A stretch of 64,000 bases of DNA from positions 96,001 through 160,000 of the forward strand of contig JBGASG010000002.1 in the NCBI GenBank assembly GCA_044229845.1, in the 5' to 3' direction. The notes under the pieces are model-generated. The model saw only the letters and a program-made list of their open reading frames with translations, was not told the DNA's origin and searched no databases. Position 1 is the stretch's first letter. Each line of letters starts with the position of its first letter. A program made the translations under genes and the position numbers. Shown here in pieces: positions 1 to 64,000 of the stretch. The stretch comes from Candidatus Obscuribacteraceae bacterium. Lineage in GTDB: Bacteria > Cyanobacteriota > Vampirovibrionia > Obscuribacterales > Obscuribacteraceae.

Positions 1-51
1 CGCGAGGACGCCCCTCTGCGTGTCCCCGCGGCGGACAGCCTTGTCCTTCAT
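1..51 (-). CDS. Possible 5' end of a gene running off the window (MKDKAVRRGDTQRGVLA...), possibly prepilin-like
   Basis: ATG at 51 on the minus strand, open to the window edge. The basic N-terminus ending in QRG resembles a type IV/Tad prepilin leader, but only 17 codons are visible. Confidence 0.2.
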   Translation of the reverse strand, partial: MKDKAVRRGDTQRGVLA

Positions 52-73
52 CTGGGTGTCCCGTTCATCCCTT

Positions 74-160
74 TGTTGAAATCAACAGAAGTGTTGAAAG
101 CCTTTTGCAAATCAAGCCTGCAGAGCGATTCACAGAAAAATCAACACTAGTGTTGATTTT
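74..160. promoter_or_regulatory. Two palindromic TCAACA-N4-TGTTGA sites (candidate operator)
   Basis: TCAACAgaagTGTTGA at 82-97 and a perfect 24-bp palindrome AAAATCAACACTAGTGTTGATTTT at 137-160. A third copy is at 52395-52416. Confidence 0.55.
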
Positions 161-537
161 CACAAGGCCGAGATTGAGACCACCCAAAGTTTTTCCGGCG
201 GCCTCCAACGTCATGTCACCGCGACGCGGCAAAAAGTCGCCTGCCGGATGCGCCTCATAGCGTGCCTGCGCCAGTTTCGCCCTTCAGGGTCCTGGTTTCC
301 CCCCTCGCCCAAAGCCCAAAATCCTCTCCCTGTGATGAATTGGGGCTTCTCGTAGTTTCCCCAGTGACATTGCTACTTGCAACTTCTATGCTAGGCCTGC
401 ACTCTCAAAGACCACGTTAGACCACCCCGAATAAACCGAAAACGCCGCTCCAGAGACCAAGTCCGGAGTCGCGGCGGATTCGACACGCCACAAACTCATC
501 TCCACACCTCAGCGAACCCGACCACCCCTCCCACCTA

Positions 538-3519
538 ATGTCGAATATCTTTAGCGGACTCGAAGATTACCTCGCGAAGAAAGAAGCGGACCTTCCGCCT
601 GACCAGCGCCCGCTGCAACGCGCCGAGCCGCACCGCGAAAGCAAAGGATTCTTGGGAGAGCTGGGCAATTCTTTCGCCTACAGCCTTATCGAAGACCCGA
701 TTCGGGCAGTCACCCAAACCGTCGACCAGTTCGCCAACACCAAGATGACGCAGGGCGTCACCTCGGCGTTCGCTTCGGTCGGCATCGAAAAGCCGGGAGC
801 CCCTACGGGCGCGAGCGATTGGGTCGCGCAGAACCTGGGCGGCGCCGGCGGCATGATCCTCCTTTTCCAGGGCGCGAAAAGCCTGGTCGGCAACCGCGCC
901 GGCGCATTGTTCGACAAATACGCGCTGGAACCCGGCGTCAAGCCCACGATGTTGCAGTTGTCGCAGCGCGAAGGTCTGGTATCCGGCGTCAGCGGCTTGT
1001 TCTACGGCGGCTTGATGCGCAGCAGCAACGACGCCAACGTCGGCACATCGCAATTCTTCTGGGACCGCGGCAAGCAAGCCGCCGGTGACGGCGCAGTCTT
1101 CTATACATTAGGCGCCACCACTCCATATATCAGTAAGGGTGTGACCTCGGCTTTCAACGGCATCGAACGCTCGACGACACTGCCTGTGGCGCAATTCGGC
1201 AGCTACAATTCCCTTTCCAACCGCCTGTTGACCGGTCTCATCTCAGCAGTACCCGCCGGCACGGTGGCATCCGAAGCTCATGCTCTCCAGGACGGACGCT
1301 GGCTGCCGACCGGCGGCGAATGGCTGAACGCCACCGGGTCGATGGCATTCGTCGGCACCGCTTTTGCCGGTGCTCAGTGGGCCGGCTCGCAGCGCCCCGG
1401 AACTCTATCAACTAATGCACGCTACCTGACCGACAAGATTGGACTGACGACCGAAGCACCGGCGGACGCGCCGGCACAGTTCCGCATCGTCAACGGCAAG
1501 AGTGAATTCGATGCCTTCATGAATGATCTGGCCGCCGGCAAAGAAACAGCCGATGCCCAGATTACTGTCCGCCCACGCCTCAACACTCTCACCGGTTCGA
1601 TTCTGGGCAGCCGCTTCAATTCGTTCGGCGATGCGCGCGCGATTAATCTGGTGCACCGCGGACTGGGCGGACAGCTCACCGCCGCCGAGGTCGCAGGCGC
1701 CGATCTGGTCGCCACCTGCCTGCCCATGGAAGCGACGGCTGCAGCCAAAGACGTGTTGCCTGGAAGAAACTCACCGGACGCCACCGTCGGGGACGGCACC
1801 GCCTTCATTACGCGCGGCGCGCAGAAGCCGTACGACTTCACCGTTTCGACCGAGCCGCTCAAGGTCGCAGACCAGACTTCGCAAGCGCCGGAGTCGTTCG
1901 CACTCGGCAAACGCGTCACCGGTCCTTTTGGAAAAACTCTCGATTCGCGCGTCGACGTCATGGGACAGGAGCTGGCCTCGGGCAGCATCCGCATGAGCTT
2001 CGACATATATGGCGACCGCCTCAACAACTCCATCGGTGCCGCCACCATCAGCACCATCGGTCTGACCACCAATGGCTATCCTTATTTCGAAGTCGGCGTC
2101 GGACTGAAGTCGTGGACCTTGAACGGCGAACCGCTCGTACCCGGTCGCAACTACCTCGACATCAAAGGCTCCGATGTCCTCAACTACAACAATGTCCTCA
2201 ACCTGAGATTGACCCCGGGAGCCAAGTCCGGCAAACTCAGCACTTTCGATTTCCGCTCCGAAAACCTGTTGCCTATCGAGCAACGTTCGTTCAGAGACGC
2301 GCCCGAGGCCCGCATTTCGGTCGACGGCAAACCGCTGGACGCCAATGGCGAACTGCCGGTCGGCGAACCGATCGTCAAACTGGGCGGCCGAGCAGAAGAA
2401 GGTCTGGTCGCCGGACTGACCAGCAAGGTCTTGCCGGAAATCGGCGAAACCACAATGGGCGGCCAATACGGAACAGTCGCGCGCCGCGCCGATGGACGCT
2501 TGATCTTCCGCGCCCGCGGAGGCAATTCATTCCTGAACGGACAACCGATCGCCGATGGCATGGAGATTCCGTTTGCATCGACCGACCGCCTCGTGCTGCC
2601 GGACGGCAAAGTATTGAGAGTGGACAACTATGGTCCGCCGCCGCCGGAGCCGCCGCCGAGAGAGCCGCGCGCACCGAGAGAGCCGCGTGAGCCGCGGGAG
2701 GGTGAACCCCGTGAACCGCGTGAGGGTGAACCACGCGAAGGCGAGCCACGCGAAGGCGAAGTAGTTGAGCCACGGGAAGGCGAGCCGCCCGTATCCGACA
2801 CGCCAGTCACACTGGAAAATGGCGACGTCATTAATCCGCGTACAGGCGAAGTGCTGAAGGAAGGCACTGGCGCTGAAACCGAAGTTAAAACTGCAGTCGA
2901 AGTCGATGGCACCGGCGTCCCGACCATCAAGATCGAAAACGACAACACCGGCAAAGAAACAGTCGTAGAGCCGCCGGTAGAAGTCGTCGAGCGTCCCGTA
3001 GCCGTAGAACCAGTCGAGCGCGTCGAACAACCGCCCGTTGATGCCGCTTCCACAACACCAAACCCGGTTCCGCAAAAGATCATGGGACTCGGCGAAGCCA
3101 AAGTTAACCCCGGCAAAGAGATGGTCACTGACTCCTGGAGCACGGGCATGGAAGCGATGTTGGCCAAAGCCGAGCGCGTGCAACTTCCGGATGGCTCATG
3201 GTATCCGCGCTTCAAGAATGCCAGCGACGCTCGCGACGCAGCTCGCTACTTCGGCAAGATCTTGCAATCGAAACACAGCGATCAAACCATTCGCTTCGGT
3301 CACGGCGAACAAGACGGTGGGTTCGTGCCGATGGTCGATGTCACCACGGTCACAGTGACCAAGGTGGGCAAAGGCATGGCACCGACCAGAACCACCACCA
3401 ATCAATTTGGTGCCCTCACATTCAAACCGGGTGAAGGCGACGTCAGCGTGCAGGTCACACCGCCAGCCGGTCAGCCGAGCGACATGCTGCACGTCAAGAA
3501 ACCCGCAGGCACCCCCTAA
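538..3519 (+). CDS. Large hypothetical protein (993 aa): Gly/Ala-rich hydrophobic N-terminal region, FHA-like segments, Pro/Glu-rich repeat linker
   Basis: Long ORF. Segments such as GGNSFLNGQPI...DRLVL and WTLNGEPL...DVLNY resemble the C-terminal half of FHA domains. Contains PPPPEPPP(REPREG)n repeats. Confidence 0.8.
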   Translation: MSNIFSGLEDYLAKKEADLPPDQRPLQRAEPHRESKGFLGELGNSFAYSLIEDPIRAVTQTVDQFANTKMTQGVTSAFASVGIEKPGAPTGASDWVAQNLGGAGGMILLFQGAKSLVGNRAGALFDKYALEPGVKPTMLQLSQREGLVSGVSGLFYGGLMRSSNDANVGTSQFFWDRGKQAAGDGAVFYTLGATTPYISKGVTSAFNGIERSTTLPVAQFGSYNSLSNRLLTGLISAVPAGTVASEAHALQDGRWLPTGGEWLNATGSMAFVGTAFAGAQWAGSQRPGTLSTNARYLTDKIGLTTEAPADAPAQFRIVNGKSEFDAFMNDLAAGKETADAQITVRPRLNTLTGSILGSRFNSFGDARAINLVHRGLGGQLTAAEVAGADLVATCLPMEATAAAKDVLPGRNSPDATVGDGTAFITRGAQKPYDFTVSTEPLKVADQTSQAPESFALGKRVTGPFGKTLDSRVDVMGQELASGSIRMSFDIYGDRLNNSIGAATISTIGLTTNGYPYFEVGVGLKSWTLNGEPLVPGRNYLDIKGSDVLNYNNVLNLRLTPGAKSGKLSTFDFRSENLLPIEQRSFRDAPEARISVDGKPLDANGELPVGEPIVKLGGRAEEGLVAGLTSKVLPEIGETTMGGQYGTVARRADGRLIFRARGGNSFLNGQPIADGMEIPFASTDRLVLPDGKVLRVDNYGPPPPEPPPREPRAPREPREPREGEPREPREGEPREGEPREGEVVEPREGEPPVSDTPVTLENGDVINPRTGEVLKEGTGAETEVKTAVEVDGTGVPTIKIENDNTGKETVVEPPVEVVERPVAVEPVERVEQPPVDAASTTPNPVPQKIMGLGEAKVNPGKEMVTDSWSTGMEAMLAKAERVQLPDGSWYPRFKNASDARDAARYFGKILQSKHSDQTIRFGHGEQDGGFVPMVDVTTVTVTKVGKGMAPTRTTTNQFGALTFKPGEGDVSVQVTPPAGQPSDMLHVKKPAGTP
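2647..2790 (+). repeat. Intragenic 9/15-bp repeats encoding (EPR)n/(EPREG)n
   Basis: Tandem gagccgcgt/gaaccgcgtgagggt-type units visible in the DNA and in the translation. Confidence 0.85.
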
Positions 3520-3525
3520 AACGGG

Positions 3526-5367
3526 TTACTGAATAAACGGCTTCAGCGTCACGTCTTTGAAGTAATGCGACAGTATGTTGGGCGCGTTGTAGCCCTGTTC
3601 GGCGAGCCCTTTGGCACCGTACTGCGACAGCCCCAGCCCGTGCCCGAAGCCGCGTCCCGCAAACACATACGCTTCATTCGCATGACCGACATTGAAACAA
3701 CTGCTCGGCAGACTGAGCATGCCGCGAATCTGTTCACCGGTGATATACGTGGTGCCGCGCGTACCTGTGACCAGCAACATCTTCACCCGCGACGAGTTGC
3801 CACGCGACACAGGAAGAATGGCCAGCAATCCGCCGACATCGCGCTTGGTGCGAGCCAGCGCCGCTTCCAGTTGTCCCACACTCACGGTGCGCGTCCATGT
3901 AAAAAGCGGCGAGCCGTCATCGTAATCAGGCACGGACTTCAGATATGGAACCGGTCTGCTCCAGACATTCTCGGCAGTTTCGGTGCAGCCGCCGCTGGTG
4001 CTGTGGAAGAAAGCCGTCACCACCTTATCGCAGTGGTAAAGCACCAGCCCGCGTGTTTCGGCAACCGCCTGGTTGCTCGATTCCTGTTCGGATTGAACCC
4101 CAGAATAAACCTGATCTTCGATGGTCGGACGTACGTCGAATCCCTGCGAACCGTTCTTGCCGATGTTCGAGATGGCATAAGAGCGAGCCGCGATGGCTTG
4201 CGCTTTCAGCGCTTCCAGCGGCCACGACGAGGGCATCTCGGAAGGCACCACGGACAGCAAGTAGTCTTCCACATCTAACACATTGATGACATTGAAGTTA
4301 TCGGGCGTCTTGACGTTGGCGTTCACCAGCAGCGAACCGCGGTAGAGTTTGCCGTTCACGCCGACCACACCGTCTTCGCCCTGCGGCATAATAAGGTAGC
4401 CGGTCGAACCGAAGTTGCCGGCGCCGCTGCCGGGGCGATTCTGAAATGGCACCAACGGCATCGAGAGGCGCGGCGCCGGGTCACGCATGGTCTCCGGTGC
4501 CCGTTTGAAGTCACCGAACTGCGGCACCGAGGGCGGTGCGGCACTGGGTGCGTAGGCTACCGGTTGGTAATCGGCATTGTTGCGCCGCGCGACGAGCATC
4601 TGGTTGAGGCGGGCATTGCCGCAGCGACCTTCGAACTTGATGCGATTGCCGGCGGCGATGTTGTTGGTCGAGACAGACCAGAAACTTTGCTTGGGCAACT
4701 CAGCGAGCGCTTCGCCGGTGCTCAAATCCACGAGGCGCGCGCCGTCGGGCAAGGAGACATTAACGGAAGAAACGCCTAGCGCCAGCGCTACGCGGATCGC
4801 CGTCTTGCGATTATCGGTCACCGTTGGTGGTGCCATGAGCTCAGCGACAGGCGGCGGACTCATAGGAGCCGGCAGCATCCCGGCACTCTCGGGAGCGACG
4901 GGCATCATACGAGAGCTGAGCGGCATCAAGGCTCCGGCTGAACGCGTCTGGAGCGGCGGGGCGGCAGCCTGAGGCGTTCCGTCCTGCGGACCGGAGTAAA
5001 TGCGCCAGCCGGCGGCTGGTGGCGCCGGTGGTGCACCGACGCTGCCGTACATCAAGGCGTTATTGTTTCCTTGCGCGTTAGCAGCCGCTGCAGCAGCAAA
5101 CATAACGGCGAGCGCGGCCATCGTGTAGCCGCGCATGCGCACCTTCCAAGGATTGACACGCAGTTCGCTGGTCATCGGGCGAGAAAATCTGCGACCCGGC
5201 TCGACGCCCTCAAGCAAGCGAGCAGCACGCCACGAAGGCTTTGCTGTCGCCTCCTCGGCCTCGGTTGCCCGCCTGGTCTCATCATCTAAGACGCCTTGCA
5301 CCGCTGCCAATGCGGCAGCGACCTCATCTTCGTTGGCGTCTTGCGACTCGAAACGAATGTCCCTCAT
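3526..5367 (-). CDS. SpoIID/LytB domain-containing protein (lytic transglycosylase family)
   Basis: Motifs YRG...VIN.LDVEDYL..VVPSEM..SWPLEALKAQAIAARSY and GRGFGHGLGLSQYGA. An alternative start at ATG 5136 precedes a signal-peptide-like segment. Confidence 0.9.
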   Translation of the reverse strand: MRDIRFESQDANEDEVAAALAAVQGVLDDETRRATEAEEATAKPSWRAARLLEGVEPGRRFSRPMTSELRVNPWKVRMRGYTMAALAVMFAAAAAANAQGNNNALMYGSVGAPPAPPAAGWRIYSGPQDGTPQAAAPPLQTRSAGALMPLSSRMMPVAPESAGMLPAPMSPPPVAELMAPPTVTDNRKTAIRVALALGVSSVNVSLPDGARLVDLSTGEALAELPKQSFWSVSTNNIAAGNRIKFEGRCGNARLNQMLVARRNNADYQPVAYAPSAAPPSVPQFGDFKRAPETMRDPAPRLSMPLVPFQNRPGSGAGNFGSTGYLIMPQGEDGVVGVNGKLYRGSLLVNANVKTPDNFNVINVLDVEDYLLSVVPSEMPSSWPLEALKAQAIAARSYAISNIGKNGSQGFDVRPTIEDQVYSGVQSEQESSNQAVAETRGLVLYHCDKVVTAFFHSTSGGCTETAENVWSRPVPYLKSVPDYDDGSPLFTWTRTVSVGQLEAALARTKRDVGGLLAILPVSRGNSSRVKMLLVTGTRGTTYITGEQIRGMLSLPSSCFNVGHANEAYVFAGRGFGHGLGLSQYGAKGLAEQGYNAPNILSHYFKDVTLKPFIQ

Positions 5368-5445
5368 ACAATGGATTATATAGCCCGGCGTTTCTCAATA
5401 AATCATGCCCTTGCCAACAGTACAACTGGCGGTTATCCGCGCTAT

Positions 5446-5690
5446 TTACTTCCCTGCCGGCTGAAAACTGCCGCCGCCGCGACCGTTGAAGACGTTGTAG
5501 TCGAAGGTAAATTGAATGTCGATGTTCTCCGGCGAACCTTGAGGCAAGGGACGAAACGGCGCGGCATTCTGCACCGCCTTCATGGCTGCCTGATCGGCAA
5601 TAGCCACACCGGAAGACTTGTGCAGTTTCAAGTCCGATAACTCACCCTGCGGAAACCATGCTCGCTTGATGCGGCGCTGCAAGTCAGCAC
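5446..5690 (-). pseudogene. Remnant of a TonB/TolA C-terminal domain gene (5'-truncated, internal deletion)
   Basis: Translates as ADLQRRIKRAWFP|QGELSDLKLHKSSG...ADQAAMKAVQNAAPFRPLP...IQFTFDY. The first beta strand is missing, and there is an in-frame stop just upstream with no N-terminal anchor. Confidence 0.6.
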
Positions 5691-5696
5691 TCTCAT

Positions 5697-6710
5697 CTAC
5701 AGTCCCTTATTGGAAGTGGCGGCGGTCACAGGCGCTTTGGAGTGCTCGTCGAGCCAAGCCAGCAGTTGCTCCATGATGCCGTCGATCGTTTCGAACTGTG
5801 CTTCTTCGAAGGTGAGGTGCTCGCCGTTGGCGATCACGATGCAGCGCGTATCTGGTGATTTGATTTCGTTGGTGACGTTGAGCGTGCTGGAAGCCTTGAC
5901 CAGCATATCCTTTTCACCTTGAACGACCAACACCGGCGTCTTAGTGATGCGGCGGGCGCATTCGACGTTGCCCTCGCAAAGTTTCTGGAAGTGAATCAGA
6001 TCCATCGGCGTCAAATCAAAACGCGCGAATTCGTCCTTGTGCCACTCCTCCCGCAAGTCTTCCTTGACGGTGGAGCGCATTAAGATCGGCGCCACGTCCA
6101 TTGTCTTGCCCGGGCGCAAAAACAGGTTCATGCCCACCTTCACCGAATCGGACATCATGTGCCAGCGGTCGCCTGCCGGCACCGAGGCAATCAAGCCATC
6201 GATCAATTCAGGGTAGAACGAAGTGGTGCGCACGGAGATGGCGCCGCCCATCGACTCACCAAGCAGGAAGACCGGCTTATTCGGATGCTGGGCGCGAATA
6301 AACCGCAGAGTCTTCGCCACATCTTCAATCGTGCCGTGGAAATCCAAATGCCGCACCTCGGGCATCTTCTGGAAAGACCCGAAGCCGCGCACATCCATGG
6401 CATACACCGCCCAGCCTTTGGGCGCCATCCGCTCACCGAATGTTCTGTAGCAGCCTTTGTGCAGTCCCAGTCCGTGCACGCAAAGAATCACACCCTTGAG
6501 CGGCACAGACTCGTCGATCCACGTCATGCATGGCGTGTCGTTGACGAATTCGGAATTGCCCTTTTCATATTTCGGTTTGGCACCAGGGGCGGTATCATGA
6601 AGCTTTTCGGTATCGTCGCCCCTGAGCAGCTGGGCTTGCACCACCGGCATCGTCAGCGCCAGCGCCGCCAGGGCAGCGAGGAGGGCGATCCGCAACTTGA
6701 TGAGCTTCAT
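5697..6710 (-). CDS. Secreted alpha/beta hydrolase (lysophospholipase/monoacylglycerol lipase-like)
   Basis: Signal peptide; motifs VHGLG, D.RGFG, nucleophile GESMGG, QGEKD and GEH. Confidence 0.9.
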   Translation of the reverse strand: MKLIKLRIALLAALAALALTMPVVQAQLLRGDDTEKLHDTAPGAKPKYEKGNSEFVNDTPCMTWIDESVPLKGVILCVHGLGLHKGCYRTFGERMAPKGWAVYAMDVRGFGSFQKMPEVRHLDFHGTIEDVAKTLRFIRAQHPNKPVFLLGESMGGAISVRTTSFYPELIDGLIASVPAGDRWHMMSDSVKVGMNLFLRPGKTMDVAPILMRSTVKEDLREEWHKDEFARFDLTPMDLIHFQKLCEGNVECARRITKTPVLVVQGEKDMLVKASSTLNVTNEIKSPDTRCIVIANGEHLTFEEAQFETIDGIMEQLLAWLDEHSKAPVTAATSNKGL

Positions 6711-6724
6711 TGGCGTTTCTTCCT

Positions 6725-9298
6725 TTACTTCATACCGACGACAACGTCGCTGGAATAGAGTTTCTTGAGCGTACCGACGTCACGCTGCGACAACATGGGC
6801 TTGGCACCGGCGGACGGCATCGAGCAAAACATGATGTCTGTCGGTTTCGGGCTGTGCCCCATCAGTCCCAGCGAATGCCCGACCTCGTGCAGACACACGG
6901 CATTGACCTGGTTGACGGTCAACGGTGCGTCGGGCGACGGATCGCAAGTCATGATCGTGATCGTCACGTGTTCGATGCCACCACCGCGCCAGCTGACTTT
7001 GGCAACGCCGCCTTCGGACAATGATGCGGCTTCAGCCGGATCGCTGCTCCATCGGCAGTCTATGTCGGCACCGTTTTCTGAATTGACGAATGCAAACTTC
7101 ACAGCGCTGCCGGATGCATCAGACCAGGTGCTGAAAGCAGACTTGAGCAGGGCTGTGTACTCGGTCTTGTAGCCCTTGGTACCGGACCCGTTGGAGATAT
7201 AAACCTTGATCGGTCCTTTGCTGGCGCCAGCCCAGCGAATCGGCTTTTGCTTGGTGGCATAGGCGAAGTAATCAATGGCATCTTTAAGACCGGCGACTTT
7301 CTCCACCATCGATTGGTCGGCGGCTTCCTCAGCCAAGTGATCCGAAAGGTCTTTGGCTTTGGCAGCCAGGGTGTCTTTCGGGAAGCGGCGAACGAACTCT
7401 CTATATGTAGCGACCGACTCCTTCAAGTGCCCGCCCATCTGGAAGGCGCTGGCCAGGTTCACCCAGGGCGCCGGCTTGGTGGCATCGAGGGCGATGGCAT
7501 CTTTGAGGTGATCGATGGCATCCTCCTGATTGCCGGTCTGAATCATGGCCAGCCCGATATTGGTGTGCGCCGAGGGCAATGTGTTGCACATGCTGAGCGC
7601 CTTGTTCAACAGTTCAATCGCCAGCTTGTACTTCTCTTCGCGAATCAGTTCATACGCCTGGTTAGCCAGGAGCATCGCCTTGTACTCGTCTTCGGTAATC
7701 AGCTTGCCGCCGGCCAGATACTGGATACGACCCCAGTTTTTGGGATTGGAGACGCCACCATTGACGGCGGCATGTCCGATCAGGGTTTTGCTCCCAGATA
7801 TTTGCCAGGGACGAAACTCGTCAGGCGTCGACTTCTCAGACTCCAGTCCAGGCATATGCACTATTCGCGGAGTGCTGGCGCTGGCAATCTGGGTCGTCGT
7901 GCCGCTGCTGCCCTGTCCGACCGTCGTGGTGCCGGAGTCGGGCAAGCTGCCGCCTTCCTGTGGACGCGGAATGTTTTTGTTTTCGACCGGCGGACGTGGA
8001 ATGTTTTTCTCCTCATCCGGCGGACGCGGAATGTTCTTGTCCTCGACCGGCGGCGTCGGGATGTTCTTCTGCTCGACCGGCGGACGCGGAATGTTCTTGT
8101 CTTCGACCGGCGGTGTCGGAATGTTTTTGTCTTCGACCGGCGGACGTGGAATGTTTTTGTCCTCCACCGGCGGCTCGGCGATCGGCTTGGTCTCAACCGG
8201 CGGACGGGCTATGTTTTTGTCTTCGACCGCTGGGCGCTTGATGTCTTTTTTCTCAGCAGCCGGGCGTTTGATGTCTTTGTTCTCGACCGGCGGACGCGGA
8301 ATGTTCTTATCTTCGACCGGCTTGGTTTCTAGGTCCTGGGTATTCTCGGGCGCGGTCTTCAACGTGCCTTCGTCTCCGCCATCGTCATCGGGCTTGAGTT
8401 TCGGGGTCTTGGCAGGCTTCGGAGGTTTCTTCTCCTCAACAGCCTTAGCAATCGCGGACTCAAGTGATATCGGCTTGGCTTTCGACTCCCAGTTACCGGT
8501 CGGCTCGCCTTCCAGAGCACCGTCATCGCCTGTGTACGGGGTGTTCAATTGTTGTTGAATGAAACGCAAGTTTTCTTTGGCGGCGTCCAATGCAATCGAG
8601 CTGCCCGCCGAGCGTCTCAACACATCGATGGATTTTTTGGCGGTGGTTTCGGCTTCATTGAGATTGCCCAGGTTGGCTTGCGACTGGGACAAGAGGGTCA
8701 ATGCATAACCGGCTTGTTGGCTATTGGCGCCGTATACGGACTCCTGGACGTTGACTAATTGCTTGTAGGTCTTATTGGCATACTGGTAATCGCTGGCCAT
8801 GATGGCTGTGGAAGCCAGGACCGGCAAAATTTTGGTGAGGCGTTGATCGGTCGGACCGTACTTGTCGGACCAGATCTGCACGACGCGCTTCAGCCAGACT
8901 TCAGCCGACAGCGGCTTTTCCTGCTGAGCGCAGACAGACAGCCCGTAGAGAGAATCCGCCACTTCCAAGCTGTCCGGTCCGAACCCCTTGGTCAGCCCCG
9001 GCAGCGACTGCTCGAAGTAGTCTTTCGCTTTCAGGTAGTCCTGCTGCCCGAGATACATCTGAGCGTAGAGCTGGTTGACCTGAGCCAGACGCGGGTCGTT
9101 GGTGGGAAACGCAGCCGTCTGCTGCACGGCCGTCTTCAGCGTCTGATTGGCGAGGTCATACTGCCCGGCGGTGATTTGCTGGCGAGCCGTGTCTACTGAA
9201 ACCTTCCAGGGCTCCTCTTTCTTGCCGGCATATACCGGTGTCGACACCAACAGCTGCATGCCAATACTCAGCGCCAGCGTGCGTTTCAGGAATTGCAT
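6725..9298 (-). CDS. Secreted TPR-repeat protein with C-terminal matrixin-type (M10-like) Zn metalloprotease domain
   Basis: Signal peptide, two TPR blocks, HEVGHSLGLMGHS zinc motif followed by the Met-turn DIM. Confidence 0.9.
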   Translation of the reverse strand: MQFLKRTLALSIGMQLLVSTPVYAGKKEEPWKVSVDTARQQITAGQYDLANQTLKTAVQQTAAFPTNDPRLAQVNQLYAQMYLGQQDYLKAKDYFEQSLPGLTKGFGPDSLEVADSLYGLSVCAQQEKPLSAEVWLKRVVQIWSDKYGPTDQRLTKILPVLASTAIMASDYQYANKTYKQLVNVQESVYGANSQQAGYALTLLSQSQANLGNLNEAETTAKKSIDVLRRSAGSSIALDAAKENLRFIQQQLNTPYTGDDGALEGEPTGNWESKAKPISLESAIAKAVEEKKPPKPAKTPKLKPDDDGGDEGTLKTAPENTQDLETKPVEDKNIPRPPVENKDIKRPAAEKKDIKRPAVEDKNIARPPVETKPIAEPPVEDKNIPRPPVEDKNIPTPPVEDKNIPRPPVEQKNIPTPPVEDKNIPRPPDEEKNIPRPPVENKNIPRPQEGGSLPDSGTTTVGQGSSGTTTQIASASTPRIVHMPGLESEKSTPDEFRPWQISGSKTLIGHAAVNGGVSNPKNWGRIQYLAGGKLITEDEYKAMLLANQAYELIREEKYKLAIELLNKALSMCNTLPSAHTNIGLAMIQTGNQEDAIDHLKDAIALDATKPAPWVNLASAFQMGGHLKESVATYREFVRRFPKDTLAAKAKDLSDHLAEEAADQSMVEKVAGLKDAIDYFAYATKQKPIRWAGASKGPIKVYISNGSGTKGYKTEYTALLKSAFSTWSDASGSAVKFAFVNSENGADIDCRWSSDPAEAASLSEGGVAKVSWRGGGIEHVTITIMTCDPSPDAPLTVNQVNAVCLHEVGHSLGLMGHSPKPTDIMFCSMPSAGAKPMLSQRDVGTLKKLYSSDVVVGMK
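7959..8318 (-). repeat. About 12 x 30-bp intragenic repeat encoding VEDKNIPRPP-like decapeptides
   Basis: Directly visible tandem units, e.g. tcgaccggcggacgcggaatgttcttgt. Confidence 0.9.
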
Positions 9299-9455
9299 GA
9301 AGTCACCTGCAAAAGATAGGGGTTATGGAGACACGAGCCATTTTATCCCGTCTGCGCCCGGTTGAGCCACGGCACGGGCAATGCCTCACGACCTTTTACA
9401 GGATCCTTACCGGCAGGCGGGAGTAGTTAGGAGGGATTAGCGAGAACACACCCTT

Positions 9456-10586
9456 TTATTGAGCATCTTTAAGGTCGCGGGCGCCCAGCCGCAGCATTTC
9501 GGTGCCCAAGATTTGCCGATAACTGTAGTCGTCCGGATCATGCGCGTCGATGAAATTCACAATCGCATCGAGCGCTGCCGAACGCAGGTATCTGGTCTCG
9601 AGCAGAAGGTGGCTGTACCCCGTCATCCAGCGGATCGTTTGATCCGGCGAGTTGATGTTGCGCGCCAGCTTGGTCACCGCCTGCGGTACCATCGCTTTGT
9701 CCTTGCTGCCCTGCAAAATTAAAACCGGCATCCCTTCCTTGAACTTCCTCGCCCATTTATTGGTCTTTTTCACAAAGCTCTGGGTCTCCAAAAGCGCCGC
9801 CAGCGGCATGTCGTGGCGCACCAGAGGATCGGCCGCCAGCTCCTCGCGAATCTGCGGTTCGTCACTGACCAGCTCTTTGAAAAAGACCTCGTAAGACATC
9901 TCGTGCCCCTTCTTGAAGAGAGCACCGATGCCTTCAGCGATGGTTTGCGGATGCACATACATGAGCGGATTGACACGCGAAGTCGGTGCGGCAACGATGA
10001 TTTCATCGATGATCTCCGGATGTTCTCCAGTGAGCCTGACGCAGAATGATGTGCCGAGACTCTCGCCAAGACAGGCAATTGAGAGATTCGTATATTTCTC
10101 TTTGAGGGCTTTCGCCAGGCCGACTATGTCGTCATAGCTTTTTTCATTGTCGATCTTTTGCAATGCCTCCGGTGCATCGGCTTTGGAGTTCAGTCCGTAG
10201 CCGCGCATATCCGGCGCAACAAATATTGCGCCACCACTGGCGAAACCACGAGCCAAAACTTCATAGCAGCGCCCATGCAGTGTCAAACCGTGCACGGCCA
10301 GCACCACCATGCGCACCTTCTGTCCGGAAGGAGCCCAGACGTGCACCGGCAATCCGTTGGCAGCCTTGCTCAACTCCGGATCATTTTCGATGTAATTGTA
10401 CTTGCCGTTCCACGTGACTTCTTGCAGAAACACCGGTGGGAAAACACCCGGCTCTGCCGACGGCGGTTCAACCTCGGCGAAACAGTGCGGCATCGCGATC
10501 AGCGATACGATCGCAGCAAACAGACCCGCTATCACAATACGAAGATTTGGCACCGGACGTTTCCTCACCAGAGCGGTCGTGGTCAC
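9456..10586 (-). CDS. Secreted/membrane-anchored alpha/beta hydrolase, paralog of 5697-6710
   Basis: Motifs VHGLT, DMRGYG, GESLG, QGSKD and YSH. Start placed at the GTG overlapping the upstream TGA (GTGA coupling). Confidence 0.85.
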   Translation of the reverse strand: MTTTALVRKRPVPNLRIVIAGLFAAIVSLIAMPHCFAEVEPPSAEPGVFPPVFLQEVTWNGKYNYIENDPELSKAANGLPVHVWAPSGQKVRMVVLAVHGLTLHGRCYEVLARGFASGGAIFVAPDMRGYGLNSKADAPEALQKIDNEKSYDDIVGLAKALKEKYTNLSIACLGESLGTSFCVRLTGEHPEIIDEIIVAAPTSRVNPLMYVHPQTIAEGIGALFKKGHEMSYEVFFKELVSDEPQIREELAADPLVRHDMPLAALLETQSFVKKTNKWARKFKEGMPVLILQGSKDKAMVPQAVTKLARNINSPDQTIRWMTGYSHLLLETRYLRSAALDAIVNFIDAHDPDDYSYRQILGTEMLRLGARDLKDAQ

Positions 10587-11305
10587 TGCACAGACAACCA
10601 TACGCCGAGCAGCAAAATAATTCCAGAGACAATCTGTTTGAAGATCCGGTCGGGAATTTTGGCCAGCACTTGTCGTCCTGCGAAAGTGCCGACGAGGACG
10701 CCGGCGGTGCTCAGTGCGAGCAACGTCCAGATGGCGGACAATTGCTGCCACTGCAGATAGAAATAAACCGGCATGCGCGCGGCATCGACACACAGGGCAA
10801 TCGCAGTCGCGGTTGCCACCATGGCATTTTTGCTCAGATCAAACGACAGCAGCGCCGCGGATCTGATACCGCCCTGGTTACCTACAAGACCGCCCAGCGC
10901 GCCGGACAGCCCACCAGCGACCCAGCATAACGGGCCTTTGAACAAAGCGCGTTCATTGACCCGGGTGATGCCCACCAGCCCGGCGGCAATCAGCACCACG
11001 CCGAGGATGCGCGTCAATAGCAGGCTGTCGAACAAATTGTGAGCCATTGCTCCAGCCAGCCCGCCCAACGCGCTGGCGATACCAAAGTGCAACAGCACCG
11101 TTTTGTTGATGTCGGCGCGCAGCATCCAGCAGCGCACCGCTGTCCCGATCAAATGCGGAATAGAAACAGCAGCCACTGCCAGCTTTGCATCATGCAGATG
11201 CAACCAGAGCAGCGGCGTCAAAAGGCTGCCGATACCAAAGCCCGAAACTGACGCCACCGCACCAGCCAGGAATGCCACCAGCATTAGGAGCATCACGAAC
11301 TGCAT
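10583..11305 (-). CDS. Sulfite exporter TauE/SafE family membrane protein
   Basis: About 8 TM helices; AGAVASVSGFG.G and SGALGGLVGNQGG repeat motifs. Confidence 0.85.
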   Translation of the reverse strand: MQFVMLLMLVAFLAGAVASVSGFGIGSLLTPLLWLHLHDAKLAVAAVSIPHLIGTAVRCWMLRADINKTVLLHFGIASALGGLAGAMAHNLFDSLLLTRILGVVLIAAGLVGITRVNERALFKGPLCWVAGGLSGALGGLVGNQGGIRSAALLSFDLSKNAMVATATAIALCVDAARMPVYFYLQWQQLSAIWTLLALSTAGVLVGTFAGRQVLAKIPDRIFKQIVSGIILLLGVWLSVQ

Positions 11306-11418
11306 GCCCCAAGCTTACACCGCGCCGAGTCTAAGCTCTAGTATTCCAGGAAAAACCCTGAGGCTGAATGGCTGAGTTGCAGGTACGCTTGATCACAGGG
11401 TTAATTTCGCAAGGCGTT

Positions 11419-12660
11419 ATGCGCGTAATCAAAGTTTTTGCGCTCATCATCGCAACCGCGTGCACGGCAGCCGCGGTTGCAGAAGAGAAACCGCACCTGC
11501 ACGGCAGCATCAATTCGCCGGCAGCGCCTGGTGCATCGGTGAAGAAACCAGCGTCGGCATCGACCAAGCAATCCACTCCTAAAACAAAAAAGCGCGGACT
11601 AGATCTGGTGATCGTCGACCCCAGCGGATCATACATCTCAAATCTGAATCCGAACTCAGACAGCAGCAACACAGCCCGGGCGCGACGCGAATCGATGGCA
11701 ACATATGCCAACCGCCGCGCTCGCGATCTCATGCAAAAGAAAGACTACGAGAATGCACTGCGCGAGTTCAATGAAGCGATCATGGCCAATCCTGATATGT
11801 CATACGTAATCGGTCGCGCCGAACTCTATGAACTCATGGGGCGCTACGAAGACGCCGCTCGCGACTGGAACAAGATTTACACCGACTGCCCGCAAGCCGA
11901 CGGCGACCTTTTGTTAGGCGCCGAATTTTTCAAGAAACGCGCAGACTACGAGAGCGCGTTGAAGTTTTGCAATCAGTCGTTGAAAGCATATCCGTCATCT
12001 CAAGCCTACCGCACGCGAGCCGACATTTATAAAGCGTCCGGCAACTACAGGCAGGCAATCGAAGATGCCTACAGTGCTTATCGCACAGCTCTGCAGAGCG
12101 GCTACGACGGGCAGGCGGAGAGGCAGTTGCTCAAGGCTTGGCTCGGTAAAGACCCTGGCATGCCGCAACCACCGAGACAAAAAGTCGGTGCCGTATTGAG
12201 CGTAATTAAGGCCCTGTCCGAATCGAAGAAACCATTCTCCCCGACGCTCACATCTCGACTCACAGGGCTGGCGTTAACGGAGCTGCCACTGCAGGGGACA
12301 TCCGAACATACCGGCAGTTTTGAGTCTCTGGTGCGGGACAGTTCCAAAGAGTGGTGGCGAGTAGAATTAGATCGTCCTGATGCGGGTGGATACCGAAATT
12401 GCCTGGAATTAGTGCTCAATCCGGCGGTCGTATCCGTCTCGGAAGATGACGTACGCAGCGTGTTCGGAGCCTGCGACCTGATTCCGAATCGCTCCACCAT
12501 GTGCATCCTGTCTCCCGCACATATGGAATACATTCGTCCCTGGGGCAAGCTGACTTTCCTGTTTCAAGACAGCGGATTCAAGTCGTTGTCCAGCGTCGTG
12601 ATGTGGGTGGAGCCTATATCAAAGCCCACATCCCGTTCGGGTTCCAGAAGTAAGGATTGA
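11419..12660 (+). CDS. Secreted TPR-repeat protein
   Basis: Signal peptide MRVIKVFALII; TPR-like helices (DYENALREFNEAI, AYRTRADIY...YRQAIED). Confidence 0.75.
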   Translation: MRVIKVFALIIATACTAAAVAEEKPHLHGSINSPAAPGASVKKPASASTKQSTPKTKKRGLDLVIVDPSGSYISNLNPNSDSSNTARARRESMATYANRRARDLMQKKDYENALREFNEAIMANPDMSYVIGRAELYELMGRYEDAARDWNKIYTDCPQADGDLLLGAEFFKKRADYESALKFCNQSLKAYPSSQAYRTRADIYKASGNYRQAIEDAYSAYRTALQSGYDGQAERQLLKAWLGKDPGMPQPPRQKVGAVLSVIKALSESKKPFSPTLTSRLTGLALTELPLQGTSEHTGSFESLVRDSSKEWWRVELDRPDAGGYRNCLELVLNPAVVSVSEDDVRSVFGACDLIPNRSTMCILSPAHMEYIRPWGKLTFLFQDSGFKSLSSVVMWVEPISKPTSRSGSRSKD

Positions 12661-13687
12661 CGTCGGAGAATTCGCACTTGCGCCACTGAGCGATGAACGT
12701 GCGGTCGTGCACCACCGAGTAGAAATTGCATTGCGGCGGCAGCTTGTTGTAGTTGAGCGCCTGAAAGCGCGCGAATTCCTGGATGATTTCGCGGTAGTTC
12801 GAAGCATTCATGGGCGCTTGCACGCGCACGTCGGCATAACCGATAGAGTGCATGCCGAACGAGTATGCATCCTGTTCGGAAAATCCCATCATCACCAGCG
12901 CATTGAATGTATATCCAGATTGAGCGCAGCGCCGCCACTCATCTGCATCAAGAAGCAGTCCGCTGTGAAATGACCAGATCAACTGACCGCCGACCGCGTC
13001 CATCAATGCCGATGTCGTGCGCAGAAAAGATTTGGCGAAGGCTTGCTGATTGGGAAAACTCTGGGCGATGGATGAAGCCGGTCCGCTGATGCGTAGAGAA
13101 TAATTGCGTTCTTTTACTGCCTTGAACGCTGAGCGGTCCAGGTAGCCGAGCGCCAGCATGTTTTCGTACGTATCGAGACTGGCCTGGCGCTCGCCCGGTC
13201 TGGCAGGCTCGATGCTGATCTCGAAGATGGCACCATGCCCGCCCACTGTGACACCATCTGTAGAGACAGTGCCGGCGTTGACGATGCGGCGCAGCACTTC
13301 TGACGGATCCTTCGCCCGCACAAAGACGACGGCACTGAGCGCACTGTTGAAGGGAGCCAGGTTTTCCACAGTGTTCTTCGCGCCGTGCGCACGAAATTTG
13401 CATTGCTCAAGTGACGTGCGCACCCCTTCAGCATCACCATGTTCATTGATATGAGCCAGTCCGGCACAGGCGCGTGCGTAAGCAGATTCATAATTGCCCA
13501 GCGAAAAGTGCAGCTCTGCCAGTTCAAGCAATGCACTCGGAGATTTGACGAAGCCGAGCGCGATTTCAAACTCTCTAGCTGCTTCATCGAGTCTCCCGCT
13601 TGCTGCAGCCTGGCGCGCCAACGCCATTCTCTGAATAGCGTAGTCATTCCAATGGCCGGACAGATTCGCTGTGGACATTCCTGCCAC
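12614..13687 (-). CDS. Hypothetical protein with N-terminal TPR
   Basis: 357-aa ORF with AGGAGG-like RBS; TPR-like GRLDEAAREFEIAL and GNYESAY; convergent 47-bp overlap with the previous gene. Confidence 0.7.
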   Translation of the reverse strand: MAGMSTANLSGHWNDYAIQRMALARQAAASGRLDEAAREFEIALGFVKSPSALLELAELHFSLGNYESAYARACAGLAHINEHGDAEGVRTSLEQCKFRAHGAKNTVENLAPFNSALSAVVFVRAKDPSEVLRRIVNAGTVSTDGVTVGGHGAIFEISIEPARPGERQASLDTYENMLALGYLDRSAFKAVKERNYSLRISGPASSIAQSFPNQQAFAKSFLRTTSALMDAVGGQLIWSFHSGLLLDADEWRRCAQSGYTFNALVMMGFSEQDAYSFGMHSIGYADVRVQAPMNASNYREIIQEFARFQALNYNKLPPQCNFYSVVHDRTFIAQWRKCEFSDVNPYFWNPNGMWALI

Positions 13688-13986
13688 CTCCTATGAACGG
13701 GTAGGGGTGAAACGGTTGCGGGACCAATCTGAACCGATTCTCGGTCAAAGCCGGCGATTAGTCATGCGTAAATTTACTAATCAAGCGGCGCCGAGAACCC
13801 GCTCCAGCACAGGCCAGTTGGCGAATGGCGGCATAGAACACTTTCGGATCGCAAGTGTACATGCGTGATTCGGGAGGCAGGGAAAAATCGCTTTGGCGAC
13901 GCCACCACTGAGAATTTACGAGACAAATCTCGTTGCAATTTGAATCATTCTTAACATGGAAGAAACCGCTCCAGCACGAGAGTGCA

Positions 13987-16155
13987 TCAAGTTTCTTCCG
14001 ACGGCAAATCGGGGGCAGCTTGCGGCGGAGATTCCGGTGCGGCTTCCGACTCCGGTGTCGCAGGCAGTGGCTTGCGCATGAAGTTGAGCCCCAGCACCGT
14101 TGAATAAAGCGCGGCTCCGATAAAGCCCAATGCCCGGATTCCCACCATCATCGAAGCATATTCAAGACATACACCGCCGACGCCGCCGATCAGGTTAAAC
14201 GCAAGCGCCGTACTGGGATTGCGCGTGCCCTTGAACAGCAGCGCAAAGCAGGTAGAGGCGAAGATTAGCGGGAAGAGGTACATGGTGCAAGCTGCGGTTC
14301 CACCAAGGGTCGGACCGAGCGGAATGAAACTGCTGGAGCTCACCATAGTCGAGGCGAGCAGCGAAGCGATGACGCCGGCGAGCAGCCAGGATACCCATTT
14401 TTCGCTGATCTTCATGGCGATGTAGTTGCCGATCAAAATCACGATCATGACGGCCGAGATAATGACGCTGTTAATCACCCAGGTCGAGCCGAACAGCAAT
14501 GATATATCCGCCATAGCACGCACTTCCATCATCATGAAAGCCATGCCCAGGAAGAACATCTGCCAGTTGCGGACGTTGCGCGCTCCGCGAGCGAATTCCA
14601 GTGCCACCGGGATGGCACTCAACAGCAGTACCGCCACGATCGGCAAAATGTACGAAGTTGGAATCTCTCGTTTAGGCAAGAACAAGAACGGCCAGTCATC
14701 AGTTGAAATCGATATCGGCGAGCTGGAAGTGACAGGGACGGCACGCCCCTTCAAGTAATCAGGCACCGCCTCCGGCTTGATGCCGCCGTTGGCGCCGAAG
14801 AGCATGCCGCTGTTCATATCGGCATAAGCGCGATAGCCAACCGGAGGCGCGCCGGTTGCATTAGCCAATGTCTTCAAATGCCTGTCCCAGAGCCATTCAC
14901 CAGGCATTACGAAACTGACGCAAATTATGCCGCCCGGCTTCAAACAATTGGCGGCGCTCTTCAGCGATTCTTCGGTGAAGACGTAGTTGTCCATGCGCAA
15001 TGACGACAGCGACGAGAACGCGGCGTGACTATCGAGAGCAGCGAAGACAATCACATCGTATTTCTTGTTGCAGGTCTGCAGGAAGTTGCGGGCATCCGTG
15101 ATGTACAGCTTGACGTTGGGGTTGTCGTACGGCTTCTCGGGATGCATGTCCTTGCCGATCTGAGCAATCGCCGGATCGATTTCGATGGCATCTATGTGCT
15201 TGATGCCGTTTCTGATGGCAGCAGCGACATCGCTGCCGCTGCCACTGCCGAGAACCAATACTTCCTGCTCGGGACGCTTGTCTTTGAACCAGCGCATCGG
15301 CTCGGTGAGCAGGTCTCGCTGCGCTGTGGCGACGTTGGGCGGCAACTTAGCCAGGGTCTCGGACGAGCAATCAACTATCGATTGGAACGAGTCGTAATTG
15401 ATAAAGAGGTTATAGCCGATGATCACGTCTTTGAAGCGGCCTTCATTGCCGCCCCGCTGCTTAACGACGTCGATACGGTAATACGGCGACCAGACCGTCT
15501 TCACGCAATCGCCGCCGTAAGCGCGCTTGGTCATCAACGGTTCCAGGTACACACCATAGGCAATACCAAGCAAGCAGAGCGCAATCGGTATCGCTCGCCG
15601 CTCGATCGTAAAGTAGAGCAAGCCCGCGACGATTAACCAGACCATCGGACCGGTGCTCATGAACGAGAGCACGGAAAATAGTATGGTTCCAAGCAACCCA
15701 CCAAAGACGTTTATTGAATAAGCGTTCAGCGGCGGCAACTGCGAGAAACACTTCCCTGTGCGCTGCCCCAATCCTATGAAGATGAAAGCAATCAGCGAGA
15801 ACACGGACAGCATGATCGCCAGACTGCGCAATGTTTGTTGGATAGTCACGACATTTTCCGGCTTGAGGCTGCCCTGCAAGCCCCACATCATGAATTGATC
15901 GGGATTCACGAACGTCAGGTAAGTCAGACCCAGTCCAAATGCCGTCGTCAGGAGACCAGCCAGGATCATCAGCGCAAAGGCTGACCAATTATACAGATCG
16001 CGCTTACGCTCGGACCAGATGAAACCGAGACCCAGTCCCAGAAAAACCGCCATCAAAGGCAGGTTTTTGAAATAAGCAAAGATGCGAATTTCGGTAGAGA
16101 CCCAGCGAATGACCAGCAACTCGCAGAAGAGCGCCAGAACGCTCAACAGCAGCAA
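13987..16155 (-). CDS. Membrane-bound spermidine synthase-like SAM-dependent protein
   Basis: N- and C-terminal TM bundles; central VLVLGSGSGSD, AIEIDPAI, TDARNFL, YDVIVF; TDDWPFL. The true start may lie up to 16 codons upstream. Confidence 0.85.
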   Translation of the reverse strand: MLLLSVLALFCELLVIRWVSTEIRIFAYFKNLPLMAVFLGLGLGFIWSERKRDLYNWSAFALMILAGLLTTAFGLGLTYLTFVNPDQFMMWGLQGSLKPENVVTIQQTLRSLAIMLSVFSLIAFIFIGLGQRTGKCFSQLPPLNAYSINVFGGLLGTILFSVLSFMSTGPMVWLIVAGLLYFTIERRAIPIALCLLGIAYGVYLEPLMTKRAYGGDCVKTVWSPYYRIDVVKQRGGNEGRFKDVIIGYNLFINYDSFQSIVDCSSETLAKLPPNVATAQRDLLTEPMRWFKDKRPEQEVLVLGSGSGSDVAAAIRNGIKHIDAIEIDPAIAQIGKDMHPEKPYDNPNVKLYITDARNFLQTCNKKYDVIVFAALDSHAAFSSLSSLRMDNYVFTEESLKSAANCLKPGGIICVSFVMPGEWLWDRHLKTLANATGAPPVGYRAYADMNSGMLFGANGGIKPEAVPDYLKGRAVPVTSSSPISISTDDWPFLFLPKREIPTSYILPIVAVLLLSAIPVALEFARGARNVRNWQMFFLGMAFMMMEVRAMADISLLFGSTWVINSVIISAVMIVILIGNYIAMKISEKWVSWLLAGVIASLLASTMVSSSSFIPLGPTLGGTAACTMYLFPLIFASTCFALLFKGTRNPSTALAFNLIGGVGGVCLEYASMMVGIRALGFIGAALYSTVLGLNFMRKPLPATPESEAAPESPPQAAPDLPSEET

Positions 16156-16289
16156 CTCTATGGCTATGCTCTTAGCACTTTTTACCGATTGAGAACTAGT
16201 AATTTTGGGGCTCCGCGCTGCTTACTACACCAACATAACAACGATATCACAACGCAGTCGTCAAGCCCTCCCGTCCAATCGTCGAAACG

Positions 16290-16892
16290 CTACCTACCGG
16301 CAGTCTTCACGCGTACCAGGCGCGCACTCACAACCCCTTCGCCTTGATCAGCGGCTGATTGTTTGTCGTCCGCGGCAGAACCGGTGTCCGGCTTGCCACT
16401 ATATATGGTGTAGCACACGTCAATGACGGCTGGTCCCCTCGCCGACCAGGTTTTCGGAAGGCGCACGTTCCGCAGCATATTTACGGTCTCTGCCGAAAAC
16501 GCTGGATCAGTGGAGACCGTCTCATCGACTTTTATCGCCGTGATCTGTTTGGTTTTCCTGACAATAGTGAACCTGACTGTAGCAGTGTGTCCCTCGTCCC
16601 CGCCTCCCAGTTTCTTGCCGCCGTGCCGCTGCGCGTACAGTCGATCCATTTGCGCATCGAGCTTGTCAAACAGAGGATCGGCTTGAACGCCGTCCCACCC
16701 CTCTACAACCTCGCCTTCATACATACATCCATGTACCGGGATCGACGGGTAACCAACAGGCGCTTTTGCTTGTCCTCTGCCGACGCCCCAGCGGCGGCCC
16801 AGCCCTGGTTCTGATTCAGGGCAGGCAACATCTGCGCTCGCTGCCGTACTCGCCAATATGTTGATGATGACCGCCAACACCAGATACTTCAC
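16290..16892 (-). CDS. Secreted protein with TonB C-terminal-like domain
   Basis: Signal peptide; ATVRFTI...ITAIKV...STDPAF; aligns with 16892-17509. Confidence 0.65.
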   Translation of the reverse strand: MKYLVLAVIINILASTAASADVACPESEPGLGRRWGVGRGQAKAPVGYPSIPVHGCMYEGEVVEGWDGVQADPLFDKLDAQMDRLYAQRHGGKKLGGGDEGHTATVRFTIVRKTKQITAIKVDETVSTDPAFSAETVNMLRNVRLPKTWSARGPAVIDVCYTIYSGKPDTGSAADDKQSAADQGEGVVSARLVRVKTAGR

Positions 16893-17509
16893 TACGGGAT
16901 CGCTCCATTGTCGGGTTCCGGATCCATACTGGGATTTGACTCGCCACCAAATATGGTGAGTTCACAGACAACCAGCGTCGGTCCCTTCTGCCAGCCTCTC
17001 GGCAAGCGCACACGTCGCACCATATCTAGTGCCTCAGCCTTGAAGGCAGGATTTTTCGACGAGTCCAGAACGCGGGCCCCCGTAACCCGTCCATCGCGCA
17101 TCAGGTAAAAACCGATCTTAGCCATGGCGCCCTCATCCCTCTGTCCGAGCGTTCTCCCTGGATGGGCTGCGGCATAGAGTTTGTCCAGGCACTGCTCGAA
17201 CTCAGACATCGGCACACGGAACGACATCGGCGAGCTGCACTCGAAATCGTAGCTCCATTGATGGAAGACACCTTCATCCGGTCCAATCATGCCACCACCC
17301 ACATGCGGCAGTGGAACGGTAGATGTTGAAGCAGGTATCGGCATGCCGCCCAGCATCATTCCCGGCTGGGGAAGGAGCACAGCCTTCCGGGGCGCACGGG
17401 CAGCTGGTTTCTTCGCGGGGGCAGCGCCTGCGTCAGCGGTCACAAAAGACAGTACAACCAGCGTCAGCAGCACAAGAGCAAATTGTTCCACTTGAGCCAT
17501 TACGAACAC
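16892..17509 (-). CDS. Secreted protein with TonB C-terminal-like domain
   Basis: Signal/TM segment, Pro-rich linker, IGFYLMRDGRVTGARVLDSSKNPAFKAEALDMVRR. Confidence 0.75.
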   Translation of the reverse strand: MFVMAQVEQFALVLLTLVVLSFVTADAGAAPAKKPAARAPRKAVLLPQPGMMLGGMPIPASTSTVPLPHVGGGMIGPDEGVFHQWSYDFECSSPMSFRVPMSEFEQCLDKLYAAAHPGRTLGQRDEGAMAKIGFYLMRDGRVTGARVLDSSKNPAFKAEALDMVRRVRLPRGWQKGPTLVVCELTIFGGESNPSMDPEPDNGAIP

Positions 17510-17519
17510 TCCGCCGCAA

Positions 17520-18185
17520 TTACCGACCAGTCAACACGCGCCCGCTGATATGTCCTCGTTCGTCGGAAACGTCACCGGCAGCGTCGCTTTCTGCCATCGC
17601 GTTGTTGCCGTAAATGTTGTAGTAGCAACGGACCTCAGTTGGTCCATCTTTTGGCAGAGGCGCCATCTTCGGCAACTTACGGACTAGGCTTCTCGCCTTC
17701 TCATTGAGGCGCTGGTCGCCACTGGTGCGACATACGAAAACGTTCTCTATGCCTCCATTTTGCGAATAGGTAAACGCGATTTTGGAAAACCCGATAGTGC
17801 TTCCGAATTTCTTCTCAGACTGACGCCGCATCTTCAATATCTGCTCATCGAGCGCCTGCATATATGGACCGAAATCGAACGCGTCGAGACTGCGTTCTCC
17901 CAGCCTTTGAAAGCAAGATTCGCTTTGTGCTGACTCCCAACCAGCCTCAAATCTGGCTCGCGGAGGCCATTTTCGCAAAAGCGCTTGCCATTGGCTGTCG
18001 TTCAATTCGTCGAGCGTGTCAGCCATAGCTTCACCCTCAACCGGCGTCGCCTGTTGAACTTGAACGACCGCAGGAGGCGTTGGAATCGCGTCATCGGTAG
18101 GCGAGGCGGTGGCGGCTGCGGCGCAGATGCTCAGGAATAATAGGCATGAAATTAGTACTACTAGGAACATGGGAGTTACCTCCAT
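17520..18185 (-). CDS. Secreted protein with TonB/TolA C-terminal domain
   Basis: DFGPYMQAL...IAFTYSQNGGIENV.V.RTSGDQRLNEKA...PLP motif. Confidence 0.75.
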   Translation of the reverse strand: MEVTPMFLVVLISCLLFLSICAAAATASPTDDAIPTPPAVVQVQQATPVEGEAMADTLDELNDSQWQALLRKWPPRARFEAGWESAQSESCFQRLGERSLDAFDFGPYMQALDEQILKMRRQSEKKFGSTIGFSKIAFTYSQNGGIENVFVCRTSGDQRLNEKARSLVRKLPKMAPLPKDGPTEVRCYYNIYGNNAMAESDAAGDVSDERGHISGRVLTGR

Positions 18186-18236
18186 GCTCCATAAAAACAG
18201 AAACTGAGTTTTTCAAGTAGGTGGAAAACCCTTGAA

Positions 18237-18863
18237 TTATTTGGCGACCGGCTCCTTGATCCACAGCTCATAGCGCGCCTTAACTCCAGCCGGCGGCAGC
18301 GACGGTATCGCCAGAAGCTTGGGGCACGACTTGAACTGCGCCAGGAGAGTCTTTTTGATTGCTTCCGACCGCGCGCTCTCTCGCTGAGCATCCGTCACCC
18401 GAATTGTTGAATCGCCCACACTGGGATTGACGATGCTGCCATCGGGAAGATAGGTGAATGTCACGGTCACCTGGCGCGCGGCGGGCGTGTAGTTATCCAC
18501 CGTGGTGAATGCGGTGCACTTGCCTGCCTGCTCCAACAGTCCAATAGGTTTCCAGGCTTTCGCCCACCTGTCCCGCTCACCAGCGACTTCAGCGTCCGTG
18601 GACAGCTGCACCGCGGGGGACACCAGCGCATTCAATTTTTGAGAAATTTGGGCGGACTCGGAAAGCAGACGGGAGTCGCCGGCTCCATTCCGAAGCTCTG
18701 AAGTGCCGACCTTTTGCTGGGCGTAAAACCTGAAATCGGGTGGACTGGACTGAAGTTTCTTTTCAGCAACTACCGCCTGCGGCCACGCAACCGCTATGCC
18801 GACGCTGAGCAACGCAGCAAAAATTGCCACGACACAGAGATTGAATCGAGTTCCTGACGGCAT
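18237..18863 (-). CDS. Membrane-anchored hypothetical protein, weakly TonB-C-like
   Basis: N-terminal TM segment; VTVTFTYLPDGSIVNPSV motif. Confidence 0.6.
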   Translation of the reverse strand: MPSGTRFNLCVVAIFAALLSVGIAVAWPQAVVAEKKLQSSPPDFRFYAQQKVGTSELRNGAGDSRLLSESAQISQKLNALVSPAVQLSTDAEVAGERDRWAKAWKPIGLLEQAGKCTAFTTVDNYTPAARQVTVTFTYLPDGSIVNPSVGDSTIRVTDAQRESARSEAIKKTLLAQFKSCPKLLAIPSLPPAGVKARYELWIKEPVAK

Positions 18864-18872
18864 CTCGGCGCG

Positions 18873-19763
18873 TTACTTGTTGAGCGCTTCGGCGCCGCCG
18901 ACGACTTCCAGCAGTTCTTGCGTGATGCTGGCTTGACGCGCTTTGTTGTACACGAGCGTCAAAGACTGAATCAGGTCGGCTGCGTTAGTAGATGCGTTGG
19001 ACATGGCGTTCATACGAGCAGCCAGTTCCGAAGCTGATGCATCGAGCAACGATTGATAAATGACGTTCTCGATGTACTTGGGCAGCAATTCGCGTTGCAG
19101 AACTTCTTCGACTGTGGGCTCGAAGATAAGCAGCGGGTCGACATGTGGCGTTTCGTCCTTGGCGGCTTCCGGCAATTGCACGGGAAGATACTGCATGTGG
19201 TTGATCTTCGAACGCAGCATGGAAATGAAGTGCGTGTAGATCAGCTCAACTTGATCCGCTTTGCCTGAGACAAAAACTTCAGACGCGGTTTCAGCGATCA
19301 ACTTGGCTTCACCGACTGTCGGCACGGCAGGCAATTGCGTGAAGTGTTTGTGCTTCTCACCGCCGACATGCTTCAAGAACGCAGCGCCCTTCAAACCGAT
19401 GACGATCCAGGACACTTCTTTGCCTTCTGCTTTCAGAGCACGCATGCGCTCGATAGCGAACCGCAACAGAGTTGTGTTGTAGGAGCCGCACAGACCGCGG
19501 TCGGAAGTGACCACGAGCAAACAGACTCTCTTCACTTCTTTGCGCTGTTCCAGCAGCGGAATCCCAGCCAGGTCGATAGCATCAGTGTCGCGCACCACTT
19601 CGCGCAACATGCGAATGACGCGCTCCGTGAACGGTCGGGCAGCGAGCGTGCGGGCTTGCGCTTTACGCACTTTCGCTGCAGCCACCAGTCGCATGGCGCG
19701 CGTGATTTTTTGCGTGGCTTGAACGCTCTTGATGCGCCGGCGAATTGCCTTCAGGTTGGCCAT
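18873..19763 (-). CDS. atpG: F0F1 ATP synthase subunit gamma
   Basis: MANLKAIRRRIKSV..TQKITRAM, TSDRGLCG, NKARQASITQEL. Confidence 0.98.
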   Translation of the reverse strand: MANLKAIRRRIKSVQATQKITRAMRLVAAAKVRKAQARTLAARPFTERVIRMLREVVRDTDAIDLAGIPLLEQRKEVKRVCLLVVTSDRGLCGSYNTTLLRFAIERMRALKAEGKEVSWIVIGLKGAAFLKHVGGEKHKHFTQLPAVPTVGEAKLIAETASEVFVSGKADQVELIYTHFISMLRSKINHMQYLPVQLPEAAKDETPHVDPLLIFEPTVEEVLQRELLPKYIENVIYQSLLDASASELAARMNAMSNASTNAADLIQSLTLVYNKARQASITQELLEVVGGAEALNK

Positions 19764-19807
19764 CTTATTGTCTGGGCTCCCTTTCCTTTACGTGCGTCCT
19801 TGCCTGA

Positions 19808-21340
19808 TTACTTGCGAACGAAGAAGTTTTGTTTGAACTTGGTGAGTTCATCCTTCATTTCTTTTTCTTGTTCTGCGGTCGGCTTGTCGCCGGCATTCAA
19901 GCGCTCTTCAATGGCCTTGGCGGTGGAGCCGAGGTACTTCTTCCATTCTTCTTTGAAGCGAGCGATGTCTTTGTTGTCGACATCATCCAGCACGCCGCTG
20001 TTGGCAGCGAAGATCAGCGAGACCTGTTGAGCCAGTGTGAGCGGAGCAAACTGCGGTTGTTTCAAGACTTCCATCAGCTTTTGACCGCGGCGAATCTGGT
20101 CTTGCGTGGCTTTGTCCAGGTCGGATGCGAATTGGGCGAATGCTTCCAGTTCACGGAACTGAGCCAGGTCGAGACGCAACTTACCAGCCACCGATTTCAT
20201 GGCTTTCGATTGAGCGTTACCGCCTACGCGGCTGACCGATATACCAGCGTTAATAGCCGGGCGGATGCCGGCGTAGAACAAGTCGGTTTCCAGGAAGATT
20301 TGACCATCGGTGATTGAAATCACGTTGGTCGGAATGTATGCCGATACGTCACCGGCCTGGGTTTCGATAATCGGAAGAGCGGTCAGCGAGCCGGCGCCCA
20401 GTTTATCGGACAACTTGGAGGCGCGCTCCAGAAGGCGGCTGTGCAGGTAGAACACATCGCCGGGATACGCTTCGCGGCCTGGCGGACGGCGCAGGAGAAG
20501 CGACATGGCGCGGTAGGCCTGGGCGTGCTTGGAAAGGTCATCGTACACGTTGAGGGCAGCTTTACCCTGGTGCATGAAGTATTCGCCGATGGCAGCGCCG
20601 GAGTACGGAGCCAAGAATTGCACCGCGGGCGGAGACGTCGCCGGAGCGTTGACGATAATCGAATATTCCATGGCGCCGTTTTCTTCCAGGATCTTTTGAA
20701 TCTGGGCGACGTTGGATTCTTTTTGTCCGATGGCGACGTAGATGCAAATCGGGGTGTTCGGTTGCGTCTTCTGGTTGATGATGCAGTCGATAGCGACCGC
20801 AGTCTTGCCGGTTTGACGGTCGCCGATGATCAACTCGCGCTGTCCGCGACCGATCGGGGTCATGGCGTCGATAGCAGTGAGACCGGTCATCAGGGGCTCG
20901 TGCACTGATTTACGAGCGATGATGCCAGGGGCTTTCTTTTCAATCGGTACATATTCCATTTCGGCGATCGGCAGCGGTCCTTTGCCGTCAATCGGCTGAC
21001 CGAGCGGGTTGATCACGCGACCGAGCAGTTGAGGTCCGACTGGAATCGAGGCGATACGACCGGTGGTCTTGCAGGTGGTGCCTTCTTGAATGTCGCGGCC
21101 TTCGCCCATGAGCACGATACCGACGTTGTCTTCTTCCAGGTTGAGCACCATGCCCATCGTGTGTTCCGGATCGTCAAACTCGACGAGTTCGCCGGCCATC
21201 GCTTTTTCCATACCGTAGATACGGGCGATACCATCACCGACTTGCAGCACGCTGCCGACATTAGCAACGTTCAGCGAAGCGCGGTACTTCTCAAGTTGCG
21301 ACTTGAGAATCGAGGTGATTTCGTCAGGTCTGATTGCCAT
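19808..21340 (-). CDS. atpA: F0F1 ATP synthase subunit alpha
   Basis: [37 protein letters not shown]. Confidence 0.99.
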
Positions 21341-21383
21341 TTTTTTGGACCTCTATTGTTCGTAATTCCGAGAAGTGTGAGTA

Positions 21384-21929
21384 CTAGACCGAAAGCAAGC
21401 TGCGTTCGATGGCTTGCAGTCTGCCTTTCAGACTGCCGTCGATCACTTGATCGCCGATGCGCAGAACGTAGCCGCCGATGAGCGAGCTGTCGACCTGCAA
21501 ATTGAGTTCCAGTTGTTTGCCGAGTTTCTGACGCAGTTCGCTCTCGAGATGAGCGCGCTGCTTGTCGTCGAGCGGTTCCGCTGAGACCAGCGTGCCGACA
21601 ACGATGCCTTTCTTATCGCGGAGCAGTTGATGATAAGAGGTCTCCAGCGCCGGCAAAATCTCCAGGCGCCGGCGATCGGCCAGCATTTCCACCAACCGCA
21701 TGGTCAGGTCGTCGCTCTTGTCCTTGAAAAGATCGACGATGATCTTCTTCTTTTCGCTGGCGGGAATGCTCGGGTGACCAAGCATTTTGCCGAAATCTGG
21801 AGTCGATTGCAGTGCCAGGTTGATGGTCTGCAAATCGCCCAGCACTCGGTCGATCTTGCCGTCTTTCTCAGCCAGATCGAAGATTGCTTGTGCGTATTGG
21901 GTGGCGACGCCGCTCAAATCGGACTTCAT
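21384..21929 (-). CDS. atpH: ATP synthase subunit delta
   Basis: YAQAIF, VDSSLIGG...IGDQVIDGSL; operon position. Confidence 0.95.
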   Translation of the reverse strand: MKSDLSGVATQYAQAIFDLAEKDGKIDRVLGDLQTINLALQSTPDFGKMLGHPSIPASEKKKIIVDLFKDKSDDLTMRLVEMLADRRRLEILPALETSYHQLLRDKKGIVVGTLVSAEPLDDKQRAHLESELRQKLGKQLELNLQVDSSLIGGYVLRIGDQVIDGSLKGRLQAIERSLLSV

Positions 21930-21936
21930 TATCTAA

Positions 21937-22464
21937 TCAATTCCTGCCGTTGGTGCCTGTTTTTACTGTGTCGAGCTGTTCGACGAATTGCGTCAGCAAG
22001 CGTTTCTTGGCACTATCTGTGATGGCGCCGGGAAGCGATGCCTCAGCCAGCCGTACGGCTGCTGTCGCTGCTTGCGAGCGCAACTGGGTGATTGCCATGT
22101 TGCGCTGCGCATCGACCGATTGTTCGATCTTGCGCGCGATTTCCGCAGTTTCTTTCTTGGTCTGCTCGCGAATGTCAGCCTGCATGGTAGAGGCTATTTT
22201 TCTGGCTTCTTCCAGAATCTGCTCCGCTTCCTTTTCGGCGTTTGCGATGCGTGCCGATTGTTCTTGAAGAAACTTCTGCCCTTCTTCTCTGGCTTTGTTT
22301 GCTTCTTCGATGGCGCGGTTAACGCTGTCTTCGCGGGTTTTGAACATCGGCGGCGCCATCTTCATCCAGAGGATGACGAGCAGAATGACCAGCAAAATCC
22401 AGTTGGCGACGTTGGTTGTAAACGCCTCCACCAGCGGATTTGCTTCGGCGAACAAGAAATACAT
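21937..22464 (-). CDS. atpF: ATP synthase subunit b
   Basis: N-terminal TM plus coiled coil; position before atpH. Confidence 0.9.
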   Translation of the reverse strand: MYFLFAEANPLVEAFTTNVANWILLVILLVILWMKMAPPMFKTREDSVNRAIEEANKAREEGQKFLQEQSARIANAEKEAEQILEEARKIASTMQADIREQTKKETAEIARKIEQSVDAQRNMAITQLRSQAATAAVRLAEASLPGAITDSAKKRLLTQFVEQLDTVKTGTNGRN

Positions 22465-22940
22465 TATTGGGGTCCCTCAAGCGACTTGCGAACCTGGCTG
22501 GCATCCAGAGAAACGGCGACCGGCTCACCGAGCACTTTCTGTGTGATTACTTCCACCAGTTCTTTTTCTTGTGCCACCAGGGCATCAATCAAACTGGCGC
22601 GCTCGGATTCGATCGCCGCTTTGGCGTCGTTCAGCTGCTGCTGACCCTGTTTGTGCAAGCGGGAGATTTCCGCGTGCCGCTCCTTGTTGGCTTGTTCAGA
22701 CGCGTCGGCGATATGCTTCTGCGCCTTTTCGCGAATTTCGCGCAAGTCTTGCTCGTACTTCTCGAGCAGCTTTTGCGCTTCTTCACGGGAGGATTTGCCT
22801 GCTTCGATCGCTGCTTTGATCTTTTCATCGCGCAGCTCGATGGTTTTTGCCACCGGCTTCAGGAGAATCGCATCGAGCAGATACATGAACAGCAGGAAGC
22901 TGATAACAAAGATTGCCAGGGTGCCATTGATGTCAAACAT
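22464..22940 (-). CDS. ATP synthase subunit b' (cyanobacterial/chloroplast-type second b subunit)
   Basis: MFDINGTL...L..ILLKPV...R motif, TM plus coiled coil. Confidence 0.9.
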   Translation of the reverse strand: MFDINGTLAIFVISFLLFMYLLDAILLKPVAKTIELRDEKIKAAIEAGKSSREEAQKLLEKYEQDLREIREKAQKHIADASEQANKERHAEISRLHKQGQQQLNDAKAAIESERASLIDALVAQEKELVEVITQKVLGEPVAVSLDASQVRKSLEGPQ

Positions 22941-22965
22941 GTTGATCCTGCGAAGTTGCTTACGC

Positions 22966-23319
22966 TTATGAAATTGACTGATTCACGAACTCGACTTGAG
23001 AAGGCACGTTCATGTAGGTGGTGGATGCATGCTCGGCAGCCTTGGAGCCGAAGGTGTAGAGCTGAATGGCGATAACGAATGCCAACAGTCCAAGCGCTTC
23101 CATGAGGGCGGCGATAATAATCGCGTTGACCAGCAATTTACCGGTCATTTCCGGCTGACGAGCCATGCCTTCCAGGGCGCGCGATCCGGCGACACCAATG
23201 CCGATACCAGGGCCGATAACGCCGACTGCTGCGATGCCAGAGCCGATCAGCGAAGCGGCTTTGATAATCGTTTGGCTGTCGATAGCGCCAGCACTTTGCG
23301 CGATGAGTGTGTGGTCCAC
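22966..23319 (-). CDS. atpE: ATP synthase subunit c, with a C-terminal extension
   Basis: GPGIGIG, ARQPE loop, proton-binding E in MEAL; GGAG RBS before the GTG start. Confidence 0.93.
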   Translation of the reverse strand: MDHTLIAQSAGAIDSQTIIKAASLIGSGIAAVGVIGPGIGIGVAGSRALEGMARQPEMTGKLLVNAIIIAALMEALGLLAFVIAIQLYTFGSKAAEHASTTYMNVPSQVEFVNQSIS

Positions 23320-23448
23320 TGTAGTTCTCCCTTTGAATTCGATAAGTTGGGCAAAAGCGGCTGGGCTATTGACTTCCCGGCCTGGTGCGCGTCGGACACG
23401 GTCTTGTCAGCTCGTCTGAACGCGCAATTTAGAAAACAGACAGCTGAA

Positions 23449-23457
23449 ATTATATCA
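23449..23457 (-). promoter_or_regulatory. Candidate internal extended -10 promoter (TGaTATAAT) upstream of atpE
   Basis: Minus strand reads TGATATAAT within the 300-bp atpB-atpE spacer; no clear -35. Confidence 0.4.
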
Positions 23458-23619
23458 AGCGCGATCTGCGCTTTTTGGCGTAAAACGGGCGTTGTAACGC
23501 CACTTTGGAATTGCTGAGCGACATTTAAAAACGCCGCGAGCAGCGCAAATCAAGAGCGCACCGTATGACAGCGGTCATCGCAGGGGAAGCGCTTCTCCGG
23601 CGGCTGTGCGCCACGCAGC

Positions 23620-24354
23620 TTAGTGGTGCTGAACAGTCAGACCGATGTAGATCGAGGTGAGCAGCGCGAATACGAAAGCTTGAATGACGCCGATAAACAT
23701 CTCGAAGCCCATGACGAACGTGGGCAAGATGAAGGGAACCATCATCAATGCGGCGGCACGCATCAATTCGTCGGCGGTGATCACCATCATCAGGCGCAAA
23801 GCCAGTGTGGCTGGGCGAATAATCAGGTCAAGCCATTCGATCGGGTTGAGGTAGAGCTTCAAGTAGCCGGCGCCGTGCGCCCAGAAACCAGCCCCCAGGT
23901 AGGTGAGAAGTGCTATGCAAGCCAATCCGAACGTGACGTTGAAATCAGTTGTCGGTGAGCAGAGTTCAAGCGGTTCGCCGTGAATATGCGGCCAACCGGC
24001 TTGTCCTTCGAAGACTTTCCAGGGACCGATGCCGATGAAGTTGGCTATTAATACAAAGATAAAGATTGCTGCAATCAGTTTTACGAACGGCTTGTACTCA
24101 TGCCCCATGTTTCCCTTGCACAAGCCTTCGATGGATTTGTAGAAACCCTCAGCCATTGCCTGCAGTGGGTTGCCCGGTCCATCCGCTGTGAGCGAGGAGC
24201 GAGCAGCGACTGCCCAGACCAGGATGATCACCATGCAAGCCCAGGAAAGACCGATGGTATCTGCGTGTACTTCGCCGAGGCTGCCGAGCGGTCCGAGCGA
24301 AACGTTCGCCGTGTCCGGAAGCAGCGTTTTCAAGGGTAGGTTATGACCGAGCAT
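23620..24354 (-). CDS. atpB: ATP synthase subunit a
   Basis: PTTDFNVT.GLA, RP.TLALRL, IQAFVF.LL..IYI. Confidence 0.95.
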   Translation of the reverse strand: MLGHNLPLKTLLPDTANVSLGPLGSLGEVHADTIGLSWACMVIILVWAVAARSSLTADGPGNPLQAMAEGFYKSIEGLCKGNMGHEYKPFVKLIAAIFIFVLIANFIGIGPWKVFEGQAGWPHIHGEPLELCSPTTDFNVTFGLACIALLTYLGAGFWAHGAGYLKLYLNPIEWLDLIIRPATLALRLMMVITADELMRAAALMMVPFILPTFVMGFEMFIGVIQAFVFALLTSIYIGLTVQHH

Positions 24355-24429
24355 CTATAAGAATCCGTCGTGTACGTCGTTGCCATGCGGCGCGAGAGAG
24401 GCGCCAGCAACGGATGATAACAGATGCCT

Positions 24430-24885
24430 TTAATCGGAATTGTCTTCCGTGAAGTGTTCGTAAGCGGCTCTCGGTGCGCTCGTGCCGCCGTCCTGCACAG
24501 CTTGTCCGTAGGCGCCCCGGTCTGTGCCCTGCTTGCCGGGCGTGGTGCCGGTTTCTGCCTCTTCGCCGGACGGCGTAGCCGTTTCTTCACCGGACAGGCT
24601 CAAGTGCGCCCCCCGTTTTCTCACGCCAGTGAGCTTTTTGCCGCTCCCGCCCGTGTCCAGAGCCATAGCTTTGACGCAAAGCCGCCAGAGTCCCAGCCCA
24701 CCACCCAGCATCGACAGCCCAAGTGACCACCAGGGCGCCGTGTGCAGCTTTTCGTCCAGCCAGTTGCCGGCAAAAACCCCGACCAGAACCAGCGCCGCGG
24801 CGCCCAGAACGCCGTCCATGACGAACATCATCGCCTTCTTGGAATTGTCGGATTTATCGGATGCTCCGGGCTCATTTGGTGTCAA
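24430..24885 (-). CDS. atpI: AtpZ/AtpI-family ATP synthase accessory protein
   Basis: G.F.G.WLD..L.T.PW motif; TTG start at 24885 with GAGGGGAG RBS. The track ORF extending to 25866 is a shadow of pspA. Confidence 0.8.
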   Translation of the reverse strand: MTPNEPGASDKSDNSKKAMMFVMDGVLGAAALVLVGVFAGNWLDEKLHTAPWWSLGLSMLGGGLGLWRLCVKAMALDTGGSGKKLTGVRKRGAHLSLSGEETATPSGEEAETGTTPGKQGTDRGAYGQAVQDGGTSAPRAAYEHFTEDNSD

Positions 24886-25083
24886 GTGCGGCTCCCCTCG
24901 CTTAATCTTTGTTTGATGATTGGGGTGAATATAGGGCGTAGTCAGGCGATCCAAACTGGGAATAACCTTAAAGGTATCTCTGTTAGACTGAAATATTGGC
25001 GGGGAATGCCTCTTTTCAGGAATACCTCTGGTCAAGAATATGCCCACCCGGGCGCCCGTTAAGGAAGGGAAGGAGTTCACAGG

Positions 25084-25842
25084 ATGTTTTCGCGCTTCAT
25101 GTCGCTCGTCCGCGCAATGTTCGGTCGTGTCATGGGTCAACTCGAAGACCCGGAAATGATGCTCGAACAGAAGTATCAAGAACTCCAATCCAACCTGATT
25201 CAAGTCCGCCAGGCTGTTGCTCAAGCCATCGCCACCGAAAAGCAACTCGAGCAGTCGTTGCAGAAGAACCGGGATCAAGCAGCCACCTGGGAAAATCGCG
25301 CCCGCATGGCGGTGCAGCAAAACAACGACGATCTGGCACGCCAGGCATTGCAACGCAAGACTCAATACTCTCAAGCCGCAGCCGATCTGGAAGCTCAACT
25401 CAATCAGCAACGCGAGCACACAGCCCAATTGCGTGAGCGCCTGACGTCGCTGGAAGGCGAAGTGCAGAAGGCTTACACAAAGAAACAAGTGCTGATCGCT
25501 CGCGACAAGGCTGCGCAGGCGACCACACGTGCCAACGAGATCATGGCAAAGACAACGTCTTCCGGCGCTATGTCGGTCATCGAACGCATGGAACAGAAAG
25601 TCGTCGAGCGCGAAGCGAAAGCCGCTGCCCTGGCTGAACTGGGCAGTGACACGCTGGACAAGAAATTCAAAGATTTCGAAGGTCAAGTCGACATCGAAGC
25701 CGAACTCATGGCCCTCAAAGGGACCATGGGCGGTCCGAAACTGATCGTGGACAACAAAGTCAAAGAACCGGTTTCGGCGCAAAAAGATGAATCGTTGTCG
25801 GTGGAAGCCGAAGACGTCACCGAGCTGGACGAGTCTAAGTAA
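25084..25842 (+). CDS. pspA: PspA/IM30 (Vipp1) family protein
   Basis: MFSRF..LVRA...LEDPE.MLEQ, DLARQAL.RK, ERMEQKV...EAKA, AEL.ALK; C-terminal tail. Confidence 0.93.
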   Translation: MFSRFMSLVRAMFGRVMGQLEDPEMMLEQKYQELQSNLIQVRQAVAQAIATEKQLEQSLQKNRDQAATWENRARMAVQQNNDDLARQALQRKTQYSQAAADLEAQLNQQREHTAQLRERLTSLEGEVQKAYTKKQVLIARDKAAQATTRANEIMAKTTSSGAMSVIERMEQKVVEREAKAAALAELGSDTLDKKFKDFEGQVDIEAELMALKGTMGGPKLIVDNKVKEPVSAQKDESLSVEAEDVTELDESK

Positions 25843-25901
25843 CGACGCGCGTTTTGCACACCACATCTGGTGATCGCCCGTACCGGAGGTTTGCAGACTA
25901 A

Positions 25902-26963
25902 ATGGCCGGCGAAGCCCTGAAGCAATTATTCAAAGCGTTGATGCACATCACGCTGTTGAAACGACTGGCGCTGTTCATGGTCTGCGTCGGCATCTATTCG
26001 ACCATCGTCGCCTTTTTCGGCAGGCATCTACCTTATAACGATGCGCTTTTGCAAACCGACTCGGCACTGTTCGTCGGCGTGATTCTCAGCGTGCTGTTGG
26101 TGTTCAGGCTGAACAGCGCTTATGAAAGGTGGTGGGAAGCCAGCAACCTCTGGGGGCAACTGATTAACGAAATTCGCAACGCCTGCTGCAAGGTGGACAG
26201 AGTGCTTTTGCTCGAACTGCGCGAGCGCGAACGCTTTGCCGTACTGATGGTGGAATTCGCCTATTCACTGAAAGACCACTTGCGGCAGGTGACCGCCGAA
26301 AGCGGTGCACCATCGGCGGTGCGGGCTGCCGGTGGCGTGGTGCGCAAACCGATGGCTGTCGTGCATGATGTCTACGCGCAGCTGGGTCGCCAGCTGCAAG
26401 CCGGCAAGATCAGCGTCGAAATGGTCGAACTGATGGACACGCACATCAAAGCGCTCGCCGACATCCTCGGCTCCTGCGAGCGCATCAGCACTTCTCCAAT
26501 TACCGCGGCCCACAAAAGTTTGCTGGCCCACATGCTCTTGATTTATGTGGCACTGTTACCCTGGTCGCTGGCGCCGGGGCTGGGTTTCTTCTCCGTGCCG
26601 GTGGTTGTGGTGGGCGTTTATCTGGTGATGGGCATGGAAGTGGTGGCAGCCGGCAACGAACATCCTTTTGGAACCGACGAGGAAGACATTCCTTTAGATA
26701 GGCTTTGCAAGACGGTTGAAACATCGGTCTTCGAATTGCTCGAGTTATCGCGACCGATTGAAGTTGTCATCTCACCCGACGATGTGGTGCAGTGGGTGGT
26801 GCCAGATGACCTGACGGACTGCCTGGCGATTCAGAAACACCATTTTGACGGTGGCGCGGACGACACGCACGGCGATCCGGGAGGAAACGGCGACGCTGCC
26901 GACACAGGCAAGGGTGCAGTCGCGTCGGTGTATGATGACCCGCTGGCTGATTTGAGATCCTGA
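25902..26963 (+). CDS. Bestrophin-like (YneE/UPF0187) anion channel
   Basis: LLVFRLNSAYERWWEA..LWG, GSCERI..SP, EHPFG.D..DIPLD. Confidence 0.9.
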   Translation: MAGEALKQLFKALMHITLLKRLALFMVCVGIYSTIVAFFGRHLPYNDALLQTDSALFVGVILSVLLVFRLNSAYERWWEASNLWGQLINEIRNACCKVDRVLLLELRERERFAVLMVEFAYSLKDHLRQVTAESGAPSAVRAAGGVVRKPMAVVHDVYAQLGRQLQAGKISVEMVELMDTHIKALADILGSCERISTSPITAAHKSLLAHMLLIYVALLPWSLAPGLGFFSVPVVVVGVYLVMGMEVVAAGNEHPFGTDEEDIPLDRLCKTVETSVFELLELSRPIEVVISPDDVVQWVVPDDLTDCLAIQKHHFDGGADDTHGDPGGNGDAADTGKGAVASVYDDPLADLRS

Positions 26964-27021
26964 TTGAATTGCCCTGAACACTTTACGTCATCGGTTCCCC
27001 AACTATATAAAGAGATCACCA

Positions 27022-29973
27022 TTGAGCCCCGCCAGCAACGCCGACCAGATCAGAAAGACGCTCTTCAAACTGGGCGAAACAAAAGACCCCGAGCAATTCA
27101 ATCAAGCTGCGGAAGCGGCACTTATCATGCTGAAATCGCAAAGCGAGCCGATTCCGAAAGACTGCTGCTCCACCCTGCAGGCGGTACTGCGGCGGCTGGG
27201 GGAATTTAAGAACATTGAGCTGCTCGACAAGTACGGAACTCTCATATCGGCACAAGTCTATCCCCATATTCCGGATGCGGAGCTGCGCGCGGCGGTCAAG
27301 GTGTGCGTCGATAAAATGCGCGCACGGCGCGTCGAAGATCCGGTCGCCGTAGCCGGACTCTATGCTGGTCTTCTGAAAGAGGCTCTGGTACCAAAACCGG
27401 CAACCGCAGGCGCGTGTCTCAATTATTTCATTGCCCTGGCGGAGGAGTTCACCGATCGCGACGACACCGATGATGTCGATGTGATTTATCTAGCTGCCGT
27501 CGATATCTCGATGCGTTTAAACGGCAAAAACTGCACCGAGACCGCCGATTCGTACGAGTTTTTGGGACTATGCTACAGAAACCAGGGCTATTACGAAGAC
27601 GCCTACACAGCCCTCCAACAAGCCAGAGGCATTCAGGAAGAATTGTTGAAATCGGACGCCGTCGATCCATCGTCTCATTACGACGTGCTGCTGACCATAT
27701 GCGATGTCGCCCGCCAGGGCGGGTTTCCGGAGAAAACTCAAGACGTTTTTCAGTTGCTAAAAAAGCTCAGCGAGGAAAACAAGCTGCCATCTAAATTGCA
27801 GGCGCAGTTGCACGGCATGCTCGGGCGCCAGGCCCAGGAGGAAGGCGACGAGGCTGACGCCATCGAGTCTTTTAAGCGCGCCCTGGAAGCGCTGCGCGAG
27901 ATGCCGGAAGACAAAGCCGCGCTCGAGCGTCAGCGCATCGCCATCTCGCTGGCGCGCGTCTACTCCAACTTGAACGAACCGGCGCTCGTCGAAAAGTACT
28001 ATTCGGAAGCGCTGAGCGTCATGGATAAGATTGCTCGCCTGCATGCGGACGAAGTCTCTGACAACATGTATTACATTGCTTGTTTCTTCAGCGATCGCCA
28101 TGACTACCGGCGCGCGGAAGAATTGCTCAAGCAGTCGCTGAAGCTGAAACGGCAGGCTGCCAAACACAGATATGTCGAACTGGAATTGATCGAACGCGAA
28201 CTGGCCACCGTTCGCAAATTGGTCGAAGAAAATTCCAAGCGCGATGCGCGCAGCCTCGAACATCTGCTGGGCGAAATCGAAGGCATGGTCGGTCTGGAAG
28301 AGCTTAAGAAAGCTTTGCGCGAACATGGTGTCTATCTGGACTTTTTGCGACTGCGTAAGGAACGCGGTTTTGAGTCGGTGGAAAATCCGGTACTGCATGC
28401 GGTGTTCATGGGCAATCCCGGAACCGGCAAAACAACTGTCGCAAAGTTACTCGGCGAGGTTTACTACAAGCTGGGATTGCTATCCTCAGGGCATGTGCAC
28501 ACAGTCGTACGCGCCGATTTGATCGGAGCTCAATACGGCGCCGGAGAGAAGGGCGCGCGCCGCGCGCTGGATGCCGCCAGAGGCGGTGTGCTGTTCATAG
28601 ATGAAGCCTACACGCTTTCTCGTCACTATCGCGAAGGCGATGTGGACGGACGAGACCCGGGGCAGGAAGTGATCGAAACACTGCTGCCCGTCATGTCCAA
28701 CCCGGGCGCCGACATCGCCATCGTGGTGGCAGGGTATCCCACCGAGATGGAGGCTTTTCTCGGGTCCAATCCGGGCTTGCGTTCGCGTTTTAAATTGTTT
28801 TTCGACTTCCCAGACTACACACCTCCGGAGATGCTGGAGATTGCCGTCACCGCCGCCAAGCGACACGACCTCACCTTCTCCGACGAAGCGCGCGAACTGT
28901 TTCTTGAAGCGCTCGAAGATGTCTATCGCAAGCGTGACCGTACGTTCGGCAATGCCCGCCACGTCATGTCACTGATCGATGATTGTAAGCGCGCGATGGC
29001 GCTGCGCATCATGCGCTCTTCAAAGCTCAATCTTTTGACCAACGAACAGATCTCTGTGGTGTCCGCGGAGGACGTCCGCAAAGTGACCGGCATCAAACGC
29101 AAAGCCGGCCCTTACTGCGCCCCGCTCGACGAAAAGATGCTGGCGCAGAGCCTCGCCCAGCTGGATGCGCTGGTCGGTCTCGATAACTTGAAAGCCTTCG
29201 TGCGCGACACCGTAAAAGTGGTGCGCGTCTACCGCGAACTTGGCAAGGACGTGCTTTCGGCATTGAAGTTCAACCTGGTGTTCGCCGGCAATCCCGGCAC
29301 GGGCAAGACGGTGGTGGCACGCATCATCAGCGACGTCTACAAGGCGCTCGGCATACTGGAGCGCGGACATCTGGTCGAAACAGATCGTTCCGGGCTGGTC
29401 GGCAAGTACATCGGCGATTCGGAAGCGCAAACCAAAGCCAAGATCGAAGAAGCGATGGGCGGCGTATTGTTTGTAGATGAAGCTTATGCGCTGATGGGCG
29501 AAGGCAACGACTTCGGTGCTCGCGTGATCGAAGTTTTGCTCAAGCAGATGGAAGACCAGCGCGGCAAGTTCTTCTGCATATTCGCGGGTTATCGCAAGGA
29601 AATGCAGCAGTTTATGGATGCCAATCCGGGGCTGCGTTCGCGCATCGACAAAGTGCTGGACTTCGAAGATTACACAACTGCGCAGCTGGAAGAGATAACC
29701 GTGGCTATGCTGAAAGCGCAGGACCTGTCTGTCGACGAAGAAGCCTGCAAGGCCCTGCGCCAAAAACTCGCCTCTATAAAAGACTCGAAGGGTTTCGCCA
29801 ATGCTCGCTCATGCCGCAATCTGGTGGAGCGCATCGCACTCAGGCATTTCGCGTCTCTCGCCGATATACCAACCGACGAACGCACCGCGGCGGTGCTCAC
29901 AACCGTCACAGCGCGTACCGTGGAAGAAACCGAACTGAGCGACCTGGCAGTCAAACGCCCGGTGGGCTTTTAG
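27022..29973 (+). CDS. TPR + tandem CbbX/SpoVK-type AAA+ ATPase
   Basis: Two GNPGTGKT Walker A and LF(I/V)DEAY Walker B motifs, NPGLRSR twice, F(G/A)NAR twice, C-terminal VGF. Confidence 0.92.
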   Translation: MSPASNADQIRKTLFKLGETKDPEQFNQAAEAALIMLKSQSEPIPKDCCSTLQAVLRRLGEFKNIELLDKYGTLISAQVYPHIPDAELRAAVKVCVDKMRARRVEDPVAVAGLYAGLLKEALVPKPATAGACLNYFIALAEEFTDRDDTDDVDVIYLAAVDISMRLNGKNCTETADSYEFLGLCYRNQGYYEDAYTALQQARGIQEELLKSDAVDPSSHYDVLLTICDVARQGGFPEKTQDVFQLLKKLSEENKLPSKLQAQLHGMLGRQAQEEGDEADAIESFKRALEALREMPEDKAALERQRIAISLARVYSNLNEPALVEKYYSEALSVMDKIARLHADEVSDNMYYIACFFSDRHDYRRAEELLKQSLKLKRQAAKHRYVELELIERELATVRKLVEENSKRDARSLEHLLGEIEGMVGLEELKKALREHGVYLDFLRLRKERGFESVENPVLHAVFMGNPGTGKTTVAKLLGEVYYKLGLLSSGHVHTVVRADLIGAQYGAGEKGARRALDAARGGVLFIDEAYTLSRHYREGDVDGRDPGQEVIETLLPVMSNPGADIAIVVAGYPTEMEAFLGSNPGLRSRFKLFFDFPDYTPPEMLEIAVTAAKRHDLTFSDEARELFLEALEDVYRKRDRTFGNARHVMSLIDDCKRAMALRIMRSSKLNLLTNEQISVVSAEDVRKVTGIKRKAGPYCAPLDEKMLAQSLAQLDALVGLDNLKAFVRDTVKVVRVYRELGKDVLSALKFNLVFAGNPGTGKTVVARIISDVYKALGILERGHLVETDRSGLVGKYIGDSEAQTKAKIEEAMGGVLFVDEAYALMGEGNDFGARVIEVLLKQMEDQRGKFFCIFAGYRKEMQQFMDANPGLRSRIDKVLDFEDYTTAQLEEITVAMLKAQDLSVDEEACKALRQKLASIKDSKGFANARSCRNLVERIALRHFASLADIPTDERTAAVLTTVTARTVEETELSDLAVKRPVGF

Positions 29974-29987
29974 TAGTTTTAGTTCCG

Positions 29988-31154
29988 TCAGTTCGGCGAC
30001 AACTCCGGCTCTGCATGCCCGGCGGCCAGGGCGTTGGCCACAAAAGTCCCGACCGCTGCCAGAAACAGCAGCAAGCCTATGAACGCGAAAGCGGCCGACA
30101 TGCCACACCGGTAAGCCAGCAAACCCAAAATAAAAGGCGCCACAAATATCGAGCCGCCGGTGCTGATTGACATACGCGAAGCGGCGCGCGCCGACTGATT
30201 GGCGGCCACACCGATAGCGGCGCTGAAGCTGAGCGGATACATGTTGGCTTCGCCCAGTCCTAAGAGCAAGAGCCCTAATATGTGAATCGGCAGGCTGTGC
30301 GCCAGCCAGAAAATCACGAAGCCGACCGCTGCCAGAGTGGCGGCCGCCGGCAGCATGACGCGCATCGGGACGACGCGATTGAGGCGGCTGCCGATGATGC
30401 GCCCGAAAAACATGGTACCCAGGAAGGCACTAACAGTGGTGGCAGCATCAGCCTTGGTCAAGCCGGCCGCACGCTCCATAAATTCTGCAGTCCAGAAGAT
30501 CATTGACCATTCCGCTGCCACACTGAACGCAATAACCACGAAATATGCCCAGTACGAGGCGGGCAGCTTGACCGGCGCCGGCGGCACCTGAATCGCCGAT
30601 GTTTGCGGTGCCACGGTGCGCAGGTTGGTGAGCGCCAGGAGCGCAAACATGGCCACCGGAAAAATCATCGTATAGCGCCAGTTGTAGCCGGCATTGGCCA
30701 CGGCTCCCACCACCACCGGCGAGAGCGCGCAAAACGTCGACGCGACAATATTGCATTCGTAGATGCCGACAGAGCGCTGGGCTCCAAAGCGATTGGACAT
30801 GATGGCGGTCACAGTCTGCCCCATCAAGCTACCGGACGAACCAGTCAAAAGCGCACCAAATATGGTGACGAAAGCGGATTGCCCGACGACGATTAAGACC
30901 AGACCGGCGAGAATGCCCAGCGCACCGCCCCAGAGCGTGGCGGGCGTGCCGAATCGGCGCATCAGCTTGTCGCCGGATGTCCCCATCAAAAGACTGCCCA
31001 GCGCAAAGGCGCTGAAATGCAGTCCGGCGACACGCAGGTCCAGGTTCAATTCGCCGCGCAAAAACGGCATGATTGGTCCCAGTGACGTCATGACGAAACA
31101 GCAGTATCCGACCAGCAGATACCCGAGCCATGTCAGTCTGTCGCGGATGAACAA
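29988..31154 (-). CDS. MFS transporter
   Basis: About 12 TM helices; GDKLMRRFG and GRIIGSRL loop motifs. Confidence 0.88.
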   Translation of the reverse strand: MFIRDRLTWLGYLLVGYCCFVMTSLGPIMPFLRGELNLDLRVAGLHFSAFALGSLLMGTSGDKLMRRFGTPATLWGGALGILAGLVLIVVGQSAFVTIFGALLTGSSGSLMGQTVTAIMSNRFGAQRSVGIYECNIVASTFCALSPVVVGAVANAGYNWRYTMIFPVAMFALLALTNLRTVAPQTSAIQVPPAPVKLPASYWAYFVVIAFSVAAEWSMIFWTAEFMERAAGLTKADAATTVSAFLGTMFFGRIIGSRLNRVVPMRVMLPAAATLAAVGFVIFWLAHSLPIHILGLLLLGLGEANMYPLSFSAAIGVAANQSARAASRMSISTGGSIFVAPFILGLLAYRCGMSAAFAFIGLLLFLAAVGTFVANALAAGHAEPELSPN

Positions 31155-31238
31155 AGTTGCGGGGTCCTCCGGAGCGACCCCACAACTTTAGCATCATATG
31201 CGCCCGCGGCGCCTGACTACCTCAGGATGTTGCGCGAT

Positions 31239-31619
31239 TTAGTGATGTTTGTAATAGCCTTTGCCGCGGCGGTGGTTGCGGTTCCAGCGGGTGTCGGCGT
31301 CGCTTATCTGGCGCGTGATGGCGTTCTGCAGGCGATCGAGTTTCGCTTCCAACGCACCGCGCTCCTTGGGCGACAGTTTGCCGCCGCTGCGGCGATACTG
31401 CGCTTCTATAGCGGTGATTTCATTCATACGCGATTGCAGTTGCTGCGCCTCCGATTTGGTCAGTCTGCCGCTGGCGACGCCTGCATTAATCTGATTTTGC
31501 AGCTGCACCTGGGTGCCATTGATGCCGTCGCCGCCCCAAATCCAGCGGGCTTCGGCGGGAAGGCTGGTGGCAGCAAGCGCGATCAAAGCGAGAGAGGCCA
31601 AAAGAGTAGTACGTTTCAT
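31239..31619 (-). CDS. Small secreted hypothetical protein
   Basis: Signal peptide; G.LT..EA/GKLS..ER helical repeats; AAGGAG RBS. Confidence 0.75.
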   Translation of the reverse strand: MKRTTLLASLALIALAATSLPAEARWIWGGDGINGTQVQLQNQINAGVASGRLTKSEAQQLQSRMNEITAIEAQYRRSGGKLSPKERGALEAKLDRLQNAITRQISDADTRWNRNHRRGKGYYKHH

Positions 31620-31935
31620 GACGGCTCCTTGTCTTCATTTGCCGGAAATCTGTCTGTCCGTGAATTCAGGGTTGTCTTCACGTTCGTAAATGATGACGTG
31701 CAAAAGTTGATGAGGGGTCCCGTTTAAAACGATCATTTTATATTGAGGAACAACGTTTCATCTATCCAACAATTTTGCCGCCTCCGGCGGGCGCCACTAT
31801 ATGTGGTGCCGGTTCTCAGTCAGCTGATGATGCGGCAGTTTCCCGCCGGCGCCCGATCGGTCTCTTTGGCACTGCTATTTGATTTCAGCCTGCAGTCAGC
31901 ATGCTAAACTCTGTGTCAAGAGGGCAGGCAGACGC

Positions 31936-32790
31936 ATGACCACTAACGAGCCGAAAAGCGACGCGCCAGTGCGCATCCCCGCCAATCCAGGCGAGGGTCT
32001 GGAGGCACGCATCGTCATCGAGGCGGATGATGGCAAGAGATCGACCGAGTTATTCAATATGGTCGAAGCCGTCGAAGCCATTTTGCGCAGTTACGGTCAC
32101 CGGGTTGAACTCGGAGAGTTTCATCTCAAACACGAAGAGAGCGGCTTCCTGATCACGCCCGCAATTGTTTCGATCGCCGACCTGGATGACGGACGATTCA
32201 GCACCACGACCACGATTCAGGTCAACCACCCGGACCTGTTTCCTGACGGCATTTTCGAGTATCAGCATTTCACGGGCGGCACCATCAGCGAAGCCCTGAT
32301 CGGTGGCATCAATCAGTGGTATCAAACGGATTTCGAACCGCTGCTAGAGATCCAGCGGGCCACTCCCAAGACCTGCACCACCTGGGAGATGGACATCAAG
32401 GACGAAAAGACCCATGCATCCAGGACGAGACGGGCAATTTTCGGTCCTTTGATCTGGTATCGCGCCGTCAAACCCGAACAGGAAGAACCTGAGGAAAGCG
32501 GGCACACTGTTTGTCCGTGTTGCATGTTCACCAATTCAATCGAGCAATTCCAAGAACTGGTAAAGAGCCAGTCGATTTGCTGTGTGCGCTTATTCGTCTT
32601 GCGCGACGAAGACGGATCTATCGAAGCCGACTGCCGCGTCAACGGCGAAGACTATGCGCTCGGCGCGCAGGCATTGACCGAATATGCCGGTTCCTGGCGA
32701 AATCAGGGTTTCGAATTTCGCAAGCAGTATGTTATTTTGCACAATCTGGAATCGCCCAAGAAGACGCGACGATTGTGGCGCAAGAAGTAA
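31936..32790 (+). CDS. Conserved hypothetical protein (DUF6348-like)
   Basis: GIFEYQH, CPCC.FTN, ADCRVNGED, GFEFRKQY. Family name recalled from memory. Confidence 0.65.
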   Translation: MTTNEPKSDAPVRIPANPGEGLEARIVIEADDGKRSTELFNMVEAVEAILRSYGHRVELGEFHLKHEESGFLITPAIVSIADLDDGRFSTTTTIQVNHPDLFPDGIFEYQHFTGGTISEALIGGINQWYQTDFEPLLEIQRATPKTCTTWEMDIKDEKTHASRTRRAIFGPLIWYRAVKPEQEEPEESGHTVCPCCMFTNSIEQFQELVKSQSICCVRLFVLRDEDGSIEADCRVNGEDYALGAQALTEYAGSWRNQGFEFRKQYVILHNLESPKKTRRLWRKK

Positions 32791-32800
32791 ATAGTGTTTC

Positions 32801-33970
<1,170 letters not shown>

Positions 33971-34011
33971 TCAAGTGCTCGACAAAAAGCGGTGCGGCAT
34001 ATGTAGAATCG

Positions 34012-37000
34012 GTGGTTGTGACGACGCCTCCGAAAAACCCATCCGCCCCGATCTCCCTAGCCGCCGCACGCGACACGCTGCGTCGGTCGCCGGCTATTGG
34101 TGTACTGATCGTCATGGGTATGATCGCCTACATTTTTTCGTCCGTGGTGGGCAGCAGTGTTTTTGCCACCGCCTCGCTCGACCTGTCTCTGTCGCCCGAG
34201 GCGATACTTGAAAAGGCCAAAGAAAAAATTCAGCGCTGGGGCGACTTCCATCCCGGCATGATGTCATCGGTCTCTTTTGATGGAGACAACGACGGCAAAA
34301 TTTTTCTAGAGAGAAACTACGGGCAGCAAGAAGCCAACAAACTGATGTCGCAGCTGCCAATCTGGTACTGGTATTGCCGCTTCGTCAAGGAAGGCGATCC
34401 GGAGCCGGTGGTACTCGCCAGCAGGCGGAAGTGGTGGCACGCGACTTTATCGTCAAGGAAGCGGGTATCGCGCTGGATGACGAGCGCTTGCTGCAAACGA
34501 ATGACACCAAGCAACTGCATCGCACCGACCACTCATTTGGATGGGACCTCAACGGCATCGAATACAAAGGCGCGCACGACCGCCTGCAAGTTGTGGTGAG
34601 CGGCAACAAAGTTACGCAGTTCTACCACTACCTGCAGACACCCGAGAGTTGGCAGCGCAGCTATAACGAGATGCGCAGCTACAACAACATGTTCGGGACG
34701 GTGGCATATTTCTTCATGGGCGGGCTGTCGATCGCCACGCTGGCGGTGTTCATTCGCGCCGCCGCCAAACGCACTTTCACATACAAGACGGCGGCCATAT
34801 TCGGCGCCTTCTACGGAATGGCGATGATCATTCCGGCGATCAACTCCATGCCTTCCTGGGTGTCGAGCTATAAGTGGAACGAACCGTATTCCTCTTTTCT
34901 GCTCAGCAAATGGTTCGGCAGTATCTTGCTCGGTGTGCTCTACGCTATTTTGATGGCAATACTGTTCGCTGCGGCTCAACCTTTGTATCGCGAACTGTGC
35001 CCGCAGCGCATGTCGATGAAACGCTGGTTTTCGCCGGAAGCGCTGCGCCGCCCCGAGTTAATCGAGGCGATTGTGGTGGGGCTGGCGGTCTGCGGTTTGT
35101 CGAAGGGCTACCAGATTGCCTATTACTTCTGCGGCGAAAAACTCGGTTACTGGTGCCCGCTCAGCGGCGCAGGACCGGCCACTCTCGGCACCTTGGTCCC
35201 GATTCTGGACGGGCTGAGTATTGGTGTGCAGGCGGCACTGATGGAAGAGGGGCTGTACCGTATTGTCGGATTGCGGCTTTTCGAGCGGCTGTTCCGCGGT
35301 AACTTCTGGGCAGCAAACTTTTTGCAGGCGGTGCTCTGGGGCTTCGCACACAGCTACTACCCACAACAACCGGCATACGCGCGCGGCATCGAACTGACCA
35401 TCGAAGGCCTGTTCAACGGCTGGCTCTTGAAACGATTTGGTCTGTTGCCCTGCCTCCTGTCGCACTTCCTCTTTGATGCTTTGTGCACAAGCGAGGTCTT
35501 GAAGGCGGCACCACTTTCGGTGGCATGGACGGGACTGGTGCCGGTATTGATACCACTTGTCGTGCTGGCGGCGGCTCTGGTGGTTTCTTCTCGAAAAGGC
35601 TTTGTGCAGGAGCCGGCATCGCGCGCCGACACGCAGGAATTTTTACTGCCTGACCTGAAACAAAAGACCACCATGGGGCGTCCGACCGCATTTCTTTATG
35701 CCAAGCCGCTGTCGCTGCGGGTGCGCGCGGCTCTGGCAGTGGCGGCGGCCGGGTGTATTGCGGTGACGCAATTTTTGAGCTGGGAGCCGATCGAGGGCGG
35801 CTGCAAGCCGCTGGCGTTGTCGCGCAAGCAAGCCGTCGCCAAAGGACGAGAGTACTTCCGCGGACTGGGGATTGATCTGGATAAGAAATATCTGGTCAGC
35901 ACCCAGTTGTTCTGCGCGCACGAATCGGGAGACACGCTCGCTTACCTGCAAGAGCAACTGGGTTATGCGCGCACCAAGCAGCTGGTTGAGAAGCTACGCA
36001 ATTTTATGTTCTGGCGAGTCAAGTTCTGCAAGCCCGGTGAGCCGCGTAGTTACGAGGCATACTTCGTGCAAAATGGCGATTTGCTGTCGCCCGACATCGA
36101 ATTGGAAGAAAACGATCCGCTGCCTTCGCTGACTGAGGCTCAGGCGCGCGAGCTGGTGGAAAAATATTTCAAGGGACGCCCGAAGATGGCGCCCTGGAAC
36201 TTCTCCGATGCGGCGCAGCAAAAGCGGACGCGCACCGATTACTCGCTCACGTACGAAATTCCGGAAGGGAAGGTGGGTGATGCCAAGCTCGAGATAACCT
36301 GCGAGGTGAAGGGCAATCTGCTCACGGACGTCAGCACTCAGTGGGAGCTGCCCGATTCGTGGACCCAATTGCGCGAGAAAAAATTGCCGTACGAAAGCAT
36401 CTTGGGGTTGGTGCGCGCGGCGGTGGCGTTGTTTGGCGCCGGGCTGGTTCTGTGGTTTTTGATTGGGCTGTTCCGCGAAGGGCATGTGCGCTGGAAGGTG
36501 CCGATTCTGGTGGGGTTGGTGCTGATTGTGTTGCAAGTGCTGGCAACCTTGAACGACTTGCCTGAGTTTTTCATGAGCTATTCAACTGAGACGCCGATGG
36601 CGAATTTCCTTATGCAAAGTTGTATCGACTTGCTGTGGAGTTTCATCACCGGCGCCGCGGCGAATGCCGCTGCGGTGCTTATAACTCTGGCGGTGATCAA
36701 CAAATACTTCAAAAAATCGTATCTCGAGTCCGCGTTCAAGCTGGCTTTCTATGTATGTCCGCGGGATTTGCGCGTGGCACAGCGGCAGATGTGGTTCGAC
36801 GCGATGCTTACCGCGCTGGCGCTGACGGCTATGTTCAGCGCGTTGGCGTGCCTGTCGGTGGATGGACAGATATTGTTCGGGCATGCCCCGCCGTGCACCG
36901 CGCTTGGATCGACGCTGGCGGACGCCAACACCTACTTCATGACCTATAGCGTGATCGGGGACGCGATAACCGGCATAATTACGCGCTTGTGTTTTGTGGC

Positions 37001-37370
37001 TTTGCTGCCGGCGCTGGCGCACAAATACCTGAAGGGGAACTGGTGGCTGTCGGGGCTTGTGATTGTGGCGGCGGTGGCGCTATTTGACTCGGATACGCGC
37101 TACGTGTCGGACTACGTGCTCAGCCTGGTCGAGTCGCTGGCCGGTGTGATGGCGATGACTTGCATTTTCGTAGCGGGGCGGCGCAATATTTTGACGGCGA
37201 TGCTCACTTTGTTGTGGACGGCGTTTGTGTCGAGCATCGCGTTCATCTACCAATTCGGGTTGCCTTTGCTGGCTTGCCACTTTTGCCTGCTGATTGCGAT
37301 CTGCCTGGCGCCGGTGGCTTACTTCTTCTATTTGCAAAATGCCGCCGACCCGCCTACTGCCGCCACGTAA
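34012..37370 (+). pseudogene. Large CPBP (CAAX/Abi) intramembrane glutamic protease, frameshifted near 34405-34412
   Basis: EEGLYR, WGFAH and HFLFD motifs. The N-terminal part (frame of 34012-34599) and the remainder (frame of 34374-37370) are in different frames, and the internal domain repeat suggests a deletion at the junction. Confidence 0.7.
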
Positions 37371-37387
37371 CCGCAGTAGATGCGTAG

Positions 37388-37626
37388 TCCAAATTCGGCT
37401 TTCGCAGGTATACGGCATGCAACAAGCAAGCTCCGGCAATATACCGTATTGGTATCCCAAATTCGATTTGGCATACGTATATGGTATGCAACAAGCAAGC
37501 CCCGGCAATATACCGTATTGGTATCCCAATCCCGATTTGGCATACGTATATGGTATGCAACAAGCAAGCCCCGGCAATATACCGTATTGGTATCCCAATC
37601 CCGATTTGGCATACGTATATGGTATT
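37388..37626. repeat. 69-bp tandem repeat, about 3.4 copies, intergenic between convergent genes
   Basis: ATGCAACAAGCAAGC recurs at 37417, 37486 and 37555 (period 69); copies 2 and 3 are identical. Confidence 0.95.
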
Positions 37627-37677
37627 CCCAAAATCGTCAGCTGTCCGGCCGCGCAATTGAGCACACCCCACCTCACA

Positions 37678-38469
37678 TCAAACTGATTTCTTGCGATAGA
37701 CCCGAGTCGGCGCAGTGAATGGGATGAGCGTTTTCTTCCAGGAAAGAAAAGCATCAGTAGCCGGCAATGCGAACCACGGTACAGGGCGAATGCCGAGTCC
37801 CAACGCGACACACACCGACACCAGAGTCTCGACTGAAGGTATCCCTTTCCCCGTCTCCAGCATCGATATATCCGCTTGTCGCACACCGAGAAGAGACGCA
37901 AGGTCTGTCTGCCTAAGTCCCAGTCTCTTTCTACTTTCGGCGATGGATTTACCAAGTCCTTTGAGCAGAGCGATTTTGGCCGCCTCCCGATCCTTTCTGC
38001 AAAAGCCAGCCACTTGCTTACAGCCTTCGCAATCATCGAGGGAGTGCGACGCTACAATTTCCAGCAATTTGTCATGGTCCCTCCACCGAGTCAGACGCTC
38101 GCTCGTCTCTAAGTGGCTCAAGTAGTTGAGACTGGCGTCCCAGGCGAACCGGTTATCGAAAATTGCGAGCTTCTCGTGGCAGTTCGGACGCAGATTGATA
38201 TGGACACCAATCTTCCTGAGCCATTGCCTGAGGCGTTCGATCTTCGCAATTTGCTTTTCAGTCATCGCCCTGGTGGGCAGCTCCAGAAAAACGCAGACCC
38301 GGACACCTCGTTGGCGCGCGCGTGCCAGAGCAGGAGCCACCAACTCAATCTGCTGGTCCCCAAGAAAGGGGGCGTGAATGACAATCAGGAATTGAGCCTC
38401 GTCAATATCCTGGATAAACCGGTCCAAGTAGTTGTGGTGGAAGTACACATCATGTTCGCCGCTCACCAT
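37678..38469 (-). CDS. Phospholipase D-like nuclease domain fused to CxxC and an XRE helix-turn-helix
   Basis: HEKLAIFD (HxKxxxxD) plus ASLN; CEGC; LGKSIAESRKRLGLRQTDLA..LGV.QADIS.LE.G; ATG 38469 with AAGGGG RBS. Confidence 0.82.
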   Translation of the reverse strand: MVSGEHDVYFHHNYLDRFIQDIDEAQFLIVIHAPFLGDQQIELVAPALARARQRGVRVCVFLELPTRAMTEKQIAKIERLRQWLRKIGVHINLRPNCHEKLAIFDNRFAWDASLNYLSHLETSERLTRWRDHDKLLEIVASHSLDDCEGCKQVAGFCRKDREAAKIALLKGLGKSIAESRKRLGLRQTDLASLLGVRQADISMLETGKGIPSVETLVSVCVALGLGIRPVPWFALPATDAFLSWKKTLIPFTAPTRVYRKKSV

Positions 38470-39234
38470 ATTCGATACCCCCTTTTCGATATCGCAGTAC
38501 CTATATATAGGAATACGTTCGACAGGCAGAAAAAGTTCAATCAGTTGCCAACAGCCAGTACAAACAGAAGCCAGTCCTGCAGCGCGTTTCGCGCGCGATC
38601 GCCGCAAGTTTCTTGCAAAATTCGAATTGAACTTTTTTGGAAGGTGGAGCGTCTATATGATCACCTCTCCAAGAATTTCGCGCTCGAAGACAGCAGCTTC
38701 GGGCACGTCCAAACTCACCTCCTACAGGGCAAAGCGAGACTTTTGGATGCGGTGTGAGTGGTAAACCTCGATACCGCTCCTGGTATCGGTTTGCCGGTTG
38801 CATTGCTCCCGCACCCGGCTGGACCGACCAGCAAAAAATCACCGAAAAGGATCGCCCACGCCGGAAAAATGGCTTCGGCAGCCGCCAGAAAGACCCTATA
38901 CGCAGCCGTTAGCTCAGCGAGGCAATACCAACCGTATATATACAAAGTACACGATCGGCATCGCCTGTGGTAGCAAAATTGGTGGCATTAATGTTAGACT
39001 CACAACTCTTGACAGCGCGCTTGGCGCGGCAACCCTGGCGGGTTTAGGCATGCCACCACGGCGCTGGTATTATCGGTAGCACCATATTGACACCATCTGT
39101 TAGGATGTAGTCTAATCTGGCTGTGGGTGCGGGTTGAGGGATTTTGGATTTGGCAAACCCGATGTTCAATAGGTAGCAGGCACATACCTGTTGGGCGCAC
39201 GTTGGTGTGCGCGTGAGGGATCGAAGGAATCTCG

Positions 39235-42200
39235 ATGCGGATCAAAGAAATAGAGTTAGACAACTTCAAAAGCTTCGGTAAGCAGACCACCGTACCCATC
39301 TTGAATGGGTTCACGACCATCTCCGGTCCCAACGGCTCAGGCAAATCAAACATCGTCGACAGCCTGCTCTTCGCCCTCGGCTTGTCCAGCACACGGACCA
39401 TGCGCGCCGAGCGCCTGCCCGACCTGCTCAACAACTTGAGCGGGCGCAATGAGGCGAAAGTCACCGTTCGCTTCACCAACGACGCCGGCACCGAAATCGA
39501 AGTCAGCCGCAGACTGCGCGTCAAAGACAACGGCTATACCAGCACCTATAACCTCAACGGTAAGGTCACCACTCTCAGCGAAATCCATGATGAGCTGATG
39601 AGATATAACGTCAGCCCGACCGGTTTCAACGTCATCATGCAGGGCGACGTGACCAATATCGTCACCATGAGCCCGACTGAGCGCCGCCGTATTATTGATG
39701 AGTTGGCGGGCGTTGCCGAGTTCGATCGCCGCATCGACCAGGCGCAAAAAGAGCTGATTACCGTCGCCGAAAAAATCGATCACCAGCGCATCGTCCTGGC
39801 TGAAATCGGCACGCGCCTCGAGGTGCTGCAATCCGACCGCGACGTCGCCCTCAAGTATCTCGACCTCAAAACTCAGAAAGAGCGCATCGAACGCGACCTG
39901 GTGTTCATTCGCGTCAAAGAGCTGGAAACCAAAGTCGAAGGCGAACGCAATGAAATCGTCAAGCTCGACAAGAGGGAAGAAGAGCTTTGCGAAAAGCGCG
40001 AGGAGTCGGAGCTTGAGACACTCAAGTTGCGTTCCGAAATCGGTCGCATAGAAGAGGATATACGCGAGAAGGGCGGCAACGAACAGCTGCTCATCCGCCA
40101 GGAGCTGGAGAACCAGCGCGGGGAACTCACCCGTGAAGAGAACAAGCTCTCCAACCTGTCCGGCGTCATCGGCGAAAAGGGCAAGCTGCAGAAGCAGGTC
40201 GTCGATCAGATTAAGACCATCGACAAGCACCTCAACTCACTTGGCAAGGAAAAGAAACAGCATCAGGCTGACCTGGAAGCCGTGCAACAGATTCTCGCCG
40301 AGAAACAGGGCTCGTTCAGCGCCGTCAACGCCGAGCTGGAAGTCGTGCGCCAGGCTAAGGACACCGCCACCAGCAAGGTCATGTCACTCCACGAAAAGCT
40401 GGAGATGCTGCGCGATCAGAAAAACCGGTTCGATGTGCGCCGCGCCGAGCTGATCGCCCGCAAAGAATCGCTCGAAAAAGAAATCGAAGCGATTCGCACC
40501 AATACAACTAATTCCATCGGTAAGACCGCGTCCTTGAAGAGCCTGATCGGCACCATGGAACGCAAGTGCGAAGACCAGCAAGCTCAGGGCTTGGGTCTGG
40601 CAAGAAACGTTCGCCAGATGGAAAGCGAAATCGAATCGACGCAGGAAGAAATCGAAGCCAAGCGCGCCGAACTTGAGCAAGTCAACCGCAAGCTCATCGA
40701 GATGGAAACGCACCGCGAAGTCGCCGGCGAAAGCGGCTACGGCAAGGCGGTGGAAGCGATCCTGGGAGCCAACATCAAAGGCGTTTACGGCACCATCGGT
40801 CAACTCGGTCAGGTCGACGAGCGCTACACGACAGCCCTGGAAATGGCCATTGGACCGCGCCTCAGCCACCTGGTCGTGGAAGATGATGAAGTTGCCGCCC
40901 GCTGTATCGAACTGCTCAAACAAACCAAAGCGGGTCGCGCCACGTTCGTTCCTCTTAATAAGATTCAGACGCAACCGCCGGGCTTGCTCCCGAGCCGCCC
41001 GGGCGTCATTGACTTTGCCTATAACCTGATCGATTTCGAGCCGCGTTTCGTCAAAGCCATCCAGTACGCCTGCGGTCAGACCGTGGTCATGGACTCACTG
41101 GAGAACGCCCGCAAATTGATGGGCACCGGACGCCTGGTAACTCTCGAAGGCGAACTGCTCGAGAAGTACGGCACCATTTCCGGTGGCATGGACAACAAAA
41201 ACAAGTTGCACTTCTCGGCGAAAGGCGAAACCGACCTCAACAGCCTGCGCATGAAGGCGAAAAACCTCGCCGACGACATCAAGTGGTTGCAAGACAGCCT
41301 CAAAGAACTGAACGCGTCGATCGCCGGCGACCGCGACAAGCTCAACGACTTCAAAGGCGTGCAAGCTCAGGCGCAAACCGAACTGGACGCCAAAAAAGCC
41401 GAACTGATTGCGGTCGAGAAAGAAGTCGAAGACCTCAAACCGCGGCTGCGCGCCAGCGGCGATGAAATCGAAGCCGTCGACACTGAAGTTGCATCTATTG
41501 ATACCAACTTGAAGCAAGTCAACAAGGAGCTGTCGAAGTTCCAGGATGACATGGCTGAAGTGACGGGCGGTGCCGCCAAGTCGCCGGTCGACAAACTGAT
41601 CGCCGAAGCCGAAGAGCTGAAGGCCGACCTGGATGCCACCGAAAAGAGCGCCAAGGAAATCGAGCGCCACATCGACCGCATCGTCACCGAAGAACGCGTC
41701 GAGCAAGCCAATCGCCAGACGTTGCAAGAACAACTCGACACGATTACCAAAGAACTCGATGAGCTCAACGCTCAAAAGCCGGAGTTCGAAGCCAAGATCA
41801 ACGAGCTCAAAAAACTGATCCAAGATTTGGAGAAGAAGAGCACCGACATCTCCGACGAGCTGAAAGCTCTCAACGACGAGAAGGCTGCCGTTCAGGAAAA
41901 AATCCACGCCATCGAGCTGGAGAAGACCAAGCTGGAGAGCCAGCTCGAACACCTGGCAGAAGAGCGCAACAAACGCCGCCAGCTGATGTACGAACTCAGC
42001 GAAGAGCTGATTCTGAAGCGGCAAGAACTGGACGAACTGCTCGCCGAGCAGCCTGACTACAAGCCGCCGTCGCAGGGCACCGTCGACCAGCTGCTGCATC
42101 AAATCGAGCGCCTGGAGAAGCGGATGCGCGCCATGGAACCGGTCAACATGAAGGCTCTGGAAGAGTACAACGAGACGAAACAGCGCCAGGAAGAGCTGGA

Positions 42201-42753
42201 GGAATATCTCACCGTCTTGAACACCGAGAAGGACGAGATCAATCAGCGTATCGCCGGCTACGACGAGCTGAAGAAGAACACGTTCATGGAGGCGTTCAAC
42301 GCCATCAACGAAAACTTCAAAGAGATCTTTGCCGAGCTGTCTCATGGTTCCGGCAAGCTCGAACTTGAAGACCCGGAACATCCTTTTAATGGCGGTTTGA
42401 TTATCCGCGCGCAGCCACGCGAGAAGAAGATGCAACGCATCGAAGCGCTCTCCGGAGGCGAGAAATCGCTGACGGCGCTGTCGTTTGTGTTTGCCTTCCA
42501 GCGCTATGCGCCCGCGCCGTTCTACGCTTTCGACGAAGTCGACATGATGCTTGACGGTGCCAACGCCGAACGCCTGGCTCGTATGGTGGCACGGCAGTCG
42601 AATGAAGCCCAGTTTGTGGTGGTCAGCCTGCGTCGTCCGATGATCGAAAACGCGGACCACGCAATTGGTGTCTCGCTGCGTTCCGATGGCTATTCCAAGG
42701 TGGTCGGTATCACGGAAGTGAAACTACCGGAGGAAGAAGCAGTTGGAGCATGA
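39235..42753 (+). CDS. smc: Chromosome segregation protein SMC
   Basis: GPNGSGKS, hinge GRATFVPL, LSGGEKSL, DEVD. Confidence 0.98.
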   Translation: MRIKEIELDNFKSFGKQTTVPILNGFTTISGPNGSGKSNIVDSLLFALGLSSTRTMRAERLPDLLNNLSGRNEAKVTVRFTNDAGTEIEVSRRLRVKDNGYTSTYNLNGKVTTLSEIHDELMRYNVSPTGFNVIMQGDVTNIVTMSPTERRRIIDELAGVAEFDRRIDQAQKELITVAEKIDHQRIVLAEIGTRLEVLQSDRDVALKYLDLKTQKERIERDLVFIRVKELETKVEGERNEIVKLDKREEELCEKREESELETLKLRSEIGRIEEDIREKGGNEQLLIRQELENQRGELTREENKLSNLSGVIGEKGKLQKQVVDQIKTIDKHLNSLGKEKKQHQADLEAVQQILAEKQGSFSAVNAELEVVRQAKDTATSKVMSLHEKLEMLRDQKNRFDVRRAELIARKESLEKEIEAIRTNTTNSIGKTASLKSLIGTMERKCEDQQAQGLGLARNVRQMESEIESTQEEIEAKRAELEQVNRKLIEMETHREVAGESGYGKAVEAILGANIKGVYGTIGQLGQVDERYTTALEMAIGPRLSHLVVEDDEVAARCIELLKQTKAGRATFVPLNKIQTQPPGLLPSRPGVIDFAYNLIDFEPRFVKAIQYACGQTVVMDSLENARKLMGTGRLVTLEGELLEKYGTISGGMDNKNKLHFSAKGETDLNSLRMKAKNLADDIKWLQDSLKELNASIAGDRDKLNDFKGVQAQAQTELDAKKAELIAVEKEVEDLKPRLRASGDEIEAVDTEVASIDTNLKQVNKELSKFQDDMAEVTGGAAKSPVDKLIAEAEELKADLDATEKSAKEIERHIDRIVTEERVEQANRQTLQEQLDTITKELDELNAQKPEFEAKINELKKLIQDLEKKSTDISDELKALNDEKAAVQEKIHAIELEKTKLESQLEHLAEERNKRRQLMYELSEELILKRQELDELLAEQPDYKPPSQGTVDQLLHQIERLEKRMRAMEPVNMKALEEYNETKQRQEELEEYLTVLNTEKDEINQRIAGYDELKKNTFMEAFNAINENFKEIFAELSHGSGKLELEDPEHPFNGGLIIRAQPREKKMQRIEALSGGEKSLTALSFVFAFQRYAPAPFYAFDEVDMMLDGANAERLARMVARQSNEAQFVVVSLRRPMIENADHAIGVSLRSDGYSKVVGITEVKLPEEEAVGA

Positions 42754-43591
42754 GGAACACGCAGTAAATCCGGCACCGGTGCCGGCACTTTCGGACCAGC
42801 CCTCCGGCACCATACCCGGTGACACGCTGATCAGCGTCGAGCGCTCCGGCGGTATCGAAATTCTCGTGTCGATGGCGTCGAAAGGCGAAATAGATCCGAA
42901 AAACATCGACATCATCGATATATGCGATCGATTCCTCAAGGCGATCGCCGCCGCCCCTAAAGAAAACCTGCGCCAATCAGGCAAGATCATCTTCCACGCA
43001 TCTGTTTTGCTGCGCATGAAAGCCGAACAGCTGCTGATCGACAAAATCGAAGATCTCGATTTCGGCGGCGATGACTTCTTAGATTTCGAGGATGATTCAG
43101 GAATAATCTACGACGGCAACAATCAAGCCGTCGCGCGGCAGATTACGCTTGCCGACCTGGAACGCGCACTGACGCGCCGCACAAAAAACACGCAAGTGCG
43201 CCGCCGCCGCGTCACCCTCGAACAACTGATCGAAGCCCTGCGCGACGCGGAAAAACACGAAAAAGAAAAGTCGCAGCGCAAGCCGAAAGCCGTCATCGAT
43301 ATGGACGGTTATGCCGATATGAAAGGCATGGAAGACATTCTCGAACTGGCGCACGACGAAGACATCGAAGACGTGATTGCGCGTATCGAACAAATACTGA
43401 TCGCATATTTCGAAGCCGGGGACATACTGTCTCTGGTGGCACTGATCGAAAAGCTGGGCGGGCGCGGCGACTGGGTGGATGCGTTCCTCGCCGTGCTGTT
43501 TCTCTCCAATGCTGGTAAAGTACAACTACAGCAAGAGAAATTTTACGGTGAGCTTTTCATCGCTAGATCAATTTTGGAGGCAACCGCGTGA
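42743..43591 (+). CDS. scpA: Segregation/condensation protein A (kleisin)
   Basis: GEIDP..IDI, A.VLL.MKA, FLA.LFL...G.V.L.Q...YGE; directly follows smc. Confidence 0.9.
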   Translation: MEHEEHAVNPAPVPALSDQPSGTIPGDTLISVERSGGIEILVSMASKGEIDPKNIDIIDICDRFLKAIAAAPKENLRQSGKIIFHASVLLRMKAEQLLIDKIEDLDFGGDDFLDFEDDSGIIYDGNNQAVARQITLADLERALTRRTKNTQVRRRRVTLEQLIEALRDAEKHEKEKSQRKPKAVIDMDGYADMKGMEDILELAHDEDIEDVIARIEQILIAYFEAGDILSLVALIEKLGGRGDWVDAFLAVLFLSNAGKVQLQQEKFYGELFIARSILEATA

Positions 43592-44436
43592 GCCTAAAAG
43601 CGAAAGTTGAAGCAGTGCTCTTCATGACCGACAAGCCGATTCAGGCTGCGGCCATAGCACGCATCATTAACGCTGATGTTCAGCAAGTGCGGCAGACGAT
43701 GCTGGAACTGATTCGTGAATACGAGGAGCGCCCGGGTGGATTGCAGATCACCGACGAGGGCGGATATGCGTTCCAGGTCAAAGATGAGTATTCATCTTTG
43801 ATGAACGAGTTTGCACCGGTCGAGATGTCCGCGGCATTGCTGCGCACGTTATCAGCAATATGCATCAAGCAGCCGGTCATGCAGTCGGAGATTATCCGCG
43901 TGCGTGGTGCCGGCGCCTACGAACATATTAAAGAACTCGTCAATCGTGAGTTGATCGCGAAAAAAGATGACGGACGCTCGCCGATTTTGACGACTACCAA
44001 GAAGTTTCAAGACTACTTCCGACTGACTAAAGACGGCGGTGAGTTGCGCTCCTACTTGAAGAAACAAGTGAAGAAAGCGGAAGCAGCTGCCGCCGCAGCC
44101 GCTACCCCCACTACTGAAAGCCCGACCGCCGACAAGCAGTTGGAGTTGCCGGTGGTCGGGGGCGATTCCGGTTCCGACAAGCAATTGAACGAGCGCATCT
44201 ACTTAGAGCTGTCACCGGAAAACGAAGAACCAGCAGCGGCAGGCAGCGCCGGGGAAGAAACAGCCACAGCGGACCAGACGATGGAAGAAACAGCGGCGGC
44301 AGGCACAGCTGAAGAAACAGTCGATGTCGGCGAAGAACCGGATGCGCCGGCTGTCTTCGAAATGGAAGCAATTCCGCAAGTCAGCGAAGTGTTCGATGCA
44401 ACGCCGCCGATGCCCGTGGTTACAGACCTGGGCTAG
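43588..44436 (+). CDS. scpB: Segregation/condensation protein B with acidic C-terminal tail
   Basis: KVEAVLF, LRTL..I..KQP....EI..VRG, TT.KF..YF. Confidence 0.93.
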   Translation: MSLKAKVEAVLFMTDKPIQAAAIARIINADVQQVRQTMLELIREYEERPGGLQITDEGGYAFQVKDEYSSLMNEFAPVEMSAALLRTLSAICIKQPVMQSEIIRVRGAGAYEHIKELVNRELIAKKDDGRSPILTTTKKFQDYFRLTKDGGELRSYLKKQVKKAEAAAAAAATPTTESPTADKQLELPVVGGDSGSDKQLNERIYLELSPENEEPAAAGSAGEETATADQTMEETAAAGTAEETVDVGEEPDAPAVFEMEAIPQVSEVFDATPPMPVVTDLG

Positions 44437-44442
44437 TAAATC

Positions 44443-45153
44443 ATGCACGTTGCAGCAGTAATTGTGGCTGCAGGCAGCGGCACCCGCTTTGGCGGCGATG
44501 GTCCGAAGCAGTTCATCGAACTTGGCGGCAAACCGGTTTTCTTATGGTCGGTTGACGTCTTCAGGCATCATCCGCATATCGAGCAGGTGGTTGTTTCGGC
44601 GCCACCAGATATGGTGCAGGAATTGCAGGCGTCGCTGGCAGTTGCACATTGCGAAGCTGGCGCAACCTGCCTGGTGGTAGGCGGCGGTACCACACGCCAG
44701 GAGTCGGTGTTTAACGGCTTGAGCGCGCTGGCACAGAGCAATCCGCCCCCGACCCACGTGATGGTGCACGATGCGGCCCGCCCGTTTGTTACCCGAGAGA
44801 TATTGGATCGGGTACTGGAACAGCTAGAGAAGACCGACGCATGTACGGTAGCTATCCCGGCATCAGATACGGTGAAACGTGTTGTCGACGGTAGCATTGT
44901 CGAAACGCTGAAGCGCGAGGAGTTGCACTTGATGCAAACGCCTCAGGCCGCCAGATTCGAATTACTTTATCGGGCGCACCAGGACGCGCGCGCCAAACAG
45001 GTTAATACCACGGACGATGCCGCCATTCTGGAAGCCGCGGGCATCCCTGTGCCGGTAGTCCTGGGTTCAAGATTTAATATCAAGATCACCGAAAAGGAAG
45101 ATCTGCTGCTGAGCCAGGCGATCGCCACCATCATAGGCGGGAGCCATTTGTGA
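44443..45153 (+). CDS. ispD: 2-C-methyl-D-erythritol 4-phosphate cytidylyltransferase
   Basis: AAGSGTRF...PKQF, GG.TRQESV, VHDAARP, QTPQ, TDDA, NIKIT. Confidence 0.96.
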   Translation: MHVAAVIVAAGSGTRFGGDGPKQFIELGGKPVFLWSVDVFRHHPHIEQVVVSAPPDMVQELQASLAVAHCEAGATCLVVGGGTTRQESVFNGLSALAQSNPPPTHVMVHDAARPFVTREILDRVLEQLEKTDACTVAIPASDTVKRVVDGSIVETLKREELHLMQTPQAARFELLYRAHQDARAKQVNTTDDAAILEAAGIPVPVVLGSRFNIKITEKEDLLLSQAIATIIGGSHL

Positions 45154-45269
45154 TACCATACACGACACCAGATCGCGGACTCGTTGGTTAGACAAAGGCT
45201 ACTTGCCAATTGATCTGAATCAATTAGAATGAGGTCATGTAAAAGACACGTGTCGGAGAGCGGGTAACT

Positions 45270-45770
45270 ATGTCGCAAGAGTCGAAAGATCCTCCTAATG
45301 AGGATCGGGCACCATCCGCGGGGCGCAACGCGAAAGTCGGCGTTGATATTTATCCTGCACTGGTAGATCGGAAGTTCGCACCTATATCCACTCGGACGGA
45401 AAATCGTCTGGGCACACAGATTTCTATATTCGAACCGGCCTCGTTCGATGAAGCTGTGGATATCGTTGAGTGTCTGCGCACGCGCGCTGCCACCACTATC
45501 TGTCTCGATAAAATGCGCAAGATGGATGCGATTCGCCTGGTCGACTTCGTATCTGGTGCCGCCGCCGCCATCGACGGTGACTTCCACAAACTCACAGAAC
45601 AGGTTTTCGTGTTCTGCCCGAGCAACATCAAAATCGTCGCTACCGAAAAACCGACCGAGATGCGTTCAACCCCTGTCACACAAACGACTGGACCGAATCC
45701 GCTTGACTATCTGTTCGCCAACTTGAGTACGACTACCGCAACCACCCAGACTCCCTGGACCAAGCAGTAG
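45270..45770 (+). CDS. sepF: Cell division protein SepF
   Basis: EP.SFDEA..IV..L, RLVDFVSG...AIDG, VF.FCP.N. Confidence 0.88.
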   Translation: MSQESKDPPNEDRAPSAGRNAKVGVDIYPALVDRKFAPISTRTENRLGTQISIFEPASFDEAVDIVECLRTRAATTICLDKMRKMDAIRLVDFVSGAAAAIDGDFHKLTEQVFVFCPSNIKIVATEKPTEMRSTPVTQTTGPNPLDYLFANLSTTTATTQTPWTKQ

Positions 45771-46185
45771 TTTCTCGTCGGCAGAAGTTTAGTAGCTCTC
45801 AGACCGAGCGGCAGTTGTTATGCACAGACGATCGTCTGAAATATCGCACTAGTCAAGCGCACTGCTGAGACGTCAGGCGCAGAAAAAGAGTTAAAGCAAT
45901 CGGCGCTGCCAGCCCCAATGGGGTCGTGCGCAGGCACCTTCACGGTTTTTTACACGACCTCAAAATCTGCGCTGCTATTATTAGGTCCACGAAGCACACA
46001 GCCGTTTTTTCAGACTGGGTGCTGTGTTTCCTCCTTACCTAATCCACCACAACTAGTACTTCGCCTTCATTTCGGTGGGGGCGAAGTTCTATTTTTGGGG
46101 TAGGAAGACCCCGATATTTGGGGCAATCAGGCGTGTATTCAATCAATATCACTGGATATCCCGAGTCGCATTCGAGCAGCATCCG

Positions 46186-46758
46186 ATGCATATCACCATC
46201 CTCGACCTGAAACCAGCCGGCGCCAAAACGCACGAAGAAGTCGCTCAACTCGTGTTGAACGGAATGTCCGCCGGCGCACCAACTGCGTGGCCGACGATCG
46301 AGGATGCGCGGGAAGAAGTCGCGGAGTCGTTCGAAGAAGATCGAATCAGCCTGGTGGCAATTGCTGACAACGGGCGCGTTGTCGGTTGGATCGGTGGCAT
46401 CTCGTGTTATGACGGCAACGTCTTCGAGTTGCATCCCCTGGTAGTCAAGGAAGATCACCGCAATAAGGGCATTGGAAAGAAACTGGTAGCGGCACTCGAG
46501 GAACGCGCGCGAGAAGCCGGCGCCTGCACGATGTTTTTGGGAACCGATGACGAAGTCGATCGCACCAGCCTTTTCGGACACGATTTGTATCCGGATCCGC
46601 TCGTCCACCTAAGCGCTTTGCAAAATCTGCGCGGGCACCCCCTCGGCTTTTACCAGAAGTGCGGTTACTCAGTGATCGGCGTTTTGCCGGATGCCAACGG
46701 ACCCGGCAAGCCAGATATCTTCATGGCGAAGCGCCTGGCAACTACTTCCGTTTCTTAG
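46186..46758 (+). CDS. GNAT acetyltransferase resembling AAC(6')-Ia/Ii aminoglycoside acetyltransferases
   Basis: ELHPLVV, GIG..L, LGTDDE...TSL...DLY, HP..FYQK.G, PDANG.GKPDI.MAK. Confidence 0.82.
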
Positions 46759-47947
46759 CAGCTGGTTTCTTAGCGGCTGGTTTTTTCGCAACCGGTTTCT
46801 TCGCGGCGGCTTTCTTCGCAACCGGTTTCTTCGCGGCGGCTTTCTTCGCAACCGGTTTCTTCGCGCCGGCTTTCTTAGCAGCTGGTTTCTTCGCGCCGGC
46901 TTTCTTAGCAGCTGGTTTCTTCGCGCCGGCTTTCTTAGCAACTGGTTTCTTCGCGCCGGCTTTCTTAGCAACTGGTTTCTTCGCAGCAGCTTTCTTAGCA
47001 ACTGGTTTCTTCGCAGCAGCTTTCTTAGCAACTGGTTTCTTCGCAGCAGCTTTCTTAGCAACTGGTTTCTTCGCAGCAGCTTTCTTCGCAACTGGTTTCT
47101 TTGCAGCAGCTTTCTTCGCAACTGGTTTCTTTGCGGCTGTTTTCTTAGCAGCTGGTTTCTTCGCGGCCGGTTTCTTCGCGGCCGGTTTCTTCGCAGCAGC
47201 TTTCTTCGCGGCTTTGCTCTTGGAAGCCTTGGCAGCAGCTTTCTTTGGAGCCGCCTTCTTCGCTGACGCCTTCTTCGCGCTCGCGGATTTCTTGGCTCCA
47301 GCTTTCTTGGCTTTGTGCTTGCCGGAACCGGAGGCCGGCTTCTTCGCGGCTCCAGTTTCCTTGCGGGCCGTTGCTTTGCGTCCGGTGCCGGCACGTTTGG
47401 TTGGTGTTTTGCGCGTGCGCTTCGGCTTCCCGGCTTCGCTCTCAGAGACTTCTGCGCTCTCGGTCGCGCTGATGATGATGGTTTCCGCCTCTTCATCATC
47501 TTCGGTAGCCGGCACCGCTATGGCATCAACCACTTCTTCGATGATGATGATTTCTTCGTCGTCATCGTCGTCGTGCTCGATCTCGCTGGCTACTTCCTGG
47601 TGAACCGGAGCGGGCGGCGGTGGCGTTTCTTCTTCGGGCGTGACGTATTCCGGAATCACCTCTTCCGGAACCACTGCATCCGGAACCACTTCTTCTGCGG
47701 TCACCTGCTGGCGATCAGCATATTGGTCTTCGCGCTCCTGGTCTTGGCGTTCTTCATCTTCTCGCTCTTCGTCATCATCTTGTTCGTCCTGATCTTCATC
47801 GTCATAAGAAGATGTGCGAGTGGACGTATTCGAAGTGTCATCGTCTTCTTGATCTTCTTCTTCGTCGTCGCCCCAGTCCTGGTCGTCATATTCGCCCCAA
47901 CCGCTGGCCGGTTGCTGGGGTGACTTGCGGATATATTCGTCGACCAT
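46742..47947 (-). CDS. Low-complexity protein: acidic N-terminus plus histone H1-like Lys/Ala/Pro C-terminal repeats
   Basis: ATG 47947 after AAGGAAGGA; D/E-rich first half; ([10 protein letters not shown])n tail. Confidence 0.82.
46745..47210 (-). repeat. 15/30-bp intragenic tandem repeats encoding [10 protein letters not shown]
   Basis: Directly visible, e.g. actggtttcttcgcagcagctttcttagca repeated. Confidence 0.95.
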
Positions 47948-48106
47948 AATGTCCTTCCTTAGAATTTCGTGAACTGGACGCGCCGGACGGGATACCTGGG
48001 TCCTTACTATTGAAGTTTGAAATGGAAAAAAGATCAAGTGGTTGGCCGATACCGCAGGTGGTGCACGGAATCAGCCCGCGATAGCCAAAACCCGCTACAG
48101 CGGCAC

Positions 48107-48139
48107 AAAAAGAGGCGCTCCCCGCAAGGGGAGCGTCTC
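48107..48139 (-). terminator. Intrinsic terminator after the small ORF 48158-48400
   Basis: 12-bp stem GAGGCGCTCCCC/GGGGAGCGTCTC with a 4-nt loop and a U-tract on the minus strand. Confidence 0.75.
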
Positions 48140-48157
48140 ATGCCACCTTATATTTTT

Positions 48158-48400
48158 TCAGCGACCTGCAGGTGGCTTGGTCGTGTACTCGGCGCCTGTA
48201 CCAGTTACCAGTGGCGTGTCGGCATTGAGTGTGCGTGTTTCACTGGGATTAATTCCCCACATCGCTATAGTGAAGAGCAGCAGCGTGATGGCGGACAGGA
48301 GTGCGATTTTGGCGATGTCTCGGCGGTCTGATTGGATCGCTTGTTCGAGATATTGCAATCTCATCCTCTCTGTATCGTGCCTGTAAACGCTGGATGCCAT
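48158..48400 (-). CDS. Small single-TM hypothetical protein (80 aa)
   Basis: GAGG RBS, one hydrophobic helix, followed by a terminator. Confidence 0.6.
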   Translation of the reverse strand: MASSVYRHDTERMRLQYLEQAIQSDRRDIAKIALLSAITLLLFTIAMWGINPSETRTLNADTPLVTGTGAEYTTKPPAGR

Positions 48401-48617
48401 TCTTTTTGCCTCTTGCGCTCCGGTCAGGTTCCCCCTCCCGAGTACACGCATTGACGAATGGGCTCGACGCGGGTTCCCGCCCCTGCAAAATCCCCAGAAC
48501 TGGCAACTGGTAAAGGTTTACAACACTAACAGTGCCAACCTGGAACCGGACGAAGCAGCCCTTGGCAGGCATACATTCTCTGAACTGTCCCGAACCGGCT
48601 CATCCGCTCCACGCGAT

Positions 48618-48638
48618 TCGCTAATCTCAAATTAGCGA
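48618..48638. promoter_or_regulatory. Inverted repeat TCGCTAAT-N5-ATTAGCGA in a divergent intergenic region
   Basis: Perfect 8-5-8 palindrome whose core fits a T-N11-A box. Confidence 0.4.
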
Positions 48639-48697
48639 GCACCACGCGATGCTCGCACCACAGTTAACGGATCAGCTACAACGCAACGGAGAAGACT

Positions 48698-49372
48698 ATG
48701 AGAGCCCAGTTGACAGATCGCAAGACAGGACTGGTTTACGCGTTCTGGAGCACTATAAATAGGATCGCCATCGCCCTGCACTTCCGCAAGGTAGATGTAG
48801 AAGGGCGCGAATTTCTTCCTGCTGGCGGTCCATTTTTGCTTATCAGCAACCACACCTCGCGCTGGGACGGGCTGCTGGCTTATCACCTGATTAACAGACC
48901 GGCTAATTTCATGGTTTCGCCCAACGAACTGCTGGGTCTGCAAGGTCACGTGCTGGGCTCAATGGGTAGTTTTCCTGCCAATCCGCGCTTCGATCTGGTT
49001 GCGCACATGCAGCGACAGGTGAAGAAAGGCGAACCGATCGTCATCTTTCCCGAAGGCGACACTTATCGCGACGGAGCCACACACCGCTTCAAAAACGGCG
49101 CCGCCCGCTTTGCATTGTCAAGTATCGCCCAGGGGTTGGAGTTTCCCGTGATACCGATGGCGGTGCGTTACTCGGAAGACGGACGGCAAGTTTCGATCAA
49201 ACTGTCCGCGCCCATCGACATCAAGCAGTACGCAGGCACTCATCAGCTGGAAGCCATTCAGGCGTTGACGGCTCGCATGCAGCGCGAGGTTTCATACCTG
49301 AAGTACGAACTCGGGCATCAAGAAGATGTGGCAGTGCTGTTCGCCGGCGATCCGCCGAAATGGGCTGCGTGA
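48698..49372 (+). CDS. Lysophospholipid acyltransferase (PlsC-like)
   Basis: NHTSRWD (HxxxxD) and IFPEG motifs. Confidence 0.9.
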   Translation: MRAQLTDRKTGLVYAFWSTINRIAIALHFRKVDVEGREFLPAGGPFLLISNHTSRWDGLLAYHLINRPANFMVSPNELLGLQGHVLGSMGSFPANPRFDLVAHMQRQVKKGEPIVIFPEGDTYRDGATHRFKNGAARFALSSIAQGLEFPVIPMAVRYSEDGRQVSIKLSAPIDIKQYAGTHQLEAIQALTARMQREVSYLKYELGHQEDVAVLFAGDPPKWAA

Positions 49373-49425
49373 CAGTACCCCATGAGCTATGATTCTGGCT
49401 TTCAATTGAGGCGCGGAATCCGGGT

Positions 49426-49974
49426 ATGACTCAAGCCGAGGATCTGATCAAGCAACTGAATCTGGCACCTCACCCGGAGGGCGGCTTCTACCGCGAGACC
49501 TATCGCTGCCGATTGACGTTGCCTCAAGCCGCGCTTCCGGCGGTGTACTCCGGAACTCGCTCGGCATCGACGAGCATCTATTATTTGCTCACACCCGGAA
49601 CCTTCTCCTGCATGCACAGGATCGTCACAGATGAAGTGTTTCATTTCTACGCCGGCGATCCGGTGGAGATGCTGCAGTTGTCTGAGTCGCCCAGTGCGGT
49701 TCCCGACGGCATGATATTGCTGGGCAATCAAGTAGGTAAGGGACAAATACCCCAGCATGTGGTGCCCGCCGGTGTGTGGCAGGGCTGCCGCATTGCGCCG
49801 GGCGCGGGCAGCGCCGCCGAGTCTTGCGGCAGCATTCAGTCCGGCTTCGCGTTATTGGGTTGCACGGTGGCACCGGGATTTGATTTCGCCGATTACACCG
49901 AAGGCACTCGGGAATCACTAACCGCACAGTTTCCTCAGTTCGCAGAATTGATCGCTGCTTTGACGAAACGCTGA
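49426..49974 (+). CDS. Cupin domain protein (DUF985/Cupin_5-like)
   Basis: L.PHPEGG.YRET, TSIYYLL, DEVFHFYAG, CTVAPGFDF.D. Confidence 0.88.
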   Translation: MTQAEDLIKQLNLAPHPEGGFYRETYRCRLTLPQAALPAVYSGTRSASTSIYYLLTPGTFSCMHRIVTDEVFHFYAGDPVEMLQLSESPSAVPDGMILLGNQVGKGQIPQHVVPAGVWQGCRIAPGAGSAAESCGSIQSGFALLGCTVAPGFDFADYTEGTRESLTAQFPQFAELIAALTKR

Positions 49975-50013
49975 AGGCGCGCGCCTGATGCCGCGCCAGA
50001 CCAGGTGGCGCAC

Positions 50014-51585
50014 TCAGAGTGGGTGGCAGACGACGTTCACTGAGAACGTTGTTTTGCGGTGAATTTTCATGGTGCCCAGACAGCCATCATATCCGGTGCC
50101 CGGGGTCCAGTCATGCCAGCCCTGCACGAAACTGAGACTGACAGCCGGATTGGGTTCGCAGGAGCAGTACGGATCGGGAATGGCAGCAGCACTGGTGACT
50201 TCGTTGGGAGCCATGCTCATATACTCCTTGGTGATGCCGTCTTTTTCACTGCCGTCAGCTTGCGCGCTCTTGTTGAGCCAGAGAGCCGCCGAGCCGACGA
50301 TGGCGGTTTCGGGAGTGGCGATCAACATGCTGCCGGGTCCATTTGATGGATAGATGTAATAGGTGTCTTGTCCCGGAATGAACGGGCAGGCGGCCAGCGC
50401 GCCCAGCATTTCACCCATGCTGCAGTCATGCTTGAGTTCGCGACAGCGTTGCAAGAGGCGGTCTTTGCTAGGTCCCCAGTTGCCGGGCACGAGCGGATTG
50501 AACATGACGTTGGCGAGGGTGCCGACATATTCGTTGCCCACACTGGCATTGACAGTCAGCGTGCCGGTACCGACTTCCGGTATGAAGATCTGCGTGTCCG
50601 TACCCGGGCGATTGTCATAGCTGCCCTTGCGGCTCGGAATCCCGTTGATGACATACTGAATGTCGTTGCCGGGGAAATTGACACGGATGAAACCGCGCAT
50701 CTCTGCGTCATAGTATTTTTGCGGATTGGGTTGTACGAAAGCGAGCGCCTGGTGGGCGAGCGATTCCTGCTTGAGCGACTTACTGTCTACCGAATAGCCG
50801 TTAGGCACCGGCTTGTTCCAGTTGATCGCTTTGACATCCTTCTTGTTTTCGCTGAAGTACGAACCGGCGATTAGGTGGGTGCGTTCCTTCACTTTGAAGG
50901 GCACGAACGCGAACGTGTGGTCGCCGACTTCGAATGTCTGGTAGCCCGGAACGTAGTCGAGTCCCTCGGCCTTCGTTTGCGGAACCGTGACGCCTGACGG
51001 CAACTGACCGGACGTAATCATGATGTTGCTCTCGGCGCCGCGGTCGACGAGCGATGTCGTCCAGTTGCCGGGGTCATGCGCTTTCAGTTCGCTATCCTTC
51101 CCGATCATGCGGACGGAGTTGCGCTCGGCTACTTCGTTGAAAAATGGATACAGATTGGTTGGCGTGTTGAGCTTGTCGGACAGGCGATCAGACATGCCCT
51201 GAGCGGCGTTATAGATTGAATCGGCGTGCGAATTGGCGGTACCAGTATCGGTGCCTTCACTTTTCATGGCCTGATAATTTGCCGAGACCAGCATCGACTT
51301 CGCCCAGACGCGGTTGATGTTGCCGATGCCGAATTCGCCGTTCTTGTCCTGGAGTTCGTTAAACTGTTCTTCTGCGGTGCCGGTCTGCGCCTTCTCTTTG
51401 ACGCGCACCATCATTTGCTTGCCGACGTTGAGCGCCCCGGAATCGGTGGCGTTGCGCACTTCCCGTGAACCGCCCATATACATGGTCAGAACGAACAACC
51501 CGACAATGATCATGACGAGCACCAGGGCGCAGACTATAACCAGTCCAAGCACGGCGCCGCGTTTCTTTCTGCCTCGGTTGGTCAT
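50014..51585 (-). CDS. Tad/TadG-like pilin-leader protein
   Basis: RKKRG|AVLGLVIV prepilin-like start, followed by RNATDSGAL; Cys-containing C-terminal domain. Confidence 0.65.
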   Translation of the reverse strand: MTNRGRKKRGAVLGLVIVCALVLVMIIVGLFVLTMYMGGSREVRNATDSGALNVGKQMMVRVKEKAQTGTAEEQFNELQDKNGEFGIGNINRVWAKSMLVSANYQAMKSEGTDTGTANSHADSIYNAAQGMSDRLSDKLNTPTNLYPFFNEVAERNSVRMIGKDSELKAHDPGNWTTSLVDRGAESNIMITSGQLPSGVTVPQTKAEGLDYVPGYQTFEVGDHTFAFVPFKVKERTHLIAGSYFSENKKDVKAINWNKPVPNGYSVDSKSLKQESLAHQALAFVQPNPQKYYDAEMRGFIRVNFPGNDIQYVINGIPSRKGSYDNRPGTDTQIFIPEVGTGTLTVNASVGNEYVGTLANVMFNPLVPGNWGPSKDRLLQRCRELKHDCSMGEMLGALAACPFIPGQDTYYIYPSNGPGSMLIATPETAIVGSAALWLNKSAQADGSEKDGITKEYMSMAPNEVTSAAAIPDPYCSCEPNPAVSLSFVQGWHDWTPGTGYDGCLGTMKIHRKTTFSVNVVCHPL

Positions 51586-51759
51586 TGCTGCATTTGCTCC
51601 AGGTGTATGACAAACTCCAATATAGTCTACTGACACTGAGTCGCGGATAAATAGGCGGTTTCGGAAGATTTGAAATATGTCACATGCGCAACGGCGCGCG
51701 GCTTTTGGGCATGTTGATATTGTCGCGCATCGGGAACGGTGTGGCAGCCGCAGGTACGC

Positions 51760-51797
51760 CTAAAGAAGGGAAGTGCCCGGCGGGGTAAGCCGGGCAC
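51760..51797 (-). terminator. Intrinsic terminator of pilin-like copy A
   Basis: GTGCCCGGC/GCCGGGCAC stem followed by TTCCCTTCTTT on the minus strand. Confidence 0.6.
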
Positions 51798-51833
51798 CGC
51801 AGATGGTGCTTCGTTGTCTCGGGTTAAACTCGG

Positions 51834-52229
51834 TTAAATGTCGGCAGGAGCGGCAACGACGGGCTCGATGGCTCTGGCGACCAGGGTGGTTTCGGTCCAG
51901 CCGGGCATCGGCGCCGGGAATTTGACGACCATCTTGGTCTGCACGGTGACTTCGTTGTTGTAATCGAAGGCGGTCATTTCTACGCTCGGGATGATGTTCG
52001 ATTTGCCCATGCCGTGGACGGTTTTGTCGGCGGCGGCTTTGGCGGTGTTGACTTGTTCTTGGTTGGCAGCGGCGCGGGCTGCGTCTTTGGCGAGGTGGTC
52101 GTTGATGGAGTTGCTCATCACGATGGTGGAAAGATTGACTGCGGCAAGCGCGATCGGAACGATAAAGATGCCGCCTACCATGCATTCGATAAAGCTGGTT
52201 CCTTTGCGGCTTCTGTTTCTGGTTTTCAT
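51834..52229 (-). CDS. TadE/Flp-like pseudopilin, copy A
   Basis: RSRKG|TSFIE (G-1, E+5), hydrophobic helix, AKDAARAAA. Confidence 0.8.
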   Translation of the reverse strand: MKTRNRSRKGTSFIECMVGGIFIVPIALAAVNLSTIVMSNSINDHLAKDAARAAANQEQVNTAKAAADKTVHGMGKSNIIPSVEMTAFDYNNEVTVQTKMVVKFPAPMPGWTETTLVARAIEPVVAAPADI

Positions 52230-52394
52230 AATTTCCCCCGGCGTCTCGCCGTCTCATCTGCTTCTGAAGGATTAACGGGCGACTGCCGGGATTTAGGGGA
52301 GGCGCAAGATTTGACGCAGCTAATCTGCCCCCCTTGCATACAAGCGGGGTCGCCGATTTGCGAAGCGTGGAGGTGCTGCTTCCTCTCTTAGGGC

Positions 52395-52416
52395 AAATCA
52401 ACACTTCTGTTGATTT
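52395..52416. promoter_or_regulatory. AAATCAACA-cttc-TGTTGATTT palindrome upstream of pilin copy A
   Basis: Same motif as 82-97 and 137-160. Confidence 0.55.
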
Positions 52417-52489
52417 CAAGAGGTTGCAGTTTTCGGGGCTCGCTTGAGCGGCGTGCGGATTGGCAGCCTTTCGTGAAAAATCGACGCTG

Positions 52490-52522
52490 CAAAAAGAAGT
52501 GCCCGGCGGGGGAGCCGGGCAC
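52490..52522 (-). terminator. Intrinsic terminator of pilin-like copy B
   Basis: GTGCCCGGC/GCCGGGCAC stem followed by TTCTTTTT on the minus strand. Confidence 0.75.
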
Positions 52523-52556
52523 CGCAGATGGTGCTTGGGTTGTTCAGGGTTAAAAC

Positions 52557-52952
52557 TTAGATGTCGGCAGGAGCGGCGACGACGGGCTCGATGGCTCTGG
52601 CGACCAGGGTGGCTTCGGTCCAGCCCGGAAGCGGAGCTGGGAATTTGACGACCATCTTGGTTTGGACGGTTACTTCGTTGTTGTAATCGAAGGAGGTCAT
52701 TTCGACGCTCGGGATGATGTTCGATTTGCCCATGCCGTGCACGGTTTTGTCGGCGGCGGCTTTGGCGGTGTTGAGTTGCTCCTGGTTGGCAGCGGCGCGG
52801 GCTGCGTCTTTGGCGAGATGGTCGTTGATGGAGTTGCTCATCACGATGGTGGAAAGATTGACTGCGGCAAGCGCGATTGGAACGATAAAGATGCCGCCTA
52901 CCATGCACTCGATAAGGCTGGTTCCTTTGCGGCTTCTGTTTCTGGATTTCAT
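52557..52952 (-). CDS. TadE/Flp-like pseudopilin, copy B
   Basis: RSRKG|TSLIE; differs from copy A at 6 of 131 residues. Confidence 0.8.
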   Translation of the reverse strand: MKSRNRSRKGTSLIECMVGGIFIVPIALAAVNLSTIVMSNSINDHLAKDAARAAANQEQLNTAKAAADKTVHGMGKSNIIPSVEMTSFDYNNEVTVQTKMVVKFPAPLPGWTEATLVARAIEPVVAAPADI

Positions 52953-53065
52953 ATTTCCCCCCGGCGGATTCGCCGTTTCATCTGCGTCTGGGGAGTTAAC
53001 GGACCGCCCCGGAGATTTAGGGGAGCCGCAAGATTTAACGCCATTAATCTTTTCGAGGCTTTTTA

Positions 53066-53091
53066 GACATGTGCCAGTTTTGGCACATGTC
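53066..53091. promoter_or_regulatory. GACATGTGCCA-N4-TGGCACATGTC palindrome upstream of pilin copy B
   Basis: Perfect 11-4-11 inverted repeat; could instead be an RNA hairpin after the bestrophin gene. Confidence 0.45.
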
Positions 53092-53203
53092 AGGCAAAAT
53101 CTGTGCTCGGTTGGTAACTTGTGGGCAGAAAACCCATCGCCAAAAATTCCATCCGCTTGAGGTAGTGAAACAGGCGGTCTGTCCTCATGGTCACGAGCGA
53201 ATC

Positions 53204-54208
53204 CTAAAAGGCGCGCGCAGTGAGGCTTTCGGGATGGAGCGAAACATAATTGTGATTTTCAGGCGCGTCCGCGGCTGACTCCTCCAAGAGGTTTAACAAA
53301 TTCCTTTCTATCGTCTGGCAAATATCGTCTAGCGGCAGATGGCTTAAATGCCGGGTATCGAAGGGATTTTGAAGTTCAACCCCAAGCTGATCCAGAGAAA
53401 AAAGTGGATATGCCACCAGCATCGTTATGAGTGGCACGAAGTAAACATTCTCGAGCGAATGCAAAAGAGCCAGAGGTAGAGTGAGGATGAACGAAGCAAT
53501 AAAGCGCCGAATTTTGATTGAATAGGCCAAAGCTAACGGAGTCTTCAAAATTCGCTCGCAGGCGCCAATATGGTCGATTAGTTGCGCTCGCTCACGATCA
53601 GCTTGTAACCAAAAGAAGCGATCCATTCCGTGGACCTCGCATGCTTGTCTAAGCAACAGTCCTAACTCATAGGCGACGGCACTAGGTACATGTTGCTTTG
53701 CAATCAATTCCTGAGCGTGCCGTGTTCCAATCAGTGTGTCCAATGAAGCGCTTGTTTTCTGATTTCGCAAACTTATGCGAGCAGCATGCGGAAATGCAGC
53801 AATCAAGCGAACAAAGTTCTCGCGCCAGATGTCATCTTTAGGCCCATACGCCAGTGCGAGTATGGCTAGGTTCCGACACTGATTTACCAGTCCACCCCAA
53901 AGTTTCCTCGCTTCCCACCATCGGTCATAGCCAGCGTTAGTCCGCAGTACTAGAACCAAGCCAAGGGCAGCGCCGACGTACTCATAGGGAGCCAATGGCA
54001 GTGTCAGTGTGATGCCGAAGCTTACTTTCGAAAAAACGAAAGCGGCAGTTAGCAAACTGGCGAAAAATCCAGCAAAAAGCACGTTCGGCAAAACATGCGG
54101 AGTGATCGAGCCTTGGATGGCAAAGGCCTCACGCCAAAAGACTTGCCATTTAGAGTAGTTAGAGGACTCCGCAGAGCGAATGTCTTGACTGCTCGATACC
54201 TGAAACAC
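53204..54208 (-). CDS. Bestrophin-like (YneE/UPF0187) anion channel
   Basis: LRTNAGYDRWWEARKLWG, GACERILKTP, ELQNPF...LPLD; GTG 54208 with GGGAG RBS (start uncertain). Confidence 0.9.
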   Translation of the reverse strand: MFQVSSSQDIRSAESSNYSKWQVFWREAFAIQGSITPHVLPNVLFAGFFASLLTAAFVFSKVSFGITLTLPLAPYEYVGAALGLVLVLRTNAGYDRWWEARKLWGGLVNQCRNLAILALAYGPKDDIWRENFVRLIAAFPHAARISLRNQKTSASLDTLIGTRHAQELIAKQHVPSAVAYELGLLLRQACEVHGMDRFFWLQADRERAQLIDHIGACERILKTPLALAYSIKIRRFIASFILTLPLALLHSLENVYFVPLITMLVAYPLFSLDQLGVELQNPFDTRHLSHLPLDDICQTIERNLLNLLEESAADAPENHNYVSLHPESLTARAF

Positions 54209-54836
54209 TTGATTGCTCCCCAATTTGGATGAACTGCCCGATTTCAACGTCATAACTAAACACTTGCCCCGTCTCGATTTTGTACGTCCACGCATGCAAG
54301 CTGAGCTCGCCCCGAGCCACTCTTGCTGCTACAGACGGATGCGTTTTCAAGTTCTCAAGTTGAACCAAAACATTTTCTTGAATCGCGATGTTCAATAGTT
54401 GCTCCCTGGATATACTCTCGGAGCCGTAGTTCTCGTGCATAATCCGCCGAGTCGCTGATGCATGACCTAACCAGGCATCTACCGTTGGCAGTTCCGCAAG
54501 TTGACTTGGATCGAGCAACGCTTTCACTGCACCACAATGGGAGTGCCCGCAAACGATGATGTCTTTGACGCCGAGAGCAGCTACAGCAAATTCAATTGTG
54601 GCTCCTTCTCCCCCATTTGAAGCTCCATACGGAGGAATGATATTGCCCGCATTTCGCAGGACAAAAATGTCCCCTGGACGCGTTTGCGTAATGAGATTCG
54701 GATTGATGCGCGAATCGGAGCAAGTTATGAACAATGCCTCTGGACTTTGACCTTCTGCAAGGCGTGTAAACAGCTCTTGCTCAGACTGAAATACATTCGT
54801 CTGAAAATGATGCAATCCTGAGATGAGCTTATGCAT
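54159..54836 (-). CDS. Beta-class carbonic anhydrase
   Basis: GQSP..LFITCSDSR, RNAGN, CGHSHCGA. Confidence 0.95.
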   Translation of the reverse strand: MHKLISGLHHFQTNVFQSEQELFTRLAEGQSPEALFITCSDSRINPNLITQTRPGDIFVLRNAGNIIPPYGASNGGEGATIEFAVAALGVKDIIVCGHSHCGAVKALLDPSQLAELPTVDAWLGHASATRRIMHENYGSESISREQLLNIAIQENVLVQLENLKTHPSVAARVARGELSLHAWTYKIETGQVFSYDVEIGQFIQIGEQSSVSGIEQSRHSLCGVL

Positions 54837-55212
54837 TGATCTCTCCTTTGTTAGCCACCTTGTCCGATAGCCACACAGACCGGGCCTTTTGTACGGCCGA
54901 AGTGAACTCTTGAATATCGGCTTGAAATGGACCTGCGAATGGCAGTCCGCCGAGAATCCAAATTGCCAGGTCCGGTTGGCGAAGTCGGTAAAACACGTTT
55001 CGGCCTTGCTTCCGCTCGGAGATGAGCCTATGAGAGCGCAATACCGACAGATGCTGTGAAACTCCAGCAGAATTGATTTGCAAGACGTCCGCGATGGTTT
55101 TTACGTCCTTTTCTCCAGCTAATAACTCTTCAATGATGCGGATACGTTGCGGATGGGCAAGAACGCCAAACAGCTCCGCCAACTCTTTGGTCACAATTGT
55201 TCGATACGGCAT
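54829..55212 (-). CDS. ArsR/SmtB family transcriptional regulator
   Basis: F.VLAHPQRIRII, VSQHL.VLR, ERKQGRNVFYRL; ATG at 55212. Confidence 0.9.
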   Translation of the reverse strand: MPYRTIVTKELAELFGVLAHPQRIRIIEELLAGEKDVKTIADVLQINSAGVSQHLSVLRSHRLISERKQGRNVFYRLRQPDLAIWILGGLPFAGPFQADIQEFTSAVQKARSVWLSDKVANKGEINA

Positions 55213-55227
55213 AGACCCCCAAGGATT

Positions 55228-55253
55228 CAAATATTCAAGAGTTTGAATATTTG
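55228..55253. promoter_or_regulatory. Probable ArsR operator CAAATATTCAA-gagt-TTGAATATTTG
   Basis: Perfect AT-rich 11-4-11 inverted repeat immediately upstream of the arsR-like gene, the typical autoregulatory geometry. Confidence 0.8.
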
Positions 55254-55500
55254 CAGCTTATCATGCGAACCAATGCCTGTCCAGTCCCAGCCCTAAAAGC
55301 CAAGGACATGCGCCTGTCTATTACCGGGTGCCGGAACCTTGGGATTGGCAAAAGAAGCCAGGCGGGGCTCTGCCAGAGAAATAGATGGGAGCGGTCAGGG
55401 ATTTACCCTGTTGGCGACAGGGTGCGTGCGTGGCATTGTGTAGGTAGGCTGGCAGGGGACGAAACATCGGTCCACCGGCACTTACCTTGGGGAAAAACAG

Positions 55501-56520
55501 ATGTCTGTCGACGATATGATGAAGTACGCCGAGATTGCGGCGCCGTGTTCCGCCACGTGGGACGAAATGACCGGCGACGACAAGATGCGATTTTGCGGTG
55601 AGTGCAAACTGCACGTTCTGAATGCGGCGGCGATGACGGATGAGGAAGTGATGCGTGCGCTGCAACGAACGCTGACCGGTGAGCGAGTCTGCATGCGGCT
55701 TTACCGGCGCGATGACGGAACGTTTCTTACCCGGAACTGTCCGAAAGGACTGCAGCTGATTCGGCAACGCGCTCAGCAAGCGGTTCGCCGAGTGGCGGCA
55801 CTGTTTTCCGGCACGCTCGCTCTGGTTATGACGTGCGCCGCCAGCGCCGCTCCGGGCAACAGCAACAACAAGCCGATCTGGCATTCCATAGTGCAAGGCG
55901 CGCCGGCGCAGGCTCCGAAGGGTCCGGCGTCGACGGGCGCGGCGAATGTGACGCCGGTGGTTCCGCGTACCTATTTTGCGCACGAGCGCATGGGACGCAT
56001 GAAGATGTGGACCGCCGAAGAGATCAAGCAACAAGAGACGAAACTTGCTCAGCTCAAGAAAAGCGGTGCATCGAAGGCAGAGATAGTGAAGCAGCTGGAG
56101 TTTCTTGCCGGCATCTGCCGCTACACAACTGGCACTGACGGCACCATGTCTGCCACGCAAGCACGCGCCGAAGCGCTGAAGCTGTACGAAGAGATGGGCG
56201 ACTGGACCAAAGCGGCGGAAACCAGTCGCAGTCTGTCGGAACTGTATCTCGCCGGACCGCACGAAAACCCGGCTAAAGCCGCCGAGTACAGGCTGAAAGC
56301 TGACCAATATTTTGTGCGCATCGCTTCGAAGAAACAGGACGAGGACAAACGCATCGCGACGGCATTGATAGAAGTGGAGAAGAACAAGGACTGGACGAAG
56401 GGCAACACGCTCTGCGCAGACGCAGCCGATGCCGCTCAAACCGCCAAAGAAACCGAGCGCTTCAATCACTGGTCGGACCGCGCCGACATGTACGCGCGGT
56501 ATATGAGAAACCCGCGCTAG
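55501..56520 (+). CDS. Hypothetical protein with N-terminal Cys-rich motif, an internal TM/signal segment and a helical C-terminus
   Basis: PCSATWDEM.GD...RFC..C...V...C.R.YRR.DGT.LT..CP. Confidence 0.75.
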   Translation: MSVDDMMKYAEIAAPCSATWDEMTGDDKMRFCGECKLHVLNAAAMTDEEVMRALQRTLTGERVCMRLYRRDDGTFLTRNCPKGLQLIRQRAQQAVRRVAALFSGTLALVMTCAASAAPGNSNNKPIWHSIVQGAPAQAPKGPASTGAANVTPVVPRTYFAHERMGRMKMWTAEEIKQQETKLAQLKKSGASKAEIVKQLEFLAGICRYTTGTDGTMSATQARAEALKLYEEMGDWTKAAETSRSLSELYLAGPHENPAKAAEYRLKADQYFVRIASKKQDEDKRIATALIEVEKNKDWTKGNTLCADAADAAQTAKETERFNHWSDRADMYARYMRNPR

Positions 56521-56536
56521 AGAAACGCGCTGGAGC

Positions 56537-57037
56537 TTATTGCGCGTTGTTCTGGTTTTCGACCAGGCGTTGCGTCTGAATCTGAAAATCCATCGGCGCA
56601 CCCAGACCTGGAATGCCCGGGAAAAACGGAATCGTCAAGAACGGGCGAATGCGAACCCTGGTGGTGACGCGCACTTCCATATCTTGCCGCTTCTGCGTGT
56701 CGGTCGTGCCGACCACATAGTCGACTTGCGTGTTTACTGGTTGCTGCAGCCCGACGAAATTGCCGATGCCCTTTGACTTCCAGTCGTCAGGGATCTTCTT
56801 GCAGACAGTGCCGTTGGGATCCTGCGCTTCCTTTTTAGGTAGCAAAGCCGCTTCGCGCAGTTGCAAGTCGTTCAGCGTCGCGCACGAGAAATAAGCAGCG
56901 CTCATGGCCACCAGGTCGAGCAGCGGAAAGAACAGCATCAGCAGCAGGATGAAGATAGCGGGACCGGTTTCGGCGATGGTTCCGCCGAAGGTGCTGCGTC
57001 TTCTTTTCATGCGTCGGGCGCGGCTGTCCTTGATCAT
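56537..57037 (-). CDS. TadE-like pseudopilin
   Basis: RRRSTFG|GTIAE, hydrophobic helix, REAA. Confidence 0.7.
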   Translation of the reverse strand: MIKDSRARRMKRRRSTFGGTIAETGPAIFILLLMLFFPLLDLVAMSAAYFSCATLNDLQLREAALLPKKEAQDPNGTVCKKIPDDWKSKGIGNFVGLQQPVNTQVDYVVGTTDTQKRQDMEVRVTTRVRIRPFLTIPFFPGIPGLGAPMDFQIQTQRLVENQNNAQ

Positions 57038-57201
57038 GATGATGAACTTTATCCTATGCGTTTGGTCGGTGGACCGGGCTGGCGTGTGCCGCCAGTTAGA
57101 ATTACTGTCAGTTCGGTGATTTTAGCGGTGCATGACCGCACACCGACCAAGCGTCCAGATTGTGCACCCCTCAGACTCCCACGTCAAGCGGATTTCCTTC
57201 T

Positions 57202-57702
57202 ATGACTGCACCATGCACGGAACATGAGTTCATCGTCTCTGCTCAGGACTATCAGATCTATCTACAAGATGAAAAAGCAGAAACCGAATTTAGCGAAACG
57301 ATGCACGACGAATTAGTCCAGGACTTGTTTTCCATCGGCGATCGCATCGTTGCTATTGGCACCGTGCGTCCCACCGAAGTGCAGGTCGTCATCGAATGCG
57401 TTGAAGAAGAACCGGAAGATGAAGATCTGGAAGACTGGGATCAAGTGGTGGAATGCAGTCTTGATGTGCCATCGGGAACGCTGGTGATCACCAACAATAT
57501 CGAGAGCTTCGACATGGCGGCGCGGGTGCAATTGAATGCACCAGGCGTTTATCGCTTGCGCATTTTCTACGGAATGCTCGATGAAGTCGATGACGAAGGT
57601 TTTGAAGGCGACGACTTCTATAAAGTGGTGCTCTGGCCGGATTCGATGCAAGAGCCGAAGATGTTGAAGAAGTGGTTCCCGTCACTCAACTTCGAACCGT
57701 AG
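57202..57702 (+). CDS. Highly acidic hypothetical protein
   Basis: DWDQVVECSL.VPSG.L, PG.YRLRI, D.Y..VLWP; typical codon usage. Confidence 0.7.
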   Translation: MTAPCTEHEFIVSAQDYQIYLQDEKAETEFSETMHDELVQDLFSIGDRIVAIGTVRPTEVQVVIECVEEEPEDEDLEDWDQVVECSLDVPSGTLVITNNIESFDMAARVQLNAPGVYRLRIFYGMLDEVDDEGFEGDDFYKVVLWPDSMQEPKMLKKWFPSLNFEP

Positions 57703-57707
57703 AACGG

Positions 57708-57735
57708 TGGACACAAAACGCGTTCGCGCTATAAT
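57708..57735 (+). promoter_or_regulatory. Sigma70-type promoter TGGACA-N16-TATAAT for the leader/tRNA unit
   Basis: Perfect -10 at 57730-57735 and a 5/6 match to -35 at 57708-57713. Confidence 0.7.
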
Positions 57736-57744
57736 GAGATCACT

Positions 57745-57804
57745 ATGAACAAGAACCTGACACTACGACTTAGCCTCCCACTGCGCCTATATTATTTAGG
57801 TTAG
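57745..57804 (+). CDS. Candidate Leu/Tyr-rich leader peptide MNKNLTLRLSLPLRLYYLG (nearly leaderless)
   Basis: ATG 9 nt after the -10 box; 7 Leu codons (CTG, CTA, CTT, CTC, CTG, CTA, TTA) plus TAT TAT; lies directly upstream of Leu and Tyr tRNA genes. Confidence 0.6.
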   Translation: MNKNLTLRLSLPLRLYYLG

Positions 57805-57892
57805 GCAGTAGGCTTCGCGCGTATTTGTGATCCGGTCAATTTCATAGAAAGGATTCCGCTCTCTTATCGCGTAGAAGCCGCTTGCACGGCTT
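57772..57892 (+). promoter_or_regulatory. Candidate attenuator with mutually exclusive helices
   Basis: Helix 1:2 pairs 57772-57789 with 57797-57814, helix 2:3 pairs 57811-57821 with 57868-57879, and helix 3:4 pairs AAGCCG 57875-57880 with CGGCTT 57887-57892. There is no long U-tract. Confidence 0.45.
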
Positions 57893-57904
57893 AAACCAGC
57901 GCAC

Positions 57905-57982
57905 GCCCGTGTGATGCAACTGGCAGACATCGCCGTCTTAAAAACGGTGTTTCTGGTGGTTCGAATCCACTCACGGGCACCA
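57905..57982 (+). tRNA. trnL: tRNA-Leu(TAA), short variable loop, encoded CCA
   Basis: Cloverleaf with acceptor GCCCGTG/CACGGGC, anticodon TAA at 57939-57941, TTCGAAT T loop and A73. Confidence 0.9.
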
Positions 57983-57985
57983 CAT

Positions 57986-58062
57986 GCCGACGTGATGCAA
58001 CTGGCAGACATCCTCGCCTCAGAAGCGCGGTTCTGGTGGTTCGAATCCACTCGTCGGCACCA
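57986..58062 (+). tRNA. trnL: tRNA-Leu(CAG), short variable loop, encoded CCA
   Basis: Acceptor GCCGACG/CGTCGGC, anticodon CAG at 58020-58022, one mismatch in the anticodon stem. Confidence 0.88.
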
Positions 58063-58064
58063 TC

Positions 58065-58141
58065 GCCGGTGTGATGCAATTGGCAGACATCGATAGCTCA
58101 AACCTATCGTCTTGGTGGTTCAACTCCACTCACCGGCACCA
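58065..58141 (+). tRNA. trnL: tRNA-Leu(CAA), short variable loop, encoded CCA
   Basis: Acceptor GCCGGTG/CACCGGC, anticodon CAA at 58099-58101, TTCAACT T loop. Confidence 0.9.
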
Positions 58142-58144
58142 CTG

Positions 58145-58220
58145 GCCGACGTGATGCAATGGCAGACATCGTTGATCGAGAATCAACGTCCTGGTGGTTC
58201 GAGTCCACTCGTCGGCACCA
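58145..58220 (+). tRNA. trnL: tRNA-Leu(GAG) with C33, short variable loop, encoded CCA
   Basis: Acceptor GCCGACG/CGTCGGC; anticodon stem GTTGA/TCAAC with loop TC-GAG-AA. Confidence 0.82.
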
Positions 58221-58278
58221 CTTTTTCAAATCACCCTGAACCAATATGAGGAAGAAACTTGAATACGGAGAAACGACC

Positions 58279-58368
58279 CGGCGGGTGAAGCCGAGTTGGT
58301 CGAAGGCGCCGTCCTGTAAAGTCGGACTCGCAAGAGTTAACACGTAGGTTCGAATCCTACCCCGCCGA
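58279..58368 (+). tRNA. Atypical tRNA-Tyr(GTA)-like gene
   Basis: Acceptor CGGCGGG/CCCGCCG, anticodon GTA at 58316-58318, long variable arm ACTC-GCAA-GAGT, T arm GTAGG-TTCGAAT-CCTAC. Atypical features are C1:G72 and a 4-nt linker before the D stem. Confidence 0.7.
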
Positions 58369-58436
58369 ATCGTTTCACCATGGACTCTGCTACCATGAAC
58401 AGGTAGTCATACCGTCTCAAGTTAAGGCGAGTTCAG

Positions 58437-59231
58437 ATGCAAATGAGTAATCGCAGAAATTCGATGCCCCCGAGCGCAAAACAGGCACAGGCAGCAGGTT
58501 TTGCCGGACTGTGCCTATCGCTTTTGCTGAGCAGCGTGTTGCCCGCGGCAGCCAATGTCATTCCGGGCGGCACGGGTATTTCCTTCGGGCAGAACCATTC
58601 CTTCATTCTTAAGGCGCCTCCTGGCTGGTCGTTAGATACCGATGCCGGCGCCCAGCAAAATCTGCAGGCGGTCTTCTATCCCGACGAGTCGGACTGGGAC
58701 GGTCCCGTCGCCATGTACACCGAAGTAGATGCGCGCGAGGGCATGGGTCTCGATGCGGCGATTCAAGCTGATATTCAGGACATGAAGACAGACACGCCAG
58801 GACTTAAGGTCAGCGACGGCGGCACCGCGCCGACCGGCGACGGCAAGACCGCCACAATCAAGTATTTCAGCGGCAGCAAAGACGGCAGTTTCGAAGCCAT
58901 CGGCTACGTGCTCGAAAAGAATGTCGTCATCAACATCATTCTCACTGCCCGCAGCAAAGCGCAGTTCGATGGTGCGCTTCCGACTTTCCGCAAGCTGGTT
59001 GGTTCCTATAAATACCTGACCGACAATCCGAAGGGCGCCGATCTGAAAGCGCTCGCCAAGGCAGCCGGTGCCAAACCGACGCCGGGAGCGGAAGAATCCG
59101 GTGATACCGGATCTGGTGGCGGCACCACCACGGCTCCACGTAGCGGCGGCACAGGTTCCGCGAGTACCGGCACCACACCTGCCACCACCAAGCCGTCGAT
59201 CGGCAAACCCGTCACCAAAGACGATTTCTAA
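58437..59231 (+). CDS. Secreted hypothetical protein with Gly/Thr/Pro-rich tail
   Basis: Signal peptide; LKAP.GW motif; helical end F...LP.F..LV.SY. Confidence 0.75.
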   Translation: MQMSNRRNSMPPSAKQAQAAGFAGLCLSLLLSSVLPAAANVIPGGTGISFGQNHSFILKAPPGWSLDTDAGAQQNLQAVFYPDESDWDGPVAMYTEVDAREGMGLDAAIQADIQDMKTDTPGLKVSDGGTAPTGDGKTATIKYFSGSKDGSFEAIGYVLEKNVVINIILTARSKAQFDGALPTFRKLVGSYKYLTDNPKGADLKALAKAAGAKPTPGAEESGDTGSGGGTTTAPRSGGTGSASTGTTPATTKPSIGKPVTKDDF

Positions 59232-59239
59232 TAAGCCTC

Positions 59240-60427
59240 TTAGAGCGAGACCTGGTTCCACGGATCGTACGGGTCCTGCTCGTCCCACCATGGCTTGACC
59301 GGCTGCGGATTGAGAAGTTTATTCGCCATCTCTTCGTATTGAGCGGCCGGTTTGACGGCGCCCTGCTGACGCAAAAGCGATGCATAGTATTTGTAGACCA
59401 CGCCTTTTTGCGTATCGGTGAACCAATCACTATATTGGCTCAATGAGTTCAACGCGGCGGGAAACTGATTCGCGGCAGCGGCTTTATCACCAGCGAGCAA
59501 GCTGGCAAACGGCAGCATCAGCCTCGCCTTCTCATGCTCGTAGCTGGTCAATTGATCATAACCGGCAGGCGGGCTGTCGAGCACGAATCGCCAGTAGCGC
59601 AGCGCCCCACTATACGCGCCGGCGGCCATCGCGTTTTCTGCGGATTTGCAAACCGCGGATAGCCCGGCTTGCTCATCGTACTTTCCAAATCGGGGAGGCG
59701 GCTCCAACGAGGGATGGCTGTCATCAAGAAATCGGGCTCGATCAATGAGCTCTTCCACGCGTTTGGCGTCGTCCTGTCGATCGGCATGCAAGTACGCAAG
59801 TTGGATCAATTCGAACTCTGGAATCCGCGAGGGTCCATACGGCTGATCGATGGCGCCGAACCACTCATCGGCAACTTGCGCCGCCTTTTGCCATTGCTTC
59901 TGGTCAAGCCTCAGACCCAGCTCGGAATATGTGATGGCAGCATTGGGATAGTCGTCGCCTCCTCGTGCGTCGTCTAAACAAGACTCAGCGCCCTTGACGT
60001 TGCCTACCCACAAATAGTAATTGGCAATATCCATGTTGGCCGCGTTGAGCGTGGCGGGCAGAATTATTCCGCGTGCCAGTCGCAGTTTTAGTTTCAGCAA
60101 CGTCACGGCATCGCCTGTCTTCGGAACATCGCCGAGATAGCCAATATTCCTGGGCGTCTCGCTGACAGGTCCAATCAGGTAATTAGTAACGGACAAAACT
60201 GCGGCCAACACAATTGCGATGATCGCCAGTCCAAGATCCCCGGCTCTTCCGGGCTTGTTCTTTTTCTTCGGTCCCTCCTTCTTGCCCGTCGGCGACGATG
60301 CGGCAGGGGTAGCAGCCGATGTCGGCGCAGGTTGCGGCTCGTCCGACTCAGTCTCGCGGGGCGACTCCTTCAACTCGACAGAGTCGATACCGTCCGTGGT
60401 GTCCGGCTTGAAGGGCTTCGGATCCAT
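59240..60427 (-). CDS. Single-TM hypothetical protein with TPR-like helices
   Basis: 395-aa ORF with one TM segment and a GAGG RBS, co-oriented downstream of rnj. Confidence 0.7.
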   Translation of the reverse strand: MDPKPFKPDTTDGIDSVELKESPRETESDEPQPAPTSAATPAASSPTGKKEGPKKKNKPGRAGDLGLAIIAIVLAAVLSVTNYLIGPVSETPRNIGYLGDVPKTGDAVTLLKLKLRLARGIILPATLNAANMDIANYYLWVGNVKGAESCLDDARGGDDYPNAAITYSELGLRLDQKQWQKAAQVADEWFGAIDQPYGPSRIPEFELIQLAYLHADRQDDAKRVEELIDRARFLDDSHPSLEPPPRFGKYDEQAGLSAVCKSAENAMAAGAYSGALRYWRFVLDSPPAGYDQLTSYEHEKARLMLPFASLLAGDKAAAANQFPAALNSLSQYSDWFTDTQKGVVYKYYASLLRQQGAVKPAAQYEEMANKLLNPQPVKPWWDEQDPYDPWNQVSL

Positions 60428-60445
60428 GGCGGCTGATCAACCTCG

Positions 60446-62203
60446 CTAGCGAGCGGGTATGTTATTGCGGCTGAACGAGACTTCCTGAATCAAAAGTTGC
60501 ACGAGTGGCGTAAGCTTCATATTTTGCGCGAAGTGTTTATTGATGGCGCCCAGAACGTATTGGCGCAAATCGTCGCCCGACAGCTTCGACAGCACTGCCT
60601 TATTTTGCAAAATCTCGGTGACGTCGGCTTTCAGCTGATTGATGAAGTCTTCGGGAAGCACGCCGCGTGGCAAAATCAAACCGCGAATGGAGATGTCGGG
60701 ACCGGCAACAATGTCGCGTTCTTTGGTGAGTGTCAAAACTATGTTGACCACGCCGTCTTCAGCGAGCAACAAACGTTCTTCCACAGTTTGCCAGTGAATT
60801 TCCCAGGACCCATTAGAATCGATGAGCACGATGCCGGCATCGATGCTGCCAATCTTAGATCCGCCGTCCTTGCGCAGTTCAAGCACATCACCGTTTTCCA
60901 GAACGAAGGTGTTCTCGCGCGCAACACCGCACTCGACTGCGAGTTCCGCGTGCTTCACGAGCATGCGAAATTCACCGTGGATAGGAATGAAATACTTCGG
61001 TTTGCAAAGGTTGATCATCAACTTCTGTTCTTCGCGGCAAGCGTGTCCGGACACGTGCACGCCGGAATCGCGACCGTAGATAACCTCCGCGCCACGCACG
61101 AACAATTTGTTGATCGTGTTGGCGATGGAACGCTCGTTGCCGGGAATCGGAGTCGCCGACACGATCACCGTGTCGCCACGGGCGATTTTGATTTGCTTGT
61201 GTTCGTCGCGCGCAATACGGCTCAGCGCTGACAGCGGCTCGCCCTGGCTGCCGGTGGTGAGAATGACGACTTTGTCGTGCGGCAGGTTGACGGTTTCTTC
61301 CACGCGAATAATCAGCCCGTCGGGGAACGTCATGTAACCGAGTTCTCGCGATATGTTGGCGAGGTTGAGCATCGAGCGTCCAAGGATCGCTACCTTGCGG
61401 TCGTATTTGATAGCCGCCTGCAATATCTGGCGAATACGGTGCACGTTGCTGGCGAAGGTGGTGACGATAATGCGCTTCTTCGCGTTGGCGAAGACTTCAT
61501 CGAGTTTCTTCCAGACAGATCTCTCTGAGGGTGTGTGCCCGGCGCGCTCGGTGTTGGTGCTGTCGCTGAGCAGGGCGAGAATGCCATCTTCAGCCGCGGC
61601 TGCCAGACTGGCGATGTCGTACTGTTCGCCGTCGACCGGCGTAAAGTCGAACTTGAAGTCGCCGGTGTGCACCACAGCACCAACCGGTGTGTGAATGATC
61701 AAACTGAAAGAGTCGGCAATCGAATGTGTGCAACGAATGAATTGCACGTTGAAGCAACCGACCTTCACTATTTGACGCGGGCGCACCTGGCGCATGACGG
61801 TGCGATCTTCGAGCCCGTATTCTTTGAATTTCTCTTCCAGAAGACCCAGTGCCAGTGCCGGTCCGTAGATAACCGGACAGTCGACTTCGCGCAGAATTTG
61901 CGGCACGCCACCGATGTGGTCTTCGTGTCCATGCGTGATCAAAAGCGCCTTCAGCTTGCTGGCATGTTCTTTGATGAATGAAATGTCGGGCAGCACGATG
62001 TCGACGCCCAGCATATCCTCTGAAGGAAACGCCAGTCCGGCATCGACCAGAATCATGTCGTTGCCGTACATGATGGCCATCGTGTTCTTGCCGATTTCAC
62101 CCAGTCCGCCAATGGGGATGATCTTCAATCCATTGGGTGAGCCGAGTTGTCCGCCGTTATTGATGGCGGCGTTGGGTTGTTTGCTATGGCGTTCGCTGGT
62201 CAC
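60446..62203 (-). CDS. rnj: Ribonuclease J
   Basis: GGLGEIGKN, THGHEDHIGG, HTGDFKFD, TGSQGEP, HVSGHA. Confidence 0.97.
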   Translation of the reverse strand: MTSERHSKQPNAAINNGGQLGSPNGLKIIPIGGLGEIGKNTMAIMYGNDMILVDAGLAFPSEDMLGVDIVLPDISFIKEHASKLKALLITHGHEDHIGGVPQILREVDCPVIYGPALALGLLEEKFKEYGLEDRTVMRQVRPRQIVKVGCFNVQFIRCTHSIADSFSLIIHTPVGAVVHTGDFKFDFTPVDGEQYDIASLAAAAEDGILALLSDSTNTERAGHTPSERSVWKKLDEVFANAKKRIIVTTFASNVHRIRQILQAAIKYDRKVAILGRSMLNLANISRELGYMTFPDGLIIRVEETVNLPHDKVVILTTGSQGEPLSALSRIARDEHKQIKIARGDTVIVSATPIPGNERSIANTINKLFVRGAEVIYGRDSGVHVSGHACREEQKLMINLCKPKYFIPIHGEFRMLVKHAELAVECGVARENTFVLENGDVLELRKDGGSKIGSIDAGIVLIDSNGSWEIHWQTVEERLLLAEDGVVNIVLTLTKERDIVAGPDISIRGLILPRGVLPEDFINQLKADVTEILQNKAVLSKLSGDDLRQYVLGAINKHFAQNMKLTPLVQLLIQEVSFSRNNIPAR

Positions 62204-62233
62204 GAAATTGTCTCGGTCTCCGTGTGGTCGGGG

Positions 62234-63157
62234 TTAGACGCGCGCGTGCACTTTCAAATCGCTGAGCACTTTGTCCAGTGCCTCGCGCTGCGCGGGATTG
62301 AGCGGCACCAGCGGCAGGCGCAGCGTCGGCTGGCACAGTCCCATTTTCGACATCGCATACTTGACGCAGGTTGGATTGGGAGCGGTGAAAAGCCCCTTGA
62401 AGAGCGGCAGATATTGATAATGCAGCTTGCGGGCTTCATCATGTTTGCCGTCGAAATACGCGGCAATCATTTGCTGAATTGGCGTGCCGACCAGATGACT
62501 GGCGACGCTGACGATGCCGCACGCCCCCACCGCGAGAAACGGCAAGGTCATGTAATCGTCACCTGAATAAACGCGGAACGACTCGCGCGCCCGCCCGGCA
62601 AGTTCGGACGCCTGTTCGACGTTGCCTGTGGAATCTTTGACGGCGTGCACGTTGTCATGGCGCTTTGCCAATTCTATGAGCGTATCGCTGTTGATGTTGA
62701 CACCAGTGCGCCCGGGAATGTTGTAAATCAAAAGCGGTAGACTGGTGGCATCGGCGATGGCACCAAAGTGCGCCAGCATACCGTCTTGCGACGGCTTGTT
62801 GTAATAGGGCGCCACCACCAGCGCACCATCGACGCCGGCGCTCTCGGCTTCTTTGGTTGCCTTCACCGACTTGGCAGTGTCGTTGGAACCAGTTCCCATG
62901 ATGATCTTGGCTTTGCCGCCGTTGGCAGCCATGACCGTCTTCAGGAGTTCCTGTTTCTCCGCTTCATCCAGCGTCGGGCTCTCGCCTGTGGTACCGCAAA
63001 CGACAATCGTGTCGGTGCCGTTTTTGAGCAGGTGCTCGACAATCTTGCGCACTGCGGCATGGTCAACCTTGAGGTCGGCATCGAAGGGTGTCACCATCGC
63101 GGTGGCTACTCGTCCGAAGAGGTTGGCATCCGTCTTGATCATTGTCTTTTCCTGCAT
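62234..63157 (-). CDS. dapA: 4-hydroxy-tetrahydrodipicolinate synthase
   Basis: TAMVTPF, GTTGESPTL, PYYNKP, YNIPGRTG, VKDS. Confidence 0.97.
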   Translation of the reverse strand: MQEKTMIKTDANLFGRVATAMVTPFDADLKVDHAAVRKIVEHLLKNGTDTIVVCGTTGESPTLDEAEKQELLKTVMAANGGKAKIIMGTGSNDTAKSVKATKEAESAGVDGALVVAPYYNKPSQDGMLAHFGAIADATSLPLLIYNIPGRTGVNINSDTLIELAKRHDNVHAVKDSTGNVEQASELAGRARESFRVYSGDDYMTLPFLAVGACGIVSVASHLVGTPIQQMIAAYFDGKHDEARKLHYQYLPLFKGLFTAPNPTCVKYAMSKMGLCQPTLRLPLVPLNPAQREALDKVLSDLKVHARV

Positions 63158-63172
63158 TGCTTGGTTGCGTAA

Positions 63173-64000
63173 CTATTTAGAGCCGACTGCGGACCGCAAC
63201 AGGTCGTGCTCCACCATGTACTCGGCGATGCGAATGGCATTCAGTGCCGCACCGATGCGCAGGTTGTCGGCGACCACCCACAGGTTCAAGCCGTTTTCCG
63301 AGGAGGTGTCGGGACGGATGCGCCCGACATACACAGGATCTTGTCCGGCGGCATCAACAGGTGTCGGGTAGTGAGCTTTGGTTGGGTCATCCCAGACTTC
63401 GATGATCGGGCTGTTGGCCAGGCACTCGCGCGCTTGCGCCGGGCTGAGGCGACGTTCGAGATCGACGGTGACCGCTTCGCTGTGACCGATCATGACGGGC
63501 ACACGCACGGTGGTGGCAGTAACCGGCAGATCGGGCAATTCGAGGATTTTGCGGGTTTCATGCACCATCTTCATTTCTTCGAGGGTGTAGCCGTTTTCAT
63601 CGAAAACGTCGATGTGCGGTATCAGGTTGAAGGCAATCTGTCTGCTCAATACTTTCGGCGCATATTCGCTGCCATGGAGAATGGCATGCGTTTGCGTCTC
63701 CAGCTCTTCCATGGCTTCTTTGCCGGCGCCGCTGACCGATTGATAGGTGGAGATGATGACGCGCTTCAAGCCGGCAGCTTCGTGCAGCTGCTTGAGCACC
63801 GGCACCAGTTGCGCCGTCGAGCAGTTGGGGTTGGCGATGATGCCGCTGTGCTTGTGCAAAGCATGGGCATTCACCTCGGGCACCACCAGCGGTACACCTT
63901 CCTGCATGCGGAAGGCATTGGAGTTATCGATGAATACGCAGCCTTGTTGCACCGCCAGCGGTGCCAGTTCCTTGCTGATGCCGCTGCCGGCGGACGCCAA
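63173..64000 (-). CDS. asd: Aspartate-semialdehyde dehydrogenase (5'-partial at the window edge)
   Basis: IANPNCST, TYQSVSGAG, RVPV..GHSE, DNLR.GAA.NA. Confidence 0.97.
   Translation of the reverse strand: MASAGSGISKELAPLAVQQGCVFIDNSNAFRMQEGVPLVVPEVNAHALHKHSGIIANPNCSTAQLVPVLKQLHEAAGLKRVIISTYQSVSGAGKEAMEELETQTHAILHGSEYAPKVLSRQIAFNLIPHIDVFDENGYTLEEMKMVHETRKILELPDLPVTATTVRVPVMIGHSEAVTVDLERRLSPAQARECLANSPIIEVWDDPTKAHYPTPVDAAGQDPVYVGRIRPDTSSENGLNLWVVADNLRIGAALNAIRIAEYMVEHDLLRSAVGSK

What the first reader, a model, noticed from the sequence alone, without database searches (positions are those of the whole stretch)
57708..58380. Candidate leader-peptide attenuator controlling a backup tRNA-Leu/Tyr cassette
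Seen: a TGGACA-N16-TATAAT promoter is followed 9 nt later by an unannotated 19-codon ORF, MNKNLTLRLSLPLRLYYLG (57745-57804). Leu occupies alternating positions and uses five different codons (CTG, CTA, CTT, CTC, CTG, CTA, TTA), and the run includes TAT-TAT. About 100 nt downstream are four tRNA-Leu isoacceptors and one tRNA-Tyr-like gene, the same two amino acids. The leader can form mutually exclusive helices. Helix 1:2 (AGCCT/AGGCT, ACTGC/GCAGT, CCTA/TAGG) covers the Leu codons. Helix 2:3 pairs GGCTTCGCGCG 57811-57821 with CGCGTAGAAGCC 57868-57879. Helix 3:4 (AAGCCG/CGGCTT, 57875-57892) lies just before the first tRNA. Established: this layout is how ribosome-mediated attenuators of amino-acid operons work. 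Inference: stalling on any Leu or Tyr codon, through starvation or tRNA cleavage by toxins or anti-phage nucleases, would switch on replacement tRNAs. I do not know of codon-sampling attenuation of tRNA genes themselves. Caveats: helix 3:4 lacks a long U-tract, so control could be Rho-dependent or act at processing, and no tRNA-Leu(TAG) for the two CTA codons is present.
Basis: partly seen in the sequence, partly recalled or inferred. Interest (0 to 1): 0.9.

Follow-up and report, generated by a model that had tools for sequence, protein, structure and literature searches.

The report
Ribosome-read leader before spare tRNA genes
A tiny, conserved gene written mostly in leucine and tyrosine codons sits with a two-state RNA switch in front of a cluster of spare, oddly shaped leucine and tyrosine tRNA genes, so the cell probably gauges its tRNA supply by how fast ribosomes read that tiny gene.

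Summary
The organism is an Obscuribacterales bacterium, from a non-photosynthetic sister group of cyanobacteria.

The four "tRNA-Leu" genes are spare copies beside canonical ones. They are short-armed (type I) and are the only tRNA genes here that encode CCA.

A covariance model of the leader matched 21 of 107 genomes of the order.
- **Open frame:** the small ORF stays open at 16-24 codons, 6-9 nt after the -10 box, with no Shine-Dalgarno.
- **Codons follow cargo:** 6-8 Leu before Leu arrays, and 1-3 Leu before a lone spare tRNA-Tyr, a mixed array or a phosphoesterase gene. The Tyr-only leaders carry 2-3 Tyr.
- **RNA switch:** a hairpin over the ORF's 3' half competes with a long-range helix, and both show compensatory changes.
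- **Expression:** RNA contigs from three studies cover the leader, with no cover upstream. Contigs from one of these studies join it to the tRNAs.

Against the reading, only 4 of 13 leaders have a consensus terminator. This window has none, and Rho was not found. The sensor is well supported; the output step is open.

I found no published account. Earlier AI notes of this scan describe the same logic in other genomes.

The parts
57708..57735 (+). Sigma-70-type promoter: TGGACA (57708-13), 16-nt spacer, TATAAT (57730-35).
   Evidence: scores it 11 of 12. Homologous leaders have a -10 box, often TGn-extended, 9 nt before the ATG in 9 of 11 (8 nt in L015, 6 nt in L028). RNA contigs give no cover at 57300-57755 and begin at 57756/57757.
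57745..57804 (+). Leader ORF of 19 codons, MNKNLTLRLSLPLRLYYLG. It has no Shine-Dalgarno, and the predicted 5' UTR is about 3 nt (leaderless-type).
   Evidence: The ORF is conserved at 16-24 codons in 20 distinct homologs, with ATG at model position 1. Leu positions are kept through synonymous CTN/TTR changes.
57772..57814 (+). It spans the 3' half of the ORF, the stop codon and 10 nt beyond.
   Evidence: RNAalifold consensus. 89% of cells pair and 4 pairs show compensatory change, with 0 of 500 shuffles as high for cells paired. With 21 sequences: 82% paired and 8 of 16 pairs compensatory.
57811..57879 (+). Long-range helix P2 (helix 2:3): GGCTTCGCGCG 57811-21 pairs with CGCGTAGAAGCC 57868-79 and encloses 46 nt.
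   Evidence: 94% of cells pair in 10 leaders, and 2 pairs show compensatory change. It forms in constrained folds when the ORF is masked. Its 5' strand is the 3' arm of P1's outer stems.
57875..57892 (+). Hairpin 3:4, AAGCCG/CGGCTT. It overlaps the 3' strand of P2 by 5 nt and has no U-tract after it.
   Evidence: The scan does not call it a terminator.
57905..57982 (+). Type-I (short variable loop) tRNA with Leu anticodon UAA, encoded CCA.
   Evidence: (43.5 bits).
57986..58062 (+). Type-I tRNA with Leu anticodon CAG, encoded CCA. It is lost in the same-genus relative G001.
   Evidence: (40.2 bits).
58065..58141 (+). Type-I tRNA with Leu anticodon CAA, encoded CCA.
   Evidence: 41.2 bits.
58145..58220 (+). 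Type-I tRNA with Leu anticodon GAG, encoded CCA.
   Evidence: 43.4 bits.
58222..58226 (+). Run of five T just after the last Leu tRNA; likely end of the Leu operon.
   Evidence: An RNA contig ends at 58238, and nothing covers 58240-58324.
58279..58368 (+). tRNA-Tyr-like gene with anticodon GTA at 58316-18 and a long variable arm. Its acceptor stem is CGGCGGG/CCCGCCG (C1-G72), the discriminator is A, and no CCA is encoded. The D arm is irregular and the anticodon stem has a T-T mismatch.
   Evidence: Rfam gives 39.8 bits in a slightly different register, 58281-58366. ARAGORN misses it. It is homologous to the array tRNA-Tyr genes of L015, L016, L020, L021 and L027.

Best explanation
This is a ribosome-read leader, an attenuator-like switch, that controls a small operon of spare tRNA genes.

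**Proposed sequence of events:**
1. Transcription starts about 3 nt before the ATG.
2. A ribosome translates the 19-codon leader, whose Leu codons (five different ones) and Tyr codons are those the downstream tRNAs serve.
3. When decoding is quick, or when no ribosome is present, the 3' half of the ORF folds back on the stop-codon region (P1). This holds the segment GGCT(TCG...), and the small 3:4 hairpin forms.
4. When a ribosome waits on the Leu or Tyr codons, P1 cannot form. The freed segment pairs with its distant partner (P2), and 3:4 is lost.
5. That second state should raise output of the tRNA array.

**Shown here:**
- The ORF is conserved, and its codons follow the cargo.
- The two competing helices are conserved.
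- The tRNAs are spare copies of canonical genes.
- The leader is transcribed together with the tRNAs.

**Inferred:**
- The ORF is translated.
- Stalling flips the fold.
- The flip changes tRNA yield.

The output step is transcription termination in at least two lineages of relatives, which have a hairpin plus U-tract. In this window it is unknown. It may be weak termination, processing or RNA stability.
For: **Homologs.** Covariance model R1 of the leader matched 21 of 107 genomes of the order, all in one family.

**The frame stays open.**
- Twenty distinct leaders keep ATG at model position 1 and an in-frame stop at the homologous place.
- ORF lengths are 16, 17, 18, 19 or 24 codons after Met.
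- Leu positions persist through CTN/TTR synonymous changes.

**Codons follow cargo.**

| Cargo | Leaders | Leu codons | Tyr codons |
|---|---|---|---|
| Leu arrays | 9 | 6-8 | 0-2 |
| Single spare tRNA-Tyr | 6 | 1-3 | 2-3 |
| Mixed array G020a | 1 | 2 | 1 |
| G020b (no tRNA detected behind) | 1 | 3 | 1 |
| Phosphoesterase gene | 3 | 2-3 | 0-1 |

- The Leu counts of the 9 Leu-array leaders do not overlap those of the other 11 (Mann-Whitney p = 7e-5, not corrected for kinship).
- The G020a leader precedes Gln, Pro x3, Ser, Arg x3, Leu x4 and Tyr tRNAs. Its peptide is MNNFRQPRPSLPQRLYR, and 13 of 16 residues belong to those amino acids (P = 1.5e-4).
- Among 8 complete Leu arrays, Tyr codons go with presence of a tRNA-Tyr in 7.

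**RNA structure.**
- P1: 82-89% of cells pair, 4-8 pairs show compensatory change, and 0 of 500 shuffles reach the observed value for cells paired and for cells with a change on both sides. Slid controls give 11-45% paired.
- P2: 94% of cells pair.
- P1's outer stems and the 5' strand of P2 are the same nucleotides.
- Constrained folds switch as predicted for the window, L028, L020 and L021. The free fold shows P1 plus 3:4. Masking the ORF to codon 10 gives P2 without 3:4. Masking to the stop codon restores 3:4.

**Terminators in relatives.** A consensus terminator that overlaps the 3' strand of P2 occurs in L020 and L021. A consensus terminator further downstream occurs in L044 and L048.

**Expression.**
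- RNA contigs of 3 runs from 3 studies start at 57756/57757 and end at 57895-57903.
- Contigs from two runs of one of these studies bridge the leader to the tRNAs (57840-58137 and 57866-57998).
- No run covers 57300-57755.

**The tRNAs are spare and under selection.**
- Canonical long-arm tRNA-Leu genes with the same four anticodons, and a canonical tRNA-Tyr, lie elsewhere in the genome.
- 49 distinct type-I tRNA-Leu sequences pair in 98.5% of cells, and 17 of 18 pairs show compensatory types.
Against: - **No terminator here.** This window has no U-tract after hairpin 3:4, and the scan calls no terminator between the ORF and the first tRNA.
- **Few terminators overall.** Only 4 of 13 leaders scanned have a consensus terminator on the leader strand. 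Those four come from two lineages.
- **No Rho.** Rho was not found in this 88%-complete assembly.
- **Small overlap.** In this window P1 and P2 share only 4 nt. The outer CGAC/GTCG stem seen in most relatives is missing.
- **Unfavourable free folds.** For L027, L022, L015 and L029 the unconstrained fold already contains P2.
- **Weak start signal.** There is no Shine-Dalgarno, and translation would need leaderless-type initiation on a roughly 3-nt 5' UTR.
- **Some residues fixed by RNA.** The L-R of CTGCGCC and the final G-stop lie in P1 stems, so RNA pairing alone could fix them.
- **Few independent events.** Leaders and cargos are inherited together, so the codon-cargo match rests on about four independent switches.
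- **Exceptions.** G007 has one Tyr codon and no tRNA-Tyr. The window's leader has two CTA codons but no tRNA-Leu(TAG).
- **Not always a tRNA cargo.** The same leader family also precedes a protein gene.
- **Limits of contigs.** RNA contigs cannot fix 5' or 3' ends or expression levels.
Confidence: 0.6

Rival explanations
1. The leader is a general sensor of translational stress rather than a codon-specific one. Any slowing of ribosomes, for example by antibiotics or starvation, flips the switch. Spare tRNAs are one of several outputs, and the Leu/Tyr bias only tunes sensitivity.
For: - The same leader family precedes a phage-type phosphoesterase gene (phrog_547, E = 1e-51) in G001, G106 and G007. 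Those leaders are not rich in any one amino acid.
- The cyanobacterial L-array of Anabaena is induced by ribosome-targeting antibiotics together with rtcB (PMC8421152, passages read).
Against: - The separation of Leu counts by cargo (6-8 against 1-3) is hard to explain without codon-specific selection.
- So are the recoding of the G020 leader to Pro/Gln/Arg and the Tyr enrichment before lone tRNA-Tyr genes.
Confidence: 0.2
2. The switch works after transcription. The fold of the leader (P1 or P2) sets how well the precursor is cut by RNase P or other RNases, or how long it lives. It does not set whether RNA polymerase stops.
For: - 9 of the 13 leaders scanned, including the window, have no terminator, and no Rho was found.
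- In G020 the place of P2 is taken by the acceptor stem of a real tRNA-Gln that starts 9 nt after the stop codon. There the ORF competes directly with folding of the first tRNA.
- RNA contigs of the leader end at 57895-57903, next to the expected RNase P site at 57904/57905.
Against: - Clear terminators that overlap the 3' strand of P2 exist in L020 and L021.
- No processing signal was identified.
- Contigs cannot place RNA ends.
Confidence: 0.12
3. The ORF is not translated. The conserved region is only a structured 5' leader of the tRNA precursor, and the codon pattern is a by-product of RNA pairing and shared descent.
For: - There is no Shine-Dalgarno.
- Nucleotide conservation in the core ACGACTTAGCCTCC.ACTGCGCC is high, third codon positions included.
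- Part of the peptide is fixed by P1 stems.
- Independent cargo switches are few.
Against: - ATG lies at a fixed distance from the -10 box.
- All length changes keep the frame; the ATG-to-stop distances I read from the alignments fall into five length classes, all multiples of three.
- Leu positions are kept by synonymous codons from both codon families.
- Changes at second codon positions in G020 turn Leu into Pro or Gln exactly where those tRNAs join the array.
Confidence: 0.06

Closest known systems
Leader-peptide transcription attenuators of amino-acid operons (trpL, leuL, hisL, thrL, pheL, ilv leaders)
   Same: A short ORF in the 5' leader is enriched in the codons that report on the regulated product. 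Competing helices are set by ribosome position. In some relatives a terminator overlaps the 3' strand of the anti-terminator helix.
   Different: - The regulated genes are tRNAs, so the product feeds straight back on the sensor.
- The Leu codons alternate and are drawn from five or six different codons, rather than a run of one.
- Initiation is leaderless-type with no Shine-Dalgarno.
- There is no terminator in this window or in most homologs.
- No Rfam leader family matches.
- How these classical operons work is stated from general knowledge, not from a paper read here.
Long tRNA arrays (L-arrays) of cyanobacteria: the Anabaena PCC 7120 trn operon (PMC8421152; PMC10272220)
   Same: Supernumerary tRNA genes in tandem, in the wider cyanobacterial lineage, tied to the state of translation.
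   Different: - The Anabaena operon has 26 genes and is repressed through direct repeats over the -10 box and start site (the TrcR repressor).
- Neither paper contains the words leader, attenuat-, small ORF or uORF.
- Here there are 4-13 genes. The repeat motif has no match at the promoter. Control appears to sit in the transcript.
Type-I tRNA-Leu(CAA) of Streptomyces coelicolor (PMC6614811; abstract and section 19 read)
   Same: A bacterial tRNA-Leu with a short variable loop coexists with long-arm tRNA-Leu, and there is a single LeuRS gene.
   Different: - Here a whole set of 4-6 isoacceptors is type I, arranged in tandem and duplicating canonical genes.
- A73 is kept in 44 of 49.
- Charging is untested. 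The paper reports that other prokaryotic LeuRSs it tried did not charge type-I tRNA-Leu.
T-box leaders of Firmicutes
   Same: A 5' leader that reports on tRNA status and gates downstream expression.
   Different: - T-boxes bind uncharged tRNA directly and control synthetase or amino-acid genes (general knowledge).
- There is no Rfam T-box match.

Membership tests
Leader-peptide (ribosome-mediated) transcription attenuator | Short ORF in the 5' leader, conserved as an ORF | tested here: met
   Twenty distinct homologs keep the ATG, the frame and the stop, at 16-24 codons. Translation itself is not testable with these tools.
Leader-peptide (ribosome-mediated) transcription attenuator | Regulatory codons that match the regulated product | tested here: met
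   Leaders before Leu arrays have 6-8 Leu; other leaders have 1-3. Leaders before a lone tRNA-Tyr have 2-3 Tyr. In the G020a leader 13 of 16 residues are array amino acids.
Leader-peptide (ribosome-mediated) transcription attenuator | Mutually exclusive helices 1:2, 2:3 and 3:4 | tested here: met
   P1 and P2 share nucleotides: 4 nt in the window and about 10 nt in most relatives. P2 and 3:4 share 5 nt in the window. Pair counts are, and constrained folds.
Leader-peptide (ribosome-mediated) transcription attenuator | Helix 3:4 is an intrinsic terminator (hairpin plus U-tract) before the regulated genes | tested here: not met
   None in the window. Present in 4 of 13 leaders scanned: L020, L021, L044 and L048.
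Leader-peptide (ribosome-mediated) transcription attenuator | Expression responds to supply of the cognate charged tRNA | not testable with these tools
   Needs reporter, Northern or Term-seq experiments.
Rfam leader and T-box families | Match to a curated covariance model | tested here: not met
   Only five tRNA matches at E up to 1 in 57000-59000.
Cyanobacterial L-array (Anabaena trn operon type) | Tandem supernumerary tRNA genes | tested here: met
   Four type-I tRNA-Leu 2-4 nt apart, duplicating the canonical anticodons.
Cyanobacterial L-array (Anabaena trn operon type) | Long array (the Anabaena operon has 26 genes; up to 43 reported) | tested here: not met
   5 genes here; 3-13 in relatives.
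Cyanobacterial L-array (Anabaena trn operon type) | Direct repeats over the -10 box and start site (motif given in PMC8421152) | tested here: not met
   With up to 2 mismatches the window has 5 matches against 5.6 expected by chance, and none at 57700-57745.
Type-I bacterial tRNA-Leu | Short variable loop with tRNA-Leu-like D loop and discriminator | tested here: met
   Length is 73-76 nt without CCA. I read variable loops of 5 and 6 nt in the window's CAG and UAA tRNAs and the D-loop motif AAYTGGCAGAC from the sequences. A73 is kept in 44 of 49.
Type-I bacterial tRNA-Leu | Charged with leucine by the host LeuRS | not testable with these tools
   One LeuRS gene was found (232.8 bits). Charging needs an assay.

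The most novel reading that the evidence does not exclude
One RNA switch has been re-coded again and again to match its cargo. It is Leu-rich before Leu arrays, Tyr-rich before a spare tRNA-Tyr, and Pro/Gln/Arg-rich before a mixed array. This would give bacteria direct feedback, codon family by codon family, from ribosome speed to tRNA gene output. The cargo tRNAs are built differently from the housekeeping set: type-I Leu, C1-G72 Tyr and encoded CCA. They could therefore keep working when the normal class-II tRNAs are damaged, depleted or targeted.
Probability: 0.3. Interest if true: 0.9.

Novelty: new variant of a known kind. Interest (0 to 1): 0.8.

Why it matters
Leader-peptide attenuation is a textbook way to sense charged tRNA, but its known outputs are amino-acid synthesis and synthetase genes. 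Here the output is the tRNA itself, which would close the shortest possible feedback loop on decoding capacity.

This family is well suited to testing the idea:
- It has about 20 distinct natural variants.
- They fall into four cargo types.
- There are natural re-codings of the sensor.
- There are versions with and without a terminator.

It also shows that sets of type-I tRNA-Leu exist in bacteria as regulated spares. That bears on how LeuRS recognises its tRNA. It also bears on why cyanobacterial relatives carry extra tRNA genes.

Tried and rejected
- **Helix P2 as a decayed tRNA.** Its 5' strand resembles the 5' acceptor strand of the G020 tRNA-Gln by eye. Rfam tRNA gave no match there at E up to 10 in 7 loci or at E up to 1 in the window. 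It stays an unproven idea.
- **Rho-dependent control.** No Rho RNA-binding domain was found in G000 (the assembly is 88% complete).
- **A second LeuRS for the odd tRNAs.** There is one strong hit only; three weaker hits score 22-39 bits.
- **A conserved partner gene.** Flanking ORFs differ among loci. A GNAT acetyltransferase lies upstream in L028 and L029 only. The window's neighbours have no Pfam match apart from RNase J.
- **Phage origin.** One viral contig matched the tRNA signature (L030), but ARAGORN found no tRNA in it and R1 did not match it.
- **Other metagenome loci.** L023 and L025 matched the pattern but hold no tRNA. L024 and L026 hold short-Leu arrays from other organisms with small upstream ORFs, but R1 does not match them. 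I did not pursue them.
- **L027 terminator.** My hand-read terminator did not pass the scan's criteria.
- **Depth in RNA contigs.** It was not used to rank expression, and uncovered stretches are not taken as absence, except as the in-call control noted above.
- The table was then computed from stored files instead.
Full report
**What is in the window**

The promoter TGGACA-N16-TATAAT lies at 57708-57735 and matches 11 of 12 consensus positions. Nine nt after the -10 box, the ORF MNKNLTLRLSLPLRLYYLG runs from 57745 to 57804.

ARAGORN finds four tRNAs with Leu anticodons:
- UAA, 57905-57982
- CAG, 57986-58062
- CAA, 58065-58141
- GAG, 58145-58220

Rfam's tRNA model confirms them at 40-43 bits. 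It adds a fifth tRNA with anticodon GTA and a long variable arm at 39.8 bits. No other Rfam family matches 57000-59000 at E up to 1.

No run of T follows helix 3:4, and the terminator scan calls nothing between the ORF and the first tRNA.

**The tRNAs are unusual spares**

The four Leu tRNAs are 76-78 nt long with CCA included. They have no long variable arm but keep a tRNA-Leu-type D loop and A73.

The 5.16-Mb assembly has 22 contigs and is 88% complete. It also holds canonical 80-85-nt tRNA-Leu genes with the same four anticodons and a canonical tRNA-Tyr. No tRNA-Leu(TAG) was found anywhere in it.

Of the roughly 50 tRNA genes that ARAGORN calls, only these four encode the 3' CCA. One LeuRS gene is present.

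Across all loci gathered, 49 distinct type-I tRNA-Leu sequences cover all Leu anticodons:
- 98.5% of stem cells pair.
- 17 of 18 pairs show compensatory types.
- A73 is present in 44 of 49.

They are therefore maintained as tRNAs.

The Tyr-like gene is best read as 58279-58368, with acceptor stem CGGCGGG/CCCGCCG and discriminator A. It is homologous to the tRNA-Tyr genes that end other arrays, but its D arm and anticodon stem are irregular.

A type-I tRNA-Leu beside type-II ones, charged by a single LeuRS, is described for Streptomyces coelicolor (PMC6614811; abstract and section 19 read).

**Who has it**

Record titles of matching contigs name Candidatus Obscuribacterales MAGs, with one labelled Planktothrix.
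- The tRNA signature found 8 loci in the species-genome collection.
- It found 7 metagenome loci, 5 of which hold tRNAs.
- It found one viral contig with no tRNA in it.

A covariance model of the leader (R1) matched 21 of 107 genomes of the order. All matches lie in one family: 20 of 103 there and 0 of 3 in the other.

**The small ORF is conserved as an ORF**

All homologs except one broken copy (G007c, MNKV*) keep ATG at model position 1 and an in-frame stop inside the 3' arm of hairpin P1. ORF lengths are 16-24 codons after Met. The distances I read from ATG to the conserved stop fall into five length classes, all multiples of three.

The -10 box lies 9 nt before the ATG in 9 of 11 leaders, 8 nt in L015 and 6 nt in L028. 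By my reading of those sequences, an A sits where a start site is expected. No Shine-Dalgarno is present. The message would therefore be leaderless or nearly so; this is inferred.

Leu positions persist through synonymous changes across both codon families. Single leaders use four to six different Leu codons.

**Its codons follow the cargo**

Sequences were read from stored files.

| Cargo | Leaders | Leu codons | Tyr codons |
|---|---|---|---|
| Leu arrays | 9 | 6-8 | 0-2 |
| Single tRNA-Tyr (two genera) | 6 | 1-3 | 2-3 |
| Two G020 leaders | 2 | 2-3 | 1 |
| Phosphoesterase gene | 3 | 2-3 | 0-1 |

The Leu counts do not overlap between the first row and the rest (Mann-Whitney p = 7e-5, with no correction for kinship).

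I left these rows out of the count:
- G001a, which is identical to the window.
- L017, whose start is masked.
- L046 and L049, which are identical to rows used.
- L051, L052 and L054, which are near-identical g21 variants.
- L059, which is broken.

Further points:
- The leader-linked tRNA-Tyr is a second copy. The canonical Thr-Tyr-Thr cluster is present in all 5 genomes checked.
- In G020 the array holds Gln, Pro x3, Ser, Arg x3, Leu x4 and Tyr. Its leader reads MNNFRQPRPSLPQRLYR. Thirteen of 16 residues are array amino acids, against a background of 0.34 (P = 1.5e-4).
- By my reading, its codons CGC, CGA, AGA, CCA, CCG, AGT, CAA and TAT each have a matching anticodon in that array.
- Among the 8 complete Leu arrays, Tyr codons and a tRNA-Tyr go together in 7. 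G007 is the exception.
- These contrasts rest on about four independent cargo switches, so the p-values overstate the evidence.

**The RNA switch**

RNAalifold predicts a hairpin (P1) that pairs the 3' half of the ORF with the stop-codon region and the following 10-15 nt.
- On 11 leaders, 89% of cells pair and 4 pairs carry compensatory changes. None of 500 shuffles reaches the observed share of paired cells. Slid controls give 11-45%.
- On 21 leaders aligned to the model, 82% pair and 8 of 16 pairs are compensatory, with 0 of 500 shuffles on three measures. That alignment leans towards the structure.

One compensated position is the third base of the Ser codon (AGC/AGT), which co-varies with G/A after the stop.

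A long-range helix (P2, GGCTTCGTC with GACGAAGCC) pairs in 94% of cells in 10 leaders. Most of its variation is one-sided, and 2 pairs are compensatory.

The 5' strand of P2 is the 3' arm of P1's outer stems, so the two exclude each other. In the window the overlap is only 4 nt, because the outer CGAC/GTCG stem is missing.

Constrained folds behave as an attenuator would for the window, L028, L020 and L021. For L027, L022, L015 and L029 the free fold already contains P2.

**The output step is unresolved**

The scan finds a consensus terminator on the leader strand between the ORF and the cargo in 4 of 13 leaders:
- L020 and L021, where it overlaps the 3' strand of P2.
- L044 and L048.

The window and 8 others have none. 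Rho was not found.

In G020 a real tRNA-Gln starts 9 nt after the stop codon, and its acceptor stem takes the place of P2. The switch may therefore act on folding or processing of the precursor in some loci.

**Expression**

Twenty runs from 10 studies, of sludge, activated sludge, biofilm, bioreactor and fermentation metagenomes, hold at least part of the stretch. Six of them are RNA libraries.

I laid the contigs of four RNA runs from three studies:
- No run covers 57300-57755.
- Leader contigs run from 57756/57757 to 57895-57903 in three runs from three studies.
- Contigs at 57840-58137 and 57866-57998, from two runs of one study, join the leader to the tRNAs.
- One contig ends at 58238, after the T-run that follows the fourth tRNA.

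Contigs cannot fix RNA ends or levels. The left boundary is a weak hint that fits the predicted promoter. The data do show that the ORF region is part of the transcript.

**Comparison with what is known**

The Anabaena L-array is controlled through promoter repeats and the TrcR repressor. Neither PMC8421152 nor PMC10272220 contains the words leader, attenuat-, small ORF or uORF. That repeat motif has no match at this promoter.

Three full-text searches for leader-peptide or attenuator control of tRNA genes listed no such paper. The library lacks most subscription journals.

This scan's own earlier AI notes describe the same logic. 87 notes hold the search words, in at least 78 genomes. The 8 shown concern phages (6), an Asgard archaeon and one other genome. 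They are unchecked leads and not support.

**Verdict**

The reading as a ribosome-read sensor matched to its tRNA cargo is well supported by comparison. The claim of transcription attenuation is supported in two lineages of relatives and open for this window.

Noticed in passing
L057 825-1415 (-) in G001 (same genus as the window); L058 1822-2418 (+) in G007; L045 1-387 (-) in G106: The same leader family (ORFs MINRLTIRTSFQLRLNPNRG, MNTRLTIPTSIQLRANRG and MINSLKIKTSFQLRLYPTRG, followed by P1 and P2) precedes a Shine-Dalgarno site and a gene for a protein of about 197-199 aa. The protein matches phrog_547 'phosphoesterase' (E = 1e-51 and 5e-47). It has no Pfam or NCBIfam family over threshold. 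A role in RNA repair is only a guess.
   Followed up: partly
G020 contig C54, about 21300-28600: More than 20 Rfam tRNA matches lie within about 7 kb. G020 has 94 tRNA matches in all. This looks like a long tRNA array of the L-array kind, separate from the leader-linked 13-gene array on C56.
   Followed up: no
L015, L017, L018, L020 and L021, in the spacer between P2 and the first tRNA: A conserved GGAGGTGAT motif (GGGGGTGAT in L021) sits in the spacer; from general knowledge it resembles an extended Shine-Dalgarno. In L017 and L018 a 10-codon ORF follows it (MLDCDLGCDI / MLDCDLRNEI). The window lacks the motif. It could be a second small ORF or a pairing partner.
   Followed up: no
L026 (ORF 84 nt upstream of the first tRNA) and L024 (ORF that runs into tRNA-Pro): Two metagenome contigs from other, AT-richer organisms carry short-armed tRNA-Leu in arrays (Leu/Tyr/Leu/Leu and Pro/Leu/Leu/Leu). 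Small upstream ORFs rich in the same amino acids precede them (MTKTNPFRYYNRLRLLHNRISNSL and MGNYLLLPNPRPQVLHHHLL...). Model R1 does not match them, so they may be independent analogues.
   Followed up: partly
L028 786-1229 (+) and L029 1049-1558 (+): A GNAT acetyltransferase gene (Pfam Acetyltransf_1, E = 1e-15 and 1e-18) lies directly upstream of the leader in two metagenome loci, but not in the window or the other loci.
   Followed up: partly
Window 57986-58062 compared with L002/L019 (G001): The same-genus relative has an almost identical leader but lacks the CAG tRNA. The junction looks like recombination between neighbouring tRNA copies. One RNA contig (X18) likewise shows a variant in which the third tRNA is followed directly by the post-array sequence.
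   Followed up: partly
G000 C1:107857-107954 and C18:362027-362112: ARAGORN calls a 98-nt 'tRNA-???' with a four-base anticodon and an 86-nt 'tRNA-Asp'. Both are probably false calls. A tRNA-Sec is called at C1:34428-34524.
   Followed up: no
Window 60446-62203 (-): An RNase J gene (beta-CASP domain, E = 5e-51) lies 2 kb downstream of the array. The other neighbours (57160-57702, 56537-57037, 55501-56520, 59240-60427) have no Pfam match.
   Followed up: partly
L016 4926-5005 (-) in G020, the upstream leader copy G020b: A second copy of the leader (MNRRLQLRPSYPQRLRK) lies about 630 nt upstream of the functional one. The sequence after it resembles the tRNA-Gln, but neither ARAGORN nor Rfam calls it a tRNA. 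It is probably a decayed duplicate unit.
   Followed up: partly
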